Sequence record: MW822008.1
DNA: 64,000 nucleotides
DNA from: Escherichia phage BF17
Reading direction: 5' to 3' (one strand)
Shown: positions 1 through 64,000 of the stretch, in pieces
Layout of the letters: each line of letters opens with the position of its first letter
Numbering within the stretch: the stretch's first letter is position 1
Program-made: the position numbers and the translations under genes
The notes under the pieces: generated by a model
What the model saw: the letters and a program-made list of their open reading frames with translations, nothing else
The model's database searches: none
What the model was told of the DNA's origin: nothing

Positions 1-2199
1 TTGTTGTGTAAATGAACCACCTGCACCAAAATCATGAACAATTTTGTTTACACGATAAACAGTTTGGTTAAATGTAGTTGGGGTATTAATATCAAGAACA
101 CCAGTGTTATCATTTATAGAAACTACAGGTTGTAATTTCAATAAAAGATATGCTTCAGATGTAATGTAGTTTGCTACATGGTAATCTTCTGGATTAATTT
201 CCATATCTTCTCCATTAATTACCTGTTCAAGATATTGGATATATGAATAATCACTCCAACCTAACCAATATGGGTCACCAACTACACGCATATCCAATTT
301 ACACAAGAATGGACGATTGTAATAGTTGTCACGAATTTTACGGCGGTCCATTTCATATGTACTACTGTTATCGTTCAATGATGCAGATAATGTTGTTTCA
401 TTATTGGTTGCTTCAGTTGGCATTGTGAATACTTCACCATATCGATGACCAATTCCATCGGTTCCACCGTCATTTTCTTCATATGTGGTTACATAATCTT
501 CAATATACTGTGGTAGAACGTTTACTTGATAGTTATTATAACGATCCTGTTCTTCAGCATTACCAACCTGCATTTGTTCTCTTGCTAAAGTTTCTACTCG
601 ATTTAAAAGTTGCTCTTGTGCCTGTGTTAATATACCACCAAGATCACGTGTGACGCGTAAATCACTTGTTTTTGCCCACGCATCTGGTATACTGTTGTAC
701 TGAACACCTTGGATATTCAATTCTTGTGATGTGTGTGTACCAGCATGGTTCGCAACGTCCTGTATTGGACCAGGGTTACGAGTTGTAGCTACAAAGAATT
801 GCTGATCAAACTTCAAATCAAGGTCTAGAATCTCACTATTGAGTCCACTAAACTGATAATTGTAAGTTTTCATGTTAATCTTTGGTTTTTGGTCATTTGG
901 GTCTACATATTTCTCGGCATTTTCAAAGAAATACTCAAATGTAAAGTTTTCTGGCTGTAAATCGGATTCATGAACAATATCACCAATTTTAAAACGAACT
1001 ATATAGAAAACAACTTTATAAACTGACGTGTTTCGGTAATTATCAAATCCAACATACTGTTTAAGTGGGATTATATTAACAAATTGACGAACACTAGTAC
1101 TATCATCAGCCTGTACAGTACAGGTATCTATTACGTCATCGATAATTCGAGAAATTGGAGTACTTGGATTCCATGAAAAGTTTTTAGAACCCTGTGCACC
1201 ACTTTTTGTAGCTCCAGCTTCTGCCATCTGTTTAGAATCATAGTTTATAAACAAATCCTGTAAATCTGGTGCAACTTTAAATTCAAAGAACTTCCCTTCT
1301 GCTAACTCACCAAATTTATAACGCAAATAACCATATTGCTGGTCTGCCATTTGATTCAATTTATCTTCCAAATCAAAACAAAAATCACCAAAGTTTTCTG
1401 CTGTGCAGTTAAATGGTTCTTTAAGAGTCCATTCCACATTATCCACTAGAGCCGCACGGTTATGAACAAGACTCATAGAATACATCATAGTACTACCACT
1501 TTGTGATGCACTAGCGGTAACACTGTTAATCTTCACGGACCATCTACGAGTTGTTTCTGGTATAGTTTCAGGTACACCATTAGTATTGAATCCAATAAAT
1601 TTCAATTCTAATATCAAAGGTAAGTCCATGAACTTATGATACCTTAGTTTATTACTTAAAGAAATTAGTTCATCATATAAACTCATACTATTGTTTTCTG
1701 AAAGGTTCAGTACTGCTGTGTTGAAGCAATAGTTGGTTGTCATCCCTGGAGTTGAAGGACCAGCTTGCGTCATCTGAACACTTGTGATATTATACTTTCC
1801 AGTTACACCACTTTCAGAGATGACATGACGTTGAACTTCAGCATCTGGGTAAAGCCAGAAGTTTTTGAAATCATCCTTGTCTAATGCGAAAAGGGAAAAG
1901 TGCCAAGTTGGATTGTCATACTTTAACAATTTATTGTCATAAGGAATAACAAACTCACTTAGATCCAAGTCTTCATACACTTGGTCAACGCTTGCACTTT
2001 GCTTTGGTAAAGACTGTACGTTACTAACCTTAGCTTTAAAATTGTTTTTTACTTTTTCAAGATCATTTTGCAAAGTATTAGCAGTGGCTTTTAAGCTTTC
2101 AATAGTACTTGTTGCAGTTTCTTTTGCTGCCTTTGCAGAACTTGTGATGTTTGAAATATCATTTTTAAAATTATCAACAGAACTTTGTAAATCTGCCAT
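1..2199 (-). CDS. Large virion structural protein, possibly baseplate/tail; gene continues past the left window edge (3' end missing)
   Basis: ATG at 2199 with GGAG ~9 nt upstream; frame open for 733 codons to position 1. N-terminal coiled-coil-like segment (MADLQSSVDNFKNDISNITSSAKAAKE...). Absent from the ORF track because it has no in-window stop. Confidence 0.5.
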   Translation of the reverse strand, partial: MADLQSSVDNFKNDISNITSSAKAAKETATSTIESLKATANTLQNDLEKVKNNFKAKVSNVQSLPKQSASVDQVYEDLDLSEFVIPYDNKLLKYDNPTWHFSLFALDKDDFKNFWLYPDAEVQRHVISESGVTGKYNITSVQMTQAGPSTPGMTTNYCFNTAVLNLSENNSMSLYDELISLSNKLRYHKFMDLPLILELKFIGFNTNGVPETIPETTRRWSVKINSVTASASQSGSTMMYSMSLVHNRAALVDNVEWTLKEPFNCTAENFGDFCFDLEDKLNQMADQQYGYLRYKFGELAEGKFFEFKVAPDLQDLFINYDSKQMAEAGATKSGAQGSKNFSWNPSTPISRIIDDVIDTCTVQADDSTSVRQFVNIIPLKQYVGFDNYRNTSVYKVVFYIVRFKIGDIVHESDLQPENFTFEYFFENAEKYVDPNDQKPKINMKTYNYQFSGLNSEILDLDLKFDQQFFVATTRNPGPIQDVANHAGTHTSQELNIQGVQYNSIPDAWAKTSDLRVTRDLGGILTQAQEQLLNRVETLAREQMQVGNAEEQDRYNNYQVNVLPQYIEDYVTTYEENDGGTDGIGHRYGEVFTMPTEATNNETTLSASLNDNSSTYEMDRRKIRDNYYNRPFLCKLDMRVVGDPYWLGWSDYSYIQYLEQVINGEDMEINPEDYHVANYITSEAYLLLKLQPVVSINDNTGVLDINTPTTFNQTVYRVNKIVHDFGAGGSFTQQ

Positions 2200-2210
2200 A
2201 CTTTACTCCA

Positions 2211-2525
2211 TTAACCTATGTTACGAGTACCGTTCAAATAGTTTTGCACTCGTTGATTTGAGGGAACACGAATTGTGATACCACTATTAAAATTGTATAT
2301 TGGGTCTTCTCCTAATATATCAGGATTCAATAGGGCAAATACATAATACAGACGTTCATTACCATACATTTCGTATGCTAAACGCCAAGGTTGATGCTCA
2401 TACTTCAATGGAATTACATAGAAGTCGTCAGTATCAGCAGGAACCATATCACGTGGTAAATTGTAACCAAGATACCACGTTTGTTTAACCTTTGCATAAG
2501 GAGAGTATTGACTATAATTGGACAT
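2211..2525 (-). CDS. Hypothetical protein (104 aa), likely structural-module member
   Basis: ORF tightly stacked between neighbouring minus-strand genes (stop-start junctions); no recognisable motif. Confidence 0.45.
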   Translation of the reverse strand: MSNYSQYSPYAKVKQTWYLGYNLPRDMVPADTDDFYVIPLKYEHQPWRLAYEMYGNERLYYVFALLNPDILGEDPIYNFNSGITIRVPSNQRVQNYLNGTRNIG

Positions 2526-3256
2526 TAGATAAATCCTCCATTACGTAATAGTTCACCACGCTTAAATGCATTTAGGTTGAACTTTTTAGTCATGTAATCA
2601 GATGTTGGTTGTTCTTCAAGTTGAAGCATTACAGATATTTTCTGTGGAACCCATACCTCATCTTGTGGATTCATATATCCAGTACTTCTAAGCTGTTCGA
2701 AGAATTGACGACTATCCATATCAGATAAATTAAAAGTACTATCACTACTATTCAATGGAACCTGAATATAAGAAACATCATTTGGATATGTAAAATTATA
2801 TGCTTTCAAAATAACAGGAATATCATTATATGTATAACGACCATACCCACTTAATAGTAAAATTGGCGGTGGTGCACCTGCAATTGCTAGTTCGGGATTA
2901 TTAGCAGATGCTGCTTGACGACCAAAGTCCATTAAGGACACGGAACGAATAAAATGAACACAAGCCAATGCATACATTGCTTCAGCAGCAGTGTTTGCAT
3001 AAAACTCACCTTGGATAGTGAAAATTGTGTTTGTTGTATTCTTGTAGTTGTTGTAGTTACTGTTAGTATGTATAGGGGACTGTGTTTCATATTGAACCGA
3101 CCTTTGTTCAGTTACAGTTGGGGTTACAGTCCAAACCAAACCATTTGTTGGACGCAGAAACGATAGCAATGTTGGCTCTGAACTGTTGCCAAAATCACCA
3201 TACACATAGTTAGCACCTGCGGTTTTAGGTCTTAATCGGATTCTACGATCAATCAT
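2525..3256 (-). CDS. Hypothetical structural protein (about 243 aa)
   Basis: ATG at 3256 preceded by GGAGAATCAAAAAG; the longer track ORF (to 3346) would run into the divergent gp55 promoter region. Confidence 0.45.
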   Translation of the reverse strand: MIDRRIRLRPKTAGANYVYGDFGNSSEPTLLSFLRPTNGLVWTVTPTVTEQRSVQYETQSPIHTNSNYNNYKNTTNTIFTIQGEFYANTAAEAMYALACVHFIRSVSLMDFGRQAASANNPELAIAGAPPPILLLSGYGRYTYNDIPVILKAYNFTYPNDVSYIQVPLNSSDSTFNLSDMDSRQFFEQLRSTGYMNPQDEVWVPQKISVMLQLEEQPTSDYMTKKFNLNAFKRGELLRNGGFI

Positions 3257-3321
3257 CTTTTTGATTCTCCATAAGAAGGGAACATTTGATGTATTTATAC
3301 GTGGGACAAAGACGTTTTTGG

Positions 3322-3330
3322 TGCTATAAT
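3322..3330 (+). promoter_or_regulatory. Extended -10 promoter motif TGCTATAAT upstream of the gp55-like gene
   Basis: ggTGCTATAAT about 60 nt upstream of the ATG at 3388; same 9-mer recurs at 5 other intergenic sites. Confidence 0.4.
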
Positions 3331-3387
3331 AACATTGATGGTACAAGGAATGTACCTATTGGATTTAAAACATGGAGAGTTGAAATA

Positions 3388-4227
3388 ATGACAAATAGGC
3401 CGAAGCGTAAAAAGTATCTTAACAATGCTGATTTACTTCGTGAGATACAAAAAAGTAAAATCTCATATTGCTGGTTACTAGATAAGTGCTACAGTATGTA
3501 CGATTATATCGTTTTTGATGAATCCGAAATTACAGCAGAACTTTTAGATAAAGCTAAAGCAGCACGTATTAAACGTCTCAACAATGAAATGCTTGATGCA
3601 ATTCGTGAAAAAGAAGGTATGAGTGCGAAGAAAGCGAAGGAATACGCAGATGAGCACAATTTAGTACTAACTGATGTACCTATCGATGAGGTGGTTATTC
3701 GTGTAATTACCGATGAACATATCCCAGCAGATACAAGAGTAAATTTTGAACCATTCAAACATTACATTGTAGATGAAGAAGGTATTCTGTACGAAGTTGT
3801 TCGTTCTCACTGGAAAGGTGATCTTGAAGACGGAGAATTCAGTACTGTTCATGGTAAAATCACTAATGAACTAGGTAAAATGTTCATTAAACTGGCAGAG
3901 GAAATCTCACACAAATCCAACTATAGAAACTATACATATTTGGATGAAATGATGGGTGATGCCAGAATACAATTAGTTAAAAACGCACTTCTCTTTAAAG
4001 AGAGTATTCTTTACAAAAAAGATAAACCAGCAGTACAGTTGAATCCTTTCTCTTACTATACTTCGTTCGTTAACAATAGTTTCCGTTCGATTCTTAATAG
4101 TGAGAAAAATGTTCGTAACATCCGAGACGATTTACTTGAGATGCATGGTTTTACACCATCACACACTCGTCAAATCGAAATTGAAATGAACATGATTGAA
4201 AGGAAAAACGAAGATGGCTCTATTTGA
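3388..4227 (+). CDS. 55: Late-transcription sigma factor, T4 gp55 family (280 aa, with an internal insertion relative to T4)
   Basis: GGAG then ATG at 3388; N-terminal 'NNADLLREI' and C-terminal 'NYTYLDEMMGDARIQLVKNALLFK...NPFSYYTSFVNNSF' align with remembered T4 gp55 blocks; sits directly upstream of gp47/gp46 as in T4. Confidence 0.75.
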   Translation: MTNRPKRKKYLNNADLLREIQKSKISYCWLLDKCYSMYDYIVFDESEITAELLDKAKAARIKRLNNEMLDAIREKEGMSAKKAKEYADEHNLVLTDVPIDEVVIRVITDEHIPADTRVNFEPFKHYIVDEEGILYEVVRSHWKGDLEDGEFSTVHGKITNELGKMFIKLAEEISHKSNYRNYTYLDEMMGDARIQLVKNALLFKESILYKKDKPAVQLNPFSYYTSFVNNSFRSILNSEKNVRNIRDDLLEMHGFTPSHTRQIEIEMNMIERKNEDGSI

Positions 4228-5245
4228 TAAAGCAATTACATTTACTGATATTCATTTAGGATTAAAGAATAACAGCAAGCAGCACAACGAAGATTGTTTG
4301 AACTTCATCAAGTTTATGATTGAACTTGCTAAGAAAAATGGTATTACTGTATGCGTGTTTATGGGAGATTACTTCCATAACCGCAGTAATATTAACATTC
4401 AAACATTAAACTATGGTTTACAAATTCTACAATTACTAAATGACAACTTTGATAAGGTTTACTTCTTAGTTGGGAACCATGACATGTATCATAAAAATAA
4501 ACGTGACATTACTAGTATTAATATGGCACAAGTTTATGAGAACATCGAGTTCATTAATGAAATCACAACATTTGATGATTGTACTTTCATTCCATTTATG
4601 ATTGAAGATGAATACAAAGTTCTACCTCAACTTAAAAGTAAGTATGTTTTTGGTCACTTAGAGTTACCTGGATACTTGCTCAATAAAATGGTTGAGATGC
4701 CAGATCATGGTAAAGAGACTGAAGGTTCTTTTGGTGGTTGTGAGTATGTTTTTAGTGGACATTTCCATAAGAGACAAGCAAAAACAACATCAAAAGGAAC
4801 TCGTGTAATTTACACAGGTAACTGTTTCCCACATAACTTTTCTGATACTTGGGATGATGCAAGAGGTGTGATGATTTTAGAACATGGCAAAGAACCAACT
4901 TTCCATTCTTGGTCAGAAGCACCAAAATATAGAACATTTACACTTTCAGAACTATTAACAGATCCAAGTTATTATCTTCAAGACAATACTATTTCAAAGG
5001 TTCAAGTTGATATTGCTATCACTACTGATGAGATTAGTTTTATTCGTGATACTTTTACTAAACTTTATAACATTCGTGAGTTTAACGTTGTTACTAGCAA
5101 GCAAAGTATCAAAGAACTTATTGAAGATGGTGAAAGCTTTGAAAGTACTGAGTCAGTTGATGAGATTGTGTTACAACAAATCATGGAAATTGATTCACCT
5201 ATGTTCGATAAAAATCTTCTAATCCAAATTTACAGATCACTATAA
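4214..5245 (+). CDS. 47: Recombination endonuclease subunit, Mre11/SbcD-like (T4 gp47 family)
   Basis: Calcineurin-like phosphoesterase motifs: 'TDIHLG', 'GDYFH', 'GNHD', 'GHLE...', 'SGHFH'; followed by the Rad50-like partner. Confidence 0.85.
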   Translation: MALFDKAITFTDIHLGLKNNSKQHNEDCLNFIKFMIELAKKNGITVCVFMGDYFHNRSNINIQTLNYGLQILQLLNDNFDKVYFLVGNHDMYHKNKRDITSINMAQVYENIEFINEITTFDDCTFIPFMIEDEYKVLPQLKSKYVFGHLELPGYLLNKMVEMPDHGKETEGSFGGCEYVFSGHFHKRQAKTTSKGTRVIYTGNCFPHNFSDTWDDARGVMILEHGKEPTFHSWSEAPKYRTFTLSELLTDPSYYLQDNTISKVQVDIAITTDEISFIRDTFTKLYNIREFNVVTSKQSIKELIEDGESFESTESVDEIVLQQIMEIDSPMFDKNLLIQIYRSL

Positions 5246-5257
5246 GGGAAATTTATT

Positions 5258-7405
5258 GTGCTAAACATTACACGTATATCAATGAGGAACTTCTTTTCAT
5301 TTGGCAATGCACCACAAGTAATTGATTTGTCTGGTGCTGATATATCGTTAGTTCTTGGTCAAAACAATGATGCAGTTATTGAAGGTGGTGATAGTTCCGG
5401 TCGCCGTAATGGTGTTGGTAAAAGTGCCATAATTCAAGGTTTAGTTTTTGGTTTGTTTGGAAAAAGTATTGGTAACGATATCAAAATTCCAAACTTAGTT
5501 AATAAAACTAATGCTAAAAACTGTGAAGTATCTGTTGAGTTCGAGAAAGATGGTGTACAATATCTCGTCGAGCGTGGGAGAAGTCCCACGTATTTCAACT
5601 TTATTACATTAGGTAAAGATAATAAGGTCGAAGATGAGTCAAGAGGGGAGAAGAAAGATACACAAGAAGATCTAAACGAGATTCTTGGGATTTCTCAACT
5701 ACTATTTGAACATATTGTAGTACTTAATGCTAACGTAGAGCCGTTTCTTGCATTATCATCACAGAAACAACGTGATATGATTGAGGAACTTCTGGGTATC
5801 ACACAATTAACAGAGAAAGCTGAACTATTAAAGGATATGTATAAAGATTCTAAACGTTTAGCTGAACAAGAAAAGTTCAAAATTGAAACTGTGGCTGCAA
5901 GTAATGAACGTATTCAAAAAAGTATTGAATCATTACAAGAACAAGCTAACCAATTTGAGATTGATAAAAATAATAGAGTATCTAAGTTGACTGAAGAATT
6001 GAATATCTACAAAACTTTAGACTTCAACGATCTCTATGATTTGGCAGAAGTGAAAGAGAAAGCTCTTATTCATAATGCTGCTCGTGATCAAATAGAAAGA
6101 CGTGTACAAGAGTTAGCTTTGAAGTATGATGCATATGACCGTGAACTGGCAACAGCAAAATTAGCATTAAATGTAAGTATTGATAAGCTAAAAACTATTG
6201 ATATCAGTACTGAATTAGAAAATCACAATGAGTTGGAGATATGGAAACAGTTGGAGGGTATTCTAAAAGAGAATAATAACCAAAAACGTTTCAAAGAACA
6301 AAAACTTAACGCATTAAAGGTGGCGTTAAATGGACATGATAGTTCTTTACGTGCTGAGGTGGACAAATTAGCAACAGTGGAGAGTAGTAAATGTCCACTT
6401 TGTATGTCCGAATTAGAACATAATGAACATACTTCGTCTATTAAAGATAAAATTCAAAATACTATTAATGAACTTCAATCTAAAATTGATAGTTCCACTT
6501 CTGAAATTGAAACATTACTTCAGGAAATTGATAGTATTGAGATTTTTGATATGCCACCTAAGCCTGTGACATTCTATTCTACACTAACTGAAGCACAAAT
6601 GCATGAGCATAAGCTTCAAGAACTTATTAAAAAGAGTGAAGAAGAGCAAATTAACATCTATGCTAATGAACTTATGTCATCATATGAAGAACTGAACGCA
6701 CATGTTCTTCAAGAAGTACCAGATACATTGAATAAATCTGAAGTAAAAGAGTTAGAAATGACTGTAACTTCATTATCACAGCAATTAGATCGTGAATTGA
6801 AAACTACTAACACATTTATTGGACAAATTAATACACTTACGACCGATTCATTAGTACCAATCGACTATAGTGACTATAATAACCTTGATAAGATGGCAAA
6901 TCACCAAGATTTCTTGGTTAAATTGTTGTTAAACAAGGATTCTTATGTCCGTAAGCGTATTATTGAACAAAACATTTCGTATCTGAATACACGTCTTCAA
7001 TATTACATTGATATGTGTGGTTCTGAACATAATGTTGTGTTCTTGAATGATTTGAGTGTAGAAATTGAGAAAAGTGGTCAGTACTTTGACTATAAACAGC
7101 TTAGTCGTGGTGAGCGTACAAGGGTAAACATTGCTTTATCTTGTGCTTTCCGTGATACATATGAGTCATTGTATCAAAGTATCAATATTCTTATCATTGA
7201 TGAGATGATTGACCAAGGTCTTGATTCAAGTGGTGTTCTTCGCGTGTGGTCTATCTTCCAAGATATGGCTGCTGTGCGTGGTAAGAATGTATATGCCATT
7301 TCTCACAGAGAAGAATTGCTTTCTAAGACTGAGAAAATCCTAAAAGTAGTTAAAGAGGATGGTTTCAGTACTGTTGAGTATACAACTCTTGATGATGTAT
7401 TCTAA
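5258..7405 (+). CDS. 46: Recombination endonuclease ATPase subunit, Rad50/SbcC-like (T4 gp46 family)
   Basis: Probable GTG start after AAGGGA; Walker A 'GRRNGVGKSAI', long central coiled coil with CPLC zinc hook, C-terminal 'LSRGERTRVNIAL' signature and 'LIIDE' Walker B. Confidence 0.85.
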   Translation: MLNITRISMRNFFSFGNAPQVIDLSGADISLVLGQNNDAVIEGGDSSGRRNGVGKSAIIQGLVFGLFGKSIGNDIKIPNLVNKTNAKNCEVSVEFEKDGVQYLVERGRSPTYFNFITLGKDNKVEDESRGEKKDTQEDLNEILGISQLLFEHIVVLNANVEPFLALSSQKQRDMIEELLGITQLTEKAELLKDMYKDSKRLAEQEKFKIETVAASNERIQKSIESLQEQANQFEIDKNNRVSKLTEELNIYKTLDFNDLYDLAEVKEKALIHNAARDQIERRVQELALKYDAYDRELATAKLALNVSIDKLKTIDISTELENHNELEIWKQLEGILKENNNQKRFKEQKLNALKVALNGHDSSLRAEVDKLATVESSKCPLCMSELEHNEHTSSIKDKIQNTINELQSKIDSSTSEIETLLQEIDSIEIFDMPPKPVTFYSTLTEAQMHEHKLQELIKKSEEEQINIYANELMSSYEELNAHVLQEVPDTLNKSEVKELEMTVTSLSQQLDRELKTTNTFIGQINTLTTDSLVPIDYSDYNNLDKMANHQDFLVKLLLNKDSYVRKRIIEQNISYLNTRLQYYIDMCGSEHNVVFLNDLSVEIEKSGQYFDYKQLSRGERTRVNIALSCAFRDTYESLYQSINILIIDEMIDQGLDSSGVLRVWSIFQDMAAVRGKNVYAISHREELLSKTEKILKVVKEDGFSTVEYTTLDDVF

Positions 7406-7415
7406 TTAAAAGGAA

Positions 7416-7439
7416 AGGGAGCCTTAGCTCCCTTTTTTT
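7416..7439. terminator. Hairpin + T-run terminator between convergent genes (gp46 and the Endo VII-like gene)
   Basis: agGGAGCcttaGCTCCCttttttt; A-rich on the other side, so may work in both directions. Confidence 0.6.
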
Positions 7440-7915
7440 ATATCTACCATATTTAATTTGCCTTCCTTGATAAGCTTTCTGGCTTGCTTAACACGAGCAG
7501 CATTGTTTGCACCAGGGATAACACCTAACTCTTCCAGTATTGCATTCTGTTGTCCTGCTGGGAGCCTTTTAAACTTATTCGTATCGATTGTTAGTGCAGT
7601 GTGATGTATAACTTGCTCATCTTCAGGAATGCTGTTATTACGCTCCAGATAATCCGCAAGATTTCGTAGTACCTCGTATAAGGGTTTATCGGTTAAGTGC
7701 TTCATATAGCGATTAAAGCTGTTCTGTACTTTACCTTCCCATGCGTTCACTTCGTTCTGGAGAACTTCACGACAGTGTTGATTCTCGAAGTGATAGTGAT
7801 CAAGTACTGGCTTAGTTATTGGTTCCTTAATTATAGGATCAATTCCTTTTTGCTTCTTTAGTAATTCATTTCGATAGTTTGCAGCTTCTTTACTATCTTT
7901 TAATCTTTTCTTCAT
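7424..7915 (-). CDS. Endonuclease VII-like (T4 gp49 family) junction-resolvase homolog, apparently lacking the zinc-binding cysteines
   Basis: 'VLDHYHFEN' and 'NAWEGKVQNSFNR...YEVLRNLADYLE' resemble remembered T4 Endo VII blocks ('HLDHDHELN', 'NAAEGQMKHKFNR...YLEWLENLLTYL'); only one Cys present where T4 has two CxxC pairs. Confidence 0.4.
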   Translation of the reverse strand: MKKRLKDSKEAANYRNELLKKQKGIDPIIKEPITKPVLDHYHFENQHCREVLQNEVNAWEGKVQNSFNRYMKHLTDKPLYEVLRNLADYLERNNSIPEDEQVIHHTALTIDTNKFKRLPAGQQNAILEELGVIPGANNAARVKQARKLIKEGKLNMVDIKKGS

Positions 7916-8028
7916 AAATCCCCACTAAACTAATTCTTATCAAAATATTTATGCGTTACTTCAATGTTCAAGAATTATGTACTTTTTATAAATTTTTTAT
8001 CATAATAGTGAGACACTTTTGAATTTGG

Positions 8029-8037
8029 TGCTATAAT
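8029..8037 (+). promoter_or_regulatory. Extended -10 promoter motif TGCTATAAT at the start of an ORF-free island
   Basis: tttggTGCTATAATgtt; near-identical flank to the motif at 3322. Confidence 0.4.
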
Positions 8038-8039
8038 GT

Positions 8040-8498
8040 TAATTGTAGTGATGACAATCCTGTTGAATGCAGAAATGCATATAAATTAGAACCTGATCCT
8101 ATCGAAAATGTAGATGGCAGATGAGCAGTTCAACAGTGCGATGAGCAGAAGAAACCCGTTAGATGTGGGCATAGTTTGAACCCCTCACGGCGACACGGCT
8201 CAATAAAGAACTCCGATAAGCATACAGAGAGTTCCTCGATAGATGTATAAGGATCGCACCTTACCAGATTTGCTAAGGGAGTTTATTAAGTGATTTAATA
8301 AACAGCCTGAAGTTTGATTGTATAGACTTTCAGGTGAGTGTCAGGATGATTAAGACTGACGACCGTTGCACATGACTGCGATAGAGAGAAACAGAGCAAC
8401 CCGCTTTCGTTCTTAATGAATTTTAAGAAATTCGCAATACAATAAATGCTGAAACCATCAGCGTCAAGAATTAAGAGACTTAATTGTCTCTTTTTTAT
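8040..8498 (+). ncRNA. Candidate non-coding transcript (promoter-to-terminator unit with no credible ORF)
   Basis: Bounded by the TGCTATAAT motif (8029-8037) and the terminator (8473-8498); only short plus-strand ORFs (21 aa or less) without RBS; several GC-rich hairpins (e.g. CCCCTGCGGGGGG at 8509-8521, GTCAG...CTGAC). Confidence 0.2.
8473..8498 (+). terminator. Intrinsic terminator
   Basis: AAGAGACttaattGTCTCTTttttatt (7 bp stem, 6 nt loop, T-run). Confidence 0.55.
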
Positions 8499-8710
8499 TG
8501 TCTTCATTCCCCTGCGGGGGGATGAAAATGTCTTCAACAAATCCCGTCAAGTATTAAATCTTTTAAAGTTCTTTATAATTAATTATAAGAAATGAATATG
8601 AGTTACGTAGTAACGAATATTCTTCAGCTAACGAATGAAATGAGTTAGATGAGTTCACTATAAAATAATTAATTCCTTTCATAATTCAATTCAATCAATT
8701 CTGTAGTTTA

Positions 8711-8741
8711 AAACCAAAAAAAACCAGCAACAATGTGCTGG
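8711..8741 (-). terminator. Intrinsic terminator for the minus-strand pair 8753-9798
   Basis: On the minus strand: CCAGCAcattgtTGCTGG followed by a 9-10 nt T-run (plus-strand aaaccaaaaaaaaCCAGCAacaatgTGCTGG). Confidence 0.55.
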
Positions 8742-8752
8742 CTCCTTGTGAG

Positions 8753-8962
8753 TTAGTGCTTCTCGTTTTGTTTTTTAATTTTCTTATTAAAAGACTTAAC
8801 TAATAAGTCTCTATCAATTAGTGGCATATTAAGTAGTGTTCCGTAATCAACACTTTCCATATAAACAGAACACTCCATTAATGCAGTTTTAATATCTGAC
8901 TTATTCAACTCAAATTCCTTAAGTACTTCTTGTATTTCTTCAGGAGATGAGTGGAGAAGCAT
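8753..8962 (-). CDS. Hypothetical small protein (69 aa)
   Basis: ORF in the same unit as the upstream zinc-ribbon protein; no recognisable motif. Confidence 0.4.
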   Translation of the reverse strand: MLLHSSPEEIQEVLKEFELNKSDIKTALMECSVYMESVDYGTLLNMPLIDRDLLVKSFNKKIKKQNEKH

Positions 8963-9798
8963 TATGCGAAAAAATGACTTGGGTCATATTTCAGTCCATT
9001 AATTTCCCATTGATGATTACAGTCACTGCATTCAACTTCCATAGTATGGGAAACACCAATTTCAAGTACTTCATCCATTTTTTCACGAATTATTTTAAGT
9101 GTTCCTTTGGACTGCTGACCTAGCCATTCAGAAATGAATTCATTTTCAGTTACTTCATCACCTTCAGGTGTAATTACCTTAGCAATAACTCCTGCGATCA
9201 TATCAAAGTTGAGTTGTGCCATACTTTCAAATACTTCACCAAACACTTTAACTTTTTCTTCCTGCTCCATTTCGGCAGTTTCAAGGAATTTAGTTTTTTG
9301 TTGTTCTGTAAACATTCTTTCTGCGAAGTTAGAATATTCCTTCCAAGTAAGTGGTCTAAACTCTAAACTTAGTCCATTATCCAATTGTACAGTAGGAACT
9401 TCACTGAAAGTTTGTGCTGTTTCTAGTAGATATGATAAGCTACGCTCAAAACGACCTTCTTTGTTACATTCAGGGCATGTCACATTAATATCATATGATT
9501 CTTCTTTAGAAGCTACTTTAATAGCGATAAGTAGTTGCTCTACGTCATTTACATAAAGTTCATCTGCATCAAGTACGTTAGGTACGCAGTTTTCAATAAC
9601 ACGAGCAATTGCATCACCATTTAGAAGCATATCTGGTGTATTGAGTGTCATTTCATCACGTGCACTACGAGCACAAATGCCACATTTGATACCTTTAGAG
9701 CCAAGAACTCCTTCTTTATAAGGAATCACGCCATTTGTGACCAATTTTGTACCAAGTTCTTCAATTTTAGTATACTTAGCTAGTGGGTTCATTGCCAT
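8962..9798 (-). CDS. Hypothetical zinc-ribbon-containing protein (about 278 aa)
   Basis: GGAG then ATG at 9798 (MAMNPLAKY...); cysteine pairs 'CGIC', 'CPEC', 'CSDC'; acidic C-terminus. Confidence 0.5.
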   Translation of the reverse strand: MAMNPLAKYTKIEELGTKLVTNGVIPYKEGVLGSKGIKCGICARSARDEMTLNTPDMLLNGDAIARVIENCVPNVLDADELYVNDVEQLLIAIKVASKEESYDINVTCPECNKEGRFERSLSYLLETAQTFSEVPTVQLDNGLSLEFRPLTWKEYSNFAERMFTEQQKTKFLETAEMEQEEKVKVFGEVFESMAQLNFDMIAGVIAKVITPEGDEVTENEFISEWLGQQSKGTLKIIREKMDEVLEIGVSHTMEVECSDCNHQWEINGLKYDPSHFFA

Positions 9799-9943
9799 TT
9801 TATTAAATCTCCATGTAATAAATGTCTTTGTAGTATTTATTACCAAAAAATGGGACAAATTGGACAAATGTTATAGATGGGTCTTTTTTATTCGTTATAG
9901 ATTCATAAATATTTCTATAATACATCTATTAAAAGGGAATGTT

Positions 9944-12142
9944 ATGGCTGTCAATACAAGTGATTACCTACTACAGCAGTTGGTTAATCAAACTAAAGAT
10001 AACAATGATAGTTTGACTGCTATCCGTGAGTTATTAGCTGAAAATATAAAGAATGATAAGAAAAAATCAGGTTCAAATAGTAAAAAGAATGGTTCCAGTT
10101 CCAGTTCTTCCAGTAATCGTGGAAATCGTGGAAGTGCACAAGCCGATGACGGGAAAGCATTTGGTAAATTGTTCAAATCACTATCTTCTGAAGTTTCTAA
10201 TGTAAGCAAAACAATGATGAACTCCAGTACCAACGTAAGTACTGTAGTAAACTCATTAGGCGTTAGTGCATCATCATTTGCTGGTTCATTAGCAATGATG
10301 CCAGGTCCAATTGGTGCAGCGGCAGCAGCATTTAAACTCGTTACTGGTGCTGGTCTTGCTGTATATAACGCACTTAATGCACAATTGGAAGTATATACCA
10401 GAATTAACAGTGCTGGTGTTGCATTGGCTGAAGGTTATGGTTCAGTACTGAAAGGTGCAGGTGCATCTATGTTGAGTATGGATGCATTCAGTGAAGCTCT
10501 ACAAACACATAGTTCTGTGGTAGCTCAATTGGATGGGGCATATGGTGATGGTGTTGCTACCTTTGGTAAATTATTAGGAACTGTTCAACAAGCTCAAAAT
10601 GAACTTGGCCTTTATGGTATTTCTCAAAAAACATTAACTGATTTAACTGCAAGAAACATTAAGTTCCAAAAACAATATGGTGGTCGTGAAGCTCTTCGTA
10701 GTATGGACCAAGCTAAAAGTACTGAACAATTCATCATGAGCATGACTAAATTCAGTAAAAGCATGGGTGAGTCCGTTGATGCATTACTAAACAAAACACA
10801 AAACCTAGATAAATCACTCGATACGCGTTCTATGCAAATTGCATTGCAGAACTACTCTGGACTATCCAGTAAAGCTGCTGTAGCAACATCTAAGGCGTTC
10901 AACGAAGCTGCGGGTGCAATGGGTGATGCAGGTGCAGATTTCCTCCGTTTGATATCACACAGATTGTCTATTGGTGGCGTACCGGATGACCTACTCACTC
11001 CAGTACTGAACCAGTTCGCTGATTTAGGTGAAAATCTTGTGCGTAGTGGTGTAACTGATTCACAAGAAATTCGTCGCCAACAATTAGAATTCGTTAAAAA
11101 GAATAAAGAATTAATTAAGCAAGATTTGCTTAACCAGATTCAATTAGGAAACACAACTGCTGCAACCTTCTACCAACAACTATTGGATATGGAAGCAACC
11201 GTAAATGAACCTAAAAATAATCCCGCTGATAAATTAACTCAATTTACTAACCGCTTCAATATGTGGATTAGTAAAGAATTCACTGAACCATTTAATACAA
11301 TGTATGCTAATACACAAAATTCAATTGTGGATTATCTTTCAGACATTGCAGACAGAACTGATGGTGCATGGGAGTTTATTGGGGAATTGGCTCTTGATGG
11401 ATTTGGGTTAGTACCTATTGCTAAAGATGCAATTGCTTACCTTGATCGTATTGGTGCTGAATTTACAGCTTGGTTGGATGGATTGGGTGCAGATATATTC
11501 GGTTCAGGTTACTCTAAAGTGTCAGAAGCATTTGATACCTTTATGAATAACTTAATGGATTTACCTGGTAACCTATGGAATTCTGTTAAAAGTTGGTTCG
11601 GTGGTGGTTCTGATAATGATATAAAACTCAATAACAGTACTGAAACCCCAGCAGAAAGCGTAAACAACATCATTGACAACGGTGTAAATAGTGTTAGTGA
11701 TTATTTTGCAGGGATGTGGGATAAGTTCAACAAATGGAACACCGCACGTAACTACAAAGAACCAAAACCACTACCATCTGATTATGCTGACAGTTTATTC
11801 AACCGTCCAGGAGTAGAACGTATTCGTCCTGTTATTGAAAAAACCAATAACGTTGCTCCAGAAATAACTGTATCTCGTAAAGATTTTGATAAAACTGCAT
11901 GGGCACCAGGTGAACCACCAGTTCCACCAAAACCTGACGATACAGAGGCAATTAAGAAGATGATAAATAATGGTAGTGCAGTGACATCGAGAACTGGACC
12001 ACCAGCACCGATTTCTGATGAAATGAAAGAAATACTCAAAAAGCTTGCCGATGTTAATGAACAATCACTATCTGCTGTACAACAGACAAATAATTATCTA
12101 AGAACTATCTCTGAAAACACCCAAGGTGAGAGAAACAGTTAA
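9944..12142 (+). CDS. Tape-measure-like or injected structural protein (732 aa, low-complexity, Gly/Ala/Ser-rich)
   Basis: ATG at 9944 after AAAGGGA; Ser run 'NGSSSSSSSNRG', hydrophobic Gly/Ala segment 'MMPGPIGAAAAAFKLVTGAGLAVY'; directly upstream of the portal gene. The track's longer ORF from 9737 overlaps the divergent gene. Confidence 0.35.
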   Translation: MAVNTSDYLLQQLVNQTKDNNDSLTAIRELLAENIKNDKKKSGSNSKKNGSSSSSSSNRGNRGSAQADDGKAFGKLFKSLSSEVSNVSKTMMNSSTNVSTVVNSLGVSASSFAGSLAMMPGPIGAAAAAFKLVTGAGLAVYNALNAQLEVYTRINSAGVALAEGYGSVLKGAGASMLSMDAFSEALQTHSSVVAQLDGAYGDGVATFGKLLGTVQQAQNELGLYGISQKTLTDLTARNIKFQKQYGGREALRSMDQAKSTEQFIMSMTKFSKSMGESVDALLNKTQNLDKSLDTRSMQIALQNYSGLSSKAAVATSKAFNEAAGAMGDAGADFLRLISHRLSIGGVPDDLLTPVLNQFADLGENLVRSGVTDSQEIRRQQLEFVKKNKELIKQDLLNQIQLGNTTAATFYQQLLDMEATVNEPKNNPADKLTQFTNRFNMWISKEFTEPFNTMYANTQNSIVDYLSDIADRTDGAWEFIGELALDGFGLVPIAKDAIAYLDRIGAEFTAWLDGLGADIFGSGYSKVSEAFDTFMNNLMDLPGNLWNSVKSWFGGGSDNDIKLNNSTETPAESVNNIIDNGVNSVSDYFAGMWDKFNKWNTARNYKEPKPLPSDYADSLFNRPGVERIRPVIEKTNNVAPEITVSRKDFDKTAWAPGEPPVPPKPDDTEAIKKMINNGSAVTSRTGPPAPISDEMKEILKKLADVNEQSLSAVQQTNNYLRTISENTQGERNS

Positions 12143-12154
12143 GGACGAACAATA

Positions 12155-13891
12155 ATGAGTTGGAAACGACATATGACAATGGGGAGATCGAAGTTATCGG
12201 TTGTCCCTAATCAGTCCAGTAATAGCAACAAATCAACAGGAACGAAAACAAATTTCGCTTCCTATCTTCCAGTAGTATACAATGGTTTAGCTAACCGTAC
12301 TGAACGTTATAGTCAGTATGAACAGATGGACCAAGATCCTGAAATTAGAACAGCACTTAATATCATTGCTGACTTCTGTACACAAAGTACTGAAGATTTT
12401 GGTCTTCCATATAAAATCAAATATAAAGATGATATTGGTGATACAGAAGTAACTACTATTGAAGACCGCTTGGATGCATGGACTGAACAAAATGATTTTA
12501 AAACCAGAATGTATGAAATTGTACGTGGCCTATTAAAATACGGTGACCAATTCTTCATTCGTGACCCAGAAACATTTGACTGGTACTGGGTAAGCCCAAA
12601 AAACGTTGAACAAGTATTCGTTAACGAAGCAACCGGAAAAACCCCTGTAATTTATTATATCCGTGACGTATCTTTGAATCTTAAAGATAAAGTGTTTAGT
12701 AACTTGCAAGTTGGTTTTGACAAAACTGCATATCCTGGTGCAATCCCTACCACATTAGGTGGCGGTGGTTCAGTAGCAGCAGGTGGTGCATCTGGTTTTA
12801 CTAACCAAGGAAACTCTGCTGACCCATTCAGTACTAACGGTCGTCTTGATGTTATTCCAGTTGGTGCAGAACACGTAATTCATCTAACCCTAAATACAGG
12901 ACAAGATGGAGTTTGGCCTTTTGGTACTAGTATACTTGAAGATGTTTTCAAAGTCTATAAACAAAAAGAATTACTTGAAGATAGTATTATTATCTATCGT
13001 GTTCAACGTGCTCCAGAGCGTCGTGTATTTAAAATCGACGTTGGTGATATGCAAACTCACCAAGCAATGGCATACGTAGAACGATTCAAAAATGAAATTC
13101 ACCAAAGACGTATCCCTTCAAATAAAGGTGGCAGTACTTCTCTAATGGATGCAGCATATAATCCATTAAGTATTCTAGAAGATTACTTCTTCCCACAAAC
13201 TTCTGAAGGTCGTGGTTCAGATGTACAAACACTTCCTGGTGGTGATAACTTAGGTCAGATTGATGACTTGCGTTACTTCAACAATAAATTGATTCGTGGA
13301 TTGCAAATTCCAGCTTCATATCTACCGCAAGGTCCAGATGATGGTGGTGTATCACTATTTGGTGATGGTGCAACACAAGCAATGGCAAGTGAATTACGTT
13401 TTAATAACCAATGTATGCGTTATCAACGTTTGGTTGCAAAACTATTTGATGCAGAATTTAAACGTTTTATGGTTAAAAATGGATATAACATTAGTACTTC
13501 ATCTTTTGAAGTAATTATGAATCCACCTATTAACTTGGCTTCTTATCGTAAAGCGGAACTAGATGCTAAACTAATTAACACCTATCTCCCACTTAACGAT
13601 CTGCCATATATGGCAAAACAAACTATTCTTGAAAAAATGGGCTTCTCTAAAGCTGATATTGTTAAGAATGAGCAAATGTGGCTCCAAGAAAATCCACAAG
13701 ATGGTTCTGCTCCGTCAAGTGGTGAAGAAGATGCTGCTGGGTTGCAATCTGTTGGTATAGATGCTCCTAACGATCCTGGTATGGATTTGGGTGTTGATGG
13801 TGACGGTAACTTAGAAAGTGCCGATGCTGAATACCAAGAACAACAAGGAAGTGCAGGTTTTAACCCGAATAATTTAGGCGATTCTTTTTAA
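12155..13891 (+). CDS. 20: Portal protein (T4 gp20 family)
   Basis: 'IIYRVQRAPERRVFKIDVGDM' and 'EDYFFPQTSEGRGSDVQTLPGGDNLGQIDDLRYF' match remembered T4 gp20 blocks ('[21 protein letters not shown]', 'EDYWL...VDTLPGADNTGNMEDIRWF'). Confidence 0.85.
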   Translation: MSWKRHMTMGRSKLSVVPNQSSNSNKSTGTKTNFASYLPVVYNGLANRTERYSQYEQMDQDPEIRTALNIIADFCTQSTEDFGLPYKIKYKDDIGDTEVTTIEDRLDAWTEQNDFKTRMYEIVRGLLKYGDQFFIRDPETFDWYWVSPKNVEQVFVNEATGKTPVIYYIRDVSLNLKDKVFSNLQVGFDKTAYPGAIPTTLGGGGSVAAGGASGFTNQGNSADPFSTNGRLDVIPVGAEHVIHLTLNTGQDGVWPFGTSILEDVFKVYKQKELLEDSIIIYRVQRAPERRVFKIDVGDMQTHQAMAYVERFKNEIHQRRIPSNKGGSTSLMDAAYNPLSILEDYFFPQTSEGRGSDVQTLPGGDNLGQIDDLRYFNNKLIRGLQIPASYLPQGPDDGGVSLFGDGATQAMASELRFNNQCMRYQRLVAKLFDAEFKRFMVKNGYNISTSSFEVIMNPPINLASYRKAELDAKLINTYLPLNDLPYMAKQTILEKMGFSKADIVKNEQMWLQENPQDGSAPSSGEEDAAGLQSVGIDAPNDPGMDLGVDGDGNLESADAEYQEQQGSAGFNPNNLGDSF

Positions 13892-13964
13892 TCATAAATA
13901 ACAATGTATAAGAATGAGGGTACATTAGTTTCCCTCATTATAATGCATATTCAAAGGAGATGAA

Positions 13965-14192
13965 ATGTTAAAGGACATCTTTGAATCTAGCAGTGATTCT
14001 TTATACGACCCTGAAGATGATCAGAACGTATATAAAATTACTGATTCCAGAAAACCAAAACTAACATTACAAGTACTTAATAATTTAAGAAAGTACCGTG
14101 AATTTAAAGCTAATGAAGAACAACGACGCAAAAATGTTGTCGCTGTTGTTTATGCAGCAGCACCATCCGGTGATGGTTCAGGATTAATGTAA
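13965..14192 (+). CDS. Small protein at the gp67-like position (possible prohead core protein)
   Basis: 75 aa ORF between the portal and protease genes, acidic N-terminus; call is from synteny only. Confidence 0.3.
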   Translation: MLKDIFESSSDSLYDPEDDQNVYKITDSRKPKLTLQVLNNLRKYREFKANEEQRRKNVVAVVYAAAPSGDGSGLM

Positions 14193-14292
14193 ACAAAAAT
14201 CGCACTTTTTAAAGCTTTTAAAAATGGCGAAATTTTTCAGTACTAAATAATATCATACTTTATATGAATGTAATATATCTATGGAGGATATA

Positions 14293-15123
14293 ATGGCGAA
14301 TTTAAAACTACTACAAGAAGCAATTGAAGCGTTTGCAAACGGCGAACAAGATGTTGCTGATAAAAAAATGCGTAAGTACTTTGTTGAGCAAGCTCAAGAA
14401 ATCAATAAAGAACTAGAAGAAAGCATGGACGAAGAAGAATGTGAAGTTGAAGTCAAAGACGAAGAAAAACTTGACGAAGACTTTGATGTTCAACCAGACG
14501 CTGGTCTAAATGCTGAAATCGAATACACCCTAGGTGAAGAAGATGAAAGTGCAGAAGAAGAAGTTGAATTCTCTGCTGATGCTGATGGCGAAGAAGTTGA
14601 CGCTGAAGCAGAAGTTGGTGCAGAAGTTCCTTCCGAAGACCAATGGGAATCTATTCAAGATGCTTTCCGTGGCCTACAACAAATGTTTGACGAAATCGGC
14701 GGTGATGAAGTTGACCTAGGTTCTGAAGACGAAGTTGAAGTTGGTGCGGAAGAAGAATTCGGTGCTGATGGTGAAGAATCTGAAGACGAATTTGCTGATG
14801 TACAATTCGGTGATGAGAAAGTTGGTGAGTCTTTCAAACTTAAGCAAGTTGCTGCGGTTGATAAGAAAGAAAAAGCTGGCGTTAATACCAAGTCTCCAGT
14901 TGCTCCAGAAGCTAAATCTCCAGTTCAAGGTGTTGCTCCAGTGAAATTCGCAAAAGCTTCCGAAAAACAAGTAGATTATGATTTTGAAAACGAAGATGCT
15001 ATGTCTCACACTGATGAAGACCTAGGTAAAAATGCTCGTGGCGAAATGAAAGATGTTGCGAAGCCAAAAAATACCGCTTCTAAATCTCGTTCTCCACTAC
15101 CAAAATCACAACCAAAAATCTAA
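14293..15123 (+). CDS. Highly acidic prohead core/scaffold-like protein
   Basis: GGAGGATATA then ATG at 14293; long Glu/Asp runs; sits between portal and prohead protease as T4 gp68 does. Confidence 0.4.
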   Translation: MANLKLLQEAIEAFANGEQDVADKKMRKYFVEQAQEINKELEESMDEEECEVEVKDEEKLDEDFDVQPDAGLNAEIEYTLGEEDESAEEEVEFSADADGEEVDAEAEVGAEVPSEDQWESIQDAFRGLQQMFDEIGGDEVDLGSEDEVEVGAEEEFGADGEESEDEFADVQFGDEKVGESFKLKQVAAVDKKEKAGVNTKSPVAPEAKSPVQGVAPVKFAKASEKQVDYDFENEDAMSHTDEDLGKNARGEMKDVAKPKNTASKSRSPLPKSQPKI

Positions 15124-15154
15124 CACTAAATAAAGAAAAGGAAAGGAGATCATT

Positions 15155-15775
15155 ATGAGTATGATTCGTGAATGGTCTTCATTCAATGATTCTAAAGTTG
15201 TTTTGGAACATCGTGATAATGGACTTGGTGGGCGTGATTGCTATCTTCGTGGTATTGCTATTCAAGCCGATCAAAGAAATTTAAATGAGAGAATTTACCC
15301 TTTAGCCGAAATTACTAAAGCTGTTAATAATATGGCTCAACGTTTGGCTAAAGGTGAAAGTATTCTAGTTGAATGTGACCACCCTGAAACACTAACAATT
15401 AACCTTGACCGTGTAGCAGCAATGATTACTAAGGTCTGGATGGAAGGTGCTAACGGCATGGCAGAAATCAAACTACTTGATACTGCTCATGGTACTAATA
15501 TTCGTAAAATGCTAGAAGCTGGTGTGAAACTTGGTGTAAGTTCTCGTGGTTCCGGTAACGTGGATTACAATGGAATAGTTTCTGATTTTGAAATTATCAC
15601 AATTGATATTGTTGCTCAACCTAGTGCTCCAGAGGCATACCCTACTGCGGTTTTTGAATCTCTGATGAGTAAGTACGGATCACCTTGTAATAGTCCTAAA
15701 AAAATCACAGAATCTAAAACAGTAAATAATGTAGATTCTGAAATTTACGATTTTTTCAAGAAATTAAAAGGTTAA
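15155..15775 (+). CDS. 21: Prohead core protease (T4 gp21 family)
   Basis: AAGGAGAT RBS; 'NERIYPLAEITKAVNNMAQRLAKGESILVECDHPE' parallels T4 gp21 'NKRLYPKRILEKAVKDYINEQVLTKQALGELNHPP'; 'VSSRGSG' block. Confidence 0.8.
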   Translation: MSMIREWSSFNDSKVVLEHRDNGLGGRDCYLRGIAIQADQRNLNERIYPLAEITKAVNNMAQRLAKGESILVECDHPETLTINLDRVAAMITKVWMEGANGMAEIKLLDTAHGTNIRKMLEAGVKLGVSSRGSGNVDYNGIVSDFEIITIDIVAQPSAPEAYPTAVFESLMSKYGSPCNSPKKITESKTVNNVDSEIYDFFKKLKG

Positions 15776-15785
15776 CATTTTAAAA

Positions 15786-15793
15786 ATATAAAT
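15786..15793 (+). promoter_or_regulatory. T4-type late promoter motif TATAAATA upstream of the scaffold gene
   Basis: aaaaaTATAAATAtttg about 50 nt upstream of the ATG at 15842; a gp55-like sigma is encoded in the window. Confidence 0.4.
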
Positions 15794-15841
15794 ATTTGTA
15801 TGTTGAAGTACAGATATTTCAGTACTTAAAGGAGAGAACGA

Positions 15842-16957
15842 ATGTCTAAATTAGAAAAGCTTCTAAAAGAATCATCTCTTTCTGATGAGGCAAAACAGCT
15901 AATTCAGGAAGCATGGAATGAAGAAAAAAACACACTTGCCGCAGAAATGCGTGAAGAAATGAAAGGCCGCTACAAACAAGATTTGTCCGAGCTAACCGAA
16001 GGTCTAAATACTATGGTTACTCAAGTTATCGCTGAAGAAATGGGTGCAGTATATGAAGAGAAAAAACGTCTTGTAGAAGATCGTGTAACTCTCCGTAAAA
16101 CCCTAAGTAATTTCTCTGCGTTTTCTAACTCTGTTTTGGCTGAAGAAGTTAAACAAATGCGTAAAGAACGTAAGCATCTTCAAGAATGCATGGGTAAATT
16201 CGTTAATTTCTCTAACGGTATCCTAGCAGAAGAGCTAAAAGAATTCCACATCGAGAAACGTCAACTAGTTGAAACTCGCGTTAAACTACTAGCTGAAGGC
16301 TCCCGTCAAATTGCTGAAGCACGTAACAACTTCATCAAACGTACCTCTGAAAGTGCTGCTAAATACATTGCAGAAACTACTCAGAAAAACCTATACGCTT
16401 TGAAAGAAGATCTTGTTGAAGCAAAACAAAATATGTTTGGTCGTAAAATCTTTGAAGCGTTTGCTCAAGAGTTTAATGTCAAACAATTTAATGAGAATTC
16501 ACTACTACGTTCCCTAACTGAATCAATTAAGTCTAAAGAAGACGAAATTGCACAAGTTAAACAAGAACTAAATGAAACTGTAAGTGAAGTTAAAGCTGCT
16601 AAAACCAAACTACGTATTATGGAAGATTCACAAGCTCGTAATGCGATTATGTCTGAACTAGTTAAGCCACTAACTACACAACAGAAACAAATTATGGAAT
16701 CCCTTCTAGCTACTTCTCCTACAGAAAAGCTTAAAGACGATTTCAGTAAGTACCATAAGTCAGTACTTAACGGTACTAAAGTAAATGAATCTGCTACCAC
16801 TCGTCAAGCAGTTCAGTCTTCCGCTAAGAGAACTCTTGCAGAAGGTAAAGTAATCACTGGCAACCGTCAGGCTATTGTTGAAAGCGAAGAAATGACCGCT
16901 GACGATATGGCATTCCTAAAAGAACTCGATGTTCTTTCTGGTATCAATAAAAAATAA
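15842..16957 (+). CDS. 22: Prohead scaffold protein (T4 gp22-like), coiled-coil
   Basis: AAAGGAGAG RBS; Lys/Glu-rich helical sequence with repeated heptad-like segments; between protease and capsid genes. Confidence 0.55.
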   Translation: MSKLEKLLKESSLSDEAKQLIQEAWNEEKNTLAAEMREEMKGRYKQDLSELTEGLNTMVTQVIAEEMGAVYEEKKRLVEDRVTLRKTLSNFSAFSNSVLAEEVKQMRKERKHLQECMGKFVNFSNGILAEELKEFHIEKRQLVETRVKLLAEGSRQIAEARNNFIKRTSESAAKYIAETTQKNLYALKEDLVEAKQNMFGRKIFEAFAQEFNVKQFNENSLLRSLTESIKSKEDEIAQVKQELNETVSEVKAAKTKLRIMEDSQARNAIMSELVKPLTTQQKQIMESLLATSPTEKLKDDFSKYHKSVLNGTKVNESATTRQAVQSSAKRTLAEGKVITGNRQAIVESEEMTADDMAFLKELDVLSGINKK

Positions 16958-16995
16958 ACATTTTAAAGCATTTTAATAATCAAATTTTTCAGTTC

Positions 16996-17003
16996 TATAA
17001 ATA
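16996..17003 (+). promoter_or_regulatory. T4-type late promoter motif TATAAATA upstream of the major capsid gene
   Basis: tttttcagttcTATAAATAatatcatact; the surrounding ~28 bp block is also found at 14231-14259. Confidence 0.45.
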
Positions 17004-17047
17004 ATATCATACTGAAAAACGAATATAACATCTTTAAGGAGATAATA

Positions 17048-18223
17048 ATGTCACAACTACTAAATGAATCCAAATGGGTAGCAGTTAAAGAGAAACTAGT
17101 TGAAGGTCTACAAGGTACTCGTAAGTCCGTAATGGAAACCGTACTTGATAACCATCGTAAACTAATGCTAAACGAATCTGCTACTTCTGGTGCAACCACC
17201 GCTGGTAACATCGCTACTCTAAACAAAGTGATTCTACCAATTATGCGTCGTGTTATGCCAACCGTAATCGCTAACGAAATCATCGGTGTTCAGCCAATGA
17301 CTGGCCCAGTTGGTCAGATCCACACCCTACGTGTTCAATATGCTGACAACGCTCCTGGTGTTATCGCTGGTGAAGAAATGCTTTCTCCATACAAAATCGC
17401 TAAGTCTTATACTGGTGACCTAAACGCAGACAACAGCAACCCACAAGCTGCTCCTACTAGCCAACTAGAAGGTACTATGGGTCGTCGCGTTAACATCCGT
17501 ATTCTACGTGAAACTGTTGAAGCGAAATCTCGTCGTCTATCTGCACGTTGGACTGTTGAATCTGCACAAGATGCACAATCCCAACATGGTATCGACGTTG
17601 AAGCTGAACTAATGGCTGCAATCGCTCAAGAAGTTACCGTTGAAATCGACCAAGAGCTACTAAGCCGTCTACGTGCACTACCTGGTGCTGCTGCTGTAAC
17701 TTATGACCAATCTAAAGTTACTGGTGTTGCGACCTTCGTTGGTGACGAGCACGCTGCTCTAGCTACCCTAATCAACCGTCAAGCGAACGAAGTTGCTCGT
17801 CGTACCAAACGTGGTGCTGCGAACTGGGCTGTTGTTTCTCCAACCGCTCTAACCATTCTACAGTCTGCAACTACTTCTAGTTTTGCACGTACTACTGAAG
17901 GTACTTTCGAAGCTCCAACTAACGTTAAATTTGTTGGTACTCTAAACAGCACCATGCGTATCTTCGTTGATACCTATGCAAGTGATGTTGAAGATATCCT
18001 AATTGGTTACAAAGGTAACGCTGAAACTGATGCTGGTGTGTTCTATTGCCCATACATCCCACTAATGGCTTCCGGTACTGTAATGGACCCTAACACTGGA
18101 GAACTCGTTACAACTTTCTTAACCAGATACGGGTATGTTCAGTTGACCGATAGCACCAGTTCACTAGGTAACGCTGCTGACTACTACAGTAAAATCGCTA
18201 TCAAAAACGTTACTTTCATGTAA
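17048..18223 (+). CDS. 23: Major capsid protein (T4 gp23 family, HK97-like fold)
   Basis: TAAGGAGAT RBS; 'NEIIGVQPMTGPVGQIHTLRVQY' matches the conserved gp23 'VQPMTGP' block; strong codon bias; followed by a strong terminator. Confidence 0.85.
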   Translation: MSQLLNESKWVAVKEKLVEGLQGTRKSVMETVLDNHRKLMLNESATSGATTAGNIATLNKVILPIMRRVMPTVIANEIIGVQPMTGPVGQIHTLRVQYADNAPGVIAGEEMLSPYKIAKSYTGDLNADNSNPQAAPTSQLEGTMGRRVNIRILRETVEAKSRRLSARWTVESAQDAQSQHGIDVEAELMAAIAQEVTVEIDQELLSRLRALPGAAAVTYDQSKVTGVATFVGDEHAALATLINRQANEVARRTKRGAANWAVVSPTALTILQSATTSSFARTTEGTFEAPTNVKFVGTLNSTMRIFVDTYASDVEDILIGYKGNAETDAGVFYCPYIPLMASGTVMDPNTGELVTTFLTRYGYVQLTDSTSSLGNAADYYSKIAIKNVTFM

Positions 18224-18246
18224 TAATAAAGAATTTAAATATACTA

Positions 18247-18276
18247 GGGACTCTTCGGAGTCCCTTTTCTTTTTTC
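18247..18276 (+). terminator. Intrinsic terminator after the capsid gene
   Basis: GGGACTCttcgGAGTCCCttttctttttt. Confidence 0.7.
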
Positions 18277-18287
18277 AGAAAAAAAGC

Positions 18288-18316
18288 TTGACAAGTAGAT
18301 TTTAATTATATATAAT
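18288..18316 (+). promoter_or_regulatory. Consensus sigma70-type promoter (TTGACA-17 nt-TATAAT)
   Basis: TTGACAagtagattttaattataTATAAT, exact -35 and -10 hexamers with a 17 nt spacer, right after the capsid terminator. Confidence 0.6.
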
Positions 18317-18351
18317 TACCACATACCAAAAATCACAAAGAGACAAATAAA

Positions 18352-19458
18352 ATGCCAAAAGTAAGTATCGACAAAGAAAAATTCATTGAAGAGATGAACA
18401 ACAAGTATGGAGCATATGGTGAATTTGATTTCAGCACTTTAGTATTCAAAGCCAGTAAGACAACAGTTAAATGTAATAAATGCGGAAAAGAAAATACTAA
18501 ACCTGCACTACGTCACATTTCATGTACATGTTCTTCATGTTATTCAAACATGTCACAGCGTTCGAACAACGAAAAATTTATCAGCACGGTAGAAACTAAA
18601 TTTGGAAAAGATAAATTCAAATTTGATAAACTAAATTACATTAACGCTATAACAAAAGTAACCATACTCTGTACAGACGAAGAACATAACGATTACTTTG
18701 AAATTACACCAAACAAATTTCTTACTGGTAAGGGATGTCCTATATGTAATAAAAATGAAGCATACAGTACTGAAGAATTCGTAGAAAAAGTAAAAGAAAA
18801 TTATGGTGATTCATTAGATTTAACTAACACAGTATATGTAAATCAAAAAACTAAAGTAACTGTGTATTGTAAAGCGGGTAACCATGAATGGACAGTTGAT
18901 CCGAAAACTTTACTTGTTGGTAAAACTGGCTGCGGTACATGTTCTGGTAAAGGTGGAAGAAGCACTGAACGTTTCATTGAACTTGTGTCGCCTATCCATA
19001 ACCATAAGTATGATTATAGTTTGGTTGAATATACTATAAGCGAGAATTATGTTGATATTGTATGTCCAACTCATGGTGTTTTCTCCCAACAACCAAAAGC
19101 ACATATGGCTGGTAAAGGATGCCCATCATGTGGTGAATATGGATATCAGCCATCAAAACCTGGATATTTCTATGTTCAAAAACTAACTAATAAAGATAAG
19201 ACAGTGTACAAGTATGGAATCACTGGTGATATGAAACGCCGTGTAAATGAGCAAAGTCGTCATTCTGGTTTTGAACACACAGTACTGATAGAACGTTACT
19301 TTGAAGATGGAAATCAACCATTACTGTTGGAAAAGTTCATAAAGAAATACATTGAAAGTGGTGTTGTAAGTACTGAAGAGTTGCCATCAGGATTTACTGA
19401 AACTTTTGATGCTAAGTATCTTGAAAGTGTTTTAGAAATTGTAAATACTTTTAAGTAA
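18352..19458 (+). CDS. Zinc-ribbon-repeat protein with a C-terminal GIY-YIG/T5orf172-like nuclease domain (homing-endonuclease-like)
   Basis: Four CxxC pairs ('CNKCGKEN', 'GKGCPICN', 'GCGTCSGKGG', 'GKGCPSCGEY'); C-terminal 'GYFYVQK...YKYGITGDMKRRVNEQSRH' fits the GIY-(10-11 aa)-YIG-R pattern. Confidence 0.5.
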   Translation: MPKVSIDKEKFIEEMNNKYGAYGEFDFSTLVFKASKTTVKCNKCGKENTKPALRHISCTCSSCYSNMSQRSNNEKFISTVETKFGKDKFKFDKLNYINAITKVTILCTDEEHNDYFEITPNKFLTGKGCPICNKNEAYSTEEFVEKVKENYGDSLDLTNTVYVNQKTKVTVYCKAGNHEWTVDPKTLLVGKTGCGTCSGKGGRSTERFIELVSPIHNHKYDYSLVEYTISENYVDIVCPTHGVFSQQPKAHMAGKGCPSCGEYGYQPSKPGYFYVQKLTNKDKTVYKYGITGDMKRRVNEQSRHSGFEHTVLIERYFEDGNQPLLLEKFIKKYIESGVVSTEELPSGFTETFDAKYLESVLEIVNTFK

Positions 19459-19481
19459 ACAACCATAAGGAGTTGACACGG

Positions 19482-19832
19482 ATGTTAACTGTATACATTT
19501 TTAAGAAAGAAGAGTACTTAAAGAGTCAGTACTCAAAAATTGAGATTAACGTTCCATACGGGACTTTAGTTGGTTATGATGAAGCTAGTGAAACTTTGTA
19601 TTATAATGATGATAGACTGGACTATAGTATTGATTCATTTATTGAAGACATACTTAATAGTAACACTGAAGATATGTTGTATGAAGAATACTTAGATAAG
19701 TACAAAGAACGTATGTCAAAGTTACATGCTGATGCTCCAGTACTGAACATTTCAAAAACTCCTTCTGAATTCGAGCCACAAAACCCATTCCAACGCCTAA
19801 TTGATGCTGGGGTAAATTTCCGAATTACTTGA
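19482..19832 (+). CDS. Hypothetical protein
   Basis: AAGGAG then ATG at 19482; acidic; no recognisable motif. Confidence 0.4.
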   Translation: MLTVYIFKKEEYLKSQYSKIEINVPYGTLVGYDEASETLYYNDDRLDYSIDSFIEDILNSNTEDMLYEEYLDKYKERMSKLHADAPVLNISKTPSEFEPQNPFQRLIDAGVNFRIT

Positions 19833-19871
19833 TTAATAAATATCTTCATATTACTGATGGAGATATTTTCT

Positions 19872-20180
19872 ATGTCACAGATATGTTATGTTATAGTAAA
19901 TGATGCATGGCCTGATTATGTTAAGATAGGATTTACCAGTAAATCTGAAATGACAGAACGTTTAAGGACATATCAAACTGCTACACCTTTTAGAGATTTT
20001 GTGGTATACCATGAAGTACACTTTGAAGATGCACGTTTAGCAGAGAAAGAAATTCACAAAAGACTAAAACAAATGAACGCAGTAAGGCAACCTAACACCG
20101 AGTGGTTCAAGATGCCTAAGAAGATAGCAGCGAACATCGTTGATTCTGTTCTTGACGATATGGAAAACGACTTGCTATAG
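19872..20180 (+). CDS. T5orf172/GIY-YIG-like domain protein
   Basis: GGAG then ATG at 19872; 'YVIVNDAWPDYVKIGFT...RL...EWF' pattern typical of T5orf172-type GIY-YIG-like domains. Confidence 0.45.
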   Translation: MSQICYVIVNDAWPDYVKIGFTSKSEMTERLRTYQTATPFRDFVVYHEVHFEDARLAEKEIHKRLKQMNAVRQPNTEWFKMPKKIAANIVDSVLDDMENDLL

Positions 20181-20221
20181 TAATAAATATAGTATATATT
20201 AATCATTAAAGGGATTTATAC

Positions 20222-21847
20222 ATGAGCATAAGTTTTAATAACCCACTGGATACTATGACTAGTACTGGTGCTAATGGATCTTTAGAACTAATAGTGCTTG
20301 GTGGTACACCAACTAATCCAAGACCTATTCGTTTTAATTCATCTTCTGTCATTTTACCAGTACAGGCATTGCCAGCAGGTGAGCAAGGTGCTATGGTATT
20401 TGATAGAAATGAGTTGGTGTTAAAATACCACAACGGGACAAGTTGGATTGCAGTATACGATACTGATACAATTCTTGAACCAATCCGTATTTCACTCGAT
20501 GAAGTGAACCGTAAACTGAATTTAAAAGTTGAAACAGTAACATATAGTAGTAGTGCTGTTCCAAGTGCGAGCATTAGTGGTACGAATTTAAATATCGTAT
20601 TCCCTACTCCATCAAGTAGCGGTAGTGGCCCAACAGGTCTTTACACTTCAATGAAGCCTGGTGCAATTACCCAGTACTCATTGACTTCTGGACAAACTGT
20701 TGCTAGTATTCGTGAACAGATGTCTGGAGTAACTAATGGTCAAAGTGGTCGTAATGGTACACAAGGTTCTCCGTGGAAAACTTCTGATGGTTGGTGTTTT
20801 GCTGATGGAATGTGGTGGCAATGGGTTGGTGAAAATGGTACAATCACTAAACAAGTTCCAAATCTTAACCAAGAAGCATACTTGAAAGGCATTACCACAT
20901 CAGGCGTAACTAAAACTGATAGTGTGATTGCAAGTAGTGCATCAATTAGTGGTACTGCGATATCAATTGCTCAACTTCCACCGCACTCATTTAGTTTCAG
21001 TGGAACTACTGGTGCTGCTGGTCGTCATGGTCATAGCCAAGCACTAAAAGGTATGGACAGAAGTGGTCTTAATGCGTTAACATCCAGTAACGACAACGGA
21101 ATCCCAACTGTAATTAATAACATTAACGAAGCACCTGATCACGTGCATAGTTTCAGTGGTTCTACGAATACTGTTGGTAGTGGTCAAGCACACAGCCACG
21201 GAATTAGCAATATTGACGTACCACACTTTAATGTGGCATACTTATATAACATTGCTGAGTCTAACGTTGCATTGAGTGAAAAAGTTGCAAACACCCGTTA
21301 TGTACTGAAAACTGGTGATACAATGTCTGGTTCATTGACTATTGCTAACAGTGCAACAATTCGTTCGAATGATACTTCATTAGTACTTTACTTCCGTAAC
21401 GCTACTAATGGTGAACGTGCAGCAATTTATCATAATTCATCTAACAATACATTACGTTTGAGAAGTAATGGTGGTTCTGAAGTTACAATTAACTCTTCTG
21501 GTGTACTTTATGCTCCATCAGTAACTGGTGCATCATTGTCTATTTCTGGAAACACAGCAACTGTTGCAAGTAAAAACATCGTCAGATCTATTAACGGTAA
21601 CAACGCTGATGCAAACGGTAACGTAACTTTAACACTGGGTGCTGTACAAGATGTTCGTTTAAGTAAAAGAACATCTACGCGAAGTGTTCCTGATTCTTCT
21701 TGGATCTATGCACCAGAAGGTGCTACGCTTGATGGGTTGTTTATTTCCGTAAATGGGAGTTCTGGTACACACGTTGAAGGTTATAGTTGGAGATATACAC
21801 AAAAATTAGTCAATGGTGTATGGACTAACGTAGTAGTGGAGTCTTAA
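20222..21847 (+). CDS. Tail fibre protein with HxH metal-binding motifs
   Basis: Ser/Thr/Gly/Asn-rich beta-like sequence; HxH triplets ('HGH', 'HVH', 'HSH') as in T4 gp12/gp37 fibre domains. Confidence 0.55.
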   Translation: MSISFNNPLDTMTSTGANGSLELIVLGGTPTNPRPIRFNSSSVILPVQALPAGEQGAMVFDRNELVLKYHNGTSWIAVYDTDTILEPIRISLDEVNRKLNLKVETVTYSSSAVPSASISGTNLNIVFPTPSSSGSGPTGLYTSMKPGAITQYSLTSGQTVASIREQMSGVTNGQSGRNGTQGSPWKTSDGWCFADGMWWQWVGENGTITKQVPNLNQEAYLKGITTSGVTKTDSVIASSASISGTAISIAQLPPHSFSFSGTTGAAGRHGHSQALKGMDRSGLNALTSSNDNGIPTVINNINEAPDHVHSFSGSTNTVGSGQAHSHGISNIDVPHFNVAYLYNIAESNVALSEKVANTRYVLKTGDTMSGSLTIANSATIRSNDTSLVLYFRNATNGERAAIYHNSSNNTLRLRSNGGSEVTINSSGVLYAPSVTGASLSISGNTATVASKNIVRSINGNNADANGNVTLTLGAVQDVRLSKRTSTRSVPDSSWIYAPEGATLDGLFISVNGSSGTHVEGYSWRYTQKLVNGVWTNVVVES

Positions 21848-21848
21848 T

Positions 21849-22367
21849 ATGAAAACATATACACATTTCAAAAAATATATCCCAGTAGAAAAGAAACATG
21901 GAGATAATGTTCTTTATCTATTGTCAGATGAGGGTGCTGACTGGTATGATTGTCAAAACGAATTCAGACAAGATACTTTGAAAGTTCAGTACTCTGATGA
22001 TGGTTATATTGCACAAGCATCATATGATGTAACATTGTTAGTACCGTATGGATACAGTGTTTCTGAGTTGGAGCATGATGGTGATGAAGATGAAGTAGTT
22101 GGTAAAATCTATGATGGAAGTAAAATTTCTGATTATGTTGAATCTACTGATGAAAAGATCAAACGTCTATCATCTGAGCACCAAGAATTAAGAACCGTAG
22201 CAATTAATGAGTTGAATAACATTAAGATGGCGATAGATCTTGAGGTAGCAACTGATTATGAAATAGAACTGTTTCCTAAGTTGAAAGCATATGTTCTTGA
22301 GCTATCATCTCTAACAACATCTGAATTTAGTAAGAAGAAGTTTTCGTTCCCTGTTAAACCTGTTTAA
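21849..22367 (+). CDS. Hypothetical protein, possibly tail-fibre assembly/chaperone
   Basis: 172 aa ORF starting 1 nt after the fibre stop; call is positional only. Confidence 0.3.
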   Translation: MKTYTHFKKYIPVEKKHGDNVLYLLSDEGADWYDCQNEFRQDTLKVQYSDDGYIAQASYDVTLLVPYGYSVSELEHDGDEDEVVGKIYDGSKISDYVESTDEKIKRLSSEHQELRTVAINELNNIKMAIDLEVATDYEIELFPKLKAYVLELSSLTTSEFSKKKFSFPVKPV

Positions 22368-22408
22368 AAGTTTTTTTGGAACAAAATCGTAAGTAGTGAT
22401 ACAATGTA

Positions 22409-22443
22409 GTCATCTTACAGAGGTTGTGAGATGACATTTTTTT
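22409..22443 (+). terminator. Intrinsic terminator after the tail-fibre unit
   Basis: GTCATCTtacagaggttgtgAGATGACattttttt. Confidence 0.5.
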
Positions 22444-22467
22444 CAAAACACATGGAGAAGCAAACAA

Positions 22468-22773
22468 ATGGCAAAAGCTAAAAAAGAAGTTAAAGTTGAA
22501 ATTCGTGACCTAAATGATGAACAACGTAAACGTCTAGGTGATGCACTAAACAACGCAGTAGTACAACTTACTTTTATTGACGACACCAAAGCATCCTATG
22601 CAGATTTCATTAGTTCCATCTCTGATGAACTAGGTATTGATGCATCCGATATCAAACAAGCCGCTCAACGTATCTACAAAGGCGATTACTTTGATAAACA
22701 AAACAAACTCGATAATATCGAAACTATCCTAAGTGTTACTAACAATTTGCCACAAGCAGATGACGATTACTAA
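22468..22773 (+). CDS. Small acidic protein, monocistronic; possibly DsbA-like dsDNA-binding late-transcription factor
   Basis: Framed by terminators on both sides; 'ELGIDASDIKQAAQRIYKGDY' loosely resembles my recollection of T4 DsbA; similarity is weak. Confidence 0.3.
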   Translation: MAKAKKEVKVEIRDLNDEQRKRLGDALNNAVVQLTFIDDTKASYADFISSISDELGIDASDIKQAAQRIYKGDYFDKQNKLDNIETILSVTNNLPQADDDY

Positions 22774-22797
22774 TAAGTACTAAAAACTAAACTTTAT

Positions 22798-22828
22798 AGC
22801 CTCCAATGAATGGGGGCTTTATTTTTAA
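22798..22828 (+). terminator. Intrinsic terminator
   Basis: AGCCTCCaatgaatGGGGGCTttatttttaa (one G-U wobble pair in the stem). Confidence 0.55.
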
Positions 22829-22855
22829 CTTAATAAACGTAAAGGAATACAAACG

Positions 22856-25800
22856 ATGTATATCGATGCTTATATGGAACGTAAACGTACTGGTGATATT
22901 TTGCACGTAGCAGAACGTAAAAACGGTAAACGTATTCTACGTCAGTTGGACCCAGTATATGAATATTATGTTGAATCTCCTACTGGTGAACACAAAACAA
23001 TTTATGGAACCAACGCAAAGCATTTGGAGTTTGAAACTCAATCACAGATGAATAAAAGCGTTGAGCAACATAAAAATGAAGGTCTACGTATTTTTGAAAG
23101 TGATTGCAACATTACCTTCAAAACGTTGGCTAGAGAATACATGGGTAAAGGTTCGCCGGATTTGAACGTGGCATTTTTCGATATCGAAACCGACTTCCAT
23201 AAGAAGTTTGGTTATGCTCCACCATCAGATCCATTCAACCGTGTAACTGCAATTTCTCTATATCAATCATGGACTGGTAAGGATTATGTACTGACTTTGC
23301 CACCAACTGATATGGAAATGTACGAAGCACAAGATATTGTTCGTCAGTTAAACGAAGAAACTAACGACCCTAACAGTACTGTCATCCTTTATACGGATGA
23401 GAAAGAAATGTTTATGGAGTTCTTTAGTCTAATCGATGACTCTGATGTAATTTCAGGTTGGAACAGTGAATTCTTTGATATTCCATATATGGTCAACCGT
23501 ACCAAGAAAATCTTCAACGAAGCAACTACTGCTCGTTGGTGCTTGTGGAATAAAAAACCAAATGCTCGTGAAGCTGATAACTTTGGTAAAACTGTAGTAA
23601 CGTATGATCTTATTGGTCGCGTACACTTAGACTATCTTGCTCTTTATAAGAAACATGCTGGTCAAGTTGAACAGTCGTACAAACTAGATTATATTGCTGA
23701 AAAAGTAACTAAAGAAAACAAAGTATCCTATGAAGGTTCATTGGATAAACTATACCGTGAAGATTATATTACATTCTTGCGTTATTCTAAGCAGGATAGT
23801 ATTCTTCTAAAGAAAATTGATGCTAAATGTGACTTTATCAACCTGCATAACCGTCTTGCTCATAAAGAATGTGTACTAATTAGTACTACAATGGGTTCGG
23901 TTGCACTAATCGACACTGCTATCATCAACCTTGCTCACAGTCGCGGTGAAGTTGTTTTTAACAAAGCACCGAAAGATGATATTGAGTTAGATCCAGAGAT
24001 GGAGTACTATGGTGAAGAAGGTGATGAAGAAGATGAGAAAATCAGTGCAAAAGCTGCTGGTGCATGGGTTCAAGATCCAGTTCTTGGCCTTGTTAGCGAT
24101 TTGGGATGTACAGACTTTAACTCATTGTATCCAACTGTACTACGTACACTTGGCATGAGTACTGAATGTATTCTTGGACAACTTCGTCAAGACTACACTG
24201 ATGCATATCTTGCTGCTAAAGTACAAGAGCAAAAAGCTAAATCCAAATCTAAAGCGTTTGAACCTGATTGGACCGCTGCATGGCATGGTTTATTTGCTGC
24301 TGTAGAATTTACAATGGTTCATGAAAAATCTGACAAAACTTTGATTGTTGATTTAGAAGATGGTAGTTCGTTCAATGCAACTGGTAAAGAATTGTATGAT
24401 ATTATCTTTGCTGAAGACAGTACTATTGTACTAAGTGCTAACGGAACACTTTTTGATAAGTCTAAGTATGGTGTAATTCCAGATATTCTTACTCAATGGT
24501 ATTCTGAGCGTAAAGCACAACAAAAAATGGTAATCGACTACAAACACATGTACAGTGATGGGTGGGAATTCAATGGTTCTGAGAAGGTTGAACCTTTGCT
24601 ATCTAACTACACAAGTGGTACAATGTTCCGTACAAACTTACATGACAATGATCCTGTTTACCTATTACGTATTGCTATTGGTAAAGGTCAATGGGAAGAA
24701 GTTGCAAAACTCATTGTGGAAAATGGTTTAGTACTGAAAGATGGTCGTATTTTCTGTGCAACGGAAGATAAGAATTACTTCAAACAGCAAAGTGCATTCT
24801 GGAAACAGAACCAGCAAATTCGTAAGATTCTTCTAAACAGTCTATATGGTGCACTATTGAACAAAGGTTCACGTTTCTTTGATAAACGTTTAGGTCAGTC
24901 CGTTACCTTAACTGGTCGTTCTATGACTAAACATATGGCAAGCCGTATCAATGAAATCACTACTGGCGTTTATAATCACCAAGGTGGCTCTGTGATTTAC
25001 GGTGATACTGACTCCGTTTACTTCAGTGTAACTCATTACCTGAAAGAACAAGGTATTCCATATAATCTTTCGAAAGAAGAAATCGTTGACATGTATATCA
25101 AAATTGGTGATGAAGTTGGTGAATCATTCCCTTCATTCATGAACGAAATGTTCAATACTGGTATTGAGAAAGGTAAGATTGTTGGTGCAGACCTAGAGAT
25201 GGTCGGTTCCCGTGGTCTATTCCTGAAGAAAAAGCGTTATGCAATTCTCAAGTACTGGGAAGATGGTTTCCGTAAAGATGTTGATGGAAAGCCTGGTGAA
25301 ATTAAAGCGATGGGTCTTGAAATTAAACGTTCAGATACGCCAAAATACATCCAGAACTTCCTAGAAGAGACTCTAATTGCATTGCTGGTGGGTGAGTCTG
25401 AAGCTCAACTTAAACAGCGTGTACGTGACTTTAAAGAGGTATTTAAAGACATGCCTGTACACGAAAAGGGTTCACCGAAAACTGTTAAGAACTATACCAA
25501 CTTAGAAGCAGAATATGAAGTTTCTGGTAAATGTAAAGTTGGTCACGTATTAGCAGGTATTCAATGGAACCGTCTACGTGAAGTATATGATGACAAAACT
25601 GTACCTGAAGTAACTGACGGTACAAAAGTAATTGTATGTAACTTAAAAGATAACCCGATGGGTATCAAAGCAGTAGGTTACCCAATTGACTGTGTGGAAT
25701 ATCTACCTGAATGGTTCTTAGAACTACCATTTGATACAGAGAAAATGGAAGAAATAGTTCTAACTAAAAAATTAGAAAACATTTTTGGTATTCTGGATAT

Positions 25801-25861
25801 GGATATTGGTATTCATGAGAAAAGCACAGCAGCCGTTAATAACGGATTCTTCACCTGGTAA
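22856..25861 (+). CDS. 43: Family B DNA polymerase (T4 gp43 family)
   Basis: Exo I 'FFDIETD', polymerase motif C 'IYGDTDSVYF', 'SLYG' motif A region; 1001 aa. Confidence 0.9.
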   Translation: MYIDAYMERKRTGDILHVAERKNGKRILRQLDPVYEYYVESPTGEHKTIYGTNAKHLEFETQSQMNKSVEQHKNEGLRIFESDCNITFKTLAREYMGKGSPDLNVAFFDIETDFHKKFGYAPPSDPFNRVTAISLYQSWTGKDYVLTLPPTDMEMYEAQDIVRQLNEETNDPNSTVILYTDEKEMFMEFFSLIDDSDVISGWNSEFFDIPYMVNRTKKIFNEATTARWCLWNKKPNAREADNFGKTVVTYDLIGRVHLDYLALYKKHAGQVEQSYKLDYIAEKVTKENKVSYEGSLDKLYREDYITFLRYSKQDSILLKKIDAKCDFINLHNRLAHKECVLISTTMGSVALIDTAIINLAHSRGEVVFNKAPKDDIELDPEMEYYGEEGDEEDEKISAKAAGAWVQDPVLGLVSDLGCTDFNSLYPTVLRTLGMSTECILGQLRQDYTDAYLAAKVQEQKAKSKSKAFEPDWTAAWHGLFAAVEFTMVHEKSDKTLIVDLEDGSSFNATGKELYDIIFAEDSTIVLSANGTLFDKSKYGVIPDILTQWYSERKAQQKMVIDYKHMYSDGWEFNGSEKVEPLLSNYTSGTMFRTNLHDNDPVYLLRIAIGKGQWEEVAKLIVENGLVLKDGRIFCATEDKNYFKQQSAFWKQNQQIRKILLNSLYGALLNKGSRFFDKRLGQSVTLTGRSMTKHMASRINEITTGVYNHQGGSVIYGDTDSVYFSVTHYLKEQGIPYNLSKEEIVDMYIKIGDEVGESFPSFMNEMFNTGIEKGKIVGADLEMVGSRGLFLKKKRYAILKYWEDGFRKDVDGKPGEIKAMGLEIKRSDTPKYIQNFLEETLIALLVGESEAQLKQRVRDFKEVFKDMPVHEKGSPKTVKNYTNLEAEYEVSGKCKVGHVLAGIQWNRLREVYDDKTVPEVTDGTKVIVCNLKDNPMGIKAVGYPIDCVEYLPEWFLELPFDTEKMEEIVLTKKLENIFGILDMDIGIHEKSTAAVNNGFFTW

Positions 25862-25871
25862 GGAAAATATT

Positions 25872-26012
25872 ATGATTATTGCAGACGAAACTAAACTAAA
25901 ATATGACGAAGTAAATGACGTATTCTCTGATGAATCACTAGCACTGTCTGAGGACAGTGTTAACGAGGCGTGGGAACAGTACGTTTTATGGAGTGCATCC
26001 CAAGGAGAGTAA
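25872..26012 (+). CDS. Small acidic ORF (46 aa), uncertain
   Basis: AAGGAAAATATT then ATG at 25872 immediately after the polymerase stop. Confidence 0.25.
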   Translation: MIIADETKLKYDEVNDVFSDESLALSEDSVNEAWEQYVLWSASQGE

Positions 26013-26013
26013 T

Positions 26014-26316
26014 ATGGAAAATATCTATAAGCGTGTTGGTGCAGTACTGGAAGATAGTACTATCGTAAATTCAGTACTTGCATACAATAATGATGATGAA
26101 GTTGTTCTAATGTCTGCTGGTTTCACCAGATCTGGCTCTGTTGAAATTGACGGTGAGATTGTTGACGTCTATTCTATTGAAAAGAAACGCAAAGTTGTCA
26201 TTGTTGAAGATGTTAACACGTTAAAAGACTTAGAACATCTACGTTACAAATTCAACATTGGTGCAGGTGCAAACGCTGATAAGCCGTACCTTAAACGTTG
26301 GAACACAAAATACTGA
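26014..26316 (+). CDS. Hypothetical protein (100 aa)
   Basis: GGAGAGTAAT then ATG at 26014; no recognisable motif. Confidence 0.4.
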   Translation: MENIYKRVGAVLEDSTIVNSVLAYNNDDEVVLMSAGFTRSGSVEIDGEIVDVYSIEKKRKVVIVEDVNTLKDLEHLRYKFNIGAGANADKPYLKRWNTKY

Positions 26317-26323
26317 TAAAAAA

Positions 26324-26353
26324 TTGAGACAAGCATCATTCACGAGATATAAT
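26324..26353 (+). promoter_or_regulatory. Sigma70-like promoter (TTGAGA-18 nt-TATAAT)
   Basis: TTGAGAcaagcatcattcacgagaTATAAT upstream of the clamp-like gene. Confidence 0.35.
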
Positions 26354-26420
26354 GGTGCTTGTAGTAATCTGAAGCATACAAAAACATTTTTGATTAACAA
26401 ATAAAACGGAGAATTATATA

Positions 26421-27152
26421 ATGGATCTACGCAACGTACTACGTGACCTAGTTAACACTACCAACGGCATCGACTTTTCTTGTATCGCAGTTAGCAGTGA
26501 AGACCGTGGTGATGGACAGCGTGTTTACATGGAAGCATACACCGATGACCGCACCCTAGTTATGCGTGCTCACACTAAAGAAGACGTACCAGAAGTTCAA
26601 GGTCGTTTTGGTCTTGGTAACCTAGGTCTTCTACAGGGTCTAATGTCTCTAAAAACTTATAGTACTGAAGGAACTACTATCACTTCTAACTTGAAAGATG
26701 GTGCAGTTAAGAGCCTAGCATTCAAAGCAGAAGATGCAAGTACTACTTTCATGGTTCAACCAGAAAAACTAATTCCAGCCCAGCCTCGTTTCCACGAACA
26801 ACCATATGACGTACAGGTTACACCTAGTGCAGCTAAAGTTCAGGAACTAAAAAGCTTCTCTGGTGTGTTTAAATCTTTCAGTTCTCTAGTAACTCCATAC
26901 ACTGAAGGTGATACTCTTTACTTCCACGTTGGTGAGAAGAACAAAAGTAACCACGTTGGTGCACTAGCATTCTCTAAAACTGAAGGTGAACTAGGTCTTG
27001 GTTTTGGTTATAACATTGATCGTGTTCTACAAGCTCTATCCCGCGTTTCTAACGCAGAATCTGTTACCCTTGGTATTACAAAAACTGGTATGCTAAACGT
27101 AACTCTAGACACTGGTATTGCGGTATACAAGATTTACGTAACTGGTTGCTAA
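26421..27152 (+). CDS. Putative sliding clamp (T4 gp45-like)
   Basis: Size close to gp45; strongly codon-biased; 'GLGNLGLLQGLMSL' and 'KAEDASTTFMVQPEKLIPAQP' resemble remembered gp45 stretches. Needs profile confirmation. Confidence 0.4.
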   Translation: MDLRNVLRDLVNTTNGIDFSCIAVSSEDRGDGQRVYMEAYTDDRTLVMRAHTKEDVPEVQGRFGLGNLGLLQGLMSLKTYSTEGTTITSNLKDGAVKSLAFKAEDASTTFMVQPEKLIPAQPRFHEQPYDVQVTPSAAKVQELKSFSGVFKSFSSLVTPYTEGDTLYFHVGEKNKSNHVGALAFSKTEGELGLGFGYNIDRVLQALSRVSNAESVTLGITKTGMLNVTLDTGIAVYKIYVTGC

Positions 27153-27160
27153 TATAAATA
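27153..27160 (+). promoter_or_regulatory. Late promoter motif TATAAATA
   Basis: gctaaTATAAATAatgg just after the clamp stop; followed by hairpin GGGGAACatggaGTTCCCC. Confidence 0.3.
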
Positions 27161-27218
27161 ATGGGGAACATGGAGTTCCCCAAATTTTTGATTTAAAAAT
27201 AAGTAAAGGAAGACAAAA

Positions 27219-27425
27219 ATGCCATTATATACATATCGTTGTGAAAAAGAAGAATGTAAACACAGTTTAGAAAAGATTGTAAAAATTGCCAATCGTGAAG
27301 AACCTCATGATTGTCCTCAATGTAATGGTGAAAAGACTATGAAGTTGGAAGTTTTTACCCCTGGTGATAAAGGTGCTAATCTTTATTTCCGTGGTAAATG
27401 GTTTGCAAACACTGGAGGTTACTGA
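27219..27425 (+). CDS. FmdB-like zinc-ribbon protein
   Basis: 'MPLYTYRCEKEECKH...HDCPQCNGEK' matches the FmdB-type 'MPxYxYxC...C...CPxC' layout. Confidence 0.5.
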   Translation: MPLYTYRCEKEECKHSLEKIVKIANREEPHDCPQCNGEKTMKLEVFTPGDKGANLYFRGKWFANTGGY

Positions 27426-27426
27426 T

Positions 27427-27729
27427 ATGAAAATTAAAATGATTAACGATTATGTACTGGTTCGTCAAATTGAAGCACAGAATAAAAGTACTGGTGGTAT
27501 TATCCTAGGAAACGTGGAACCACCATGTGTTGGTATGGTGATTTCAGTTGGTGAAGGTAAAGTACTACCTAATGGGCAAATTGCAGAACATAATATTTGT
27601 GTTGGTGATATGGTTGTATTCGGTCGTTCATCACTAAACACTCCTATCACTGAAGATCTTGGTGGTGGTGAAGACACATATTATGTGATGAAAATTGAAG
27701 AAATTTTTGGTAAGAAATCAAATGGCTAA
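27427..27729 (+). CDS. GroES-like co-chaperonin (functional analogue of T4 gp31)
   Basis: GGAGG RBS; 'INDYVLVRQIEAQNKSTGGIIL...GMVISVGEGKVLPNGQ...VGDMVVFG' follows the GroES pattern. Confidence 0.7.
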   Translation: MKIKMINDYVLVRQIEAQNKSTGGIILGNVEPPCVGMVISVGEGKVLPNGQIAEHNICVGDMVVFGRSSLNTPITEDLGGGEDTYYVMKIEEIFGKKSNG

Positions 27730-28447
27730 AAAAAGGTTTATTCCTTTCTGGATGGTCCCCGCTCATTGGGGACTTTCTGGTAAAGCGAAAGAGATTGCGA
27801 AAGCATACTACTATAACGATGATTATGAAGCTGATATGTTAGTTGCAGAACTTACATATCTAACACCATATGAAGTTGATGTAGCACAGTTGGATATCAA
27901 AAAGAAATACAATGTATTAGAAACTCTTGATTATCTAATAGCACAGGCAGATGTACAATTGAAGTATTCCAAGATTACCCGTGATGAGTATAATGTAAAA
28001 TTACTTGATGCTAAATTAAGTACTGGTGCAATTACTCAAAAAGAGTATGATATGGAAGTAATCGAACTAATGCCTGATGGTGATGACAAACGTCTTAAAG
28101 CTATCGAGTTTGCATATCGTTATGAAGAGATTACACAACAAGAGTATTCAAAGGAAATCTTTACTTTACGTAAAGAACCTTGGATTGATTTGGATGTAGT
28201 ACTTAATCCAGAAACAAATGAAGTTGAATTTGTTTTTGATTATAATGAATACTTTTGGAAAAAGTTAAAAGCGGAAGGTCATCCAGGTAATGACGAAGAA
28301 GAAATTATTGACAACTTCGTTAGAGACATGGGGCGTAAACTAGCTACGGATGATTTCAGTGATGATTATGACGTAAAGCTAGTGAATGCGAACGAAGGGT
28401 TAGAGAATCTACCTGGTTTACCTGAAGGGTTCCGTTCATACAAATAA
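27722..28447 (+). CDS. Hypothetical protein
   Basis: ATG at 27722 overlapping the GroES-like stop; acidic; no recognisable motif. Confidence 0.45.
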   Translation: MAKKRFIPFWMVPAHWGLSGKAKEIAKAYYYNDDYEADMLVAELTYLTPYEVDVAQLDIKKKYNVLETLDYLIAQADVQLKYSKITRDEYNVKLLDAKLSTGAITQKEYDMEVIELMPDGDDKRLKAIEFAYRYEEITQQEYSKEIFTLRKEPWIDLDVVLNPETNEVEFVFDYNEYFWKKLKAEGHPGNDEEEIIDNFVRDMGRKLATDDFSDDYDVKLVNANEGLENLPGLPEGFRSYK

Positions 28448-28480
28448 AAAAAGGAGAGCAAAAGCTCTCCTTTTCTTTTA
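28445..28480. terminator. Bidirectional hairpin terminator between convergent genes
   Basis: aaaaaaaGGAGAGCaaaaGCTCTCCttttctttt (A-run upstream, T-run downstream). Confidence 0.65.
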
Positions 28481-28491
28481 TCTTTAATTTA

Positions 28492-29181
28492 TTAAACCAT
28501 CGCTGGGATGAATTTGAATAGTTTGATACCGAAGTCACCAGCAGCATCAGCAGCTTGGGAACGTAGAACAACTTCAGTAACACCATCTTTAGCGAGTAGT
28601 GGAACTGCGGTTAGGTCATCAATTAGTAGACGGCCTTCTTCGATCTCAGTACTTGGAACGCCTTGGAAAGATTGAATATCTTTATCAAATACGTTAGCAC
28701 GTTCAACGAGGAAAGTAACTACTGAAGCACTAGCGATATCAACAGACCCAACACTTAGGATACCGTCAGCAGCGTTGGTAAAACCAGTAACTGCAAATGG
28801 CTCAACGTCGTTGCCAGCGATTTCGGAAGTAGCGATGATAACTGCACGTTGTTGAACAACATCAACGATACGTTTAACGTTAGTTTGTGCAGCGTAAGCA
28901 GCGTTATAATCAGCTTCTAGAGTTGCTGCTTCAAATGGAGTACCATCGATACGGATGATACCTTTTTCGTTTAGATATGCAACGATTTCATCAGCTACGT
29001 CAGTGTTTAGGAAACGTTGTAGACCAGCGAAAGAACCAACTGCACCAGTAACACGCACGTTAACATTACCAATTTTACTAATTGCGATAGATGCTAGGGC
29101 GTTTTTGCCACAGAAGTAACCTAGAATTTTATCAAAGGAATAACCATTGATACGTTCAAAAGAAGTATTAGTATTAGACAT
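28492..29181 (-). CDS. Paralog A of a codon-biased, likely highly expressed protein pair (possible virion protein)
   Basis: 229 aa; shares 'QQRAVIIATSE' and 'FLVERANVFDKD' with the neighbour ('QQRAVLVTTS', 'FICERQDVFDKQ'); Ala/Val/Thr/Gly-rich. Confidence 0.55.
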   Translation of the reverse strand: MSNTNTSFERINGYSFDKILGYFCGKNALASIAISKIGNVNVRVTGAVGSFAGLQRFLNTDVADEIVAYLNEKGIIRIDGTPFEAATLEADYNAAYAAQTNVKRIVDVVQQRAVIIATSEIAGNDVEPFAVTGFTNAADGILSVGSVDIASASVVTFLVERANVFDKDIQSFQGVPSTEIEEGRLLIDDLTAVPLLAKDGVTEVVLRSQAADAAGDFGIKLFKFIPAMV

Positions 29182-29196
29182 ATTGTAGTCCCCCTA

Positions 29197-29796
29197 TTAT
29201 AGTTGTACTGGTAGAGCAGCACGAACTTTAATTGCAACAGCGTCAGCGGCAGCAGCATCACCAACACCATCAGTACCTAGAGCAACATAAGATTTGGTAC
29301 GGAAGAATTTAGCTTGTGCAATAGCTTTAGCTAGTTCAACAGTTGGATCAACTGGAACAGAGTAAGCAGCACCTGGGCGAACTTCTTGTTTGTCAAATAC
29401 GTCTTGACGTTCACAGATGAAGGTTAGAGCAACAGAACCAGCACCACCTGTAACATCAGCACCACTAGTACCAAACGCGATTACGTTACCACCAACGGTT
29501 TTAAAGTCAGCAGGGATAACAACAGCGGTGTCTAGAGCTAGTACGGAAGTAGTAACTAGTACTGCACGTTGTTGTAGTAGTTGGGTAATCATGAATTGGT
29601 TGTATTGAGCATTGCTGATTGCAGTTTGTAGTGCTTCATCTTGAATTTCGGAACCGTCAGAAGTAACAGCGGTAGTACCAACTTCAACATCTGCTGGTAG
29701 ATCAACAACGATGGTTACGAAACCATTGTTACCACCCCAGTATTCACGAGCAGTAGCAGACATACCATAGTTACGGTTAAAAGAATTAAGACTCAT
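29197..29796 (-). CDS. Paralog B of the same pair
   Basis: 199 aa; see paralog A; preceded by GGAG RBS on the minus strand. Confidence 0.55.
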   Translation of the reverse strand: MSLNSFNRNYGMSATAREYWGGNNGFVTIVVDLPADVEVGTTAVTSDGSEIQDEALQTAISNAQYNQFMITQLLQQRAVLVTTSVLALDTAVVIPADFKTVGGNVIAFGTSGADVTGGAGSVALTFICERQDVFDKQEVRPGAAYSVPVDPTVELAKAIAQAKFFRTKSYVALGTDGVGDAAAADAVAIKVRAALPVQL

Positions 29797-29929
29797 AAAA
29801 ATCTCCTTGTCAAATTTTGTGCAGGAACACCCTGCTTAATATTATTTATCAAAAAATATAAACCACATTTAAATTTAAGGCAATATTCCCTGATCTCTAT
29901 GATATTATTTATCAAATCTGGGAAAGTGA

Positions 29930-35164
<5,235 letters not shown>

Positions 35165-35165
35165 G

Positions 35166-35250
35166 TGATATAATGATGTTTGTCAGGGCAATGAGCCTTG
35201 ACAAACAGAGTAAAAAAACCTTGGGACGGTTAAAAATCCCATGATATAAT
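35166..35250 (+). promoter_or_regulatory. gp32 upstream control region: two TGATATAAT -10 motifs flanking a 9 bp hairpin
   Basis: TGATATAAT at 35166-35174 and 35242-35250; hairpin TGTTTGTCA-(12 nt)-TGACAAACA at 35178-35207. Confidence 0.4.
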
Positions 35251-35336
35251 GTAAATTGTTGATGAGTCAATGAAGACAAATCAACGTTAATAGCCCGTTA
35301 AACTTAACAAACAAACTAATGACAAGGAAGCCCAAT

Positions 35337-36386
35337 ATGCAAACTCTAGCTGAAATTCGTGCAAAACTAAAAGCTGAACAAGAAAAAGCAGAAGCACAGA
35401 AGAATGGTACATTTACAGGTGAACGTAAAGCCGATTCTTTCCTAGCTTTCTGGAATGTCCCTTACAATGAACCACTAAACCTACGTTTTCTACCAGATGC
35501 TGATGAGTCTAACCCATTCTTCTGGCGTGAACGTGATATGATCAACCTAACGTTCCAAGGTATTGTTGGTATGCACACCGATAAAGTTACCGTTCAAGTA
35601 CCATGTAACGAAATGTGGGTTCCTAAATCATGTCCAATTCTTAAAGAAGTACGTCAATGGTTCCAAAGTGCGAATGAAACTGGAAATGAAGAACTGAAAG
35701 CAATGGCTGGTCGTTACTGGAAAAAGAAAACCTATCTAATGCAATGTTTCGTTGCTCCTGATAGCGTAGCAGTAAAAGACGATATTGCTCCAGAAAACCC
35801 AATCCGTCGTATCCTAGCTAACAAAGATATCTTTGATAAAGTTAAATCTATCCTGCTAAACCCAGGCATCAAAGAACTACCAACTCACTACATTCACGGT
35901 CGTGACTTTGGTATTGTTAAAACTAAGAATGGTGGTGGTTACAATAGCTATGACATGTCTCAATTCTCCATGTCCGAGCGTCCACTCAATGAAGAAGAAC
36001 TGGCAGCGATTGAAAAGTTTGGTCTATATAATCTAAATGATTTTATGCCAAAACAACCAACTCCAGAAGAACTAAAAGCTATCGAAGAAATGTTCGAAGC
36101 ATCTGTTGATGGTAAACCTTATGACCCTGCACGTTGGGCTTTCGCTTACCGTCCAGCAGGTGTACAAAAACCAACAACTGGTACTATTAGTGAAAACAAA
36201 CCTGCTCCACAAGCTCCAGTACAACAACCTGCTCCTGCACAAACTCCTGCACCGCAAGCACCAGTAGCTACTCCTACTCCTGCTGCTGAACCAGTAGCTG
36301 CTGCACCAGCACCAGTAGCTGAAGCTCCAAAAGAACAACTTTCTGCATCTGCACTAGTTGCTCGTTTGAAACAACAAGGTAAGTAA
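35337..36386 (+). CDS. 32: Single-stranded DNA-binding protein (T4 gp32 family)
   Basis: AAGGAAG then ATG at 35337; 'LNLRFLPDADESNPFF', Cys/His zinc site 'VPCNEMWVPKSCP', 'QCFVAPDSVAVKDDIAPENP' (T4 'VVKDPAAPENEG'); Pro/Ala/Gln-rich C-terminal tail. Confidence 0.85.
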   Translation: MQTLAEIRAKLKAEQEKAEAQKNGTFTGERKADSFLAFWNVPYNEPLNLRFLPDADESNPFFWRERDMINLTFQGIVGMHTDKVTVQVPCNEMWVPKSCPILKEVRQWFQSANETGNEELKAMAGRYWKKKTYLMQCFVAPDSVAVKDDIAPENPIRRILANKDIFDKVKSILLNPGIKELPTHYIHGRDFGIVKTKNGGGYNSYDMSQFSMSERPLNEEELAAIEKFGLYNLNDFMPKQPTPEELKAIEEMFEASVDGKPYDPARWAFAYRPAGVQKPTTGTISENKPAPQAPVQQPAPAQTPAPQAPVATPTPAAEPVAAAPAPVAEAPKEQLSASALVARLKQQGK

Positions 36387-36404
36387 TAGTATTTGAAAAG
36401 TTAA

Positions 36405-36434
36405 GGGGCAACGGAGTTTGCCCCGTTTTATTTC
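36405..36434 (+). terminator. Intrinsic terminator after gp32
   Basis: GGGGCAAcggagtTTGCCCCgttttatttc. Confidence 0.6.
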
Positions 36435-36455
36435 ATAAAATTCAAGGAGCGAATT

Positions 36456-37574
36456 ATGAAAATGACAAGTGGTTTTGCAAACATTCTAAAAAATAGTACT
36501 GGTAGCGTTAAAAAGAATACTGGTGTTAGCGTAGGCTTTCATGATCCTGATACATGGATTAGTACTGGTAACTTTGCTTTGAACTATCGTATTAGTGGTT
36601 ATTTTGACCGTGGTATTCCACTGGGTAAAGTAACAATGTTTGCTGGTGAATCTGGTTCTGGTAAATCATTTATCGTTTCTGGAAACATCGCCCGTGAAGC
36701 ACAACAACAAGGTATCTTTGTTGTTATGATTGATTCCGAGAACGCATTGGATTCAGATTGGCTACAAGCACTAGGTGTAGACACTTCAGAAGAAAAACTA
36801 CTAAAAGTAAACATGGGTATGATTGGTGATGTTGCTAAATTTACCTATGAGTTCATCGAAGGGTATCGTAAAGAATACGAAAATACTCCTAAAGAAGAAC
36901 GTCAAAAAGTATTATTCATTATCGACTCAATTGGTATGTTGAATACTGAAGTTGCTAATGACCAGATGAAAGCTGGTAACTTGAAAGGTGATATGGGTCA
37001 CAAACCTAAACAGCTTAAAGCTTACATCACCAACTGCGTAAACTCGATTGGTTCACTTAACATTGGTATGGTTTGTGTAAACCATAGTTATGAATCCCAA
37101 GATATGTTCAACCCTGATCCAAAAGTATCTGGTGGTAGTGGTTTGATTTATGCATCTTCTATGGTTATCGCAATGGGTAAACTAAAACTTAAAGAAGATG
37201 AAGAAGGCAACAAGACTTCAGATGTAAGTGGTATTCGTTCTAAATGTAAAGTCATGAAGACTCGTTACAACAAACCATTTGAAGATGTTGAGATTAAAAT
37301 TCCTTGGGATAAAGGTATGGACCCACGCAGTGGTCTACTAGATATGTTCGAGAAATATGAACTTATCGTTAAATCTGGTAACCGTCTAATGTACGTTGAT
37401 ATTGACACTGGTGAACAGATTCTAAAATATCGTAAAGAATGGATGCGTAATGAAGATTCTTGCCTTGATTTAGTTATGAATCAATTCAAACGTCACCCTT
37501 TGATTGAAGAAGTCAAAGAAGAAGAAAAAGGTGATGAATCATTTGGTACTGATATTGGAAGTAGTGAGGAATAA
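36456..37574 (+). CDS. uvsX: UvsX recombinase (RecA-like)
   Basis: Walker A 'GESGSGKS'; 'IDSIG' Walker B region; 'KIPWDKGMDPRSGLLDMFEKYELI' parallels T4 UvsX 'KFDGGIDPYSGLLDMALELGFV'. Confidence 0.85.
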   Translation: MKMTSGFANILKNSTGSVKKNTGVSVGFHDPDTWISTGNFALNYRISGYFDRGIPLGKVTMFAGESGSGKSFIVSGNIAREAQQQGIFVVMIDSENALDSDWLQALGVDTSEEKLLKVNMGMIGDVAKFTYEFIEGYRKEYENTPKEERQKVLFIIDSIGMLNTEVANDQMKAGNLKGDMGHKPKQLKAYITNCVNSIGSLNIGMVCVNHSYESQDMFNPDPKVSGGSGLIYASSMVIAMGKLKLKEDEEGNKTSDVSGIRSKCKVMKTRYNKPFEDVEIKIPWDKGMDPRSGLLDMFEKYELIVKSGNRLMYVDIDTGEQILKYRKEWMRNEDSCLDLVMNQFKRHPLIEEVKEEEKGDESFGTDIGSSEE

Positions 37575-38035
37575 TGAAACCTTGGCATTGGATCATCAAA
37601 GATGATAAATCTAAAATAATCGACATGATTGAACACTTCGAAAAAGAAACTGAAGAAGCTCGTCGTGAAGTTAAAAAGATTGGCATCATTGAAAAGATTG
37701 CTCAGGAGATTCCAGGCTGGCATGAGACTCGTCTCAGTCAGCTTCAAGAACTAGAAGCGGTACTTGAAATGCTAGAAATTGAAATGCGTCAACTACAAGC
37801 TGAAAAGTTTAAATATTTCCTTGAAGCATATCGTCGAGCACTATCATCTTCTGACTGTAAAAAGTATGTTGAAGGTGATAAAGAAGTTTGTGAATTATCC
37901 GAACTAATAAATGAAGTATCATATATCCGTAATACGTTTTCCAGTATTGTTAAATCCTTAGAGATGAAAGCTTTTCAGTTAAACAATATTGTGAGACTAC
38001 GTGCTGCTGGTATTGAAGATGCACGTTTAGAATAA
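37574..38035 (+). CDS. Hypothetical coiled-coil protein (153 aa)
   Basis: Start overlaps the uvsX stop; Glu/Lys-rich helical sequence. Occupies the position where a UvsY-like mediator could sit, but no motif was recognised. Confidence 0.4.
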   Translation: MKPWHWIIKDDKSKIIDMIEHFEKETEEARREVKKIGIIEKIAQEIPGWHETRLSQLQELEAVLEMLEIEMRQLQAEKFKYFLEAYRRALSSSDCKKYVEGDKEVCELSELINEVSYIRNTFSSIVKSLEMKAFQLNNIVRLRAAGIEDARLE

Positions 38036-38044
38036 CTATCCATA

Positions 38045-38069
38045 AGGACGCATTACGCGTCCTTTTTCT
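38045..38069 (+). terminator. Intrinsic terminator
   Basis: AGGACGCattacGCGTCCTttttct. Confidence 0.6.
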
Positions 38070-38082
38070 ATGCGAGAATAAA

Positions 38083-38901
38083 ATGACAAAATTAGATGAG
38101 TTCCTATCAAACGTATCAGTACTAGACACCGAAACAACTGGTGTCGAAAGTGAAGATGATATTATTGAATTTAGTATTTCATATCCTCACGATGCACATG
38201 AGAATATTGATACTATTGATAACTACACTTTGCGTTATAAACCACTAAAAGATATACCACCAGAAGCAAGTGCTGTGCATTTTATCAGTACTGAAGATGT
38301 AGCAAACTGCATTGGTTATAAAGATGACTTAGAAAACATTGACGCACTAATGGGGTGTCGTAATTATTTTATTGGACACAACGTTCAATTTGACCGCCGA
38401 ATGATGGTAGATAACGAATATAAATATCGTAACTCAGTTTCGCAGTACTTGCTCGATGAAGATAAATGGATTTGTACCCTTCGTTTAGCTAAGAAGATGT
38501 TTGCAGAAGACACTGAATTCAAAAACTTAACTCTAAGTTATTTGTGGTATAAATTTGGTTGCTATCGTGATGTACATCGTGCAGTCAATGCTCACGCAGC
38601 AAAAGATGACGTGTTTATGTGTTATCAAGTTCTAATCAAATTGTTTGAAGTTGCGATTGAACGTGGACATATTGACCCTAATGGTGACATTGGTGAACAA
38701 ATCGTAACATTCTGTAATACACCAATGCGTTATAAATTCATGCCATTTGGTAAACACAAAGGTGAACCAATGGAAACTGTTCCATTGAACTATATTGAAT
38801 GGATGATTACTAACAGTGATATCCTTGATGCAAGTAACCCAAACTGTGATAAAGATTTAGTATATACATTTGAGTACGAATATAATACTCGAACTAATTA
38901 A
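38083..38901 (+). CDS. DEDDh 3'-5' exonuclease (DnaQ-like; DexA-like) with a C-terminal extension
   Basis: Exo I 'VLDTETTG', Exo II 'GHNVQFDRRMM', Exo III 'HRAVNAHAAKDD'; extra C-terminal segment 'FGKHKGEPMETVPLNYIEWM'. Confidence 0.7.
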   Translation: MTKLDEFLSNVSVLDTETTGVESEDDIIEFSISYPHDAHENIDTIDNYTLRYKPLKDIPPEASAVHFISTEDVANCIGYKDDLENIDALMGCRNYFIGHNVQFDRRMMVDNEYKYRNSVSQYLLDEDKWICTLRLAKKMFAEDTEFKNLTLSYLWYKFGCYRDVHRAVNAHAAKDDVFMCYQVLIKLFEVAIERGHIDPNGDIGEQIVTFCNTPMRYKFMPFGKHKGEPMETVPLNYIEWMITNSDILDASNPNCDKDLVYTFEYEYNTRTN

Positions 38902-38916
38902 TAAAGGTATTCATGG

Positions 38917-40401
38917 ATGAAAACTTGTAAGCTAACCTTACTGGACGAGGTTAATTGTAAATTTGAGGGACTAGATCCCTCAATTCGTCAGAAGATGATT
39001 CGTGCAACAGAATATGTACTTCCATACGCTAAGTTCACCCCTGCTGGTCGTATTGGTCGTTGGGATGGTAAGGTACAGTTTATGAACTTAGGTGGCAGTA
39101 CTTACTACCACATGTTGGATAAGTTGTTGCCAATCTTAGATGAAGCAAAAATTGATATTGAACTTGAAGATCATCGTGTCAATTATGGATTCAAATTTGA
39201 ACCAATTGATGAAGATATTTTTAGTGATGTTGTGTTTGGTGCTGGACACCACATGGAAGGTAAGTCAATCAAGCTCAGAGAGCATCAGGTGAACGCAGTT
39301 AATGCTTGCCTTGCAAACCCACATGGTTTATTATTAGCAGCTACAGGGGCTGGTAAAACGCTCATCACAGCGGCATTATCCAAGAAGGTACAAGAGTATG
39401 GACGTTCTGTGATTATCGTACCTAGTACTGATTTGGTGCAGCAAACATATGATGACTATGTTATGTGTGGTCTTGACACTGGAGTGTTCTATGGTGCACA
39501 GAAAGACTTTGGTCACCAACACACAATAACTACCTGGCAGTCATTCAACTCTTTGTGGAAGAAAACAAAGAAAGGTGAAATTGAACTGACTGAACAAGAC
39601 GTTCATGACTTTATTGATGGTGTGGTTTGTGTGATTGTCGATGAGTGTCAAGGTGCTGGTGGTGATGCATTAGTTCAAGTACTCTCTAAAGTTATGAATA
39701 ACGTCCCACTTCGCTGGGGATTAACTGGTACAATCCCTAAAGACCAAGTTGTCGCTGCGAAGATTAAATGTAACGTTGGTGATGTGATATTTAAAATCAC
39801 AGCTAAAGAATTACAAGATAAAAAAATACTAAGCACATGTAATGTGAACTGTATTAAACTTAAAAGTAATTTAAAGTTCGCGTCATATGCAGAAGAATTG
39901 AAGTACTTAGTTACTGACCGTGATAGAATGGCATATGTAGCATCACTGATAGGTGCGTTGGCAGAATCTGGAAACACTTTAGTACTGGTTGATAGACTTG
40001 AAGCTGGTGAATTGCTTTGTGAATTTTTGGGTATTCCTAAGTCAGAATTTGTTCGTGGGGAAACCAAAAAGAAAGACCGTGAATCTTCATATGGTGAAAT
40101 TCGCTGGGCTGATAACAAAATACTCATTGCAACCTATGGGGTAGCAAGTACTGGTATCAGTATTTCTCGTTTGTATAATGTCGTTCTAATCGAACCAGGA
40201 AAAAGCTTCGTTCGTACAATACAGTCCATTGGTCGTGGGTTGCGTCGTGCAGAAGACAAAGACCACGTGGAAATCTTTGATATCAGTGGTACAAACAAAT
40301 ATAGTGCAAAACACTTACGTGAACGTTTACAATACTATAAGGAAGCACAATATCCTCATAGTATCATAGATGTTAAGGATTGGGAAAATACAGCGGGATA
40401 A
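38917..40401 (+). CDS. uvsW: SF2 DNA helicase, UvsW-like
   Basis: Walker A 'ATGAGKT', 'VIVDECQ' DEAD-like box, 'TGT' motif III, C-terminal 'QSIGRGLRR'; N-terminal 'RWDGKVQFMN' resembles T4 UvsW 'NWDGRIRLL'. Confidence 0.75.
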   Translation: MKTCKLTLLDEVNCKFEGLDPSIRQKMIRATEYVLPYAKFTPAGRIGRWDGKVQFMNLGGSTYYHMLDKLLPILDEAKIDIELEDHRVNYGFKFEPIDEDIFSDVVFGAGHHMEGKSIKLREHQVNAVNACLANPHGLLLAATGAGKTLITAALSKKVQEYGRSVIIVPSTDLVQQTYDDYVMCGLDTGVFYGAQKDFGHQHTITTWQSFNSLWKKTKKGEIELTEQDVHDFIDGVVCVIVDECQGAGGDALVQVLSKVMNNVPLRWGLTGTIPKDQVVAAKIKCNVGDVIFKITAKELQDKKILSTCNVNCIKLKSNLKFASYAEELKYLVTDRDRMAYVASLIGALAESGNTLVLVDRLEAGELLCEFLGIPKSEFVRGETKKKDRESSYGEIRWADNKILIATYGVASTGISISRLYNVVLIEPGKSFVRTIQSIGRGLRRAEDKDHVEIFDISGTNKYSAKHLRERLQYYKEAQYPHSIIDVKDWENTAG

Positions 40402-40457
40402 TCCCGCTGTACATGATATAATGTGTCGTATGACAACAACAAGGAAGTAAAATAAAA

Positions 40458-40886
40458 ATGGAATTAAGATCTAGTATTGCTTTTATCTGTGACCAAGAAA
40501 CGTTAGATGTAATTGATGTATTGTTGAATGATGATGGTATTATGGATGACATGGTATCTTCACTTGACTATATACCTGAACTAGAAACTGACGATACTAA
40601 TGTTTGGAGATGTAATATTGACACTAATTCATGGATTAATATCTATGAATTGCAAACCAGAATTGACTCGAAAGTTGAATCATTAAAATATGATATCATC
40701 TATGCAAGTACTGATACTACAACGTTTATTGATGTTGTTAGTCTTAGTGGTAATTTTGATTCTTACTTAGATACCGATGTTGATAAGATTCAAGAAATGT
40801 GTGAAACGTATGGTCTTGAATTCTATGGTACATCCGATGAAGATGAAGAAGATTACTACGATGAAGATGAAGATTCCCAGTACTAA
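40458..40886 (+). CDS. Hypothetical acidic protein
   Basis: 142 aa, Asp/Glu-rich C-terminus (DEDEEDYYDEDEDSQY). Confidence 0.4.
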   Translation: MELRSSIAFICDQETLDVIDVLLNDDGIMDDMVSSLDYIPELETDDTNVWRCNIDTNSWINIYELQTRIDSKVESLKYDIIYASTDTTTFIDVVSLSGNFDSYLDTDVDKIQEMCETYGLEFYGTSDEDEEDYYDEDEDSQY

Positions 40887-40895
40887 GGAGATGAG

Positions 40896-41393
40896 ATGAA
40901 CGTATTAACCCCAGAAAATAATTCATTTGATATGGATTTAGTAACTGAACACATTCCATCAGAAATGTATTGTGTTTTAGATTTGAGTCCAAACGGTGAC
41001 TCTGACTTTTATTTTCGCCACATTTTGAACACTGTATCATTTAATAGTATCAGTGCTGATTTGCAGATTGGTGAAAAGATTATCCAAGTGCCATTGGGTT
41101 GGCAAATCATGTTGGGTGATGAAGAGACAGGTATGGTTGAGATGTGTACCATTGAAAACATTCTTAATATGAAAGAACCTAAAGCTTTTGTTTACAATCC
41201 AATCCGTTCGATGTATCCTAAGTTCGAACCTGTAAAAGTACTGCGTGTATTCGCACTCACTACTAAGTGGCAGATCCCTATGCTGCCTAAGAAGAACTTA
41301 CTATGTGTTCCTCTGCACAGTGGTGATAATCCACCTTGTGTTTACTTTGCAGATGAGAACGAGAAAATTCAAGATTTGTATCTAGGAGTGTAA
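40896..41393 (+). CDS. Hypothetical protein
   Basis: 165 aa ORF with GGAG RBS; no recognisable motif. Confidence 0.4.
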   Translation: MNVLTPENNSFDMDLVTEHIPSEMYCVLDLSPNGDSDFYFRHILNTVSFNSISADLQIGEKIIQVPLGWQIMLGDEETGMVEMCTIENILNMKEPKAFVYNPIRSMYPKFEPVKVLRVFALTTKWQIPMLPKKNLLCVPLHSGDNPPCVYFADENEKIQDLYLGV

Positions 41394-41395
41394 TA

Positions 41396-42241
41396 GTGTT
41401 AGATTTCAGTAATATTAAAGCTAAGTCAGTAGACGAAAACGATAAACCAACCCAGCATACATTTTCTATTGCTGAATTTCTAAAACATATTGACCGTGCA
41501 GATTACAAATACTATAATGACATGACCGAAGATGAGCGTAAGGAATTTACGCCTTATACAGTACTTCGTTGGGTAAGTTCACTTGATGACTCACTTCAAG
41601 TAACTTTCCCTAGTAGTAAAGTGGAAAACGTATTTGGTAAGTGGAAAGCTGGTGGCAAAGAAGCACTCACTGAACTTGTCAAAGAACTCAATAGTACTGG
41701 TGTTAATGTAACATCAGTTACTAAGTACTGTCACAGTGACTATGATTGGCGTATCAAGTTTGCCGTACAAAGCAATGATGATGCTAACAAGTTGATTGCA
41801 GCAATGACTGAATTTAGTATTGCTGGTGGACAGATCATCTCATTGGTTGACAGTGACGTTGTACGTTATCAGTTGATTATGTTGAATGATATGGTTAATG
41901 ATGGGTTCTGGGATATGAAAGAACACCCTGAACTTGTATATCAACTACTATGTTCTGTTCATGATATGTTGGGTGGTAAGGAATTGCCACGAAACTGGTT
42001 AAACTTTTCCAAGAGTTTTAAGCGTGCTAATAATGAATTATTTGAACTCATTAAAAGTACACAGCCAGATTCAATCGCAACTCAAATGAACGAAGATGAA
42101 TATAAAATTGTTTTGTTGCAATATAACAAAAAAACATTCGAGTCTTTCCTTGAAGACATAGGTTTACAAGAGAAAGAAATGAAATCAATGATGAAATTAT
42201 TTAAAGAAGAATGTAAGAAATATGGCAAAGAAATCAAGTAG
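41396..42241 (+). CDS. Hypothetical protein
   Basis: Probable GTG start after GGAG; 281 aa; no recognisable motif. Confidence 0.4.
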   Translation: MLDFSNIKAKSVDENDKPTQHTFSIAEFLKHIDRADYKYYNDMTEDERKEFTPYTVLRWVSSLDDSLQVTFPSSKVENVFGKWKAGGKEALTELVKELNSTGVNVTSVTKYCHSDYDWRIKFAVQSNDDANKLIAAMTEFSIAGGQIISLVDSDVVRYQLIMLNDMVNDGFWDMKEHPELVYQLLCSVHDMLGGKELPRNWLNFSKSFKRANNELFELIKSTQPDSIATQMNEDEYKIVLLQYNKKTFESFLEDIGLQEKEMKSMMKLFKEECKKYGKEIK

Positions 42242-42932
42242 TCCCGTATACAAATGTAAGTTCTGTGATAAAGAATTTAAACGCGAAGACACAGTTAACA
42301 CACATAAGTGTGTTAAACGTGACCGCTACGAAGATCGTGATAGCCGCCCCATGAGGGAGGCTTTTCGCATTTATATGCAATTCATGGAGTTAAACCATTT
42401 CCCTTTCAAGAAGGGTGTTGAACCATTAATGGCTTTTATAAAATCAAAGTACTTTAGTGATTTTTATGATTTTGCAATTTATTATTTGAACAACCGTGAT
42501 ATTTTAGATATTGATGGTTTTGTGAAAAGTCTAATTGTAAGAAACCGTCCTATTATGGAATGGAGTACTTATAAAGCAAAGGATGAATGGATATTAGATT
42601 GTATTCGTTCTGAATCTCCCAATGCTGCGGTTTCCCGTAGTGTTGTTGCGATGGTGGAATGGGGTCAGAATCTGAACTTGGAGTGGAATAAGTTTTTTTC
42701 CAATGTGAGTTCTGCCCGTGCAATTGCATGGATTGAGAGTGGTAAGATTTCACCTTGGATTATCTGGTTAGCACCAAAAGAAAGTACTAATAAGTTTTTC
42801 AAGAATCTCTCTAACTCTGAAATCGAGTATATACTTAAATACATTGATCCTAGTTACTTTGAGGTTAAAACTATAAAGTACAAAAAGGAATGTGATGAAA
42901 TAAAAAGTATGCTACGTGAGGCTGGATTATGA
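42222..42932 (+). CDS. Hypothetical protein with an N-terminal C2HC-type zinc-finger-like motif
   Basis: 'YKCKFCDKEFKREDTVNTHKC'; Trp-rich C-terminal half. Confidence 0.4.
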   Translation: MAKKSSSPVYKCKFCDKEFKREDTVNTHKCVKRDRYEDRDSRPMREAFRIYMQFMELNHFPFKKGVEPLMAFIKSKYFSDFYDFAIYYLNNRDILDIDGFVKSLIVRNRPIMEWSTYKAKDEWILDCIRSESPNAAVSRSVVAMVEWGQNLNLEWNKFFSNVSSARAIAWIESGKISPWIIWLAPKESTNKFFKNLSNSEIEYILKYIDPSYFEVKTIKYKKECDEIKSMLREAGL

Positions 42933-43258
42933 ATGGAAAAAGTATATATAATAAAATACCAGAAGGGTATGTACCTGTGCCTAAAGCAGATAAATCTAAA
43001 TCTTTATCATTGCTTAGACAGGGTTCTATAACTGAAATTACACTTGATGGTAAAACCTTTCAGGTGCACGATCCTGTTCGTGTAGAAAAAATTATCAGTA
43101 TGGTTGAAAGACATGAGGAAAGATTCTTTGGTCTAAGTCAAGAGTTGTCAAAGACCAAACAAAAGTGTACAATGTTAGAAAATCAGGTAACCAAATTATC
43201 TAACACTGTAAACAAATTGCAGGAGCAAATCAAAAATGCAGGATTCGACAAATTCTAA
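42929..43258 (+). CDS. Hypothetical protein
   Basis: 109 aa; helical C-terminus; overlapping start/stop with neighbours. Confidence 0.4.
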   Translation: MNGKSIYNKIPEGYVPVPKADKSKSLSLLRQGSITEITLDGKTFQVHDPVRVEKIISMVERHEERFFGLSQELSKTKQKCTMLENQVTKLSNTVNKLQEQIKNAGFDKF

Positions 43259-43874
43259 TTCGTACCGTAAAGCACGAACAGATATCGACATTGACTTCAA
43301 AGATAGTAAGTCAGTGATTGCACAGCTTCCTTGTGTGCGAAGTACAGAAAAAATTACGGAGGATGGTTTAATCCCCCATAACAGTGGTGTTCATTTTGAT
43401 AATATACCAATTGACCCTATCACTGGTTTAGCCAGCATACAATATAAAGAAGCCGAACGCTTGGGATATCAAAAGGTAGATATCCTGTCACAATCGGCTT
43501 ACCAGTATGTTCGTGATAGAGCACATTTAAAAGAACTAATGAATCAGGAACCTAATTGGGATCTTCTGTTAGAACCAGAAATAGTTGAACATCTTTCACA
43601 GATTAAAAAACACGTTACATTATTAAATGTGTGGAAACCTAAATCCATTGATGAACTTGCAATGTTTATTGCAATGATTCGTCCTGGAAAAAGGCAGTGC
43701 CAAAGTATGAATACATGGAGTGAAGTTGAATCCACTATATGGGATTACAGTACTATTGGCACAGACCAAGCAGGAAATAAGTTACGATATTTCAAAAAGC
43801 CACATGCTTATGCATACAGCTTAATGATTGTAGTTCAACTTAACGCTTTAGTTGAACATCTTACTTCTTCTTAA
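43236..43874 (+). CDS. Hypothetical protein
   Basis: 212 aa ORF; no recognisable motif. Confidence 0.4.
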   Translation: MQDSTNSNSYRKARTDIDIDFKDSKSVIAQLPCVRSTEKITEDGLIPHNSGVHFDNIPIDPITGLASIQYKEAERLGYQKVDILSQSAYQYVRDRAHLKELMNQEPNWDLLLEPEIVEHLSQIKKHVTLLNVWKPKSIDELAMFIAMIRPGKRQCQSMNTWSEVESTIWDYSTIGTDQAGNKLRYFKKPHAYAYSLMIVVQLNALVEHLTSS

Positions 43875-44214
43875 GAGCCACATTACGACGCTTTATGCGT
43901 TTTTGTGGCAAATCACTTAAAGAAACTACTGGACCACAAACGAAATTCACCGCAGGGGTATCGAATCTCTGTGTGTAAGGTTCAAATTTCTCCATCTCTT
44001 CTTGGAAGAATAGACAGACTGGAATTGACCTGTTGCTTTGCCACCACCAATCATGTGCTATACCCAACAATTCATCTTGCATTGGTTCATCCATATCATC
44101 AAAGCAGTAAAGAGTAGTATACTGTTTACTTTTTATCTTGATAATACCAATGAAAGTTTTACCATCACACTGAACTACCGTGATAAATGGTGGAATAGTA
44201 TTATATTGATTCAT
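43861..44214 (-). CDS. Hypothetical protein, lone minus-strand gene inside a plus-strand block
   Basis: 117 aa; Trp triplet 'HDWWWQ'; basic C-terminus 'KRIKRRNVALKKK'; convergent with and overlapping the 3' end of the upstream plus gene. Confidence 0.4.
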   Translation of the reverse strand: MNQYNTIPPFITVVQCDGKTFIGIIKIKSKQYTTLYCFDDMDEPMQDELLGIAHDWWWQSNRSIPVCLFFQEEMEKFEPYTQRFDTPAVNFVCGPVVSLSDLPQKRIKRRNVALKKK

Positions 44215-44271
44215 ATGAGTTCCATAAATATTAGTATAAATTTATACCTATTATTTATGGAAGGAAAAACT

Positions 44272-45249
44272 ATGGCTCATCACGGCGTGTTTATGTACCC
44301 TTATAACCAAGAAGTATCATTGGGCAATTTTAATATGCCATATAGCAATGAGAAACTTACAATATACAGAGGTGCAAATAACAATTTATCATTCACAGTG
44401 CATAACGCTGATGGAAAATATACATTACTAAAAGATAACGAATATCTAACATTCATGATTTTTGATGCTAGAAACAATACTAAATTATTCGATGTAGTTT
44501 TGGATAAACAAAAACCATCATGGCTATCAGAAAGTGGACAAGCAAGACAAACATTAGGTAATAGTAAAAAAGTATATTATGGATGTATTGTTCCTGCTGG
44601 TGTAATTCAGGATACTAGTCCTGGTTCAAAATATAGATGGAGTATTACTAAAGTAACAATGGATGGTTCCTTGATTGAACCTACACAGTACTTATACACT
44701 GGTCTTGATTATGAAGCCTCTGCTGAATTGATCATTTCCGACCAAGCTGCTCCTGTGTTTGTGCCAAGTATTGAAGTATCTGTTAATAAAAACCCAGCAT
44801 GGACTACCATCAAACGCTTGTATCATGAACCAATCGCTCGTGGCGTTATTGGTGAATTTGATATAATGGCAACATCTCCCCTTCCTGCACAAATGCAGTA
44901 CGGATTAGTTGATGGTCTTAGTACTATTGCAATGTACTTTGATAAATTCATTGGTAGAATTCAATTACAAGGATGTTTGTGTAATAACGTACCAACTGAT
45001 AACGAAAACTATAAATGGTTTATTGTTAAATTGGATGGTAAAGAATATATCGAAAATGATATTGATGAAAATGGATTCCCTAAAGCGTTAGATGGGATTC
45101 AAGCATTTAATTTTAAAGGTAATTACATGTGGTTGCGATTGGTTGTTTGTATTCATCCTAAGATCGTTCCAGTTCCTTATGACTATGCGGCAGTAAGAAA
45201 AGTCTATGACCCACTACTGTCAGTTCCTAAAATTTTGATTCGCAGGTGA
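44272..45249 (+). CDS. Hypothetical protein, possibly structural
   Basis: GGAAGGAAAAACT then ATG at 44272 (the track ORF extends upstream without RBS); 325 aa. Confidence 0.4.
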   Translation: MAHHGVFMYPYNQEVSLGNFNMPYSNEKLTIYRGANNNLSFTVHNADGKYTLLKDNEYLTFMIFDARNNTKLFDVVLDKQKPSWLSESGQARQTLGNSKKVYYGCIVPAGVIQDTSPGSKYRWSITKVTMDGSLIEPTQYLYTGLDYEASAELIISDQAAPVFVPSIEVSVNKNPAWTTIKRLYHEPIARGVIGEFDIMATSPLPAQMQYGLVDGLSTIAMYFDKFIGRIQLQGCLCNNVPTDNENYKWFIVKLDGKEYIENDIDENGFPKALDGIQAFNFKGNYMWLRLVVCIHPKIVPVPYDYAAVRKVYDPLLSVPKILIRR

Positions 45250-45266
45250 GACAAAACAAGTGTTTG

Positions 45267-45275
45267 TGCTATAAT
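45267..45275 (+). promoter_or_regulatory. Extended -10 promoter motif TGCTATAAT
   Basis: gtttgTGCTATAATcat about 30 nt upstream of the primase start. Confidence 0.4.
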
Positions 45276-45304
45276 CATTTGTGAGAAATAACAAGGATTA
45301 AATT

Positions 45305-46360
45305 ATGAACGCTGTACAAAACATCATGGCACAAATCATGAATGACCCAGTACCAGGAATTGGTATGTGGACACATCACAATTGTCCTGCTTGTGTGTTC
45401 CGTGGTCATTCACGCCCCGATACTAAAAATCGCGGCAATCATATGTTTAACGCAGATGGTTCTGTTTCTTATAACTGTTTTAACTGTAGTCTAAAAACTG
45501 GGTGGCAACCTGGAAAATATATGAGCAAAGATATGGAGTCTTTGCTCATTTCTTTTGGTGCACAGGATAAGGAAATAGAACTAGCTAAATTTTACATTAA
45601 AGAAATGGTTGATAGTGGAGACTTTGCCGAACAAGAAACTACTGCATCTAAACTATATCAACGTGTAACTGTTCGTGAATTACCACCGAACTCAAAAACA
45701 TTCTGGGAATGGGCATCGTTACCAGAAGAGCAAATACCACAAGAATTTATTAGTGTTCTGAATCATGTGAATGAGCGAAATCCATATCTATTAGATTTAG
45801 AATTGTATTGGAGTCCAGCTAAAGAACATAAAATGTATGACCGATTTATCATACCATACGTTATGAACGGTAAAATTATCGGATATACTGCTAGACACAA
45901 ACTTAAAGACCCAGGAAGTACCTATCGTTTTATTAATCAGGTCAGTACTAATATTCTATATAATTATGATCTGTTACAAGATGAACGAATTAAAACTATA
46001 TTAGTTTGTGAAGGTCCAATGGATGCAGCACTAATGGGTGGTGTTTCTGCAAATAACTTTAAATTGTCAGCAGTACAAATAGATGTACTTAAAGCTGCAC
46101 AAGAAAAAGGTAAAAAGATTGTTATCGTACCAGACCGTGATAAGGATGGGTTACAAACAATCGAACAAGCACTAGAATATGGATTTAGTGTTTCTTTCCC
46201 AGATTTTGGGGCAGTACGTGTTGGAAGTACTATACGTCACATTAAAGATTTTGACGAAGCATGTGCTAGATTTGGAAGATTATTTTGTTTACAACTGATA
46301 CATGATAGTATAGTTGACGAGCCTTTCTATATTAAAGCACAAACGGATAAGTGGATGTAA
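45305..46360 (+). CDS. 61: DNA primase (T4 gp61 family)
   Basis: N-terminal zinc ribbon 'CPAC...CFNC'; TOPRIM-like 'LVCEGPMDAAL' and 'IVPDRDKDG'. Confidence 0.8.
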   Translation: MNAVQNIMAQIMNDPVPGIGMWTHHNCPACVFRGHSRPDTKNRGNHMFNADGSVSYNCFNCSLKTGWQPGKYMSKDMESLLISFGAQDKEIELAKFYIKEMVDSGDFAEQETTASKLYQRVTVRELPPNSKTFWEWASLPEEQIPQEFISVLNHVNERNPYLLDLELYWSPAKEHKMYDRFIIPYVMNGKIIGYTARHKLKDPGSTYRFINQVSTNILYNYDLLQDERIKTILVCEGPMDAALMGGVSANNFKLSAVQIDVLKAAQEKGKKIVIVPDRDKDGLQTIEQALEYGFSVSFPDFGAVRVGSTIRHIKDFDEACARFGRLFCLQLIHDSIVDEPFYIKAQTDKWM

Positions 46361-46386
46361 CACAGGATATAAATGAGGGAACATAA

Positions 46387-47907
46387 ATGATTCAAAGCAC
46401 AGTGGACGTCAAACAGTATGGGATTAATGCACAACAATACTTACTATCCCAAGTTTTCAGTAATCCAGATTTATTTGTACGTTGTAAAAATATTCTAAAG
46501 CCAGAATATTTTGATAAAACATTTCATGAAAGTATTCAGTACGTTCATGATTATGCAGCAAAATATAGTTCATCCCCTACACTGAAAGATATCGAAGTGA
46601 AAGGTGGTTATCAGTATGATCATTATGAAGTACAAGAACTTCATAAACAGGCAGTACTGGATACCTGTAGTGAGTTTTGCCGTCACAAAGCTCTAGCTCT
46701 AGCAGTAGAGAAAGGTATGGAATTAGTACATCAGAAAAAATATGGTGGCATCGAAGAACTCATTCGTGAAGCTATGTTAGTATCTGTACAGAATGAGTTG
46801 GGTCTTGATATCTTTGAAAATCCAGAAGATACCATTCGTTCATTGAGCACTATGCAAGGTTCATTCAAGAGTGGATGGGAAACCCTTGACTATAAACTAT
46901 TCGGTGGTTTTGGTCGCCGTGAACTTGAAATCTTTGCAGCAGCGTCTGGTGGTGGTAAATCAGTAGTACTACAGAACTTAGCAGTTAACTTTGCTAAGGC
47001 TGGTATGAATGGTGCATACATTTCACTAGAACTAGCAGAAGAGTTGGTAGCCGTTCGTATCTATGGTATGATGACTGAATCTAAGCTAAGTAACGTTAAG
47101 AACGAAGCTGAAAAGATTGGTCTACGAGTTCAAATGGAAGGCAAGGATAGTGGTATATTGCGTATTAAACGTTTACCAGAATCCGTAACAACCACTGATG
47201 ATATTGAAAGTTATCTTCGTGAATTGCAAATTAAAATGGAAGTCAAATTAGATTATGTTTGTGTGGACTACCTTGACCTATTAACATCAAATCGTCTTGG
47301 TCCTAATGATAAATCTAATACATTTACAAAAGATAAATTTGTATCTGAAGAATTGCGTGCACTAGCAACCAAAATGGATTTGACAGTCTTCACTGCGTCA
47401 CAGTTTAACCGTAGTGGTATGGATGAAGATAAGAAAAGTCAAAGTCAGATTGCTGGTGGTATTTCTAAAATCTATACTGCGGATAACGTTATCTACATTG
47501 AAGCACGTAAAGAAACTGGCGAACTTTGGTTTGACTTCCAGAAAACACGTAACAGTAGTGCAGTTGGTTCACGTTTGCGTATGTCATATGATATCGATTC
47601 ACTTCGTGTACTAGACCACGCAACCACAATCCAACAATTCGAAACTGATGGGTCAGGATTCCGTCACAGTGGCATCTCTAAGGTCGGCGGTGGTAACATG
47701 GCAATGCCACCAAGTACAATGCAAACACTGCGTCATACGCTTTCTGGTGCTCCTAAACCAAGCACTACACCGAGTGTTGAAAGCGTAACACTAAATACAG
47801 ATAGTGATCCAATCACTTCTACACAAACTGAATCCCAGCCTCAACAGCCTCACATTGGTACTGATCGTGTAAATGCAATGAAGCAATGGTTAAATCAAAG
47901 GAAATAA
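46387..47907 (+). CDS. 41: Replicative DNA helicase (DnaB-like, T4 gp41 family)
   Basis: Walker A 'AAASGGGKS', 'DYLDLL' Walker B region, 'SQFNRSG' motif typical of DnaB-family helicases. Confidence 0.85.
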   Translation: MIQSTVDVKQYGINAQQYLLSQVFSNPDLFVRCKNILKPEYFDKTFHESIQYVHDYAAKYSSSPTLKDIEVKGGYQYDHYEVQELHKQAVLDTCSEFCRHKALALAVEKGMELVHQKKYGGIEELIREAMLVSVQNELGLDIFENPEDTIRSLSTMQGSFKSGWETLDYKLFGGFGRRELEIFAAASGGGKSVVLQNLAVNFAKAGMNGAYISLELAEELVAVRIYGMMTESKLSNVKNEAEKIGLRVQMEGKDSGILRIKRLPESVTTTDDIESYLRELQIKMEVKLDYVCVDYLDLLTSNRLGPNDKSNTFTKDKFVSEELRALATKMDLTVFTASQFNRSGMDEDKKSQSQIAGGISKIYTADNVIYIEARKETGELWFDFQKTRNSSAVGSRLRMSYDIDSLRVLDHATTIQQFETDGSGFRHSGISKVGGGNMAMPPSTMQTLRHTLSGAPKPSTTPSVESVTLNTDSDPITSTQTESQPQQPHIGTDRVNAMKQWLNQRK

Positions 47908-47910
47908 TGA

Positions 47911-48183
47911 ATGTCTAGTAAATCCAATAAAAAGAATCTACTTGATAGTATAGTTGACTATACACCAGAGAAAGATACATTACAGAGTTTTGGTAATCGT
48001 GCAGATCATGCAATCAACTCTGTTATTCATTTATTGGAGAGTATCGAAGATGAATTTAACCAAACTGATGCTGAAGATTTGAAGAAACGTTTATTTCTTA
48101 GTATTAAGAACCGAGATTATAAAAAGTTTCAGAAGGGCTTGGAGAACATAGCACTTGATGAAAAACGTAATAAAGGGAATTGA
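47911..48183 (+). CDS. Hypothetical protein
   Basis: 90 aa ORF immediately after the helicase gene. Confidence 0.4.
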   Translation: MSSKSNKKNLLDSIVDYTPEKDTLQSFGNRADHAINSVIHLLESIEDEFNQTDAEDLKKRLFLSIKNRDYKKFQKGLENIALDEKRNKGN

Positions 48184-48184
48184 T

Positions 48185-48352
48185 ATGAAGAAGAAAACTA
48201 AACTAAAAGAAAATGCTTCTGCTGGTGCAACATCAGCAGGTGCAGTAGCATCAGTCAGTACTGGATTAAATTACCCATTACTTCGAAGAATGCCTCCTAC
48301 AAATTTCTTTGGATATAAAGTTGTTGAGACTAAAAATAAGGATAATGAATGA
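48185..48352 (+). CDS. Hypothetical small protein
   Basis: AAAGGGAATTGAT then ATG at 48185; 55 aa. Confidence 0.3.
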   Translation: MKKKTKLKENASAGATSAGAVASVSTGLNYPLLRRMPPTNFFGYKVVETKNKDNE

Positions 48353-48741
48353 AACCATATACTTTCTACACAATTAATACTGTTGTAGATATAGGTGATG
48401 GTACAACTCCAACAATCATCGATTCTAAGTTCACAGGTGCTATGAATTTGTCGAGATTGTTGGAGGCTATTATGGTACATGATTATCCCATGATGGTAAG
48501 TGTAGTAAAAACTGAAATAGATCTATATAAAGATAACAATGCATCTTTCTATAATCTTCCAGTTTCATGGGGTAAATGTACTCTTAGTACTTTCAAATTC
48601 GCAATACCAATGGATGTTGATTTGCGTTTGAATGGAATACCATTAGTTTTACCGACAGAATTAAATGGTAAAAGAATTACAAAATTTATCACAACAGGTA
48701 ATGATACAAATATTAGCATCAGCAAACAGACCTTTTCTTAA
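48349..48741 (+). CDS. Hypothetical protein
   Basis: 130 aa; start overlaps the upstream stop. Confidence 0.4.
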   Translation: MKPYTFYTINTVVDIGDGTTPTIIDSKFTGAMNLSRLLEAIMVHDYPMMVSVVKTEIDLYKDNNASFYNLPVSWGKCTLSTFKFAIPMDVDLRLNGIPLVLPTELNGKRITKFITTGNDTNISISKQTFS

Positions 48742-48798
48742 TTGTGATAAATATCATAAAGCAAGACAGAGGTCTTTTTTATTTTATATGGAGTAATT

Positions 48799-49761
48799 AT
48801 GGATATAAACCAAACAGCAGCGGAGCTACAGAAGTTTGCTGACGCACATAATTTGAATGTTGATGTTTCTGTTGTACTGGATAATATGGATGCAGGTGAT
48901 TTCATCACTTTAAATACAGCAATGGATAATTCAGATAATCGTGAAATTTTTCAAATTCTACAAAAGTACAAAGCACAAATGAGTGAAAGTTTCTCATACT
49001 TCAGTACTGACAATGTAACTAAACATATTGTTGAAAGTTCTGATTGGCATAAGACAGTTGATTCTATGACAATGAAAGACTTAGTTGAAGCATACAAAAG
49101 TAACTTCACATACTCTGATGTTTCTAAGTTGAGTATTCAAGAATTAAAAACTATTGTGTTTGAAGATTTATCCTCTAACTTGGAAAATCCTGAAAACCAA
49201 TTGAAATCTACACAGATTGCTAAGATGAATGTGTCCCAGCAACAACAGCAAGTTAATCCACAAACCCAAGCAAAACTTAAACAAGCAGAACTACAACGTA
49301 ATGCTAATAACATTAAAGTTAGCGTCCCTGGGAATCAAAGCGGTACTGATTCAATTGAACCTGTTGTTGGTATTGATGCTGGACAAAACCCACAGCAATC
49401 TTTGGTAGTAACTAAAAGTGGCACTAAGCCAAACGAATTGAATGTTTTTCCTTTGGATGATGTAACTCCAGTTGACAATCAAAATCAAAGTACTACAATT
49501 CGTGAAGAGAAATCACCACAAGAAATTAATAGTGAAGTGATGGGTGAGCCTGGTATGGAACCAGACGGTAATCCAAATTCACCATCTCCACTAACACAAC
49601 ACGCACCAGGTATGGGTGAAATGATTCATGCAATCGCTGATATCGAAAAAGAAGATGATATCTATGGTGATGAAAGTGTAATGGCAAACTCTGCACAACA
49701 AGAGAATGATGAGATGGTAGATCAAATCATTGATTTCTGTCACCGTATGCGAGGCCGATAA
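48799..49761 (+). CDS. Hypothetical protein, Gln/Asn-rich
   Basis: 320 aa; low-complexity 'QQQQQVNPQTQAKLKQAELQ' and Pro-rich segments. Confidence 0.4.
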   Translation: MDINQTAAELQKFADAHNLNVDVSVVLDNMDAGDFITLNTAMDNSDNREIFQILQKYKAQMSESFSYFSTDNVTKHIVESSDWHKTVDSMTMKDLVEAYKSNFTYSDVSKLSIQELKTIVFEDLSSNLENPENQLKSTQIAKMNVSQQQQQVNPQTQAKLKQAELQRNANNIKVSVPGNQSGTDSIEPVVGIDAGQNPQQSLVVTKSGTKPNELNVFPLDDVTPVDNQNQSTTIREEKSPQEINSEVMGEPGMEPDGNPNSPSPLTQHAPGMGEMIHAIADIEKEDDIYGDESVMANSAQQENDEMVDQIIDFCHRMRGR

Positions 49762-49979
49762 TGAGAACTGTACCTAATGTTCATGGTCACAACACTATGG
49801 TTTCCAACGAAGAATACAGACTATTACAGAAAATAAAGGCACGAGGTTCCGTGCCAGTTGAAAAAGTAAACGAATACTATCAGGAACTAGCGGATAAAAT
49901 GGTATCTCGTGGAGTCCTAAATATTGTTGAGAAAGATGACGGTACTGAAGAGTATTCAACTGTTAGGAGTAATAAATGA
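49761..49979 (+). CDS. Hypothetical small protein
   Basis: 72 aa; overlapping stop/start with neighbours. Confidence 0.35.
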   Translation: MRTVPNVHGHNTMVSNEEYRLLQKIKARGSVPVEKVNEYYQELADKMVSRGVLNIVEKDDGTEEYSTVRSNK

Positions 49980-50653
49980 ATTACGAGTACGATCAACAAT
50001 CAGTTAATCAGATGGCTGATTTGTTAAGCGGTTTGAATGACATTGAAGCTGGTGCAACCCATAATGCGTCTGGTGTTCCTTACAAGTCAGGTGGTGATAT
50101 CGGTGCAATGACCGACATTTTGACATCATTAAATGAAGCTGGTATGAATTATGGTGTTGATCCAGAACAGACACATCCACATGTTGTTCCATTCCACGCC
50201 CCATACAATGAACACATGCTTGGTCACCAACCAGCACAACCTGTTGTACAACGTGCACCTGCTAAACCTAAAACTAACTGGAGTTTAGTAGAAGAAAAAA
50301 TTCAAGGTACTAAATCAACAAAAGTATACAGTGTTAAATGTAATCATAGTTCTCAAGTTATCATGAATAATATTATGATGTATGAAGCTGCACTAACACT
50401 AGTAAACCTTCTCAACGAAGGAAGAATGTTGACAGATGCAAAAGTTCTTGGTATCATCAGTTCCGGTTTACAATACACCAATGTAATTACCGAAGCATTG
50501 AAGGCTGCACAGAAACGTCAACGTGTTCTGAATGAGTCGAAGTACGATGAAGCAAAAGATTTAGATATCATCATCGCTGAAAAGAAAGCTGAAGCATACA
50601 AACTCAAAGAGCGTGTACTGAACTTTCTAAAGAGTGAAGGTTATATAAAGTAA
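49976..50653 (+). CDS. Hypothetical protein
   Basis: 225 aa; His/Pro-rich middle segment. Confidence 0.4.
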   Translation: MNYEYDQQSVNQMADLLSGLNDIEAGATHNASGVPYKSGGDIGAMTDILTSLNEAGMNYGVDPEQTHPHVVPFHAPYNEHMLGHQPAQPVVQRAPAKPKTNWSLVEEKIQGTKSTKVYSVKCNHSSQVIMNNIMMYEAALTLVNLLNEGRMLTDAKVLGIISSGLQYTNVITEALKAAQKRQRVLNESKYDEAKDLDIIIAEKKAEAYKLKERVLNFLKSEGYIK

Positions 50654-50686
50654 ATAAATTTAGTGATATTTTATAAGGAAATTCAA

Positions 50687-51319
50687 ATGTCTAACTACAA
50701 AAAACTAATGGAATCTGCTTCACGTGTTGAAGCAATGAAGTTCATCAAATTGAACGAATCTAATATTGAGAAAGCTGAAATCGTTCTCTCTGTTAAAGGT
50801 GAAATCGTTGACAAACTACAACGTCAGTCTGAAGTAATCAATAACATGGGCGTTGACGTTCTAGGTCCACTACTTGACCGTATCAAAGCGGAACAAGGTC
50901 TTGATGCTGCACAGAACTTTAGTGATAGCGTTCGCCACCTACTTCAACATGCAGTTACTACTCTAATGGATGTTAAAGACAAAATCAGTACTGAAACTTT
51001 AAAACTAACTGGTGATATCACTGATGGTCCAGCAGTTTCTGATATTGGTAGTGAAGATGTTGATATCGACATTGCTGCTGACACCCCAACGTTCGACATG
51101 GGTGCTGATGCTGATTTCGAAGAAGATATTATTTCTGAGCCAGTACCAACTGAGCGTGAAATGAAAGAATCTGTAAAACCAACTCAAATTGGTATTAAGA
51201 TGGAAAGTGTTCGCGGTACTGTAGGTACTAAATTCTTCAAAAACAAAGAAGAAATGAAAACTTGGCTATCTGAGAACGAGAAGAAAGTTAAACGTGTACT
51301 AGGATACGTTAAAAAATAA
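50687..51319 (+). CDS. Hypothetical acidic protein
   Basis: TAAGGAAATTCAA then ATG at 50687; 210 aa. Confidence 0.4.
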   Translation: MSNYKKLMESASRVEAMKFIKLNESNIEKAEIVLSVKGEIVDKLQRQSEVINNMGVDVLGPLLDRIKAEQGLDAAQNFSDSVRHLLQHAVTTLMDVKDKISTETLKLTGDITDGPAVSDIGSEDVDIDIAADTPTFDMGADADFEEDIISEPVPTEREMKESVKPTQIGIKMESVRGTVGTKFFKNKEEMKTWLSENEKKVKRVLGYVKK

Positions 51320-51335
51320 TTAAGGATGAATCTAA

Positions 51336-51665
51336 ATGAGATTTCAAGATCTTACAGAAGAGGCTCCTGGTAAAGACATACGCAATATGATTACTACTAT
51401 TGCGTTGTCTTTAGTATCATCGGGTCGCGAAGAAGTGAACCTACAATCTTTAATCGCTGAAATCAAAAAGCGAACCAACATTGATGTTCCTTATAATGTT
51501 ATGATGGATATTCTAAACTCTTTGCCATTTGTGCAAGATGCGAATTCGGATGTTGTAACATTTACTGGTAATGATTCAGAAAGTACTGGTGAAGTTGAAC
51601 AGAACTCTGAAGACCAAGTTGAAGATTGGGCAACAAAAGCTGCTGTTGCAGCAAATAAGCAATAA
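51336..51665 (+). CDS. Hypothetical protein
   Basis: 109 aa; acidic C-terminus. Confidence 0.4.
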   Translation: MRFQDLTEEAPGKDIRNMITTIALSLVSSGREEVNLQSLIAEIKKRTNIDVPYNVMMDILNSLPFVQDANSDVVTFTGNDSESTGEVEQNSEDQVEDWATKAAVAANKQ

Positions 51666-51689
51666 AAACTGAGACAAACAAAAATACGA

Positions 51690-51698
51690 TGCTATAAT
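51690..51698 (+). promoter_or_regulatory. Extended -10 promoter motif TGCTATAAT
   Basis: cgaTGCTATAATtagg 14 nt upstream of the ATG at 51712. Confidence 0.4.
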
Positions 51699-51711
51699 TA
51701 GGAGTACACGG

Positions 51712-52431
51712 ATGTACACACCACCAATTGTTAGCAGATATACATACGTTGATTACAAAAGAATTGAAGGCGGCCCCGAAGGTCGCCTTTATTCAACTCC
51801 AACAGGGAATCTGCCGTCAGTAACAACAATTCTTAGTGCCACCTCTGACAATGAGGGGTTGAAAAAATGGAGAGAATTTGTTGGTGAAGAGAAAGCTAAT
51901 GAGATTACATTAGAAGCATGTACTGTTGGTACTTTTATGCACGAGAACTTAGAATATCGTCTGGATGGAAAGCCAGACCACCAAGGTGGTATGCCGATAC
52001 GAGTTCTGGCCCGTAGAATGGCTGACAAAATTCAAGAAGAAGCATGGCCTAGAATCAATGAAGTGTGGGGTCAGGAAGTTCCATTATTCTATGAAGGATT
52101 ATGGGCTGGAACAACTGACTTAGTTGGAGTTCATGATGGTATTCCTTCTATCATGGACTATAAGAATTCCCGTAAATTAAAGACATGGGAACATATCGAA
52201 AATTACCGTATGCAAATCGCTGCATATGCACTATCGCATAATCAAATGTTTGGAACAAATATTGAGCGTGGTGTAATTTTCATCTGTGTAAGAAAAGATC
52301 CTAACAATTTACAATATCAAGAATTCGTTATTGAAGGAAAAGACTTCAAAGATGCGGTTGATATGTGGATTGGTAGAGTTGAACAATACTATATTTTACG
52401 TGGAGAAATTGAATCAAATGGAACAGCATAA
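51712..52431 (+). CDS. PD-(D/E)xK family nuclease (RecB/Cas4-like exonuclease fold)
   Basis: 'GTTDLVGVHDGIPSIMDYKNS' then 'QIAAYAL' fits the D...D/E-x-K core with the downstream QxxxY motif. Confidence 0.5.
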   Translation: MYTPPIVSRYTYVDYKRIEGGPEGRLYSTPTGNLPSVTTILSATSDNEGLKKWREFVGEEKANEITLEACTVGTFMHENLEYRLDGKPDHQGGMPIRVLARRMADKIQEEAWPRINEVWGQEVPLFYEGLWAGTTDLVGVHDGIPSIMDYKNSRKLKTWEHIENYRMQIAAYALSHNQMFGTNIERGVIFICVRKDPNNLQYQEFVIEGKDFKDAVDMWIGRVEQYYILRGEIESNGTA

Positions 52432-52975
52432 ACAAATGAAACAAGACCTATATACAATTCGTGCACTAGAAAGTAAAGGTTACGCCTTAGATGAAGTAAT
52501 CAAACTAAGTGATGAAGAAATTGACAAACTACAACTTTCAAATAAACTTTTAGTTAATATTAAAGATTATAAATCTCGCGGTGCAAAACCAGTAGAAGTA
52601 ATCAAAGAGAAAATTGCTGAAGATATTAGTGTTGACGAAGTATCTCGTAATGTTGCACCAGAAGTAATCGAATCATATGTAGTAGATACTGAAGAACAAA
52701 TTAAAGTATCTGAAGAAGTACAAGTAATCGCTGAAGAACTAGCACCTGTTGTTGAAGAAGAAGACGTTGTTGTTATTGAACGTGTTGAAGCTTCAAAAGA
52801 AGATTTGGATATTATCAAAGAAGCACTAAAAACCAAAGAACTAAAAAGTGTTGCAAACTATGTAAAACACTTGAAATCCCTAGTTCCTGAATCAATTCTT
52901 TCTTCCGTTGATAGCTCTGTTGTATCTCAACTAATCAATGAGCGTATTGCTGAAGTTAAAGAAAACGCTAAATAA
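52418..52975 (+). CDS. Hypothetical acidic protein
   Basis: Start uncertain (ATG at 52418 or 52436); Glu/Val-rich repeats 'EEVQVIAEELAPVVEEEDVVVIERVE'. Confidence 0.35.
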   Translation: MEQHKQMKQDLYTIRALESKGYALDEVIKLSDEEIDKLQLSNKLLVNIKDYKSRGAKPVEVIKEKIAEDISVDEVSRNVAPEVIESYVVDTEEQIKVSEEVQVIAEELAPVVEEEDVVVIERVEASKEDLDIIKEALKTKELKSVANYVKHLKSLVPESILSSVDSSVVSQLINERIAEVKENAK

Positions 52976-53003
52976 TCCTATAATACTATAGGAGATAGTT
53001 TTT

Positions 53004-53585
53004 ATGGCACAACAACAAATTGCGTTACAGCAAGTAAGAACTGGTAAGCAACGTGACTTACCAGACGCGTTGGAAAAAGGCCAGATAGGATTCAGTACTG
53101 ATGTGGGTCGTGTATTCATCGGCCTACCTTCCTCATCAGACCCAGCAAGCTTAGTTGCTGGGCGTACATGGGAAACTGATCCAAACTCTGGTAAAGAGAA
53201 CGTGGAAATAATTACCGAATTCTCACCGTGGAGAACGGTATCCAAAATCATCAACCGTCCATTTGAAGTAGACATTCCACAAAACCAAGAGAGTGTTGAA
53301 GTTATTATTGAAAGTGAAAGTCGTGTATTCATCGACTACATCGCGTATAATAGCAATGAGACTATTTTAGAATCAGGCACAGTGCAAATTGTTGCTGCTG
53401 GTTCTTCAACTATGATTGCACAGTCAAATAACACAAGCCGTACTGATGCAATTTTATCTATTCTGTTTAGTAATCCAGTTTATGATTCAAGTACTGGAAA
53501 TATGCAATTTGACATAGTTAATGCGGATTATTTAAATTCAGGATACCACATAGAATTTGTATATCGTGGGTGGGACAAACCTTAA
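53004..53585 (+). CDS. Hypothetical protein
   Basis: 193 aa with GGAG RBS; no recognisable motif. Confidence 0.4.
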   Translation: MAQQQIALQQVRTGKQRDLPDALEKGQIGFSTDVGRVFIGLPSSSDPASLVAGRTWETDPNSGKENVEIITEFSPWRTVSKIINRPFEVDIPQNQESVEVIIESESRVFIDYIAYNSNETILESGTVQIVAAGSSTMIAQSNNTSRTDAILSILFSNPVYDSSTGNMQFDIVNADYLNSGYHIEFVYRGWDKP

Positions 53586-53606
53586 AAGGCGTCCCGCCTT
53601 TTTCTT
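53585..53606 (+). terminator. Intrinsic terminator
   Basis: aAGGCGtccCGCCTttttctt. Confidence 0.55.
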
Positions 53607-53651
53607 CCACAAAATTTAAGAACTGTATAAACAATATAACAAGGATGACAC

Positions 53652-55970
53652 ATGATTAACGTAACCAAGCGTAATGGAAAAAAAGAACCGTTATCTTTGG
53701 ATAAGATCCATCAAATTTTATTTTTTGCTGCCGAAGGGCTGAGTGGTGTATCTGTTTCCGAAATTGAAATTCGTGCACAACTTCAATTCTTTGAAGGTAT
53801 TGAAACAAATACTATTCATGATATTCTGATTAAATCAGCAGCAGAACTTATTTCTGAAGATACACCAAACTACCAATACGTTGCTGGTCGCTTACTAAAT
53901 TATAGTATCCGTAAGCAAGTGTATGGTGACTATGACCCTATCAAGTACACTGCACATCTACAAGAAATGGTAGATACAAAAATCTATGATCCAGAAATTC
54001 TTGAGAAATACACACTTCAAGAAATTGAAGAGCTTGGACGTTACATCAAACATAAACGTGATGATAAATTCACTTATGTTGCTATGCGTCAGTGGGAAGG
54101 AAAGTATCTATATAAGAATCGCGTAACTAAGAAAATCTACGAAACTCCACAAATGGCATATATGACCATTGCAGCAATCATCTTTATGGAGTATGATCGC
54201 TCTGTACGTATGTCTTATGTTAAGAAGTTTTATGATGCTGTTAGTAACTTTGATATCAGTCTCCCGACTCCTATCATGGCTGGTCTACGTACCAATACAC
54301 GTCAGTTTAGTTCTTGTGTAGTACTAAACGTTGGGGATAGTCTAGATAGTATTGGTTCTTCTAACCACGCTATCCTACGTTATATTTCCCGTAAAGCTGG
54401 ACTTGGTATCAATATGGGCCGCATTCGTGCTCTGGACTCCGAGATTCGTTCAGGTGATGCAGTACACACTGGTTTGATTCCTTTCATTGCATCAACTGCT
54501 AAGACCGTTAAAAGTTGCTCTCAAGGTGGTGTGCGTGGTGGTGCAGCAACAGTCCACTTCCCATTGTGGCATTTGGAATTTGACAATCTTGTAGTACTGA
54601 AAAATAACAAAGGTACTGAGTTCAACCGTGTTCGACAACTTGACTATTGTTTCCAAGTGAACAAAACACTATATCAACGTTTAGTGGATGGCAAGAATAT
54701 TACATTCTTTAGTCCTAATGAAGTTCCTGGGCTATATGAAGCATTCTGTTCTAACCAAAAAGAATTTGAAAAGCTGTACAAGAAGTATGAAGCTGATCCA
54801 AGCATTCGTAAAAAATCTGTATCTGCTGTTGAAGTATTCAGTACTCTAATGACTGAGCGTGCAGAAACTGGTCGTATCTATATTCAAAACATTGACCATG
54901 CAAACACACACTCAACCTTTATTGAATCAATTGCACCAATTGAACAATCCAACTTGTGTCAAGAAATCGCACTACCATCTGTGCCATTTGATGATATTAA
55001 TACTGGCGAAGGTTTGATTAGTCTATGTACTTTGAGTGCAATCAACTGGGGTAACTTTGACCGCCCAGAAGATATGGAAACTGCTTGTGATCTTTCTGTA
55101 CGTGCTCTTGATTCTCTATTGGATTATCAAGACTACCCAGTAGTTCATGCTGACCGTGCAACTAAAATGTATCGCCCATTAGGTGTTGGTATCATTAACT
55201 TTGCATACTTCCTTGCTAAACGTGGTTTACGTTATAATGAAGCAGCATTAGAAACAGTTAACGAGTGGGCTGAAGCATGGTCTTACTATCTAATTAAATC
55301 TTCTGTACAGCTTGCTAAAGAGAAAGGTAAGTGTGAAGGTTTTGACACACTAAAATATGCTAAAGGTATTCTACCAATTGATACCTATAAAGAAGATATT
55401 GATGCGTTGGTATCTCCTGAACTAAAACAAGATTGGGAAACATTGCGTCAGGATATCAAACAATATGGTATTCGTAACGCAACAACTATGGCACTGATGC
55501 CAGCAGAAACTAGTGCACAAATCAGTAACAGTACTAATGGTATTGAGAAACCTCGTTCACTTGTAACCAAGAAACTATCTAAAGATGGTATTCTTAAACA
55601 AGTCGTTCCTGAAATCAATAAGTTGAAAAACAAATATGATTTACTATGGGATCAGAAAGATAACATCGGTTATCTACAAATCTGTGGTGTTCTTCAGAAA
55701 TACATTGACCAAAGTATCAGTGTGAATACCAGTTACAATCCAGCACACTTCCCTGATGGTAAGTTGCCAATGTCAACACTACTAACTGAATTAATGTATG
55801 CATACAAAGTTGGTTTGAAAAATCTGTACTATCATAATACTAATGATGGTTCTGATGAAGTTGATGTTGAGAAAGTACTAAAAGAAGCTGCAAAACCAGA
55901 ATCAGGACAGTTTGTGTTACCTACACTACCTGACTTAGATGAAGGTGATTGTGATAGTTGTAAGATCTAA
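53652..55970 (+). CDS. nrdA: Ribonucleotide reductase class I large subunit
   Basis: N-terminal ATP-cone ('VTKRNGKKEPLSLDKI'); 772 aa; C-terminal redox tail ending '...DEGDCDSCKI'. Confidence 0.9.
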   Translation: MINVTKRNGKKEPLSLDKIHQILFFAAEGLSGVSVSEIEIRAQLQFFEGIETNTIHDILIKSAAELISEDTPNYQYVAGRLLNYSIRKQVYGDYDPIKYTAHLQEMVDTKIYDPEILEKYTLQEIEELGRYIKHKRDDKFTYVAMRQWEGKYLYKNRVTKKIYETPQMAYMTIAAIIFMEYDRSVRMSYVKKFYDAVSNFDISLPTPIMAGLRTNTRQFSSCVVLNVGDSLDSIGSSNHAILRYISRKAGLGINMGRIRALDSEIRSGDAVHTGLIPFIASTAKTVKSCSQGGVRGGAATVHFPLWHLEFDNLVVLKNNKGTEFNRVRQLDYCFQVNKTLYQRLVDGKNITFFSPNEVPGLYEAFCSNQKEFEKLYKKYEADPSIRKKSVSAVEVFSTLMTERAETGRIYIQNIDHANTHSTFIESIAPIEQSNLCQEIALPSVPFDDINTGEGLISLCTLSAINWGNFDRPEDMETACDLSVRALDSLLDYQDYPVVHADRATKMYRPLGVGIINFAYFLAKRGLRYNEAALETVNEWAEAWSYYLIKSSVQLAKEKGKCEGFDTLKYAKGILPIDTYKEDIDALVSPELKQDWETLRQDIKQYGIRNATTMALMPAETSAQISNSTNGIEKPRSLVTKKLSKDGILKQVVPEINKLKNKYDLLWDQKDNIGYLQICGVLQKYIDQSISVNTSYNPAHFPDGKLPMSTLLTELMYAYKVGLKNLYYHNTNDGSDEVDVEKVLKEAAKPESGQFVLPTLPDLDEGDCDSCKI

Positions 55971-55977
55971 TTAAAGA

Positions 55978-56002
55978 TCCCGCTTCGGCGGGATTTATTT
56001 CA
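55978..56002 (+). terminator. Intrinsic terminator after nrdA
   Basis: ATCCCGCttcgGCGGGATttatttc. Confidence 0.65.
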
Positions 56003-56015
56003 TAGGAGTGATATA

Positions 56016-56789
56016 ATGAAAGTTGACTATCGTAGTCCAATAGATATTGGATTCATAGAAGAATTTTGGGATGATCTTGATATGGATATGATTGTTCGCT
56101 ATCAAAAACTCCCACAAGACTTTATAAAAAAACATTTTGATAAAATGAACCCTAATATGTTAGCTCGATATCAAACAATGACAACTGATTTTCTTAAAGA
56201 AAAGTGGGAGTGGTTTGATAAAAATGTTATTGCACAATATGTAGTCATGCCAATGGAATTGATTATGGAAAAATGGAATGACTTCAAAGATAACTTTCTG
56301 GATACTGTTGCTAAGTATCAAAAACTAACACAAGATTTTATTCAAGACAAATGGAATGACCTTGTTGAATTTAGAGATGGTGTAATGTCGGAAATTTCCA
56401 GATACCAAAAACTAACACTTGATTTCATTAAAGATAAATGGGATTATATTGATAAGAACTATATTTCATATTATCAAACTTTAACGGTTGATTTTATCAA
56501 AGATAATATTACTGCATTAAATGTTGCAGCAGTATCCGCATTTCAAATACTATCGGATGATATACGCTCATTGATGGGGTTAGAAGCACCAGCAAAAACT
56601 ATTACGGGTAATCAAATACTCGCGTTGGACCCATGTGCCGATGGTATGGCTCGATACAATGCTCATACACCTGACAATAATACAGTTTTGACATGGAATG
56701 AACTACTTACACTACACTTGGGTTCACAAGAAGGAATTAGTGATATCCATTGGCTATCATATAAATTGGGTCATAAAATTAATACATAA
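56016..56789 (+). CDS. Tandem-repeat protein of unknown function between nrdA and nrdB
   Basis: About seven ~23 aa units of the form F-[IL]-K-x-K-W-x(3-5)-D-x(5-8)-Y-Q-x-[LM]-T-x-D (e.g. 'YQKLTQDFIQDKW', 'YQKLTLDFIKDKW', 'YQTLTVDFIKDN'). Confidence 0.5.
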   Translation: MKVDYRSPIDIGFIEEFWDDLDMDMIVRYQKLPQDFIKKHFDKMNPNMLARYQTMTTDFLKEKWEWFDKNVIAQYVVMPMELIMEKWNDFKDNFLDTVAKYQKLTQDFIQDKWNDLVEFRDGVMSEISRYQKLTLDFIKDKWDYIDKNYISYYQTLTVDFIKDNITALNVAAVSAFQILSDDIRSLMGLEAPAKTITGNQILALDPCADGMARYNAHTPDNNTVLTWNELLTLHLGSQEGISDIHWLSYKLGHKINT

Positions 56790-56801
56790 AGGAATATATA
56801 T

Positions 56802-57926
56802 ATGTCAGTTTTCAAAATTAATGAGAAGTCTCACCTAGAAAAGAATATGTTTTTTGATGAAAGTGTTGATATTCAACGATTTGAAAGTAACAAATACTCT
56901 ACACTTGAAAAACTAACTGAACAACAGAAAAGTTTCTTCTGGACACCAGGTGAAGTTGACGTATCTAAAGATAAAATTGATTTTGCTAACCTCAATGATT
57001 CTGAGAAGCATATCTTTACATCAAACTTAAAACGTCAAATCCTTCTTGATTCAGTTCAAGGTCGTGGTCCTAATCTAATGCTACTGCCATATGCATCTCT
57101 ACCTGAACTTGAAAACTTTATTGAAACATGGGCGTTCTTTGAAGGTGCTATTCATAGTAAATCATATACACATATTATTCGTAACATTTATCCTAATCCA
57201 TCTGAAGTTTTTGATACTATGTTGGACATTCCAGAAATCACTGATTGTGCTGCTGATGTTTCAAAATACTATGATGACCTTGATGAACTAGGAACATTGT
57301 ATCGTGCATTAGGTGAAGGTACTCATACTGTTAATGGTAAAACTATTGAAATTAATATGTATGATCTAAAGAAAAAACTATGGTTATGTTTGAATAGTAT
57401 TAACATTCTTGAAGGTGTTCGTTTCTATGCTAGTTTTGCTTGTTCATGGGCATTTGCAGAGAACAACCTCATGGAAGGTAATGCAAAGATTATTCGTCTA
57501 ATTTGTCGTGATGAAAACCTTCATCTCGCAGCAACACAAATGATTTTACGTCTTCTAAAGAAAGAAGATCCAGATATGGTAAAAATTGCCGAAGAGTGCT
57601 ATGATGAAGTGCTGGAAATGTTTATGTCTGCTATTCGCCAAGAAGAAGCATGGGCAGATTTCCTCTTTAAAGATGGTTCTATTATTGGATTGAACTCTGA
57701 AATTCTTAAACAGTATGTTCGCTGGATTGGTTCTAAGCGTATGACTGCACTTGGTATCAAATGTCCATATACTGTATCCAAGAGTAACCCACTACCGTGG
57801 ACTGAACACTGGGTAAGTGGTAGTTCTGTACAGGTAGCACCACAAGAAACTGAAATCAGTTCTTATATCATTGGTGGTATTGTGAATGATATCCAAGGAG
57901 ATACATTCTCGCCATTTAAACTATAA
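56802..57926 (+). CDS. nrdB: Ribonucleotide reductase class I small subunit
   Basis: Ferritin-like di-iron signature around 'EGVRFYASFACSWAFAE...RDENLHLAATQ'. Confidence 0.9.
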   Translation: MSVFKINEKSHLEKNMFFDESVDIQRFESNKYSTLEKLTEQQKSFFWTPGEVDVSKDKIDFANLNDSEKHIFTSNLKRQILLDSVQGRGPNLMLLPYASLPELENFIETWAFFEGAIHSKSYTHIIRNIYPNPSEVFDTMLDIPEITDCAADVSKYYDDLDELGTLYRALGEGTHTVNGKTIEINMYDLKKKLWLCLNSINILEGVRFYASFACSWAFAENNLMEGNAKIIRLICRDENLHLAATQMILRLLKKEDPDMVKIAEECYDEVLEMFMSAIRQEEAWADFLFKDGSIIGLNSEILKQYVRWIGSKRMTALGIKCPYTVSKSNPLPWTEHWVSGSSVQVAPQETEISSYIIGGIVNDIQGDTFSPFKL

Positions 57927-57939
57927 AATAAAACTAACA

Positions 57940-57962
57940 GGGATTCTATGAATCCCTTTTCT
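57940..57962 (+). terminator. Intrinsic terminator after nrdB
   Basis: GGGATTCtatGAATCCCttttct; the track ORF's ATG at 57948 lies inside this hairpin. Confidence 0.6.
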
Positions 57963-57974
57963 TATGGAATTTAT

Positions 57975-58142
57975 ATGAGTGATATTTTTACAATTGAGCG
58001 TAATGTTATCTATGACTTCTACCTAACTGGTGGATTTAAGGTAACTGGTGCAGTATCTGATGTTTGTCCCAATGGTCTTGTACTGGTAGATGGTACTAGA
58101 GTCGTTCAGGCACACATTGTCATGTTTGTACCAACCGAATAA
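57975..58142 (+). CDS. Small protein (55 aa) with an Sm/Hfq-like sequence pattern
   Basis: 'GFKVTGAVSDVCPNGLVLVDGTRVVQAHIVMFVP' parallels Hfq '[36 protein letters not shown]'; weak RBS. Confidence 0.3.
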   Translation: MSDIFTIERNVIYDFYLTGGFKVTGAVSDVCPNGLVLVDGTRVVQAHIVMFVPTE

Positions 58143-58166
58143 AATTTAGGACAAACACCAGAACTG

Positions 58167-58175
58167 TGCTATAAT
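58167..58175 (+). promoter_or_regulatory. Extended -10 promoter motif TGCTATAAT
   Basis: gaacTGTGCTATAATgag about 30 nt upstream of the ATG at 58205. Confidence 0.4.
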
Positions 58176-58177
58176 GA

Positions 58178-59582
<1,405 letters not shown>

Positions 59583-59585
59583 TTA

Positions 59586-61039
<1,454 letters not shown>

Positions 61040-61116
61040 AATCTTATTGTTATTTTTATAAAGTATTTACCCAAATTTACGTTTTTTTGATAGTTTATAT
61101 GGAGTTAAAGTAATAA

Positions 61117-62425
<1,309 letters not shown>

Positions 62426-62447
62426 AGTGTAATAATCAGTCGAGGGA

Positions 62448-63791
62448 ATGATGAGTAAAATCAAGCTTACGGATAAGCAACAAGAAATTTTTGATAATTT
62501 TGTAGATCGTGTTTATAATTATGCAGGTAAAACTATATCTGTACTGTCAGCACCAGCGGGTACAGGTAAAACTTTCACTACTGCTGAGATTGTTAAAGCA
62601 CTATGTAAAAATTACAATATTGCAGTAACATCGCCAACACACAAGGCAAACTCTGTTATTCGCAATATGCTAATCAATAATGCTGGGTTAACTAAAGAAG
62701 ATGCACAGGTTAGCACTATTCACTCATTTCTAGGTTTAAAACTAGTATATGAAAAGAATCGTCAAGTACTGAAGCATGACCCACAAAGTAAAGTTAGTAA
62801 TACTAATGTTGATATTCTAATTGTCGATGAATGTAGTATGATTTCAGAAGAACTGTTTCAACACATTCAGGATCAATTGTGGCGTGTTCGCCGAGCGGTT
62901 TTATTCATCGGTGATCGCTGTCAGTTGCCTCCAGTTGAATCAGAAGGAACAATAGGAGAAACTAAGCTTTCCCCTACTTTTGATGTTCCAGTACAATATG
63001 AATTAACAGAAGTTTTACGTCAAGCGTTGGATAACCCTATACTTGCAATTGCAACTGCAATTCGTGAGTGCATAGGTACATCCAAGAACCCGTTTGATAT
63101 TATGCACCAGACACATGGTTTGAGTACTATTACACCAATTGAAGATGAAGATCTTTTCTTGGAAGTTTACCGTGAATTTATTATGGAGAACAAAGGTTCA
63201 GCTAAGAAGATATTTGATTTTGTTAATGAAAATAAAATTTTGGCATACACTAACTACCGTGTGAACTTGGCTAACATCTACATTCGTAGCCAATTGTTTG
63301 AAGTACCAGAGGAATTCACAAAAGGTGAACCGATTGTATTTGAAAGTATCACTGAGAACAGTCCATATGTGGTCCAGCAAATCATCCAATGTCCTGATGT
63401 GAAAACCGAAAGTTTCATGGGGATTGACTGTTGGCAATTCCGTTTACCAAATGGTAGCTACATCTTAGGTGTAGGGCCAGAAACGAGAATTGCAATGGAA
63501 ACTAAACTTGATGAACTAGTTAAAAACATTGAGAAAAAAGAAATCAACCCATTGACAAAGAAACCATATATGTGGCAAGATTACTATGTGATTAAAAACA
63601 AATTACATATTATCAACTATCCTTATGCAACAACTGTTCACAAATCACAAGGAAGTACATTCGATAACATCTGGTTTGATACTGATTTTATTGAGCGTAT
63701 TGGCACTAATGATACAAAATGTAGAATCCTATATACTGCAATGACACGACCGCGTTATAATGTTATGTTGCGTCAAAATGCACGATTCTAA
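62448..63791 (+). CDS. dda: SF1 DNA helicase, Dda/RecD-like
   Basis: Walker A 'APAGTGKTFT', 'LIVDECSM' Walker B, C-terminal 'TVHKSQGSTFD' motif. Confidence 0.75.
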   Translation: MMSKIKLTDKQQEIFDNFVDRVYNYAGKTISVLSAPAGTGKTFTTAEIVKALCKNYNIAVTSPTHKANSVIRNMLINNAGLTKEDAQVSTIHSFLGLKLVYEKNRQVLKHDPQSKVSNTNVDILIVDECSMISEELFQHIQDQLWRVRRAVLFIGDRCQLPPVESEGTIGETKLSPTFDVPVQYELTEVLRQALDNPILAIATAIRECIGTSKNPFDIMHQTHGLSTITPIEDEDLFLEVYREFIMENKGSAKKIFDFVNENKILAYTNYRVNLANIYIRSQLFEVPEEFTKGEPIVFESITENSPYVVQQIIQCPDVKTESFMGIDCWQFRLPNGSYILGVGPETRIAMETKLDELVKNIEKKEINPLTKKPYMWQDYYVIKNKLHIINYPYATTVHKSQGSTFDNIWFDTDFIERIGTNDTKCRILYTAMTRPRYNVMLRQNARF

Positions 63792-63874
63792 TAGACTAAA
63801 TGATATACACAAATAATTTTGATTCTTAACAATAAATAATCAAAAGTGTTTTGTATTATGGAGAAGAATATACA

Positions 63875-64000
63875 ATGAACAATTTACTACAAGTATTCAA
63901 AATTGAAGTTGCAGGGACAAATCTAGATAATATTCCTTATTATATGTATGAAGATTATGATTCATCTTCCCCAACAACTGCACCAACCGACCAACAAACA
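63875..64000 (+). CDS. Hypothetical protein, 5' portion only (continues past the right window edge)
   Basis: GGAG then ATG at 63875; open frame to the window end (42 codons). Confidence 0.35.
   Translation, partial: MNNLLQVFKIEVAGTNLDNIPYYMYEDYDSSSPTTAPTDQQT

Follow-up and report, generated by a model that had tools for sequence, protein, structure and literature searches.

Two adjacent genes on the minus strand of a stretch of Escherichia phage BF17 (the window, 64 kb of record MW822008.1) raise the question of which part of the phage particle their products belong to. They are the only minus-strand genes from 9.9 to 59.6 kb of the window, a distance of about 50 kb, and they lie inside the replication block, as the original prediction had stated, flanked by DNA polymerase, the clamp and GroES at one end and by RNase H, terminase, gp32 and RecA at the other. 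The promoter-proximal gene (29197..29796, minus strand) encodes a protein of 199 aa and 20.8 kDa, and the distal gene (28492..29181, minus strand) one of 229 aa and 24.3 kDa, both with a pI of 4.5. Each gene is defined by its open reading frame and by a match to the family phrog_9326, and both reading frames are exactly the two that had been predicted. They are separated by an intercistronic spacer of 15 nt (29182..29196, minus strand; sequence TAA TAGGGGGACTACAAT ATG), which holds the ribosome-binding site GGGGGA. Since there is neither a terminator nor a promoter in this spacer, we regard the two genes as a bicistronic operon.

The two proteins have sequence blocks in common, namely QQRAVLVTTS / QQRAVIIATS and FICERQDVFDKQ / FLVERANVFDKD, and the similarity suspected from such blocks is backed by a pairwise BLASTP match (34% identity, 93 aa, E 9e-7), by phrog_9326 and by an alignment of 86 sequences from both branches. 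In this alignment nine columns are invariant and they are spread from the N- to the C-terminus (R8/G11/G22/N24 ... E129/R130). On this sequence evidence the 199-aa and 229-aa proteins are full-length paralogs, and the main difference between them is an insertion of about 32 aa, forming two helices, in the longer protein. The described richness in Ala, Val, Thr and Gly is likewise real: the four residues make up 44.7% of the 199-aa and 38.0% of the 229-aa protein, the two highest values among 70 ORFs, with the capsid gene at 37.1%. The proteins have calculated pI values of 4.48 and 4.50, GRAVY values of +0.23 and +0.28 and a single Cys.

Where the original prediction could not place the genes in a known family, we find that they fit one over their full length. 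The 195-position profile of phrog_9326, annotated as 'virion structural protein', matches residues 1-199 of the 199-aa protein at E 2.6e-82 and residues 4-229 of the 229-aa protein at E 3.4e-81, and the paralogy had been published in 2013. The region is 99.9% identical to the Escherichia phages Turkey3, WPEC3 and WPEC5, 99.6% to fEgEco12 and about 82% to 121Q, PBECO4 and phAPEC6, which identifies the phage of the window as a Rak2-like jumbo myophage. Orthologs of the 199-aa gene are RaK2 ORF107w, phAPEC6 gp210, CBB_271, GAP32_265, 121Q gp618 and fEgEco12 g364; those of the 229-aa gene are RaK2 ORF106w, phAPEC6 gp211, CBB_270, GAP32_264, 121Q gp617 and fEgEco12 g363. Identity to the pair is about 72-75% for the RaK2 and K64-1 orthologs, 80% for those of 121Q and phAPEC6 (the 199-aa protein is 80% identical to its phAPEC6 counterpart) and about 60% for those of CBB.

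The arrangement of the genes is as conserved as their sequence. Pairs of the RaK2 family are adjacent, in the same orientation and placed between GroES/ORF105 and RNase H, as in the window, and we see no substantive difference between the RaK2 gp106/gp107 family and the pair described here. A tandem pair divergent from rnh and convergent with GroES/ORF105 is found in RaK2, CBB, 121Q, G17, Munch and Eneladusvirus, and also in Kaldavass, UE-S1, Vibrio 2.275.O and a distant metagenomic contig; in Vibrio phage 2.275.O the row comprises three paralogs, compared with two in the window. Word-indexed searches with the two proteins returned 43 and 78 clusters, and tblastn matched 73 phage records, every one from a jumbo phage of Enterobacterales, Xanthomonas or Vibrio. 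A profile search against 1.84 billion representatives gave only 42 proteins, which bring no informative extra domain; a 1054-aa match from this search is weak and probably spurious as a family member. Distant members carry insertions at differing sites. In databases the family often appears as 'hypothetical', as 'hemagglutinin repeat-containing' or, implicitly, as tail tube. The label 'hemagglutinin repeat-containing', used in phAPEC6, finds no support in Pfam and NCBIfam scans. A defensible annotation would be 'Abundant virion structural protein, RaK2 gp106/gp107 family'.

How strongly and when are these genes expressed? It had been claimed from the sequence that their codon usage resembles that of the capsid and gp32 genes, and two different tests agree with this. 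In a principal component analysis of synonymous codons, which uses no reference set, the capsid gene heads the 64 genes on axis 1 (30% of the variance), followed in order by the 229-aa gene, the 199-aa gene and gp32. When a log-likelihood test takes the capsid gene and gp32 as its reference, the pair ranks first and second. The codon bias of the pair is equal to that of the capsid gene. A strong Shine-Dalgarno sequence points in the same direction: AAGGAGA lies 5 nt upstream of the 199-aa ATG (29802..29808, minus strand), its GGAGA is invariant in 11 lineages, and AAGGAGA also precedes the capsid gene.

Upstream of the operon there are two exact copies of the 11-mer ATAAATAATAT, which resembles a late promoter. 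The proximal box is 43 nt upstream of the 199-aa ATG (29839..29849, minus strand) and the distal box 106 nt upstream (29902..29912, minus strand). The window contains four copies of this 11-mer compared with 0.23 expected, the other two being at 16997, 41 nt before the capsid gene, and at 33824, 26 nt before a 434-aa structural gene. The GATAAATAA part of the proximal box is conserved between lineages, including RaK2, CBB, Munch and Eneladusvirus. The ATAAATA core of the distal box is kept in 10/10 upstream regions of the enterobacterial group, and both Vibrio regions deviate. ATAAATA is the late promoter of CBB and GAP32 as predicted by the authors of the CBB study (PMC5259590). In contrast to the longer ATAAATAATAT, the exact TATAAATA of T4 is not enriched (5 sites compared with 7.3 expected), and a generic sigma-70 scan was uninformative (5 sites compared with 4.5 expected). 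From the common box we infer that the pair belongs to the same late class as the capsid gene, and late timing of the operon would follow from the same sequence signals.

Directly after the proximal box, at what we predict to be the 5' end of the late mRNA, lies a stem-loop with a 5-bp stem, GCAGG-GUGUU-CCUGC (29821..29835, minus strand), which is part of the MFE fold. It is paired in 100% of 11 upstream regions and is supported by covariation. Four of its five pairs show compensatory double changes, a result matched by 0/500 shuffles, and controls in which the hairpin position is slid show none. The stem is GUAAG/CUUAC in RaK2, and CCAGG/CCUGG and GCCAG/CUGGC in two Vibrio copies. We suggest that it might act as a 5'-terminal stem-loop that stabilises the mRNA.

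The claim that a bidirectional terminator and a divergent promoter region bracket the pair stands, and both elements are conserved in relatives. The intrinsic terminator (28446..28477, both strands) has a 14-bp stem, a 4-nt loop and T-runs on both strands, and it is common to the pair and a convergent 241-aa gene (27722-28447, plus strand); a terminator is annotated at the equivalent spot in phages G17, Munch and UE-S1. On the other side, the extended -10 sequence TGCTATAAT (29939..29947, plus strand) would serve the divergent RNase H gene, whose start (ATG at 30008) follows the fEgEco12 annotation. Its ATTATA core is invariant in five lineages, and RaK2 and CBB differ in the adjoining GC of the TGn element. 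No tRNA genes were found in the window.

The orthologs of the pair are prominent in mass spectrometry of purified virions, so the status of these proteins as abundant virion components is already known, and their paralogy is also in the literature. RaK2 ORF106w and ORF107w were found by MS/MS of gel-separated proteins of purified virions, and the authors take them up together with the capsid protein, the sheath and gp528 (PMC3622015). They describe them as 'two distantly related proteins', stress their abundance and report no cleavage (PMC3622015). The RaK2 proteins run at their predicted mass and are therefore uncleaved. Taking sequence coverage as a rough proxy for copy number, gp210 and gp211 of the phAPEC6 virion reach 69.8% and 69.9%, where the capsid protein and the sheath reach 74.9% and 68.0% (PMC7247149), while in CBB virions CBB_270 reaches 91.3% and CBB_271 56.4%, with the capsid protein at 68.1% (PMC5259590). 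The original idea of highly expressed, abundant virion proteins is thus supported by the proteomics of three phages, and the pair almost certainly encodes abundant late structural proteins of the virion. That such proteins are instead late non-structural ones, such as assembly chaperones or scaffolds, that merely purify together with the particles is scarcely credible: gp32, RecA and thymidylate synthase do occur as 'Unexpected' proteins in RaK2-like virion proteomes and a GroES homolog adjoins the pair, but co-purifying proteins, gp32 among them, attain coverage of only about 10-17%, whereas the pair's orthologs recur in three independent virion proteomes from three genera with coverage like or above that of the capsid protein (CBB_271 is lower) and were reported as abundant among gel-separated virion proteins of RaK2 (PMC3622015).

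The structure models describe these proteins further. AlphaFold2 predicts both with good confidence (199-aa protein, pLDDT 88.7 and pTM 0.83; 229-aa protein, pLDDT 81.1 and pTM 0.76) as a compact mixed alpha/beta domain whose core has a ferredoxin-like topology. The N-terminal 24 residues contain four of the nine family-invariant positions, yet they have pLDDT values of only 51-56. Because the most conserved segment is at the same time modelled with low confidence, we propose that it is a docking arm, disordered on its own according to the models, which would become ordered upon docking to a partner in the particle. Pfam and NCBIfam scans of the pair gave only sub-threshold noise (GLMA_C, OxRdtase_C, and Mmp10 with 25 bits against a cut-off of 350), and sequence searches of the PDB yielded no meaningful match to either protein or to the family profile. 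Foldseek against BFVD returned family members and weak matches to unannotated jumbo-phage proteins, for example from Atu_ph07 (E 1e-3). Searches for homology to described decoration families (Soc, Hoc, gpD, Dec and others) found none. Confident models of a predicted fold with no solved homolog are one addition of this work.

Where in the particle might such proteins be found? The capsids of 121Q and phAPEC6 have T=28 and consist of 1620 HK97-sized subunits of the gp23 family (PMC5646251, PMC7247149), and the capsid gene of the window matches Pfam Gp23 at 9.5e-90. Seen at about 10 Å resolution, these capsids carry elongated outer density, 1:1 with the capsid protein, which has no assigned protein and which forms a hexagonal or zig-zag network whose neighbours meet across local two-folds (PMC5646251, PMC7247149). 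Further outer density forms a fibre anchor at the hexon centre and a penton cap (PMC5646251, PMC7247149). To the phAPEC6 authors it was still conceivable that the ridge is part of the capsid protein itself (PMC7247149). Among the small virion proteins of phAPEC6, gp347, gp306c and gp253 are also well covered (75%, 66% and 66%; PMC7247149), and these would be equally good candidates for the outer densities. No high-resolution structure of a Rak2-like phage or an Asteriusvirus turned up in literature searches; phiKp24, with T=27, is unrelated.

The explanation that accounts best for these observations is that the pair forms one late and very highly expressed bicistronic operon, which the terminator and the divergent promoter region would insulate from the plus-strand replication and packaging genes around it. 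Its products would be two structural subunits of the virion, paralogous, acidic and uncleaved, which dock onto a partner in the particle via their N-terminal arms. The leading candidate for their location is the exterior of the gp23-type T=28 shell, which they would decorate as a ridge or cement lattice with about one copy per capsid subunit; an alternative outer position would be the hexon-centre anchor. Taken as a whole, the combination of a late bicistronic operon, structural subunits and external capsid decoration instead of a tail tube has in our view about an even chance of being right.

For the location itself, which we place on the capsid exterior with the outer decoration lattice of the T=28 capsid as best guess, we would put the chance slightly below even. 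Several observations favour an exterior role. One would expect a protein that matches the capsid protein 1:1 to rank with the most abundant of the particle, and gp106w and gp107w are the ones that the RaK2 authors single out. The proteins are acidic, uncleaved and rich in Ala, Val, Thr and Gly, with a single Cys; their N-terminal arm is conserved yet predicted to be disordered; they have their promoter box in common with the capsid gene; and their genes, next to the phage GroES, belong to the region for head, packaging and replication. Known decoration proteins join the exterior of the shell without proteolytic processing. More tentatively still, the two paralogs, perhaps as a heterodimer over the local two-folds, could build the T=28 outer lattice, using a fold for which no homolog has been solved and N-terminal arms that dock to the shell.

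Comparison with characterised systems shows how far the resemblance goes. Soc and Hoc of T4 and gpD of lambda are small, abundant and late like the capsid protein, and the pair appears to be so too, a resemblance that would be functional; a relationship to them in sequence or fold was not found. Soc and gpD are 9-11 kDa and a single protein, in contrast to two paralogs of 21-24 kDa. A further point in common is a gp23-family shell that bears additional outer density at about 1:1.

Other surface structures might be considered in place of a lattice. Rak2-like phages bear unusual hair-like fibres, found on the hexons of the capsid and, along the tail, at three levels. The pair could form the base or anchor of these fibres, or else the elongated proteins present in 12 copies at the collar and distal tail. 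The hairs of head and tail have no assigned proteins, two paralogs could fit two attachment sites, and the composition of the pair is like that of surface proteins. We nevertheless consider this unlikely: the AlphaFold2 models are compact and globular, not fibrous, and collar proteins in 12 copies would be too scarce for the abundance reported in RaK2 or for coverage of 70-91%. An anchor at the hexon centre (270 hexons with a few copies each) is compatible both with a role as fibre anchor and with the explanation that we prefer.

Rather improbable, and somewhat more so, is a position inside the head, for example in the radiation-sensitive inner body of 121Q and phAPEC6 or among other packaged proteins. 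The inner body, which measures about 91 x 18 nm, and density under the vertices both lack an assigned protein (PMC5646251, PMC7247149). A high copy number would suit either structure. However, the phAPEC6 authors favour RCC1-like 'DNA condensation' paralogs of the virion for the inner body (PMC7247149), and proteins with a pI of 4.5 that are rather hydrophobic (GRAVY +0.23 and +0.28) seem a poor match for a role embedded in DNA. Internal head proteins are expected to be processed by the prohead protease, to be basic and DNA-associated, or both, and the pair shows neither property. The internal proteins of T4 and the inner-body proteins of phiKZ are proteolytically processed, whereas the RaK2 orthologs are uncleaved.

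A further possibility, that the tail tube within the contractile sheath consists of one of the two proteins or of both, was proposed in 2013 in the RaK2 paper (PMC3622015). The suggestion was made because the tube gene was then unrecognised, and it drew on two abundant proteins of 21-24 kDa with a predicted beta-rich secondary structure (PMC3622015). In size and abundance the pair is indeed similar to myovirus tail tubes (T4 gp19 type; PHROGs 4542, 13438 and 45), but it is unrelated to this family in profile, predicted fold and adjacency to the sheath. Three paralogous tube-family genes, g297-g299, come after the sheath gene g295 in fEgEco12, and they match the tube profiles phrog_4542 (E 7e-86 and 1e-80), phrog_13438 (E 2e-225) and phrog_45 (E 2e-4). 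Searches for sequence relatives of these three proteins in the PDB found none, and their tube identity therefore rests on the PHROG profiles and the position next to the sheath. Their phAPEC6 counterparts by order and mass, gp275c, gp274c and gp273c, are present in the virion (PMC7247149), although with coverage of 9.2%, 16.3% and 29.9% they are far below gp210 and gp211 (PMC7247149). The pair itself has no match to a tube PHROG or tube Pfam family, an hhalign comparison of its family with the tube-family trio of the phage gives a probability of 0.2%, and the pair (g363/g364 in fEgEco12) lies about 85 kb from the sheath and tube cluster. Its predicted fold is also unlike the tube fold, an Hcp-like beta-sandwich with a flanking helix. 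We conclude that a tail tube is very unlikely, and the retirement of the 2013 proposal is an addition of the present analysis. Of the three roles originally suggested for the pair, the tube is thus contradicted by profile, fold and position, decoration is the best supported and an internal role is less probable.

The pair is a described and proteomically verified family, found here in a phage nearly identical to deposited genomes. What our analysis adds is the removal of the tail-tube idea, the structure models, the late-promoter box common to the pair and the capsid gene, and the covarying leader hairpin. With confident models available and the tube idea removed, the assignment of the pair to the capsid becomes directly testable in any sub-4 Å map. 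The pair bears on how jumbo phages stabilise huge shells from capsid subunits of ordinary size. Since 2017 and 2020 no assignment has been made for the proteins that decorate the T=28 shells of 121Q and phAPEC6, and the pair is the most obvious candidate. If this is true, the two proteins would constitute a structurally new class of capsid cement, one needed to stabilise a shell with a capacity of 350 kb that is built from an HK97-sized subunit of the gp23 type.

The exact 11-mer ATAAATAATAT occurs four times in the window against an expected 0.23, and a structural gene lies 26-106 nt downstream of each copy. One copy is upstream of the capsid gene (16997-17007, plus strand), two are upstream of the pair of paralogous virion protein genes (29839-29849 and 29902-29912, both minus strand) and one is upstream of the gene for a 434-aa structural protein (33824-33834, plus strand). 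A near-copy with one mismatch is found at 14243-14253 (plus strand), ahead of a 280-aa acidic, scaffold-like gene. In Asteriusvirus-like phages, ATAAATAATAT may therefore be an extended form of the late-promoter consensus.

Immediately 3' of the proximal late-promoter-like box of the pair's operon there is a 5-bp hairpin (29821-29835, minus strand). At least seven phage lineages, with 11 upstream regions between them, share this leader hairpin (the window and the related-phage loci L002, L003 and L007-L013). Compensatory double changes are seen in four of its five pairs, which none of 500 shuffles matched. The hairpin is probably a 5'-terminal mRNA stabiliser. The leader of the capsid gene has no equivalent of it.

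The most codon-biased genes of the window (28492-29796 and 17048-18223) prefer CTA for leucine, the rarest leucine codon of E. coli. CTA makes up 82% of the pair's leucine codons, 74% of those in the capsid and gp32 genes together and 25% of those in the remaining genes, and the preference is shared by the orthologs of RaK2, CBB, Munch and Eneladusvirus (L002, L003, L007, L010 and L011). This contrasts with the reported absence of phage tRNA-Leu genes from RaK2 and fEgEco12 (PMC3622015, PMC13070987).

Convergent with the pair is a 241-aa gene (27722-28447, plus strand; phrog_13349), the ortholog of RaK2 ORF105, which has an 8-nt overlap with the GroES gene and whose product is very acidic (50 D+E residues). 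RefSeq records label it 'virion structural protein', a label that may be over-propagated, because the protein is missing from the virion mass-spectrometry tables of phAPEC6 and CBB.

The large terminase region of the window reads as three plus-strand ORFs (31525-32211, 32183-32527 and 32490-33827), whereas CBB has one 549-aa TerL at the equivalent place. The latter two, which encode the 114-aa and 445-aa pieces, lie in different frames with an overlap of 38 nt, and are annotated as two distinct CDSs in fEgEco12. Either a split gene or a frameshift (programmed or otherwise) could account for this.

While the window has two paralogs of the pair's family, the distant relative Vibrio phage 2.275.O has three in tandem (227, 184 and 234 aa; L008 1135-3206), of which the first and second each have their own promoter-box and hairpin unit upstream. 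In fEgEco12, the tail-tube family is found in triplicate immediately after the sheath gene (g297-g299; 228, 258 and 364 aa; L006 25477-28135), which is a further case of tandem structural-gene duplication among these jumbo phages.

Follow-up and report, generated by a model that had tools for sequence, protein, structure and literature searches.

It has only partly been explained how the sequence-independent gp32 of phage T4 selects its own mRNA. The same question is raised by the spacer upstream of a gp32-family single-stranded-DNA-binding protein (SSB) gene, ssb, in the window, the 64-kb stretch of DNA (64,000 nt) that was analysed here. The source genome is that of an Asteriusvirus-type jumbo coliphage with 99.7% identity to Ecwhy_1. 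A reading made from the sequence alone had proposed that the spacer is a structured leader with tandem promoters, compatible with autoregulation as in T4. In relatives of T4 itself, the operators are divergent or unrecognisable (PMC535899, PMC3014915).

The ssb transcription unit and its promoters

The ssb gene (35337-36386, plus strand) encodes a protein of 349 aa. Its earlier assignment to the gp32 family was confirmed by a Pfam match (PF08804, E 7e-7) and by BLASTP against T4 gp32, which gave just 24% identity over 216 residues (E 5e-6). Pfam and direct BLASTP were used instead of the PDB, where a sequence search gave no gp32 match because the protein is too distant. The BLASTP alignment begins at residue 2 and includes the N-terminal segment, which mediates cooperative binding in T4 gp32 (PMC535899). 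In RefSeq relatives the homologous gene is annotated as SSB. The ATG at 35337, 7 nt past the Shine-Dalgarno sequence, was chosen as the start codon, and not the in-frame ATG at 35319. Downstream of the gene, the terminator-like hairpin GGGGCAACGGAGTTTGCCCC with a T-rich tail (36405-36434, plus strand) is a predicted intrinsic terminator that would close a one-gene ssb unit; the homologous site in phage CBB is terminator Torf277 (PMC5259590, supplement).

Upstream of ssb, two copies of TGATATAAT were found at 35166-35174 and 35242-35250, 76 nt apart, in agreement with the two motifs about 75 nt apart that had been taken for tandem promoters. The first copy is the extended -10 element of predicted promoter P1 (35147-35174, plus strand), which has the -35-like hexamer GAGACA at 35147-35152 and a 13-bp spacer. 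The second is the extended -10 element of predicted promoter P2 (35221-35250, plus strand), where it is separated by a spacer from TTGGGACG (35221-35228). Written in the format of their class, P1 is GAGACA-N13-TGATATAAT and P2 is GGGACG-N13-TGATATAAT. Each is preceded by an A7 tract on the plus strand: the one at 35138-35144, which is contained in the terminal part of the structural gene upstream, looks like a proximal UP-element subsite, and the UP-like one at 35212-35218 lies 2 nt upstream of the -35-like element of P2. UP-like elements have been described for promoters of phage CBB (PMC5259590).

Both promoters belong to a phage promoter class with statistical support. In the window TGATATAAT occurs 7 times, on the plus strand only (1.66 expected), and TGNTATAAT 13 times, with no copy on the minus strand (5.8 expected). 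The composite GACA-N12-14-TGNTATAAT, which includes the P1 site, has 7 matches versus 0.06 expected, again on the plus strand only. P1 and P2 share the phage-wide layout of this class (A-tract, GRGACA, 13-14 bp and TGNTATAAT), and the other class promoters in the window lie just 25-41 nt from their start codons. Tandem promoter-like -10 elements were present in 18 of the 18 sequenced relatives examined, JNE01 and XaC1 having three such matches each. The arrangement of A-tract, -35-like element and -10 element recurs at P1, at P2 and in the relatives; at the P2 site these carry GGGACA or TGAAAC with unchanged spacing, and nearly all have retained the A-tract before the -35-like element.

The same architecture is seen in the divergent RpoD-like class of phages GAP32 and CBB (TGAAACG, spacer, TGNTATAAT; PMC5259590, CBB Table S6). 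CBB and GAP32 share this class and have it near DNA-synthesis genes (PMC5259590), which is also the genomic neighbourhood of P1 and P2. P1 and P2 have the features that define the class, namely a -35-like hexamer of non-canonical sequence, about 13-14 bp of spacer and TGNTATAAT, throughout on the coding strand, and they are the Asteriusvirus version of it, with GRGACA replacing TGAAAC. In this class transcription would be expected to begin 6-8 nt past the -10 element. The ssb promoters and the tandem arrangement are absent from the published CBB list (PMC5259590). In the literature we found no mapping of transcript 5' ends for Asteriusvirus or RaK2-like phages and no binding or repression assay for any phage of the window's group; the PA5oct RNA-seq paper does not mention the ssb leader.

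The P2 spacer contains a GGGA...TCCC stem that had been marked as terminator-like on the minus strand; as a conserved 4-bp feature it was dropped. The sequence is not retained in relatives, and part of the stem is the -35-like element of P2. Relatives have other short complementarities in their spacers, which probably just follow from the -35-like and TGTG consensus.

Hairpins H1 and H2

The perfect 9-bp hairpin that had been noticed between the two TGATATAAT copies is present, formed by TGTTTGTCA (35177-35185) and TGACAAACA (35199-35207). At the RNA level the stem lengthens to 13 pairs, including one G-U, with the loop AAUGA (H1, 35177-35207, plus strand, -20.4 kcal/mol), and the hairpin is more stable than 99.8% of the local 34-nt windows. 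Its first paired base lies 3 nt past the -10 element of P1, so that the P1 transcript, from its predicted start, would begin inside or flush with the stem. A role of H1 as terminator of the upstream gene was ruled out: A-rich sequence instead of a U-tail follows it, and it is located past the P1 -10 element.

The second hairpin, H2 (35258-35285, plus strand, -10.0 kcal/mol), begins 8 nt past the -10 element of P2, where the P2 transcript is predicted to start. It has an outer stem GUUGAU/AUCAAC, an internal loop GA/AA, an inner stem GUC/GAC and the loop AAUGAA. The outer stem corresponds to the segment GTTGAT/ATCAAC that had been placed at 35268-35300 and suggested to form a pseudoknot. This segment does exist, but at 35258-35263 and 35280-35285, about 10-15 nt away from that position, and it makes a plain two-tier hairpin for which no pseudoknot partner was found.

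Pseudoknot prediction was carried out with our own H-type enumerator, which compares stacking sums with those of shuffled sequence. As a control, the T4 pseudoknot was recovered (-19.2 versus -12.4 +/- 2.2 for shuffles, with 0 of 100 shuffles as good). The best H-type candidate in the window leader scored -13.3 versus -13.1 +/- 2.5; 43 of 100 shuffles were as good, and no candidate was common to the relatives. With purine-rich H2 loops and little U in the tract that follows, partners for a second pseudoknot stem are few, and an Rfam scan of 34000-37000 (E <= 1) gave no match. A strict T4-type operator, in which a 5' pseudoknot nucleates SSB onto an A/U-rich tract of UUAAA repeats, is on these results the least credible of the explanations considered here, even though structured element and open tract do follow each other in the expected general order and UUAA occurs three times in 35287-35307.

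Most relatives have an H1-equivalent hairpin after P1, with a different sequence, and almost all have a two-tier hairpin with the geometry of H2, starting 5-8 nt past the ssb-proximal -10 element. In total 31 of 47 promoter-proximal 34-nt windows were within the most stable 10% of local windows. Compensatory changes in H2 were seen within Asteriusvirus (GUU/AAC, GUC/GAC, AUC/GAU) and also in the Eneladusvirus/Mimasvirus group. Covariation, which had been put forward as a check, is thus observed, but its extent, calculated in the latter group only, is modest, with double changes at 2 of 8 pairs and a score that was reached by 10 of 500 shuffles. RNAalifold did not recover H2 from a MAFFT alignment of 12 leaders (A1), since the hairpins are out of sequence register between genera; the sole stem that it returned consists of 3 bp around the Shine-Dalgarno sequence and is missing from the window. 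For this reason, conservation of the hairpins was judged from per-sequence folds, position and background percentiles. A lack of conserved structure in homologous leaders had been named as evidence that would speak against the sequence-only reading; we found their layout to be conserved.

Each palindrome sits directly at its promoter, in a position from which a bound protein would obstruct RNA polymerase, and the two might act as DNA, as operators for a dimeric repressor just downstream of each promoter. We regard this as very improbable. In the arms of H1-type hairpins 19 of 181 pairs are G-U, which would be A-C mismatches on the opposite strand. Due to such G-U pairs the plus-strand fold is more stable than the minus-strand fold in 17 of 20 H1-type and 11 of 17 H2-type cases, showing a bias towards the RNA strand. 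Moreover, a DNA operator would keep its arm sequence, whereas the arm sequences vary between genera and only the geometry is kept.

In 1992, Emory, Bouvet and Belasco reportedly described the ompA-type leader, with 5'-terminal stem-loops that stabilise mRNA in E. coli. H1 and H2 resemble such stabilisers in having a stem-loop within a few nt of the 5' end (here a predicted start) and in a sequence that varies freely while position and pairing are kept. From this we infer a stabilising role, although the hairpins fit a flush 5' position only if transcription would start at the usual distance from the -10 elements. A further likeness is with the PeSL cassettes of T4-like phages (PMC2839356, PMC4122927), which are also short modules of promoter and stem-loop that are able to duplicate; JNE01 has three promoter/stem-loop modules ahead of ssb. 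In PeSL cassettes, however, the stem-loop is a terminator that precedes the promoter, whereas H1 and H2 come after the promoters and have no U-tails. A terminator hairpin directly before TGATATAAT is found at two other sites in the window, 40414 and 56009.

The leader tract and its box

Between H2 and the start codon lies a weakly structured, A-rich tract of 51 nt (35286-35336, plus strand). It had been described as A/U-rich and unstructured. Its composition is A/C-rich instead (A 47%, C 24%, U 16%), and in the window it is only moderately open, with a mean P(unpaired) of 0.64 compared to 0.50 at 50 other gene starts; across relatives the mean is 0.76. The tract exceeds 40 nt, RBS included, between structure and AUG, the length used as criterion for a T4 operator. 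The length of the leader is conserved as well, the ssb-proximal -10 element starting 86-106 nt from the AUG in most clade A phages.

Within the tract, the box AACAAACAAAC (35306-35316, plus strand) starts 31 nt before the AUG and differs by one G-to-C change from the family consensus AACAAAGAAAC. In alignment A1 the box is an invariant island between the -10 element and the Shine-Dalgarno sequence in leaders that otherwise could not be aligned, and its position is fixed at -27 to -33 in 20 of 25 leaders. Nearly all of the 18 sequenced relatives have the hairpins, the leader length and the box; closer metagenomic relatives likewise have these three together with the tandem -10 elements. A box-like copy, ACAAGGAAGC (35322-35331, plus strand), contains the Shine-Dalgarno sequence AAGGAA (35324-35329) and is one base away from the family variant ACAAAGAAGC; its likeness to the box is our own reading of the sequence and should be seen as such. 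Repeats within the window leader were not significant in a longest-exact-repeat test (p 0.53), which was significant in some relatives only and has low power, since neither the window nor T4 reached significance. A 7-mer repeat test allowing one mismatch was uninformative on single leaders.

The box scans covered about 150 kb in total (the window and the loci of relatives). AACAAACAAAC occurs only once in the 64-kb window, and ACAAAGAARC gave 17 matches in 22 loci (approximately 85 kb), every one of them on the plus strand and in an ssb leader. This specificity bears on two explanations in which SSB has no part. In the first, the spacer is a high-expression leader without feedback, reasoned from the very large amounts of SSB that are needed: strong tandem promoters and 5' stem-loops would raise the level and life span of the mRNA to a maximum, and tract and box would be a translational enhancer or ribosome standby site, at which S1 or the 30S subunit would make contact ahead of the Shine-Dalgarno sequence. 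The region from -31 to -21, where the box is fixed, is the 5' edge of the mRNA that is covered by the initiating ribosome. In its favour, invariance of the box extends over phages from hosts with a near-invariant ribosome in common, the tract has an open, A-rich character, and there is a likeness between the box and a weak Shine-Dalgarno context (ACAAAGAAAC versus AUAAGGAAAUC). The promoter duplication, with a third copy in JNE01, resembles selection for dose. Against these points, neither the window nor the approximately 85 kb of relatives' loci has the box at any other gene, although further genes for replication and recombination, as well as at least one gene for a virion structural protein, lie in the scanned stretches. 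In distant SSB relatives quite different boxes occupy the same place, which would not be expected if all of them had one ribosomal target in common. Pairing of the box with E. coli 16S rRNA was unconvincing (best -8.6 kcal/mol, p 0.07, helix 6) and is lacking in the variant box of the window. A pure expression enhancer is a serious possibility, short of an even chance, and nearly as likely as the operator reading given below.

In the second explanation a trans-acting factor other than SSB would target the box: a RegA-like RNA-binding repressor encoded by the phage, CsrA of the host, or a small RNA. A sequence-specific, invariant 11-mer would suit a dedicated RNA-binding protein, and in the Eneladusvirus/Mimasvirus group the apical loop of H2 is AGGAA and the Shine-Dalgarno sequence AAGGAA lies in a small hairpin loop, an arrangement that looks like a two-site CsrA target. 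GGA in a loop is missing, however, from the leaders of the window and of other Asteriusvirus phages. For a general repressor, several genes should have the box, whereas in the scanned stretches it is confined to ssb, and no complement of the box stood out in the window, where two 9-mer matches on the minus strand were at chance level. We consider a factor of this type improbable.

A candidate translational operator

The leader shares several properties with the gene 32 operators of T4, T2 and RB69. Both are located upstream of a gp32-family SSB gene, and both have a 5' structured element where the stable transcript begins (a predicted start for the window), followed by 40-50 nt of open RNA leading into the Shine-Dalgarno sequence. 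In both, short boxes lie within the open tract and the last one merges with the Shine-Dalgarno sequence (in T4, UUAAUUAAAUUAAAUUAAAAAGGAAAU, where the UUAAA repeats extend into it). T4 gene 32 and ssb both have their own promoters and a one-gene transcript, which for the window is a prediction. The structured element at the 5' end is an H-type RNA pseudoknot of about 28 nt in T4 (PMC535899, PMC3014915) and a two-tier hairpin in the window; the tract consists of A and U only in T4 and is A/C-rich and U-poor in the window; and the box is UUAAA in 4 copies in T4 and AACAAAGAAAC in 1-2 copies in the window's family. UUAAA or UAAA repeats of the T4 kind were not encountered in the window tract. Of the T4-like layout that had been suggested, the 5' structure and the subsequent open tract are therefore retained, and the pseudoknot and the A/U-rich composition are not.

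The reading that we favour, though with somewhat less than even confidence, is that the spacer is dedicated to control of ssb expression, with hairpins that stabilise the 5' end of the mRNA and a tract that serves as an operator, probably bound by SSB. Two standard phage promoters would drive a one-gene ssb transcript that ends at the terminator past the gene, and the stem-loop flush with the 5' end would most likely protect the mRNA against 5'-end-dependent decay. The tract, with the 11-nt box at -31 and the box-like copy at the Shine-Dalgarno sequence, would form a gene-specific translational operator. Free SSB, when in excess of its single-stranded DNA substrate, would bind the open tract and spread across the Shine-Dalgarno sequence, so that ribosome loading would be blocked as in T4 gene 32. 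The 5' hairpin would stand in for the T4 pseudoknot, and the repeat unit would differ from that of T4.

Several points count against this operator. Binding of gp32 is largely sequence-independent, and for that reason a simple lattice model does not predict an invariant 11-mer. As the box lies at the ribosome-covered edge, a translational enhancer would fit its position equally well. The tract of the window is only moderately open (0.64), its box has the G-to-C change, and its repeats are non-significant. Even the relatives of T4 do not all show autoregulation, or are not known to (RB49; PMC535899, PMC3014915).

The leader would be a second, independent version of the T4 layout, in a large, therapeutically used group of jumbo phages, and its invariant 11-nt box and simple hairpin can both readily be mutated. 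Should SSB bind the box, the question of specificity becomes directly testable. If it does not, a compact, conserved high-expression cassette is left, consisting of tandem promoters, 5' stabiliser and enhancer, that is useful for annotating and engineering the phages of this group.

Distant SSB relatives have the same layout with other boxes: UAGGCA(A/C)A in 2-4 copies in an uncultured clade, and CACAAUU(U)AG repeats, the final copy of which holds the Shine-Dalgarno sequence. A wider and tentative reading, less likely than not, is that jumbo-phage SSBs of the gp32 type repress their own translation by reading an RNA sequence, with a short box that would have co-evolved separately in each SSB clade and is present in 1-4 copies between the 5'-terminal hairpin and the Shine-Dalgarno sequence. 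The boxes would then be AACAAAGAAAC in the RaK2/121Q/GAP32 group, UAGGCA(A/C)A in the uncultured clade, CACAAUUUAG in Atu_ph07 and UUAAA in T4. Should this be true, the pseudoknot operator of T4 would be one particular instance of an operator grammar that is ancient and widespread, and the box would be a defined handle on how a 'non-specific' SSB finds its own mRNA.

The ssb locus and its tandem promoters

The gene downstream of the leader (35337-36386, + strand) encodes a 349-aa protein that matches Pfam gp32 (PF08804, E 7e-7), aligns with T4 gp32 from residue 2 to T4 residue 191 (24% identity, E 5e-6) and is annotated by RefSeq as single-strand DNA-binding protein (SSB) in relatives. The start codon of this gene, ssb, is the ATG at 35337, 7 nt 3' of AAGGAA; an in-frame ATG at 35319 was rejected, as it lacks a Shine-Dalgarno sequence and is not conserved among relatives. 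The order at the locus is large terminase, virion structural protein (33860-35164), a 172-bp spacer (35165-35336), ssb, UvsX (36456-37574) and UvsY (37574-38035). A terminator-like hairpin, homologous to CBB Torf277, follows ssb at 36405-36424. Over 33800-37600 the window is 99.7% identical to Escherichia phage Ecwhy_1 and 87.7% to the PBECO4 group including 121Q (genus Asteriusvirus), with weaker matches to the jumbo phage groups of RaK2, GAP32, CBB, BF and Yen9-04.

The homologous spacer was taken from 18 sequenced relatives (hosts Escherichia, Salmonella, Klebsiella, Serratia, Yersinia, Cronobacter, Pectobacterium, Erwinia, Xanthomonas and Vibrio), 4 more distant jumbo phages and 31 viral metagenome contig loci. 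In all 18 relatives ssb is preceded by a long spacer (172-430 bp) that contains two -10 elements at a distance of 75-112 nt. The ssb unit, of a single gene and two promoter-class motifs, is conserved. At least one spacer -10 element has no TG in RaK2, KP13-7 and XaC1, and three promoter-like -10 matches precede ssb in JNE01 and XaC1. Small ORFs overlap the spacer on either strand (window 35079-35279 and, on the - strand, 35287-35412; 1664-1795 and 1603-1819 in the relatives' loci L010 and L015), some annotated as hypothetical proteins in relatives; these lack conservation from genus to genus and are unlikely to be genes.

In the window, the two TGATATAAT motifs that had been noticed about 75 nt apart lie at 35166 and 35242, a spacing of 76 nt. 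The first promoter, P1, combines GAGACA at 35147 with TGATATAAT and is a full member of its class; P2 has GGGACG at 35223, one base off the class, where relatives have GGGACA. An A7 tract stands 5' of each promoter (35138-35144 and 35212-35218), positioned like a proximal UP-element subsite. The window holds 7 copies of TGATATAAT (1.66 expected) and 13 of TGNTATAAT (5.8 expected), all on the + strand, and G(G/A)GACA lies 13 bp upstream of most TGNTATAAT copies. The composite GACA-N12-14-TGNTATAAT gave 7 matches, again all on the + strand, against 0.06 expected. The window promoters compared with the CBB/GAP32 list are those at 3305, 8012, 35149, 45250, 51673, 58150 and 62084.

This class is already known in relatives: CBB has 18 sites of TGAAACG, spacer and TGNTATAAT, clustered near DNA-synthesis genes, and GAP32 has the class too, although the ssb promoters are absent from the CBB promoter list (PMC5259590). 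The -35-like word is GRGACA in Asteriusvirus and TGAAACG/TGAAAC in Mimasvirus and Eneladusvirus. Because this word differs between genera while the extended -10 is unchanged, the class hints at recognition by a co-evolving phage-encoded factor rather than by host sigma-70 region 4. Elsewhere in the window, terminator-like hairpins AGCGGGAtaaTCCCGCT and GATCCCGCttcgGCGGGATtt (40385-40422 and 55975-56017) lie directly 5' of TGATATAAT, resembling the PeSL terminator/promoter cassettes of T4-like phages (PMC4122927).

In five Eneladusvirus/Mimasvirus loci (L007, L008, L009, L013, L015) a T4-late-promoter-like (T)ATAAATA was found just 5' of P1, within the first 50 nt 3' of the structural-gene stop codon (compared with CBB Table S7). 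The ssb gene of these relatives may thus have a third, late promoter; the window's spacer has no such motif.

Hairpins at the expected transcript starts

The perfect 9-bp inverted repeat described between the promoter motifs is present (35177-35185 with 35199-35207). The RNA stem is longer, at 13 pairs, one of them G-U, with loop AAUGA (-20.4 kcal/mol); we call this hairpin H1. The GTTGAT/ATCAAC pair also exists, but 10-15 nt from where the sequence-only reading had put it, at 35258-35263 with 35280-35285. It forms the outer stem of a two-tier hairpin after P2, H2, with inner stem GUC/GAC and loop AAUGAA (-10.0 kcal/mol).

A hairpin follows each promoter in almost all relatives. Of 47 promoter-proximal 34-nt windows, 31 were within the most stable 10% of their own locus (binomial P 3e-20, an overstated value because the sequences are related). 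At the ssb-proximal promoter of the relatives, 5-8 nt separate the -10 hexamer from the first paired base, and a sigma-70-type transcription start is expected 5-8 nt after that hexamer. The stems are unlike between genera (GUUGAU.. in the window, AGGAAC/GUUUCU in 121Q, UGUCA..GGC in the GAP32 group, ACC..GACAC in Hallingskeid); what recurs is the two-tier geometry, with purine-rich internal loops and a purine-rich apical loop of 5-6 nt. Within Asteriusvirus the outer stem varies as GUU/AAC, GUC/GAC and AUC/GAU, and the Eneladusvirus/Mimasvirus hairpin has double changes in 2 of 8 pairs, with 92% of cells paired versus 14-53% when the partner was slid.

Owing to G-U pairs, the + strand RNA folds more stably than the - strand in 17/20 H1-type and 11/17 H2-type hairpins. 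This RNA-strand bias at the expected transcript starts points to the repeats acting as RNA and not as DNA palindromes, and DNA-level operators are considered very improbable. Nor are the hairpins merely a promoter component, since some class promoters in the window have none. In E. coli, a 5'-flush stem-loop, as in ompA-type leaders, slows 5'-end-dependent decay. P1 and P2 would both fire, and H1 and H2 would shield the transcript 5' ends.

In the gp32 operator of T4, T2 and RB69 the defining element is an H-type pseudoknot, about 28 nt long, from which gp32 binding is nucleated (PMC535899; PMC3014915), and a possible pseudoknot had been suggested here. Our own two-stem pseudoknot enumerator, with 100 shuffles as null, recovered the T4 control (UGCC/GGUA plus GCUAUGA/UCAUAGC, -19.2; 0/100 shuffles as good). 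The top candidate in the window leader scored -13.3 against a shuffle mean of -13.1 +/- 2.5, with 43/100 shuffles as good. The best candidates of 121Q, A4, BF and Hallingskeid were mutually different, the enumerator returned none for the GAP32 leader, and Rfam gave no match. With purine-rich H2 loops and little U in the tract that follows, few pairing partners are available. The earlier interpretation is therefore not supported as regards a pseudoknot, and a strict T4-type pseudoknot operator is the least probable of the explanations weighed.

An open leader with a conserved box

In most phages of clade A, a close group of relatives, 86-106 nt lie between the start of the ssb-proximal -10 motif and the AUG, versus only 25-41 nt between other class promoters in the window and their start codons; this makes the ssb leader unusually long, and the length is conserved. 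The stretch after H2, expected to be A/U-rich and unstructured, proved A/C-rich instead (A 47%, C 24%, G 13%, U 16%) and only moderately open, with a mean unpaired probability of 0.64 versus 0.50 +/- 0.11 at 50 other gene starts of the window.

When 12 diverse clade A leaders were aligned with MAFFT, only three islands proved invariant: the -10, the Shine-Dalgarno sequence and, between them, AACAAA(G/C)AA, here termed the box. ACAAAGAARC matched 17 times in 22 loci (about 85 kb, both strands), each time on the + strand in an ssb leader. By chance alone about half a match is expected in this amount of sequence; the box is therefore no common motif, which does not imply genome-wide uniqueness. 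The window variant, AACAAACAAAC at 35306-35316, occurs once in the 64 kb, where the only copy of the canonical ACAAAGAAAC is within a coding region (63555). In 20 of 25 clade A leaders the distance from the start of the Shine-Dalgarno-proximal box to the AUG is 27-33 nt, and the 11-nt core of this box is nearly invariant. Many relatives carry the box twice, with the additional copy 15-29 nt further 5' (JNE01, Munch, RaK2, the GAP32 group) or directly in tandem (L032, L034), and in the window the box-like ACAAGGAAGC (35322-35331) includes the Shine-Dalgarno sequence. Within-leader repeats were significant in GAP32 (p 0.002), L041 (p < 0.002) and Atu_ph07 (p 0.018), not in the window (p 0.53) or T4 (p 0.27); this test is weak, and the repeat claim rests mainly on cross-genome conservation.

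In many relatives (L004, L006, L007, L008, L010 and others) AAGGAA sits in the loop of a mini hairpin of 3-5 bp, about 5-20 nt before the ssb AUG. Its stem covaries (UGAU..AUCA in the BF/GAP32 group, GUA..UAC in A4, Hallingskeid and Munch, UGAUA..UAUCA in XaC1), with changes on both sides in 3/3 pairs; window 35320-35336 does not contain it. Considered alongside the H2 loop AGGAA of the BF/GAP32 group, it resembles a two-site CsrA target.

Uncultured-phage SSB homologues (L039-L049, 40-50% identity) have a TTGACA-type promoter, a hairpin at the predicted start and 2-4 copies of UAGGCA(A/C)A, the last just 5' of AAGGAG. Atu_ph07 has 3-4 copies of CACAAUU(U)AG, with the Shine-Dalgarno sequence within the last, and PA5oct has UUAGGAUAA and, 21 nt on, UUAAGGAUAA, its Shine-Dalgarno sequence. 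In T4 the pseudoknot is followed by UUAAUUAAAUUAAAUUAAAAAGGAAAUAAAAAUG. The syntax common to these leaders is a 5' structure and then an open tract whose clade-specific short boxes reach into the Shine-Dalgarno sequence.

A candidate translational operator

The A-rich tract would be a translational operator, and we tentatively favour SSB itself as its ligand. The position-locked box was found only at ssb within the scanned sequence, the layout resembles that of the sole proven case, the box varies with SSB clade, and the protein retains an N-terminal segment alignable to the T4 cooperativity region; all four favour SSB, and binding by another trans-factor is rated unlikely. The main rival, a feedback-free enhancer or standby site, is rated only slightly less probable. 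The box occupies -31 to -21, the 5' edge of the mRNA covered by an initiating ribosome, and the box is invariant across phages whose hosts have a nearly invariant ribosome. The complementarity of the box to 16S rRNA was unconvincing in a low-power test.

T4 autoregulation, like the promoter class, is already known, and the literature searched held no description of this ssb leader. The element may work like a gp32-type operator and may be one, although the pseudoknot and UUAAA repeats that define the T4 family are both missing from the window leader. How an SSB tells its own mRNA from others is a long-standing problem, which the invariant box and the simple hairpin open to clean experiments.

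Upstream of this locus, the large terminase region (31525-33827, + strand) shows three ORFs that overlap and differ in frame (31525-32211, 32183-32527 and 32490-33827). Terminase_6N matches only the third, and just from profile position 33, and the second ends in an apparently disrupted Walker A motif. Annotation of terL varies from a single 2.66-kb gene in UE-S1, JNE01 and RaK2 to only a 445-aa part in A4; the split reading could reflect a frameshift, a split gene or a sequencing artefact.

Follow-up and report, generated by a model that had tools for sequence, protein, structure and literature searches.

Background

In phage T4, the gp21 protease processes prohead core and internal proteins (IPI-III, Alt, gp67 and gp68); a capsid-targeting leader is known, and cleavage follows the rule L/I-x-E. 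Reportedly, the phiKZ inner-body proteins are clustered and packaged in the virion, and the head protease cleaves them after Glu. A phiKZ-like inner body is visible in bubblegrams of 121Q and phAPEC6 heads, where it is reported to measure 91 x 18 nm. None of the phAPEC6 proteins resembles the phiKZ inner-body proteins, and the candidates of the phAPEC6 authors are RCC1-like proteins. We describe here a block of eight genes, adjacent to the replicative helicase of a related phage, several products of which reach the virus particle, and which is retained by the whole phage group.

Gene content of the block

The window, i.e. the whole analysed stretch of 64,000 nucleotides of Escherichia phage BF17 (sequence record MW822008.1), belongs to an Asteriusvirus (121Q/PBECO4/RaK2-like) jumbo phage of E. 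coli. The preliminary description had placed eight packed plus-strand ORFs of 55-320 aa at 47911-51665, between the helicase and a PD-(D/E)xK nuclease, and these coordinates were reproduced; no credible ORF was found on the opposite strand of the block. The upstream flank is a DnaB/T4 gp41-type replicative helicase (46387..47907, plus strand; Pfam DnaB_C, 4.1e-17; phrog_19, 2.3e-68), and its stop codon is separated by 3 nt from the start of the first gene, o1. The downstream flank is a PD-(D/E)xK (RecB/Cas4-like) exonuclease (51712..52431, plus strand; PDDEXK_1, 4e-4; phrog_298, 3e-62). The junctions from o1 to o8 measure, in order, +1, -4, +57, -1, -4, +33 and +16 nt, and a Shine-Dalgarno sequence is found at most starts.

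The preliminary description could assign no motif to the eight products; none has a significant Pfam, NCBIfam or PADLOC family, and o3, o4, o5, o6 and o7 have no match among the sequences of solved structures (PDB). In a PHROG search, all eight matched families over their full length, with E values from 1e-32 to 1e-157. Six of these families (PHROG 11854, 14976, 14883, 16215, 14154 and 15050) are named "virion structural protein", and the remaining two (17311 and 16179) are labelled unknown. The label derives from published virion mass spectrometry (MS) for o1, o3, o7 and o8, and from the 121Q GenBank annotation for o4 and o5. The idea that the block falls outside known families is weakened by the eight PHROG matches, but only slightly, as the label records where a protein was reported and carries no mechanism.

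Features of the single products

The near-neutral o1 (47911..48183, plus strand, 90 aa; phrog_11854, 2e-44) is the best-conserved gene of the block, with a dN/dS of 0.007 and an identity of 70-77% across genera; it is translationally coupled to the helicase. The product of o3 (48349..48741, plus strand, 130 aa) is modelled as a compact alpha/beta domain (AlphaFold2 pLDDT 89.7, pTM 0.80), for which Foldseek found no recognisable relative in the PDB (best E 0.19); in BFVD, the model matched solely uncharacterised jumbo-phage proteins, including one of Atu_ph07.

The product of o4 (48799..49761, plus strand, 320 aa; phrog_14883, 1e-157) had been described as Gln/Asn/Pro-rich, and the three residues indeed make up 22% of the protein and 35% of residues 131-260. 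In the alignment, this middle part lies between a conserved N-terminal domain and a conserved C-terminal tail, ..IIDFC.RMRGR. Several acidic proteins had also been noted, and these are o4, o7 and o8, with pI values of 4.4, 4.9 and 4.2, respectively; o2 is basic and the others are near neutral.

In o5 (49761..49979, plus strand, 72 aa), the motif VSNEE is invariant in the alignment. The fEgEco12 supplement lists for it an HHpred match to BlaI (2P7C_B; 93.8% probability, E 0.59), while profile searches against Pfam and PDB sequences found nothing; o5 is, from its sequence, a candidate winged-helix (BlaI/MecI-like) DNA-binding protein. For o6 (49976..50653, plus strand, 225 aa), the alignment shows variation in the N-terminal half and conservation in the C-terminal half, which is helical. 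Its family, phrog_16179 (3e-104), is of unknown function, and its homologues, all unnamed, are restricted to the same clade.

The 210 aa of o7 (50687..51319, plus strand) are counted from an ATG, the mechanical ORF start being a GTG at 50663, and cover just positions 17-195 of the 771 of the phrog_14154 profile. In the AlphaFold2 model, a long hairpin of antiparallel helices is followed by an acidic, disordered linker and by a C-terminal domain that is small, basic and of beta-beta-alpha-beta topology. Foldseek matched this model to generic coiled coils only; the predicted architecture is reminiscent of scaffold or core proteins, and no known enzyme resembles it. The alignments show an N-terminal KLME|SAS and an invariant REMKE|S. 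The smaller o8 (51336..51665, plus strand, 109 aa; phrog_15050, 4e-62) has a conserved central domain and a conserved N-terminal [LI]-T-E motif, in which E8 is invariant.

Conservation and selection

The block had been thought to have the character of an accessory region; this view was overturned by its collinearity in relatives, by strong purifying selection, by an identity like that of the helicase and by a GC content like that of the flanks. In comparison with PBECO4, dN/dS ranges from 0.007 to 0.10 for o1-o8, and is 0.038 for the primase, 0.059 for the helicase and 0.063 for the nuclease. The eight ORFs are thus real genes under strong purifying selection. Synteny was evaluated at 12 loci, from Asteriusvirus, Alcyoneusvirus, Mimasvirus, Eneladusvirus, Xanthomonas and Vibrio phages and one metagenomic contig. 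The block was present and collinear in all the related jumbo phages examined, except for the absence of o3, when sought, from the deep relative L017. Insertions within the region are found in RaK2 (a homing endonuclease and ORF130) and in XaC1 (a 229-aa gene). The o3 and o7 families include 73 phage records each.

With other genera, o1, o3 and o8 share 65-77% amino acid identity and o7 shares 58-66%, against 63-70% for the helicase of those genomes; for all five proteins, XaC1 and the Vibrio phage fall below these ranges. The GC content of the block, 0.31-0.41, does not depart from that of the flanks, and PADLOC defence and anti-defence models gave no match to o1-o8 at E <= 0.1. The block is conserved about as strongly as the helicase, and represents a core module confined to the RaK2/121Q-like jumbo phage clade, rather than a set of disposable extras.

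Presence of the products in virions

Published MS data, obtained in the cited studies on whole virions, were mapped onto the block. The best-supported virion protein is o7, reported from five phages: in CBB with 10 peptides and 36% coverage, in GAP32 and RaK2 as well (PMC5259590, Table 4 and supplements), and in JP4, where JP4_380 (CDS0010) reaches an abundance of 2.2e7, comparable in order of magnitude to that of several tail and virion proteins. In CBB virions, 4 peptides (33% coverage) were reported for the o3 orthologue CBB_294, 1 peptide for the o1 orthologue CBB_292 and 2 for the o8 orthologue CBB_299 (PMC5259590, Table 4); phAPEC6 gp182c, the o8 orthologue mapped via the phAPEC6 locus, is represented by 1 peptide (PMC7247149, Table 1). 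The 121Q GenBank record names o4 (gp24), o5 (gp25), o7 (gp27) and o8 (gp28) as structural proteins; for o4 and o5 this label is undocumented, and mass spectrometry does not feature in the 121Q paper. Support is strong for o7 and moderate for o3; that for o1 and o8 is weak, and that for o4 and o5 is limited to annotation.

Published virion proteomes never report o2 and o6, and those of JP4 and phAPEC6 contain one block protein each. The primase and the helicase were not found in the virion proteomes of these relatives. The phAPEC6 virion preparations also contained SSB, topoisomerase, thymidylate synthase and a RecA-like protein, which shows that contaminants associated with DNA are present in such samples.

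Transcription signals

A candidate T4-type late promoter, GATAAATA, recognised by its motif, is located at 48746..48753 (plus strand), 52 nt upstream of the o4 start. The heptamer ATAAATA is under-represented in the window (19 copies, 28 +/- 5 expected), and 14 of the 19 copies precede a gene start by no more than 90 nt (P = 2.5e-15), at distances of 21-71 nt, and of 36-54 nt for 12 of them. The genes behind it are mainly those for the capsid protein MCP, scaffold, tape measure, hub, tail fibre and other virion genes, together with o4. In the alignment, ATAAATA is kept in the o3-o4 spacer of relatives, and L017 carries a canonical TATAAATA at the matching position. The window also has an annotated gene for a late sigma factor, at about 3388-4227. 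The 121Q genes labelled structural, o4, o5, o7 and o8, are exactly those behind the motif, apart from o6. The presence of a T4-type late-promoter motif before o4, as before capsid, scaffold and tail genes, is new in this analysis, and makes a late (gp55-type) promoter a candidate for o4.

A consensus scan located a sigma-70-like promoter, GAGACA-N16-TATAAT with a TG extension, at 51671..51698 (plus strand), where it would open the next unit. A near-identical element at 45248-45275 precedes the primase, and no terminator was found between primase, helicase and o1-o3.

Predicted maturation sites and the relation of o2 to the capsid protein

The window encodes a T4 gp21-type prohead protease (15155..15775, plus strand; Pfam Peptidase_S77, PF03420, 8e-21), and its MCP belongs to the Gp23 family (Pfam Gp23, 9.5e-90). 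A gp21-type cleavage site is predicted in MCP at LNE43|S44, within the stretch encoded at 17153..17263 (plus strand). Cutting at LNE|S would leave a mature protein of 37.3 kDa, which fits the shift of the 121Q MCP from 42.2 to 37 kDa (PMC5646251, Table 1).

The second gene, o2 (48185..48352, plus strand), encodes 55 aa when counted from an ATG, the mechanical ORF start being a TTG at 48155. Its residues 2-39 align with residues 36-72 of MCP (BLASTP E 3e-7; hhalign probability 90.5%, E 1.4e-6), the sole significant pair in an all-versus-all profile screen. Within this alignment lie the h-x-E cleavage context, a Ser/Gly/Ala/Thr-rich stretch and the motif P-h-h-R-R-h-x-P, and h-x-E immediately precedes the conserved core in all real members of the o2 family, distant ones included. 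In o2, cleavage is predicted after MKKKTKLKE. To judge from this alignment, o2 is a miniature paralogue of the MCP N-terminal segment spanning the predicted maturation cleavage site. Its assignment as a Gp23-family capsid protein was rejected: the product has 55 aa, lacks the whole HK97-fold body and has no Pfam match (PF07068). No described precedent for a stand-alone copy of a capsid N-terminal segment was found.

A conserved h-x-E at residues 7-9 is shared, in the alignments, by o2, o7 and o8. An N-terminal [LIVM]-x-E is present in 18 of the 77 ORFs of the window, and its occurrence in three of the eight block proteins is therefore not significant alone.

Interpretation

The explanation that we favour, to which we assign about an even chance, is that the block forms a core module, expressed late, whose products are associated with the virion and probably both reside within the head and undergo cleavage by the gp21-type protease. 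Transcription of o4-o8 would be late, together with the structural genes, and o1-o3 would be carried on the primase-helicase transcript. The products would enter the prohead, where o2, o7 and o8 would be trimmed by the protease after a conserved N-terminal [L/I/M]-x-Glu, like T4 internal and core proteins, and would remain in the head alongside the DNA. We infer this internal location; if the proteins do lie with the DNA, o5 would accordingly bind packaged or entering DNA. The block proteins may belong to the inner body of 121Q and phAPEC6 heads and may leave with the DNA. Two products, o2 and o6, may function in assembly only, and o2 could serve as a decoy substrate or as a stand-in for the MCP N-arm. 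Rather doubtful, when taken as a whole, is the bolder version, by which the block is the long-sought inner-body set of 121Q and phAPEC6, packed and ejected with the 350-kb genome; it would include a packaged winged-helix protein, o5, and, in o2, an assembly factor of a new kind: a detached copy of the MCP N-arm and cleavage site that would serve the gp21-type protease as decoy or regulator, or would occupy N-arm binding sites of the shell.

The position of the block, between helicase and exonuclease, would also suit replication or recombination accessory factors (e.g. a helicase loader or partner, or DNA-binding proteins), co-expressed with primase and helicase, which would turn up in virion preparations only through sticking to DNA. 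The start of o1 just past the helicase stop and its conservation beyond that of the helicase point in this direction, and so do the sigma-70-like promoter upstream of the primase with no terminator as far as o3, and the lack in these phages of a gp59-type helicase loader (PMC5259590). The MS of phAPEC6 virions likewise registered the SSB, RecA-like protein, topoisomerase and ThyA, and o1 and o8 are known from 1-2 peptides only. However, o7 was reported from five phages by independent laboratories, with up to 10 peptides, primase and helicase were never seen in virions, the o4 late-promoter motif is common to structural genes and kept in relatives, and the kin of o2 is a capsid protein, not a replication protein. 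For the block as a whole we consider this improbable; it is plausible for o1, perhaps o3 and o6, individually, and since the virion evidence for o1 is weak, this protein could equally be a helicase partner.

A location outside the head interior was weighed too, with the products as components or anchors of capsid or tail "hairs" or whiskers, or as decoration, neck or tail assembly factors. The MS covered whole virions, a late promoter would suit any structural role, and cryo-EM densities with no assigned protein exist for capsid fibres, a second shell layer, a vertex protein and tail hairs. Yet fibre, Ig-like or beta-helix features are shown by none of these small, acidic and partly disordered proteins, and fold searches with o3 and o7 gave no match to decoration, neck or tail proteins. 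The gp21-type motifs and the tie between o2 and the maturation site of the capsid protein suggest instead the prohead interior, and the block is retained also in relatives not described as hairy; we hold an external role to be unlikely, to the same degree as the replication role. Far less probable than either is a "moron" region of dispensable, fast-evolving genes for host takeover or anti-defence, lodged within the replication module. The small size of the ORFs, their lack of a curated family and the insertions tolerated in RaK2 and XaC1 would be in keeping with it, but it is already contradicted by the conservation data: gene order and content are fixed across the clade, dN/dS is low throughout, identity is on a par with core replication genes, and GC resembles the flanks. 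PADLOC matches none of the products, and proteins of the block were detected in virions.

Comparison with known systems

With respect to their PHROG families, o1-o8 are plain members, under a label that carries no mechanism. The phiKZ inner-body proteins are mutual paralogues, whereas the all-versus-all profile comparison detected no paralogy among o1-o8; no likeness to the phiKZ set was found either, in sequence or, for o3 and o7, in fold. Towards IPI-III, Alt, gp67 and gp68 of T4, o1-o8 show no Pfam or PHROG match, and o3 and o7 no Foldseek match. Most of the T4 internal proteins are basic, unlike the acidic o4, o7 and o8, and the N-terminal motif of o2, o7 and o8 is not statistically distinctive.

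As in T4, the prohead protease of this phage belongs to the gp21 family and its capsid protein to the gp23 family, and the block proteins are likewise small, often acidic or disordered, and found in virions. A late-type promoter, here recognised as a motif, is common to both, and the block genes, like ip and alt of T4, lie apart from the main head gene cluster. The putative leader of o2, o7 and o8, as read from sequence alone, appears similar to the T4 capsid-targeting leader, being short, N-terminal and ended by [L/I/M]-x-Glu. Compared with the N-terminal arm of gp23-family capsid proteins, o2 is peculiar in carrying the arm and maturation-site stretch by itself, without the HK97-fold body, and its likeness to this segment of MCP is new in this analysis.

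Organization of the gene block

Eight plus-strand ORFs, named o1 to o8, lie between a DnaB/gp41-type helicase gene upstream and a PD-(D/E)xK exonuclease gene downstream, at exactly the positions given in a preliminary description of the sequence: o1 (47911-48183, 90 aa), o2 (48185-48352, 55 aa), o3 (48349-48741, 130 aa), o4 (48799-49761, 320 aa), o5 (49761-49979, 72 aa), o6 (49976-50653, 225 aa), o7 (50687-51319, 210 aa) and o8 (51336-51665, 109 aa). The sizes of o2 and o7 are counted from ATG codons; their mechanically called ORFs begin further upstream, at TTG or GTG, and the ATG starts were adopted because they match the annotation in all relatives that have one, as well as the ribosome-binding sites. 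The tight packing described earlier is borne out, as some neighbouring genes overlap and no gap exceeds 57 nt, and so is the composition: o4 is rich in Gln, Asn and Pro (22% overall, 35% in its middle third), and o4, o7 and o8 are acidic. When o1 to o8 are compared with PBECO4, dN/dS ranges between 0.007 and 0.10, the same as for the primase, helicase and nuclease; all eight ORFs are therefore real genes.

Conservation among relatives

The block shares 99.6% identity with that of Escherichia phage Turkey3, and about 83% with those of PBECO4, 121Q and phAPEC6; on these identities, the window is assigned to Asteriusvirus, among the RaK2-like jumbo myoviruses of about 350 kb. Neighbourhoods were compared in PBECO4, 121Q, phAPEC6, JP4, CBB, GAP32, XbC2, RaK2, BF, fHe-Yen9-04, 7t3, XaC1, a Vibrio phage (2.275.O) and a deep metagenomic relative (L017), whose helicase is 50% identical to that of the window. 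The gene order primase, helicase, o1 to o8, exonuclease, o10, o11, NrdA is kept throughout, with o3 missing from L017. Besides this loss, the only changes within the block are insertions, in RaK2 and XaC1, and N-terminal extensions of o7, in the Vibrio phage and L017. In RaK2 (locus L007), a 578-aa homing endonuclease (hef) is found between o6 and o7 (8291-10024) and ORF130 after o1 (5394-5777), while in XaC1 a gene of 229 aa (5143-5832 of locus L009) separates o1 from o2; the conserved block thus accepts insertions at fixed junctions. The o7 homologue, of 210 aa here, reaches 299 aa in the Vibrio phage (8816-9715 of locus L008) and 445 aa in L017 (9979-11316), the extra length being N-terminal in the Vibrio phage, and the profile of its family, PHROG 14154, spans 771 positions.

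Amino-acid identity between the window and other genera is 65-77% for o1, o3 and o8, 58-66% for o7 and 38-56% for o4, o5 and o6; the helicase is 63-70% identical in the same genomes. In XaC1 and the Vibrio phage, identity is lower for o1, o3, o7, o8 and the helicase alike. The o3 and o7 families comprise 73 phage records each, every one within the RaK2/121Q-like clade, and the GC content of the block is ordinary. The accessory-region character initially attributed to these genes is not supported: the comparison with related genomes, proposed at that time as a check, finds them collinear, fixed beside the helicase, with identities near its own for o1, o3, o7 and o8, and hence core to the clade. 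An accessory island is ruled out by the conservation data.

Families and predicted folds

Scans of all eight proteins against Pfam, NCBIfam and PADLOC revealed no curated domain family above threshold, the sub-threshold matches (DUF2621, EnY2, PsaE and, for o4, Pol III delta at 17 bits) being noise. Every one of them belongs, over its full length, to a PHROG family; the label on six of these is 'virion structural protein'. The initial view that none of the products shows an assignable motif thus holds for the curated domain collections; in PHROG, all of them fall into existing families.

Alignment-based profiles of o3, o4, o5, o6 and o7 matched no PDB sequence, and the homologue search for o6 returned clade members only, devoid of names or domains. 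For o5, a match to the BlaI winged-helix repressor has been published (HHpred, 93.8% probability); our own Pfam scan and PDB profile search did not return a winged-helix match for it. Structure prediction, another of the checks envisaged, was carried out on o3 and o7, and neither model found an informative fold match in the PDB. The o3 model is a compact alpha/beta domain (pLDDT 89.7, pTM 0.80), for which Foldseek reported nothing significant in the PDB (best E 0.19, with a weak PII/ferredoxin-like resemblance) and, in BFVD, only uncharacterised jumbo-phage proteins, including one from Atu_ph07. The o7 model (mean pLDDT 68) consists, from N- to C-terminus, of a short helix, an antiparallel helical hairpin of about 100 residues, an acidic disordered linker of about 55 residues and a small, basic beta-beta-alpha-beta domain; Foldseek matched it in the PDB only to generic antiparallel coiled coils (best E 0.29). 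The idea that o7 is homologous to the scaffold protein, prompted by a similar N-terminus and by 'Prohead core scaffold protein' as a UniRef name, was rejected, since hhalign gave a probability of 0.05%.

Detection in virions

The 'virion structural protein' label was traced to reports on CBB, GAP32/RaK2, phAPEC6 and JP4, and to the 121Q annotation. In CBB virions, ESI-MS/MS detected the orthologues of o1 (1 peptide), o3 (4 peptides, 33% coverage), o7 (10 peptides, 36%) and o8 (2 peptides) (PMC5259590, Table 4); the o7 orthologue is marked as detected in GAP32 and RaK2 too (PMC5259590, supplement). The o8 orthologue gp182c was found in phAPEC6 virions with 1 peptide (PMC7247149), and the o7 orthologue (JP4_CDS0010 = JP4_380) in those of JP4 with 3 peptides, at an abundance comparable to tail proteins. 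'Structural protein' is also the GenBank name of 121Q gp24, gp25, gp27 and gp28, corresponding to o4, o5, o7 and o8; the associated paper gives no account of the mass spectrometry behind these names. Neither o2 nor o6 is reported in the virion proteomes traced (CBB, GAP32, RaK2, phAPEC6, JP4) or in the 121Q annotation.

The pattern carries on beyond the exonuclease into o10 (52418-52975), an acidic 185-aa protein, and o11 (53004-53585, 193 aa), which is present in virions of phAPEC6 (gp179c), JP4 (JP4_384) and CBB. The latter is annotated as 'hyaluronidase' in fEgEco12 and shows a weak match to Mtd_N (E 0.03).

Late promoter motif and putative transcription units

The window encodes a gp55-like late sigma factor and a set of head genes, namely portal, gp21-family protease (15155-15775; Peptidase_S77, 8e-21), scaffold and gp23-family major capsid protein (MCP; 9.5e-90). 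An endonuclease and a homing-endonuclease gene (18352-20180) directly follow the MCP gene, so that mobile elements adjoin the most conserved structural gene. In the closest relative with an annotation, the large terminase (32183-33827) is given as two ORFs that overlap, 'terminase large subunit A' and 'B', which suggests that the gene is split, frameshifted or interrupted by an intron.

The T4 late promoter, TATAAATA, has the 7-mer ATAAATA at its core and is found in its exact form directly 5' of the scaffold and MCP genes. ATAAATA is rarer than expected by chance, with 19 copies in 64 kb against 28 +/- 5; 14 of these copies precede a start codon on their own strand by 21-71 nt (binomial P = 2.5e-15), 12 of them by 36-54 nt. 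Morphogenesis or virion genes follow 11 of these 14 copies. Examples from the motif scan are 9905-9911, 15788-15794, 16997-17003, 20183-20189, 33824-33830, 44224-44230 and 48747-48753 on the plus strand, and 3292-3298, 9834-9840 and 29843-29849 on the minus strand. A structural gene with its own ATAAATA, at -48, is located within the replication module, directly 5' of the primase: it encodes a well-supported virion protein of 325 aa (44272-45249; phAPEC6 gp192c, 7 peptides, 32% coverage).

Within the block, the exact TATAAATA is absent and the 7-mer core alone occurs, at 48747-48753, 52 nt upstream of o4. The o3-o4 spacer of relatives keeps the motif, and L017 shows the canonical TATAAATA 33 nt upstream of its o4 homologue. 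From the position and conservation of the motif, we infer that o4-o8 have a candidate late promoter of their own, and that the block splits into o1-o3 and o4-o8. A search for RNA-seq data from Asteriusvirus phages yielded none. The 'structural' genes of 121Q are exactly those behind this motif, o6 excepted. The genes o1-o3 come straight after the helicase, without a spacer, and are probably carried on the primase-helicase transcript, from a sigma-70-like promoter at 45248-45275. A near-identical element (GAGACA-N16-TATAAT, with TG extension) is found at 51671-51698, 5' of the exonuclease as the former is 5' of the primase, and both may belong to a single early or middle promoter class; sigma-70 and terminator scans found no more sites than in shuffled sequence. 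Directly behind o11, a GC-rich hairpin with a T-run (53586-53610) has the appearance of a terminator for this unit, and was not called by the terminator scan.

Relationship of o2 to the capsid protein and putative processing sites

Residues 2-39 of o2 (KKKTKLKE/NASAGATSAGAVASVSTGLNYPLLRRMPPT) align with MCP residues 36-72 (HRKLMLNE/SATSGATTAGNIATLNKVILPIMRRVMPT; slashes follow the Glu of the motif), with E = 3e-7 by BLASTP, and 90.5% probability and E = 1.4e-6 by profile comparison. Comparison of each block protein with the rest of the block and with 12 further proteins of the window gave no other pair above noise; paralogy among o1-o8, or between them and the window's other virion proteins, was otherwise rejected. 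By sequence, then, o2 is a copy of the MCP maturation segment. The gp21 protease cleaves gp23-type capsid proteins in this segment, after L/I-x-Glu, and their N-terminal arm starts here. Cleavage predicted at LNE43/S44 would leave a mature MCP of 37.3 kDa, which fits the shift from 42.2 to 37 kDa reported in 121Q (PMC5646251). Among 1.84 billion representative proteins, searched exhaustively, about ten real o2-family clusters (49-147 aa) were recovered, all with hydrophobic-x-Glu directly before the conserved core; one member aligns to MCP with E = 2e-7.

A conserved [L/I/M]-x-Glu is also present at residues 7-9 of o7 (MSNYKKLME/SAS) and o8 (MRFQDLTE/EAP), and o7 carries a second, invariant motif (REMKE/S) ahead of its C-terminal domain. 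These N-termini resemble those of head-module proteins of the window (MLKDIFE/SSS, ...LKLLQE/AIE, MSKLEKLLKE/SSLS). A short N-terminal [LIVM]-x-E is found in 18 of the 77 window ORFs (23%) and was accordingly dropped as stand-alone evidence; in o7 and o8 it is compatible with processing without proving it. The N-terminal MCP and o2 peptides sought in the CBB mass spectrometry supplement were absent, which is uninformative on cleavage because that search was fully tryptic.

Two ORFs between portal and protease, the position of genes 67 and 68 in T4, both have an N-terminal hydrophobic-x-Glu: 13965-14192 (75 aa, MLKDIFE/SSS...) and 14281-15123, a very acidic 280-aa protein whose counterpart gp228c is contained in phAPEC6 virions. 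Their products are likely prohead core proteins.

Discussion

We propose that o1-o8 form a core module, expressed late in part, whose products are virion-associated, most likely located inside the head and possibly part of an inner body; o2, o7 and o8 would be trimmed by the gp21-type protease. We hold this reading with about equal confidence and doubt. The head-internal placement rests on the link between o2 and the site of capsid maturation, the setting with a gp21-type protease, the scaffold-like architecture of o7, and the presence in 121Q and phAPEC6 heads of an inner body without assigned genes.

A less likely reading, plausible for o1 in particular, is that block proteins are replisome accessory factors co-purifying with DNA: o1 is coupled to the helicase and, among the detected block proteins, has the least support from virions, and phAPEC6 preparations also contained SSB, a RecA-like protein, topoisomerase and ThyA, so that some DNA-associated carry-over is possible. 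Primase and helicase, however, are in none of the virion proteomes traced, which argues against this explanation. A competing, less likely placement for the virion proteins is external or in the tail, as parts of hairs or of decoration densities, likewise without assigned genes.

These genes were already public as conserved hypothetical or 'virion structural' proteins without known function. The analysis adds their core, non-accessory status, the late-promoter assignment, the o2-capsid relationship and two structural models; it overturns no current understanding, and offers a modest, testable lead rather than a surprise. Phage therapy counts RaK2/121Q-like jumbo phages among its candidates, and ATAAATA about 35-55 nt upstream of starts provides a practical late-promoter marker for their poorly annotated 350-kb genomes. 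With its candidate late promoter and repeatedly detected virion proteins, the core module yields a short list of testable candidates for the inner body and for cryo-EM densities, and o2 adds a concrete, if small, new observation on how a T4-type head might regulate its maturation.
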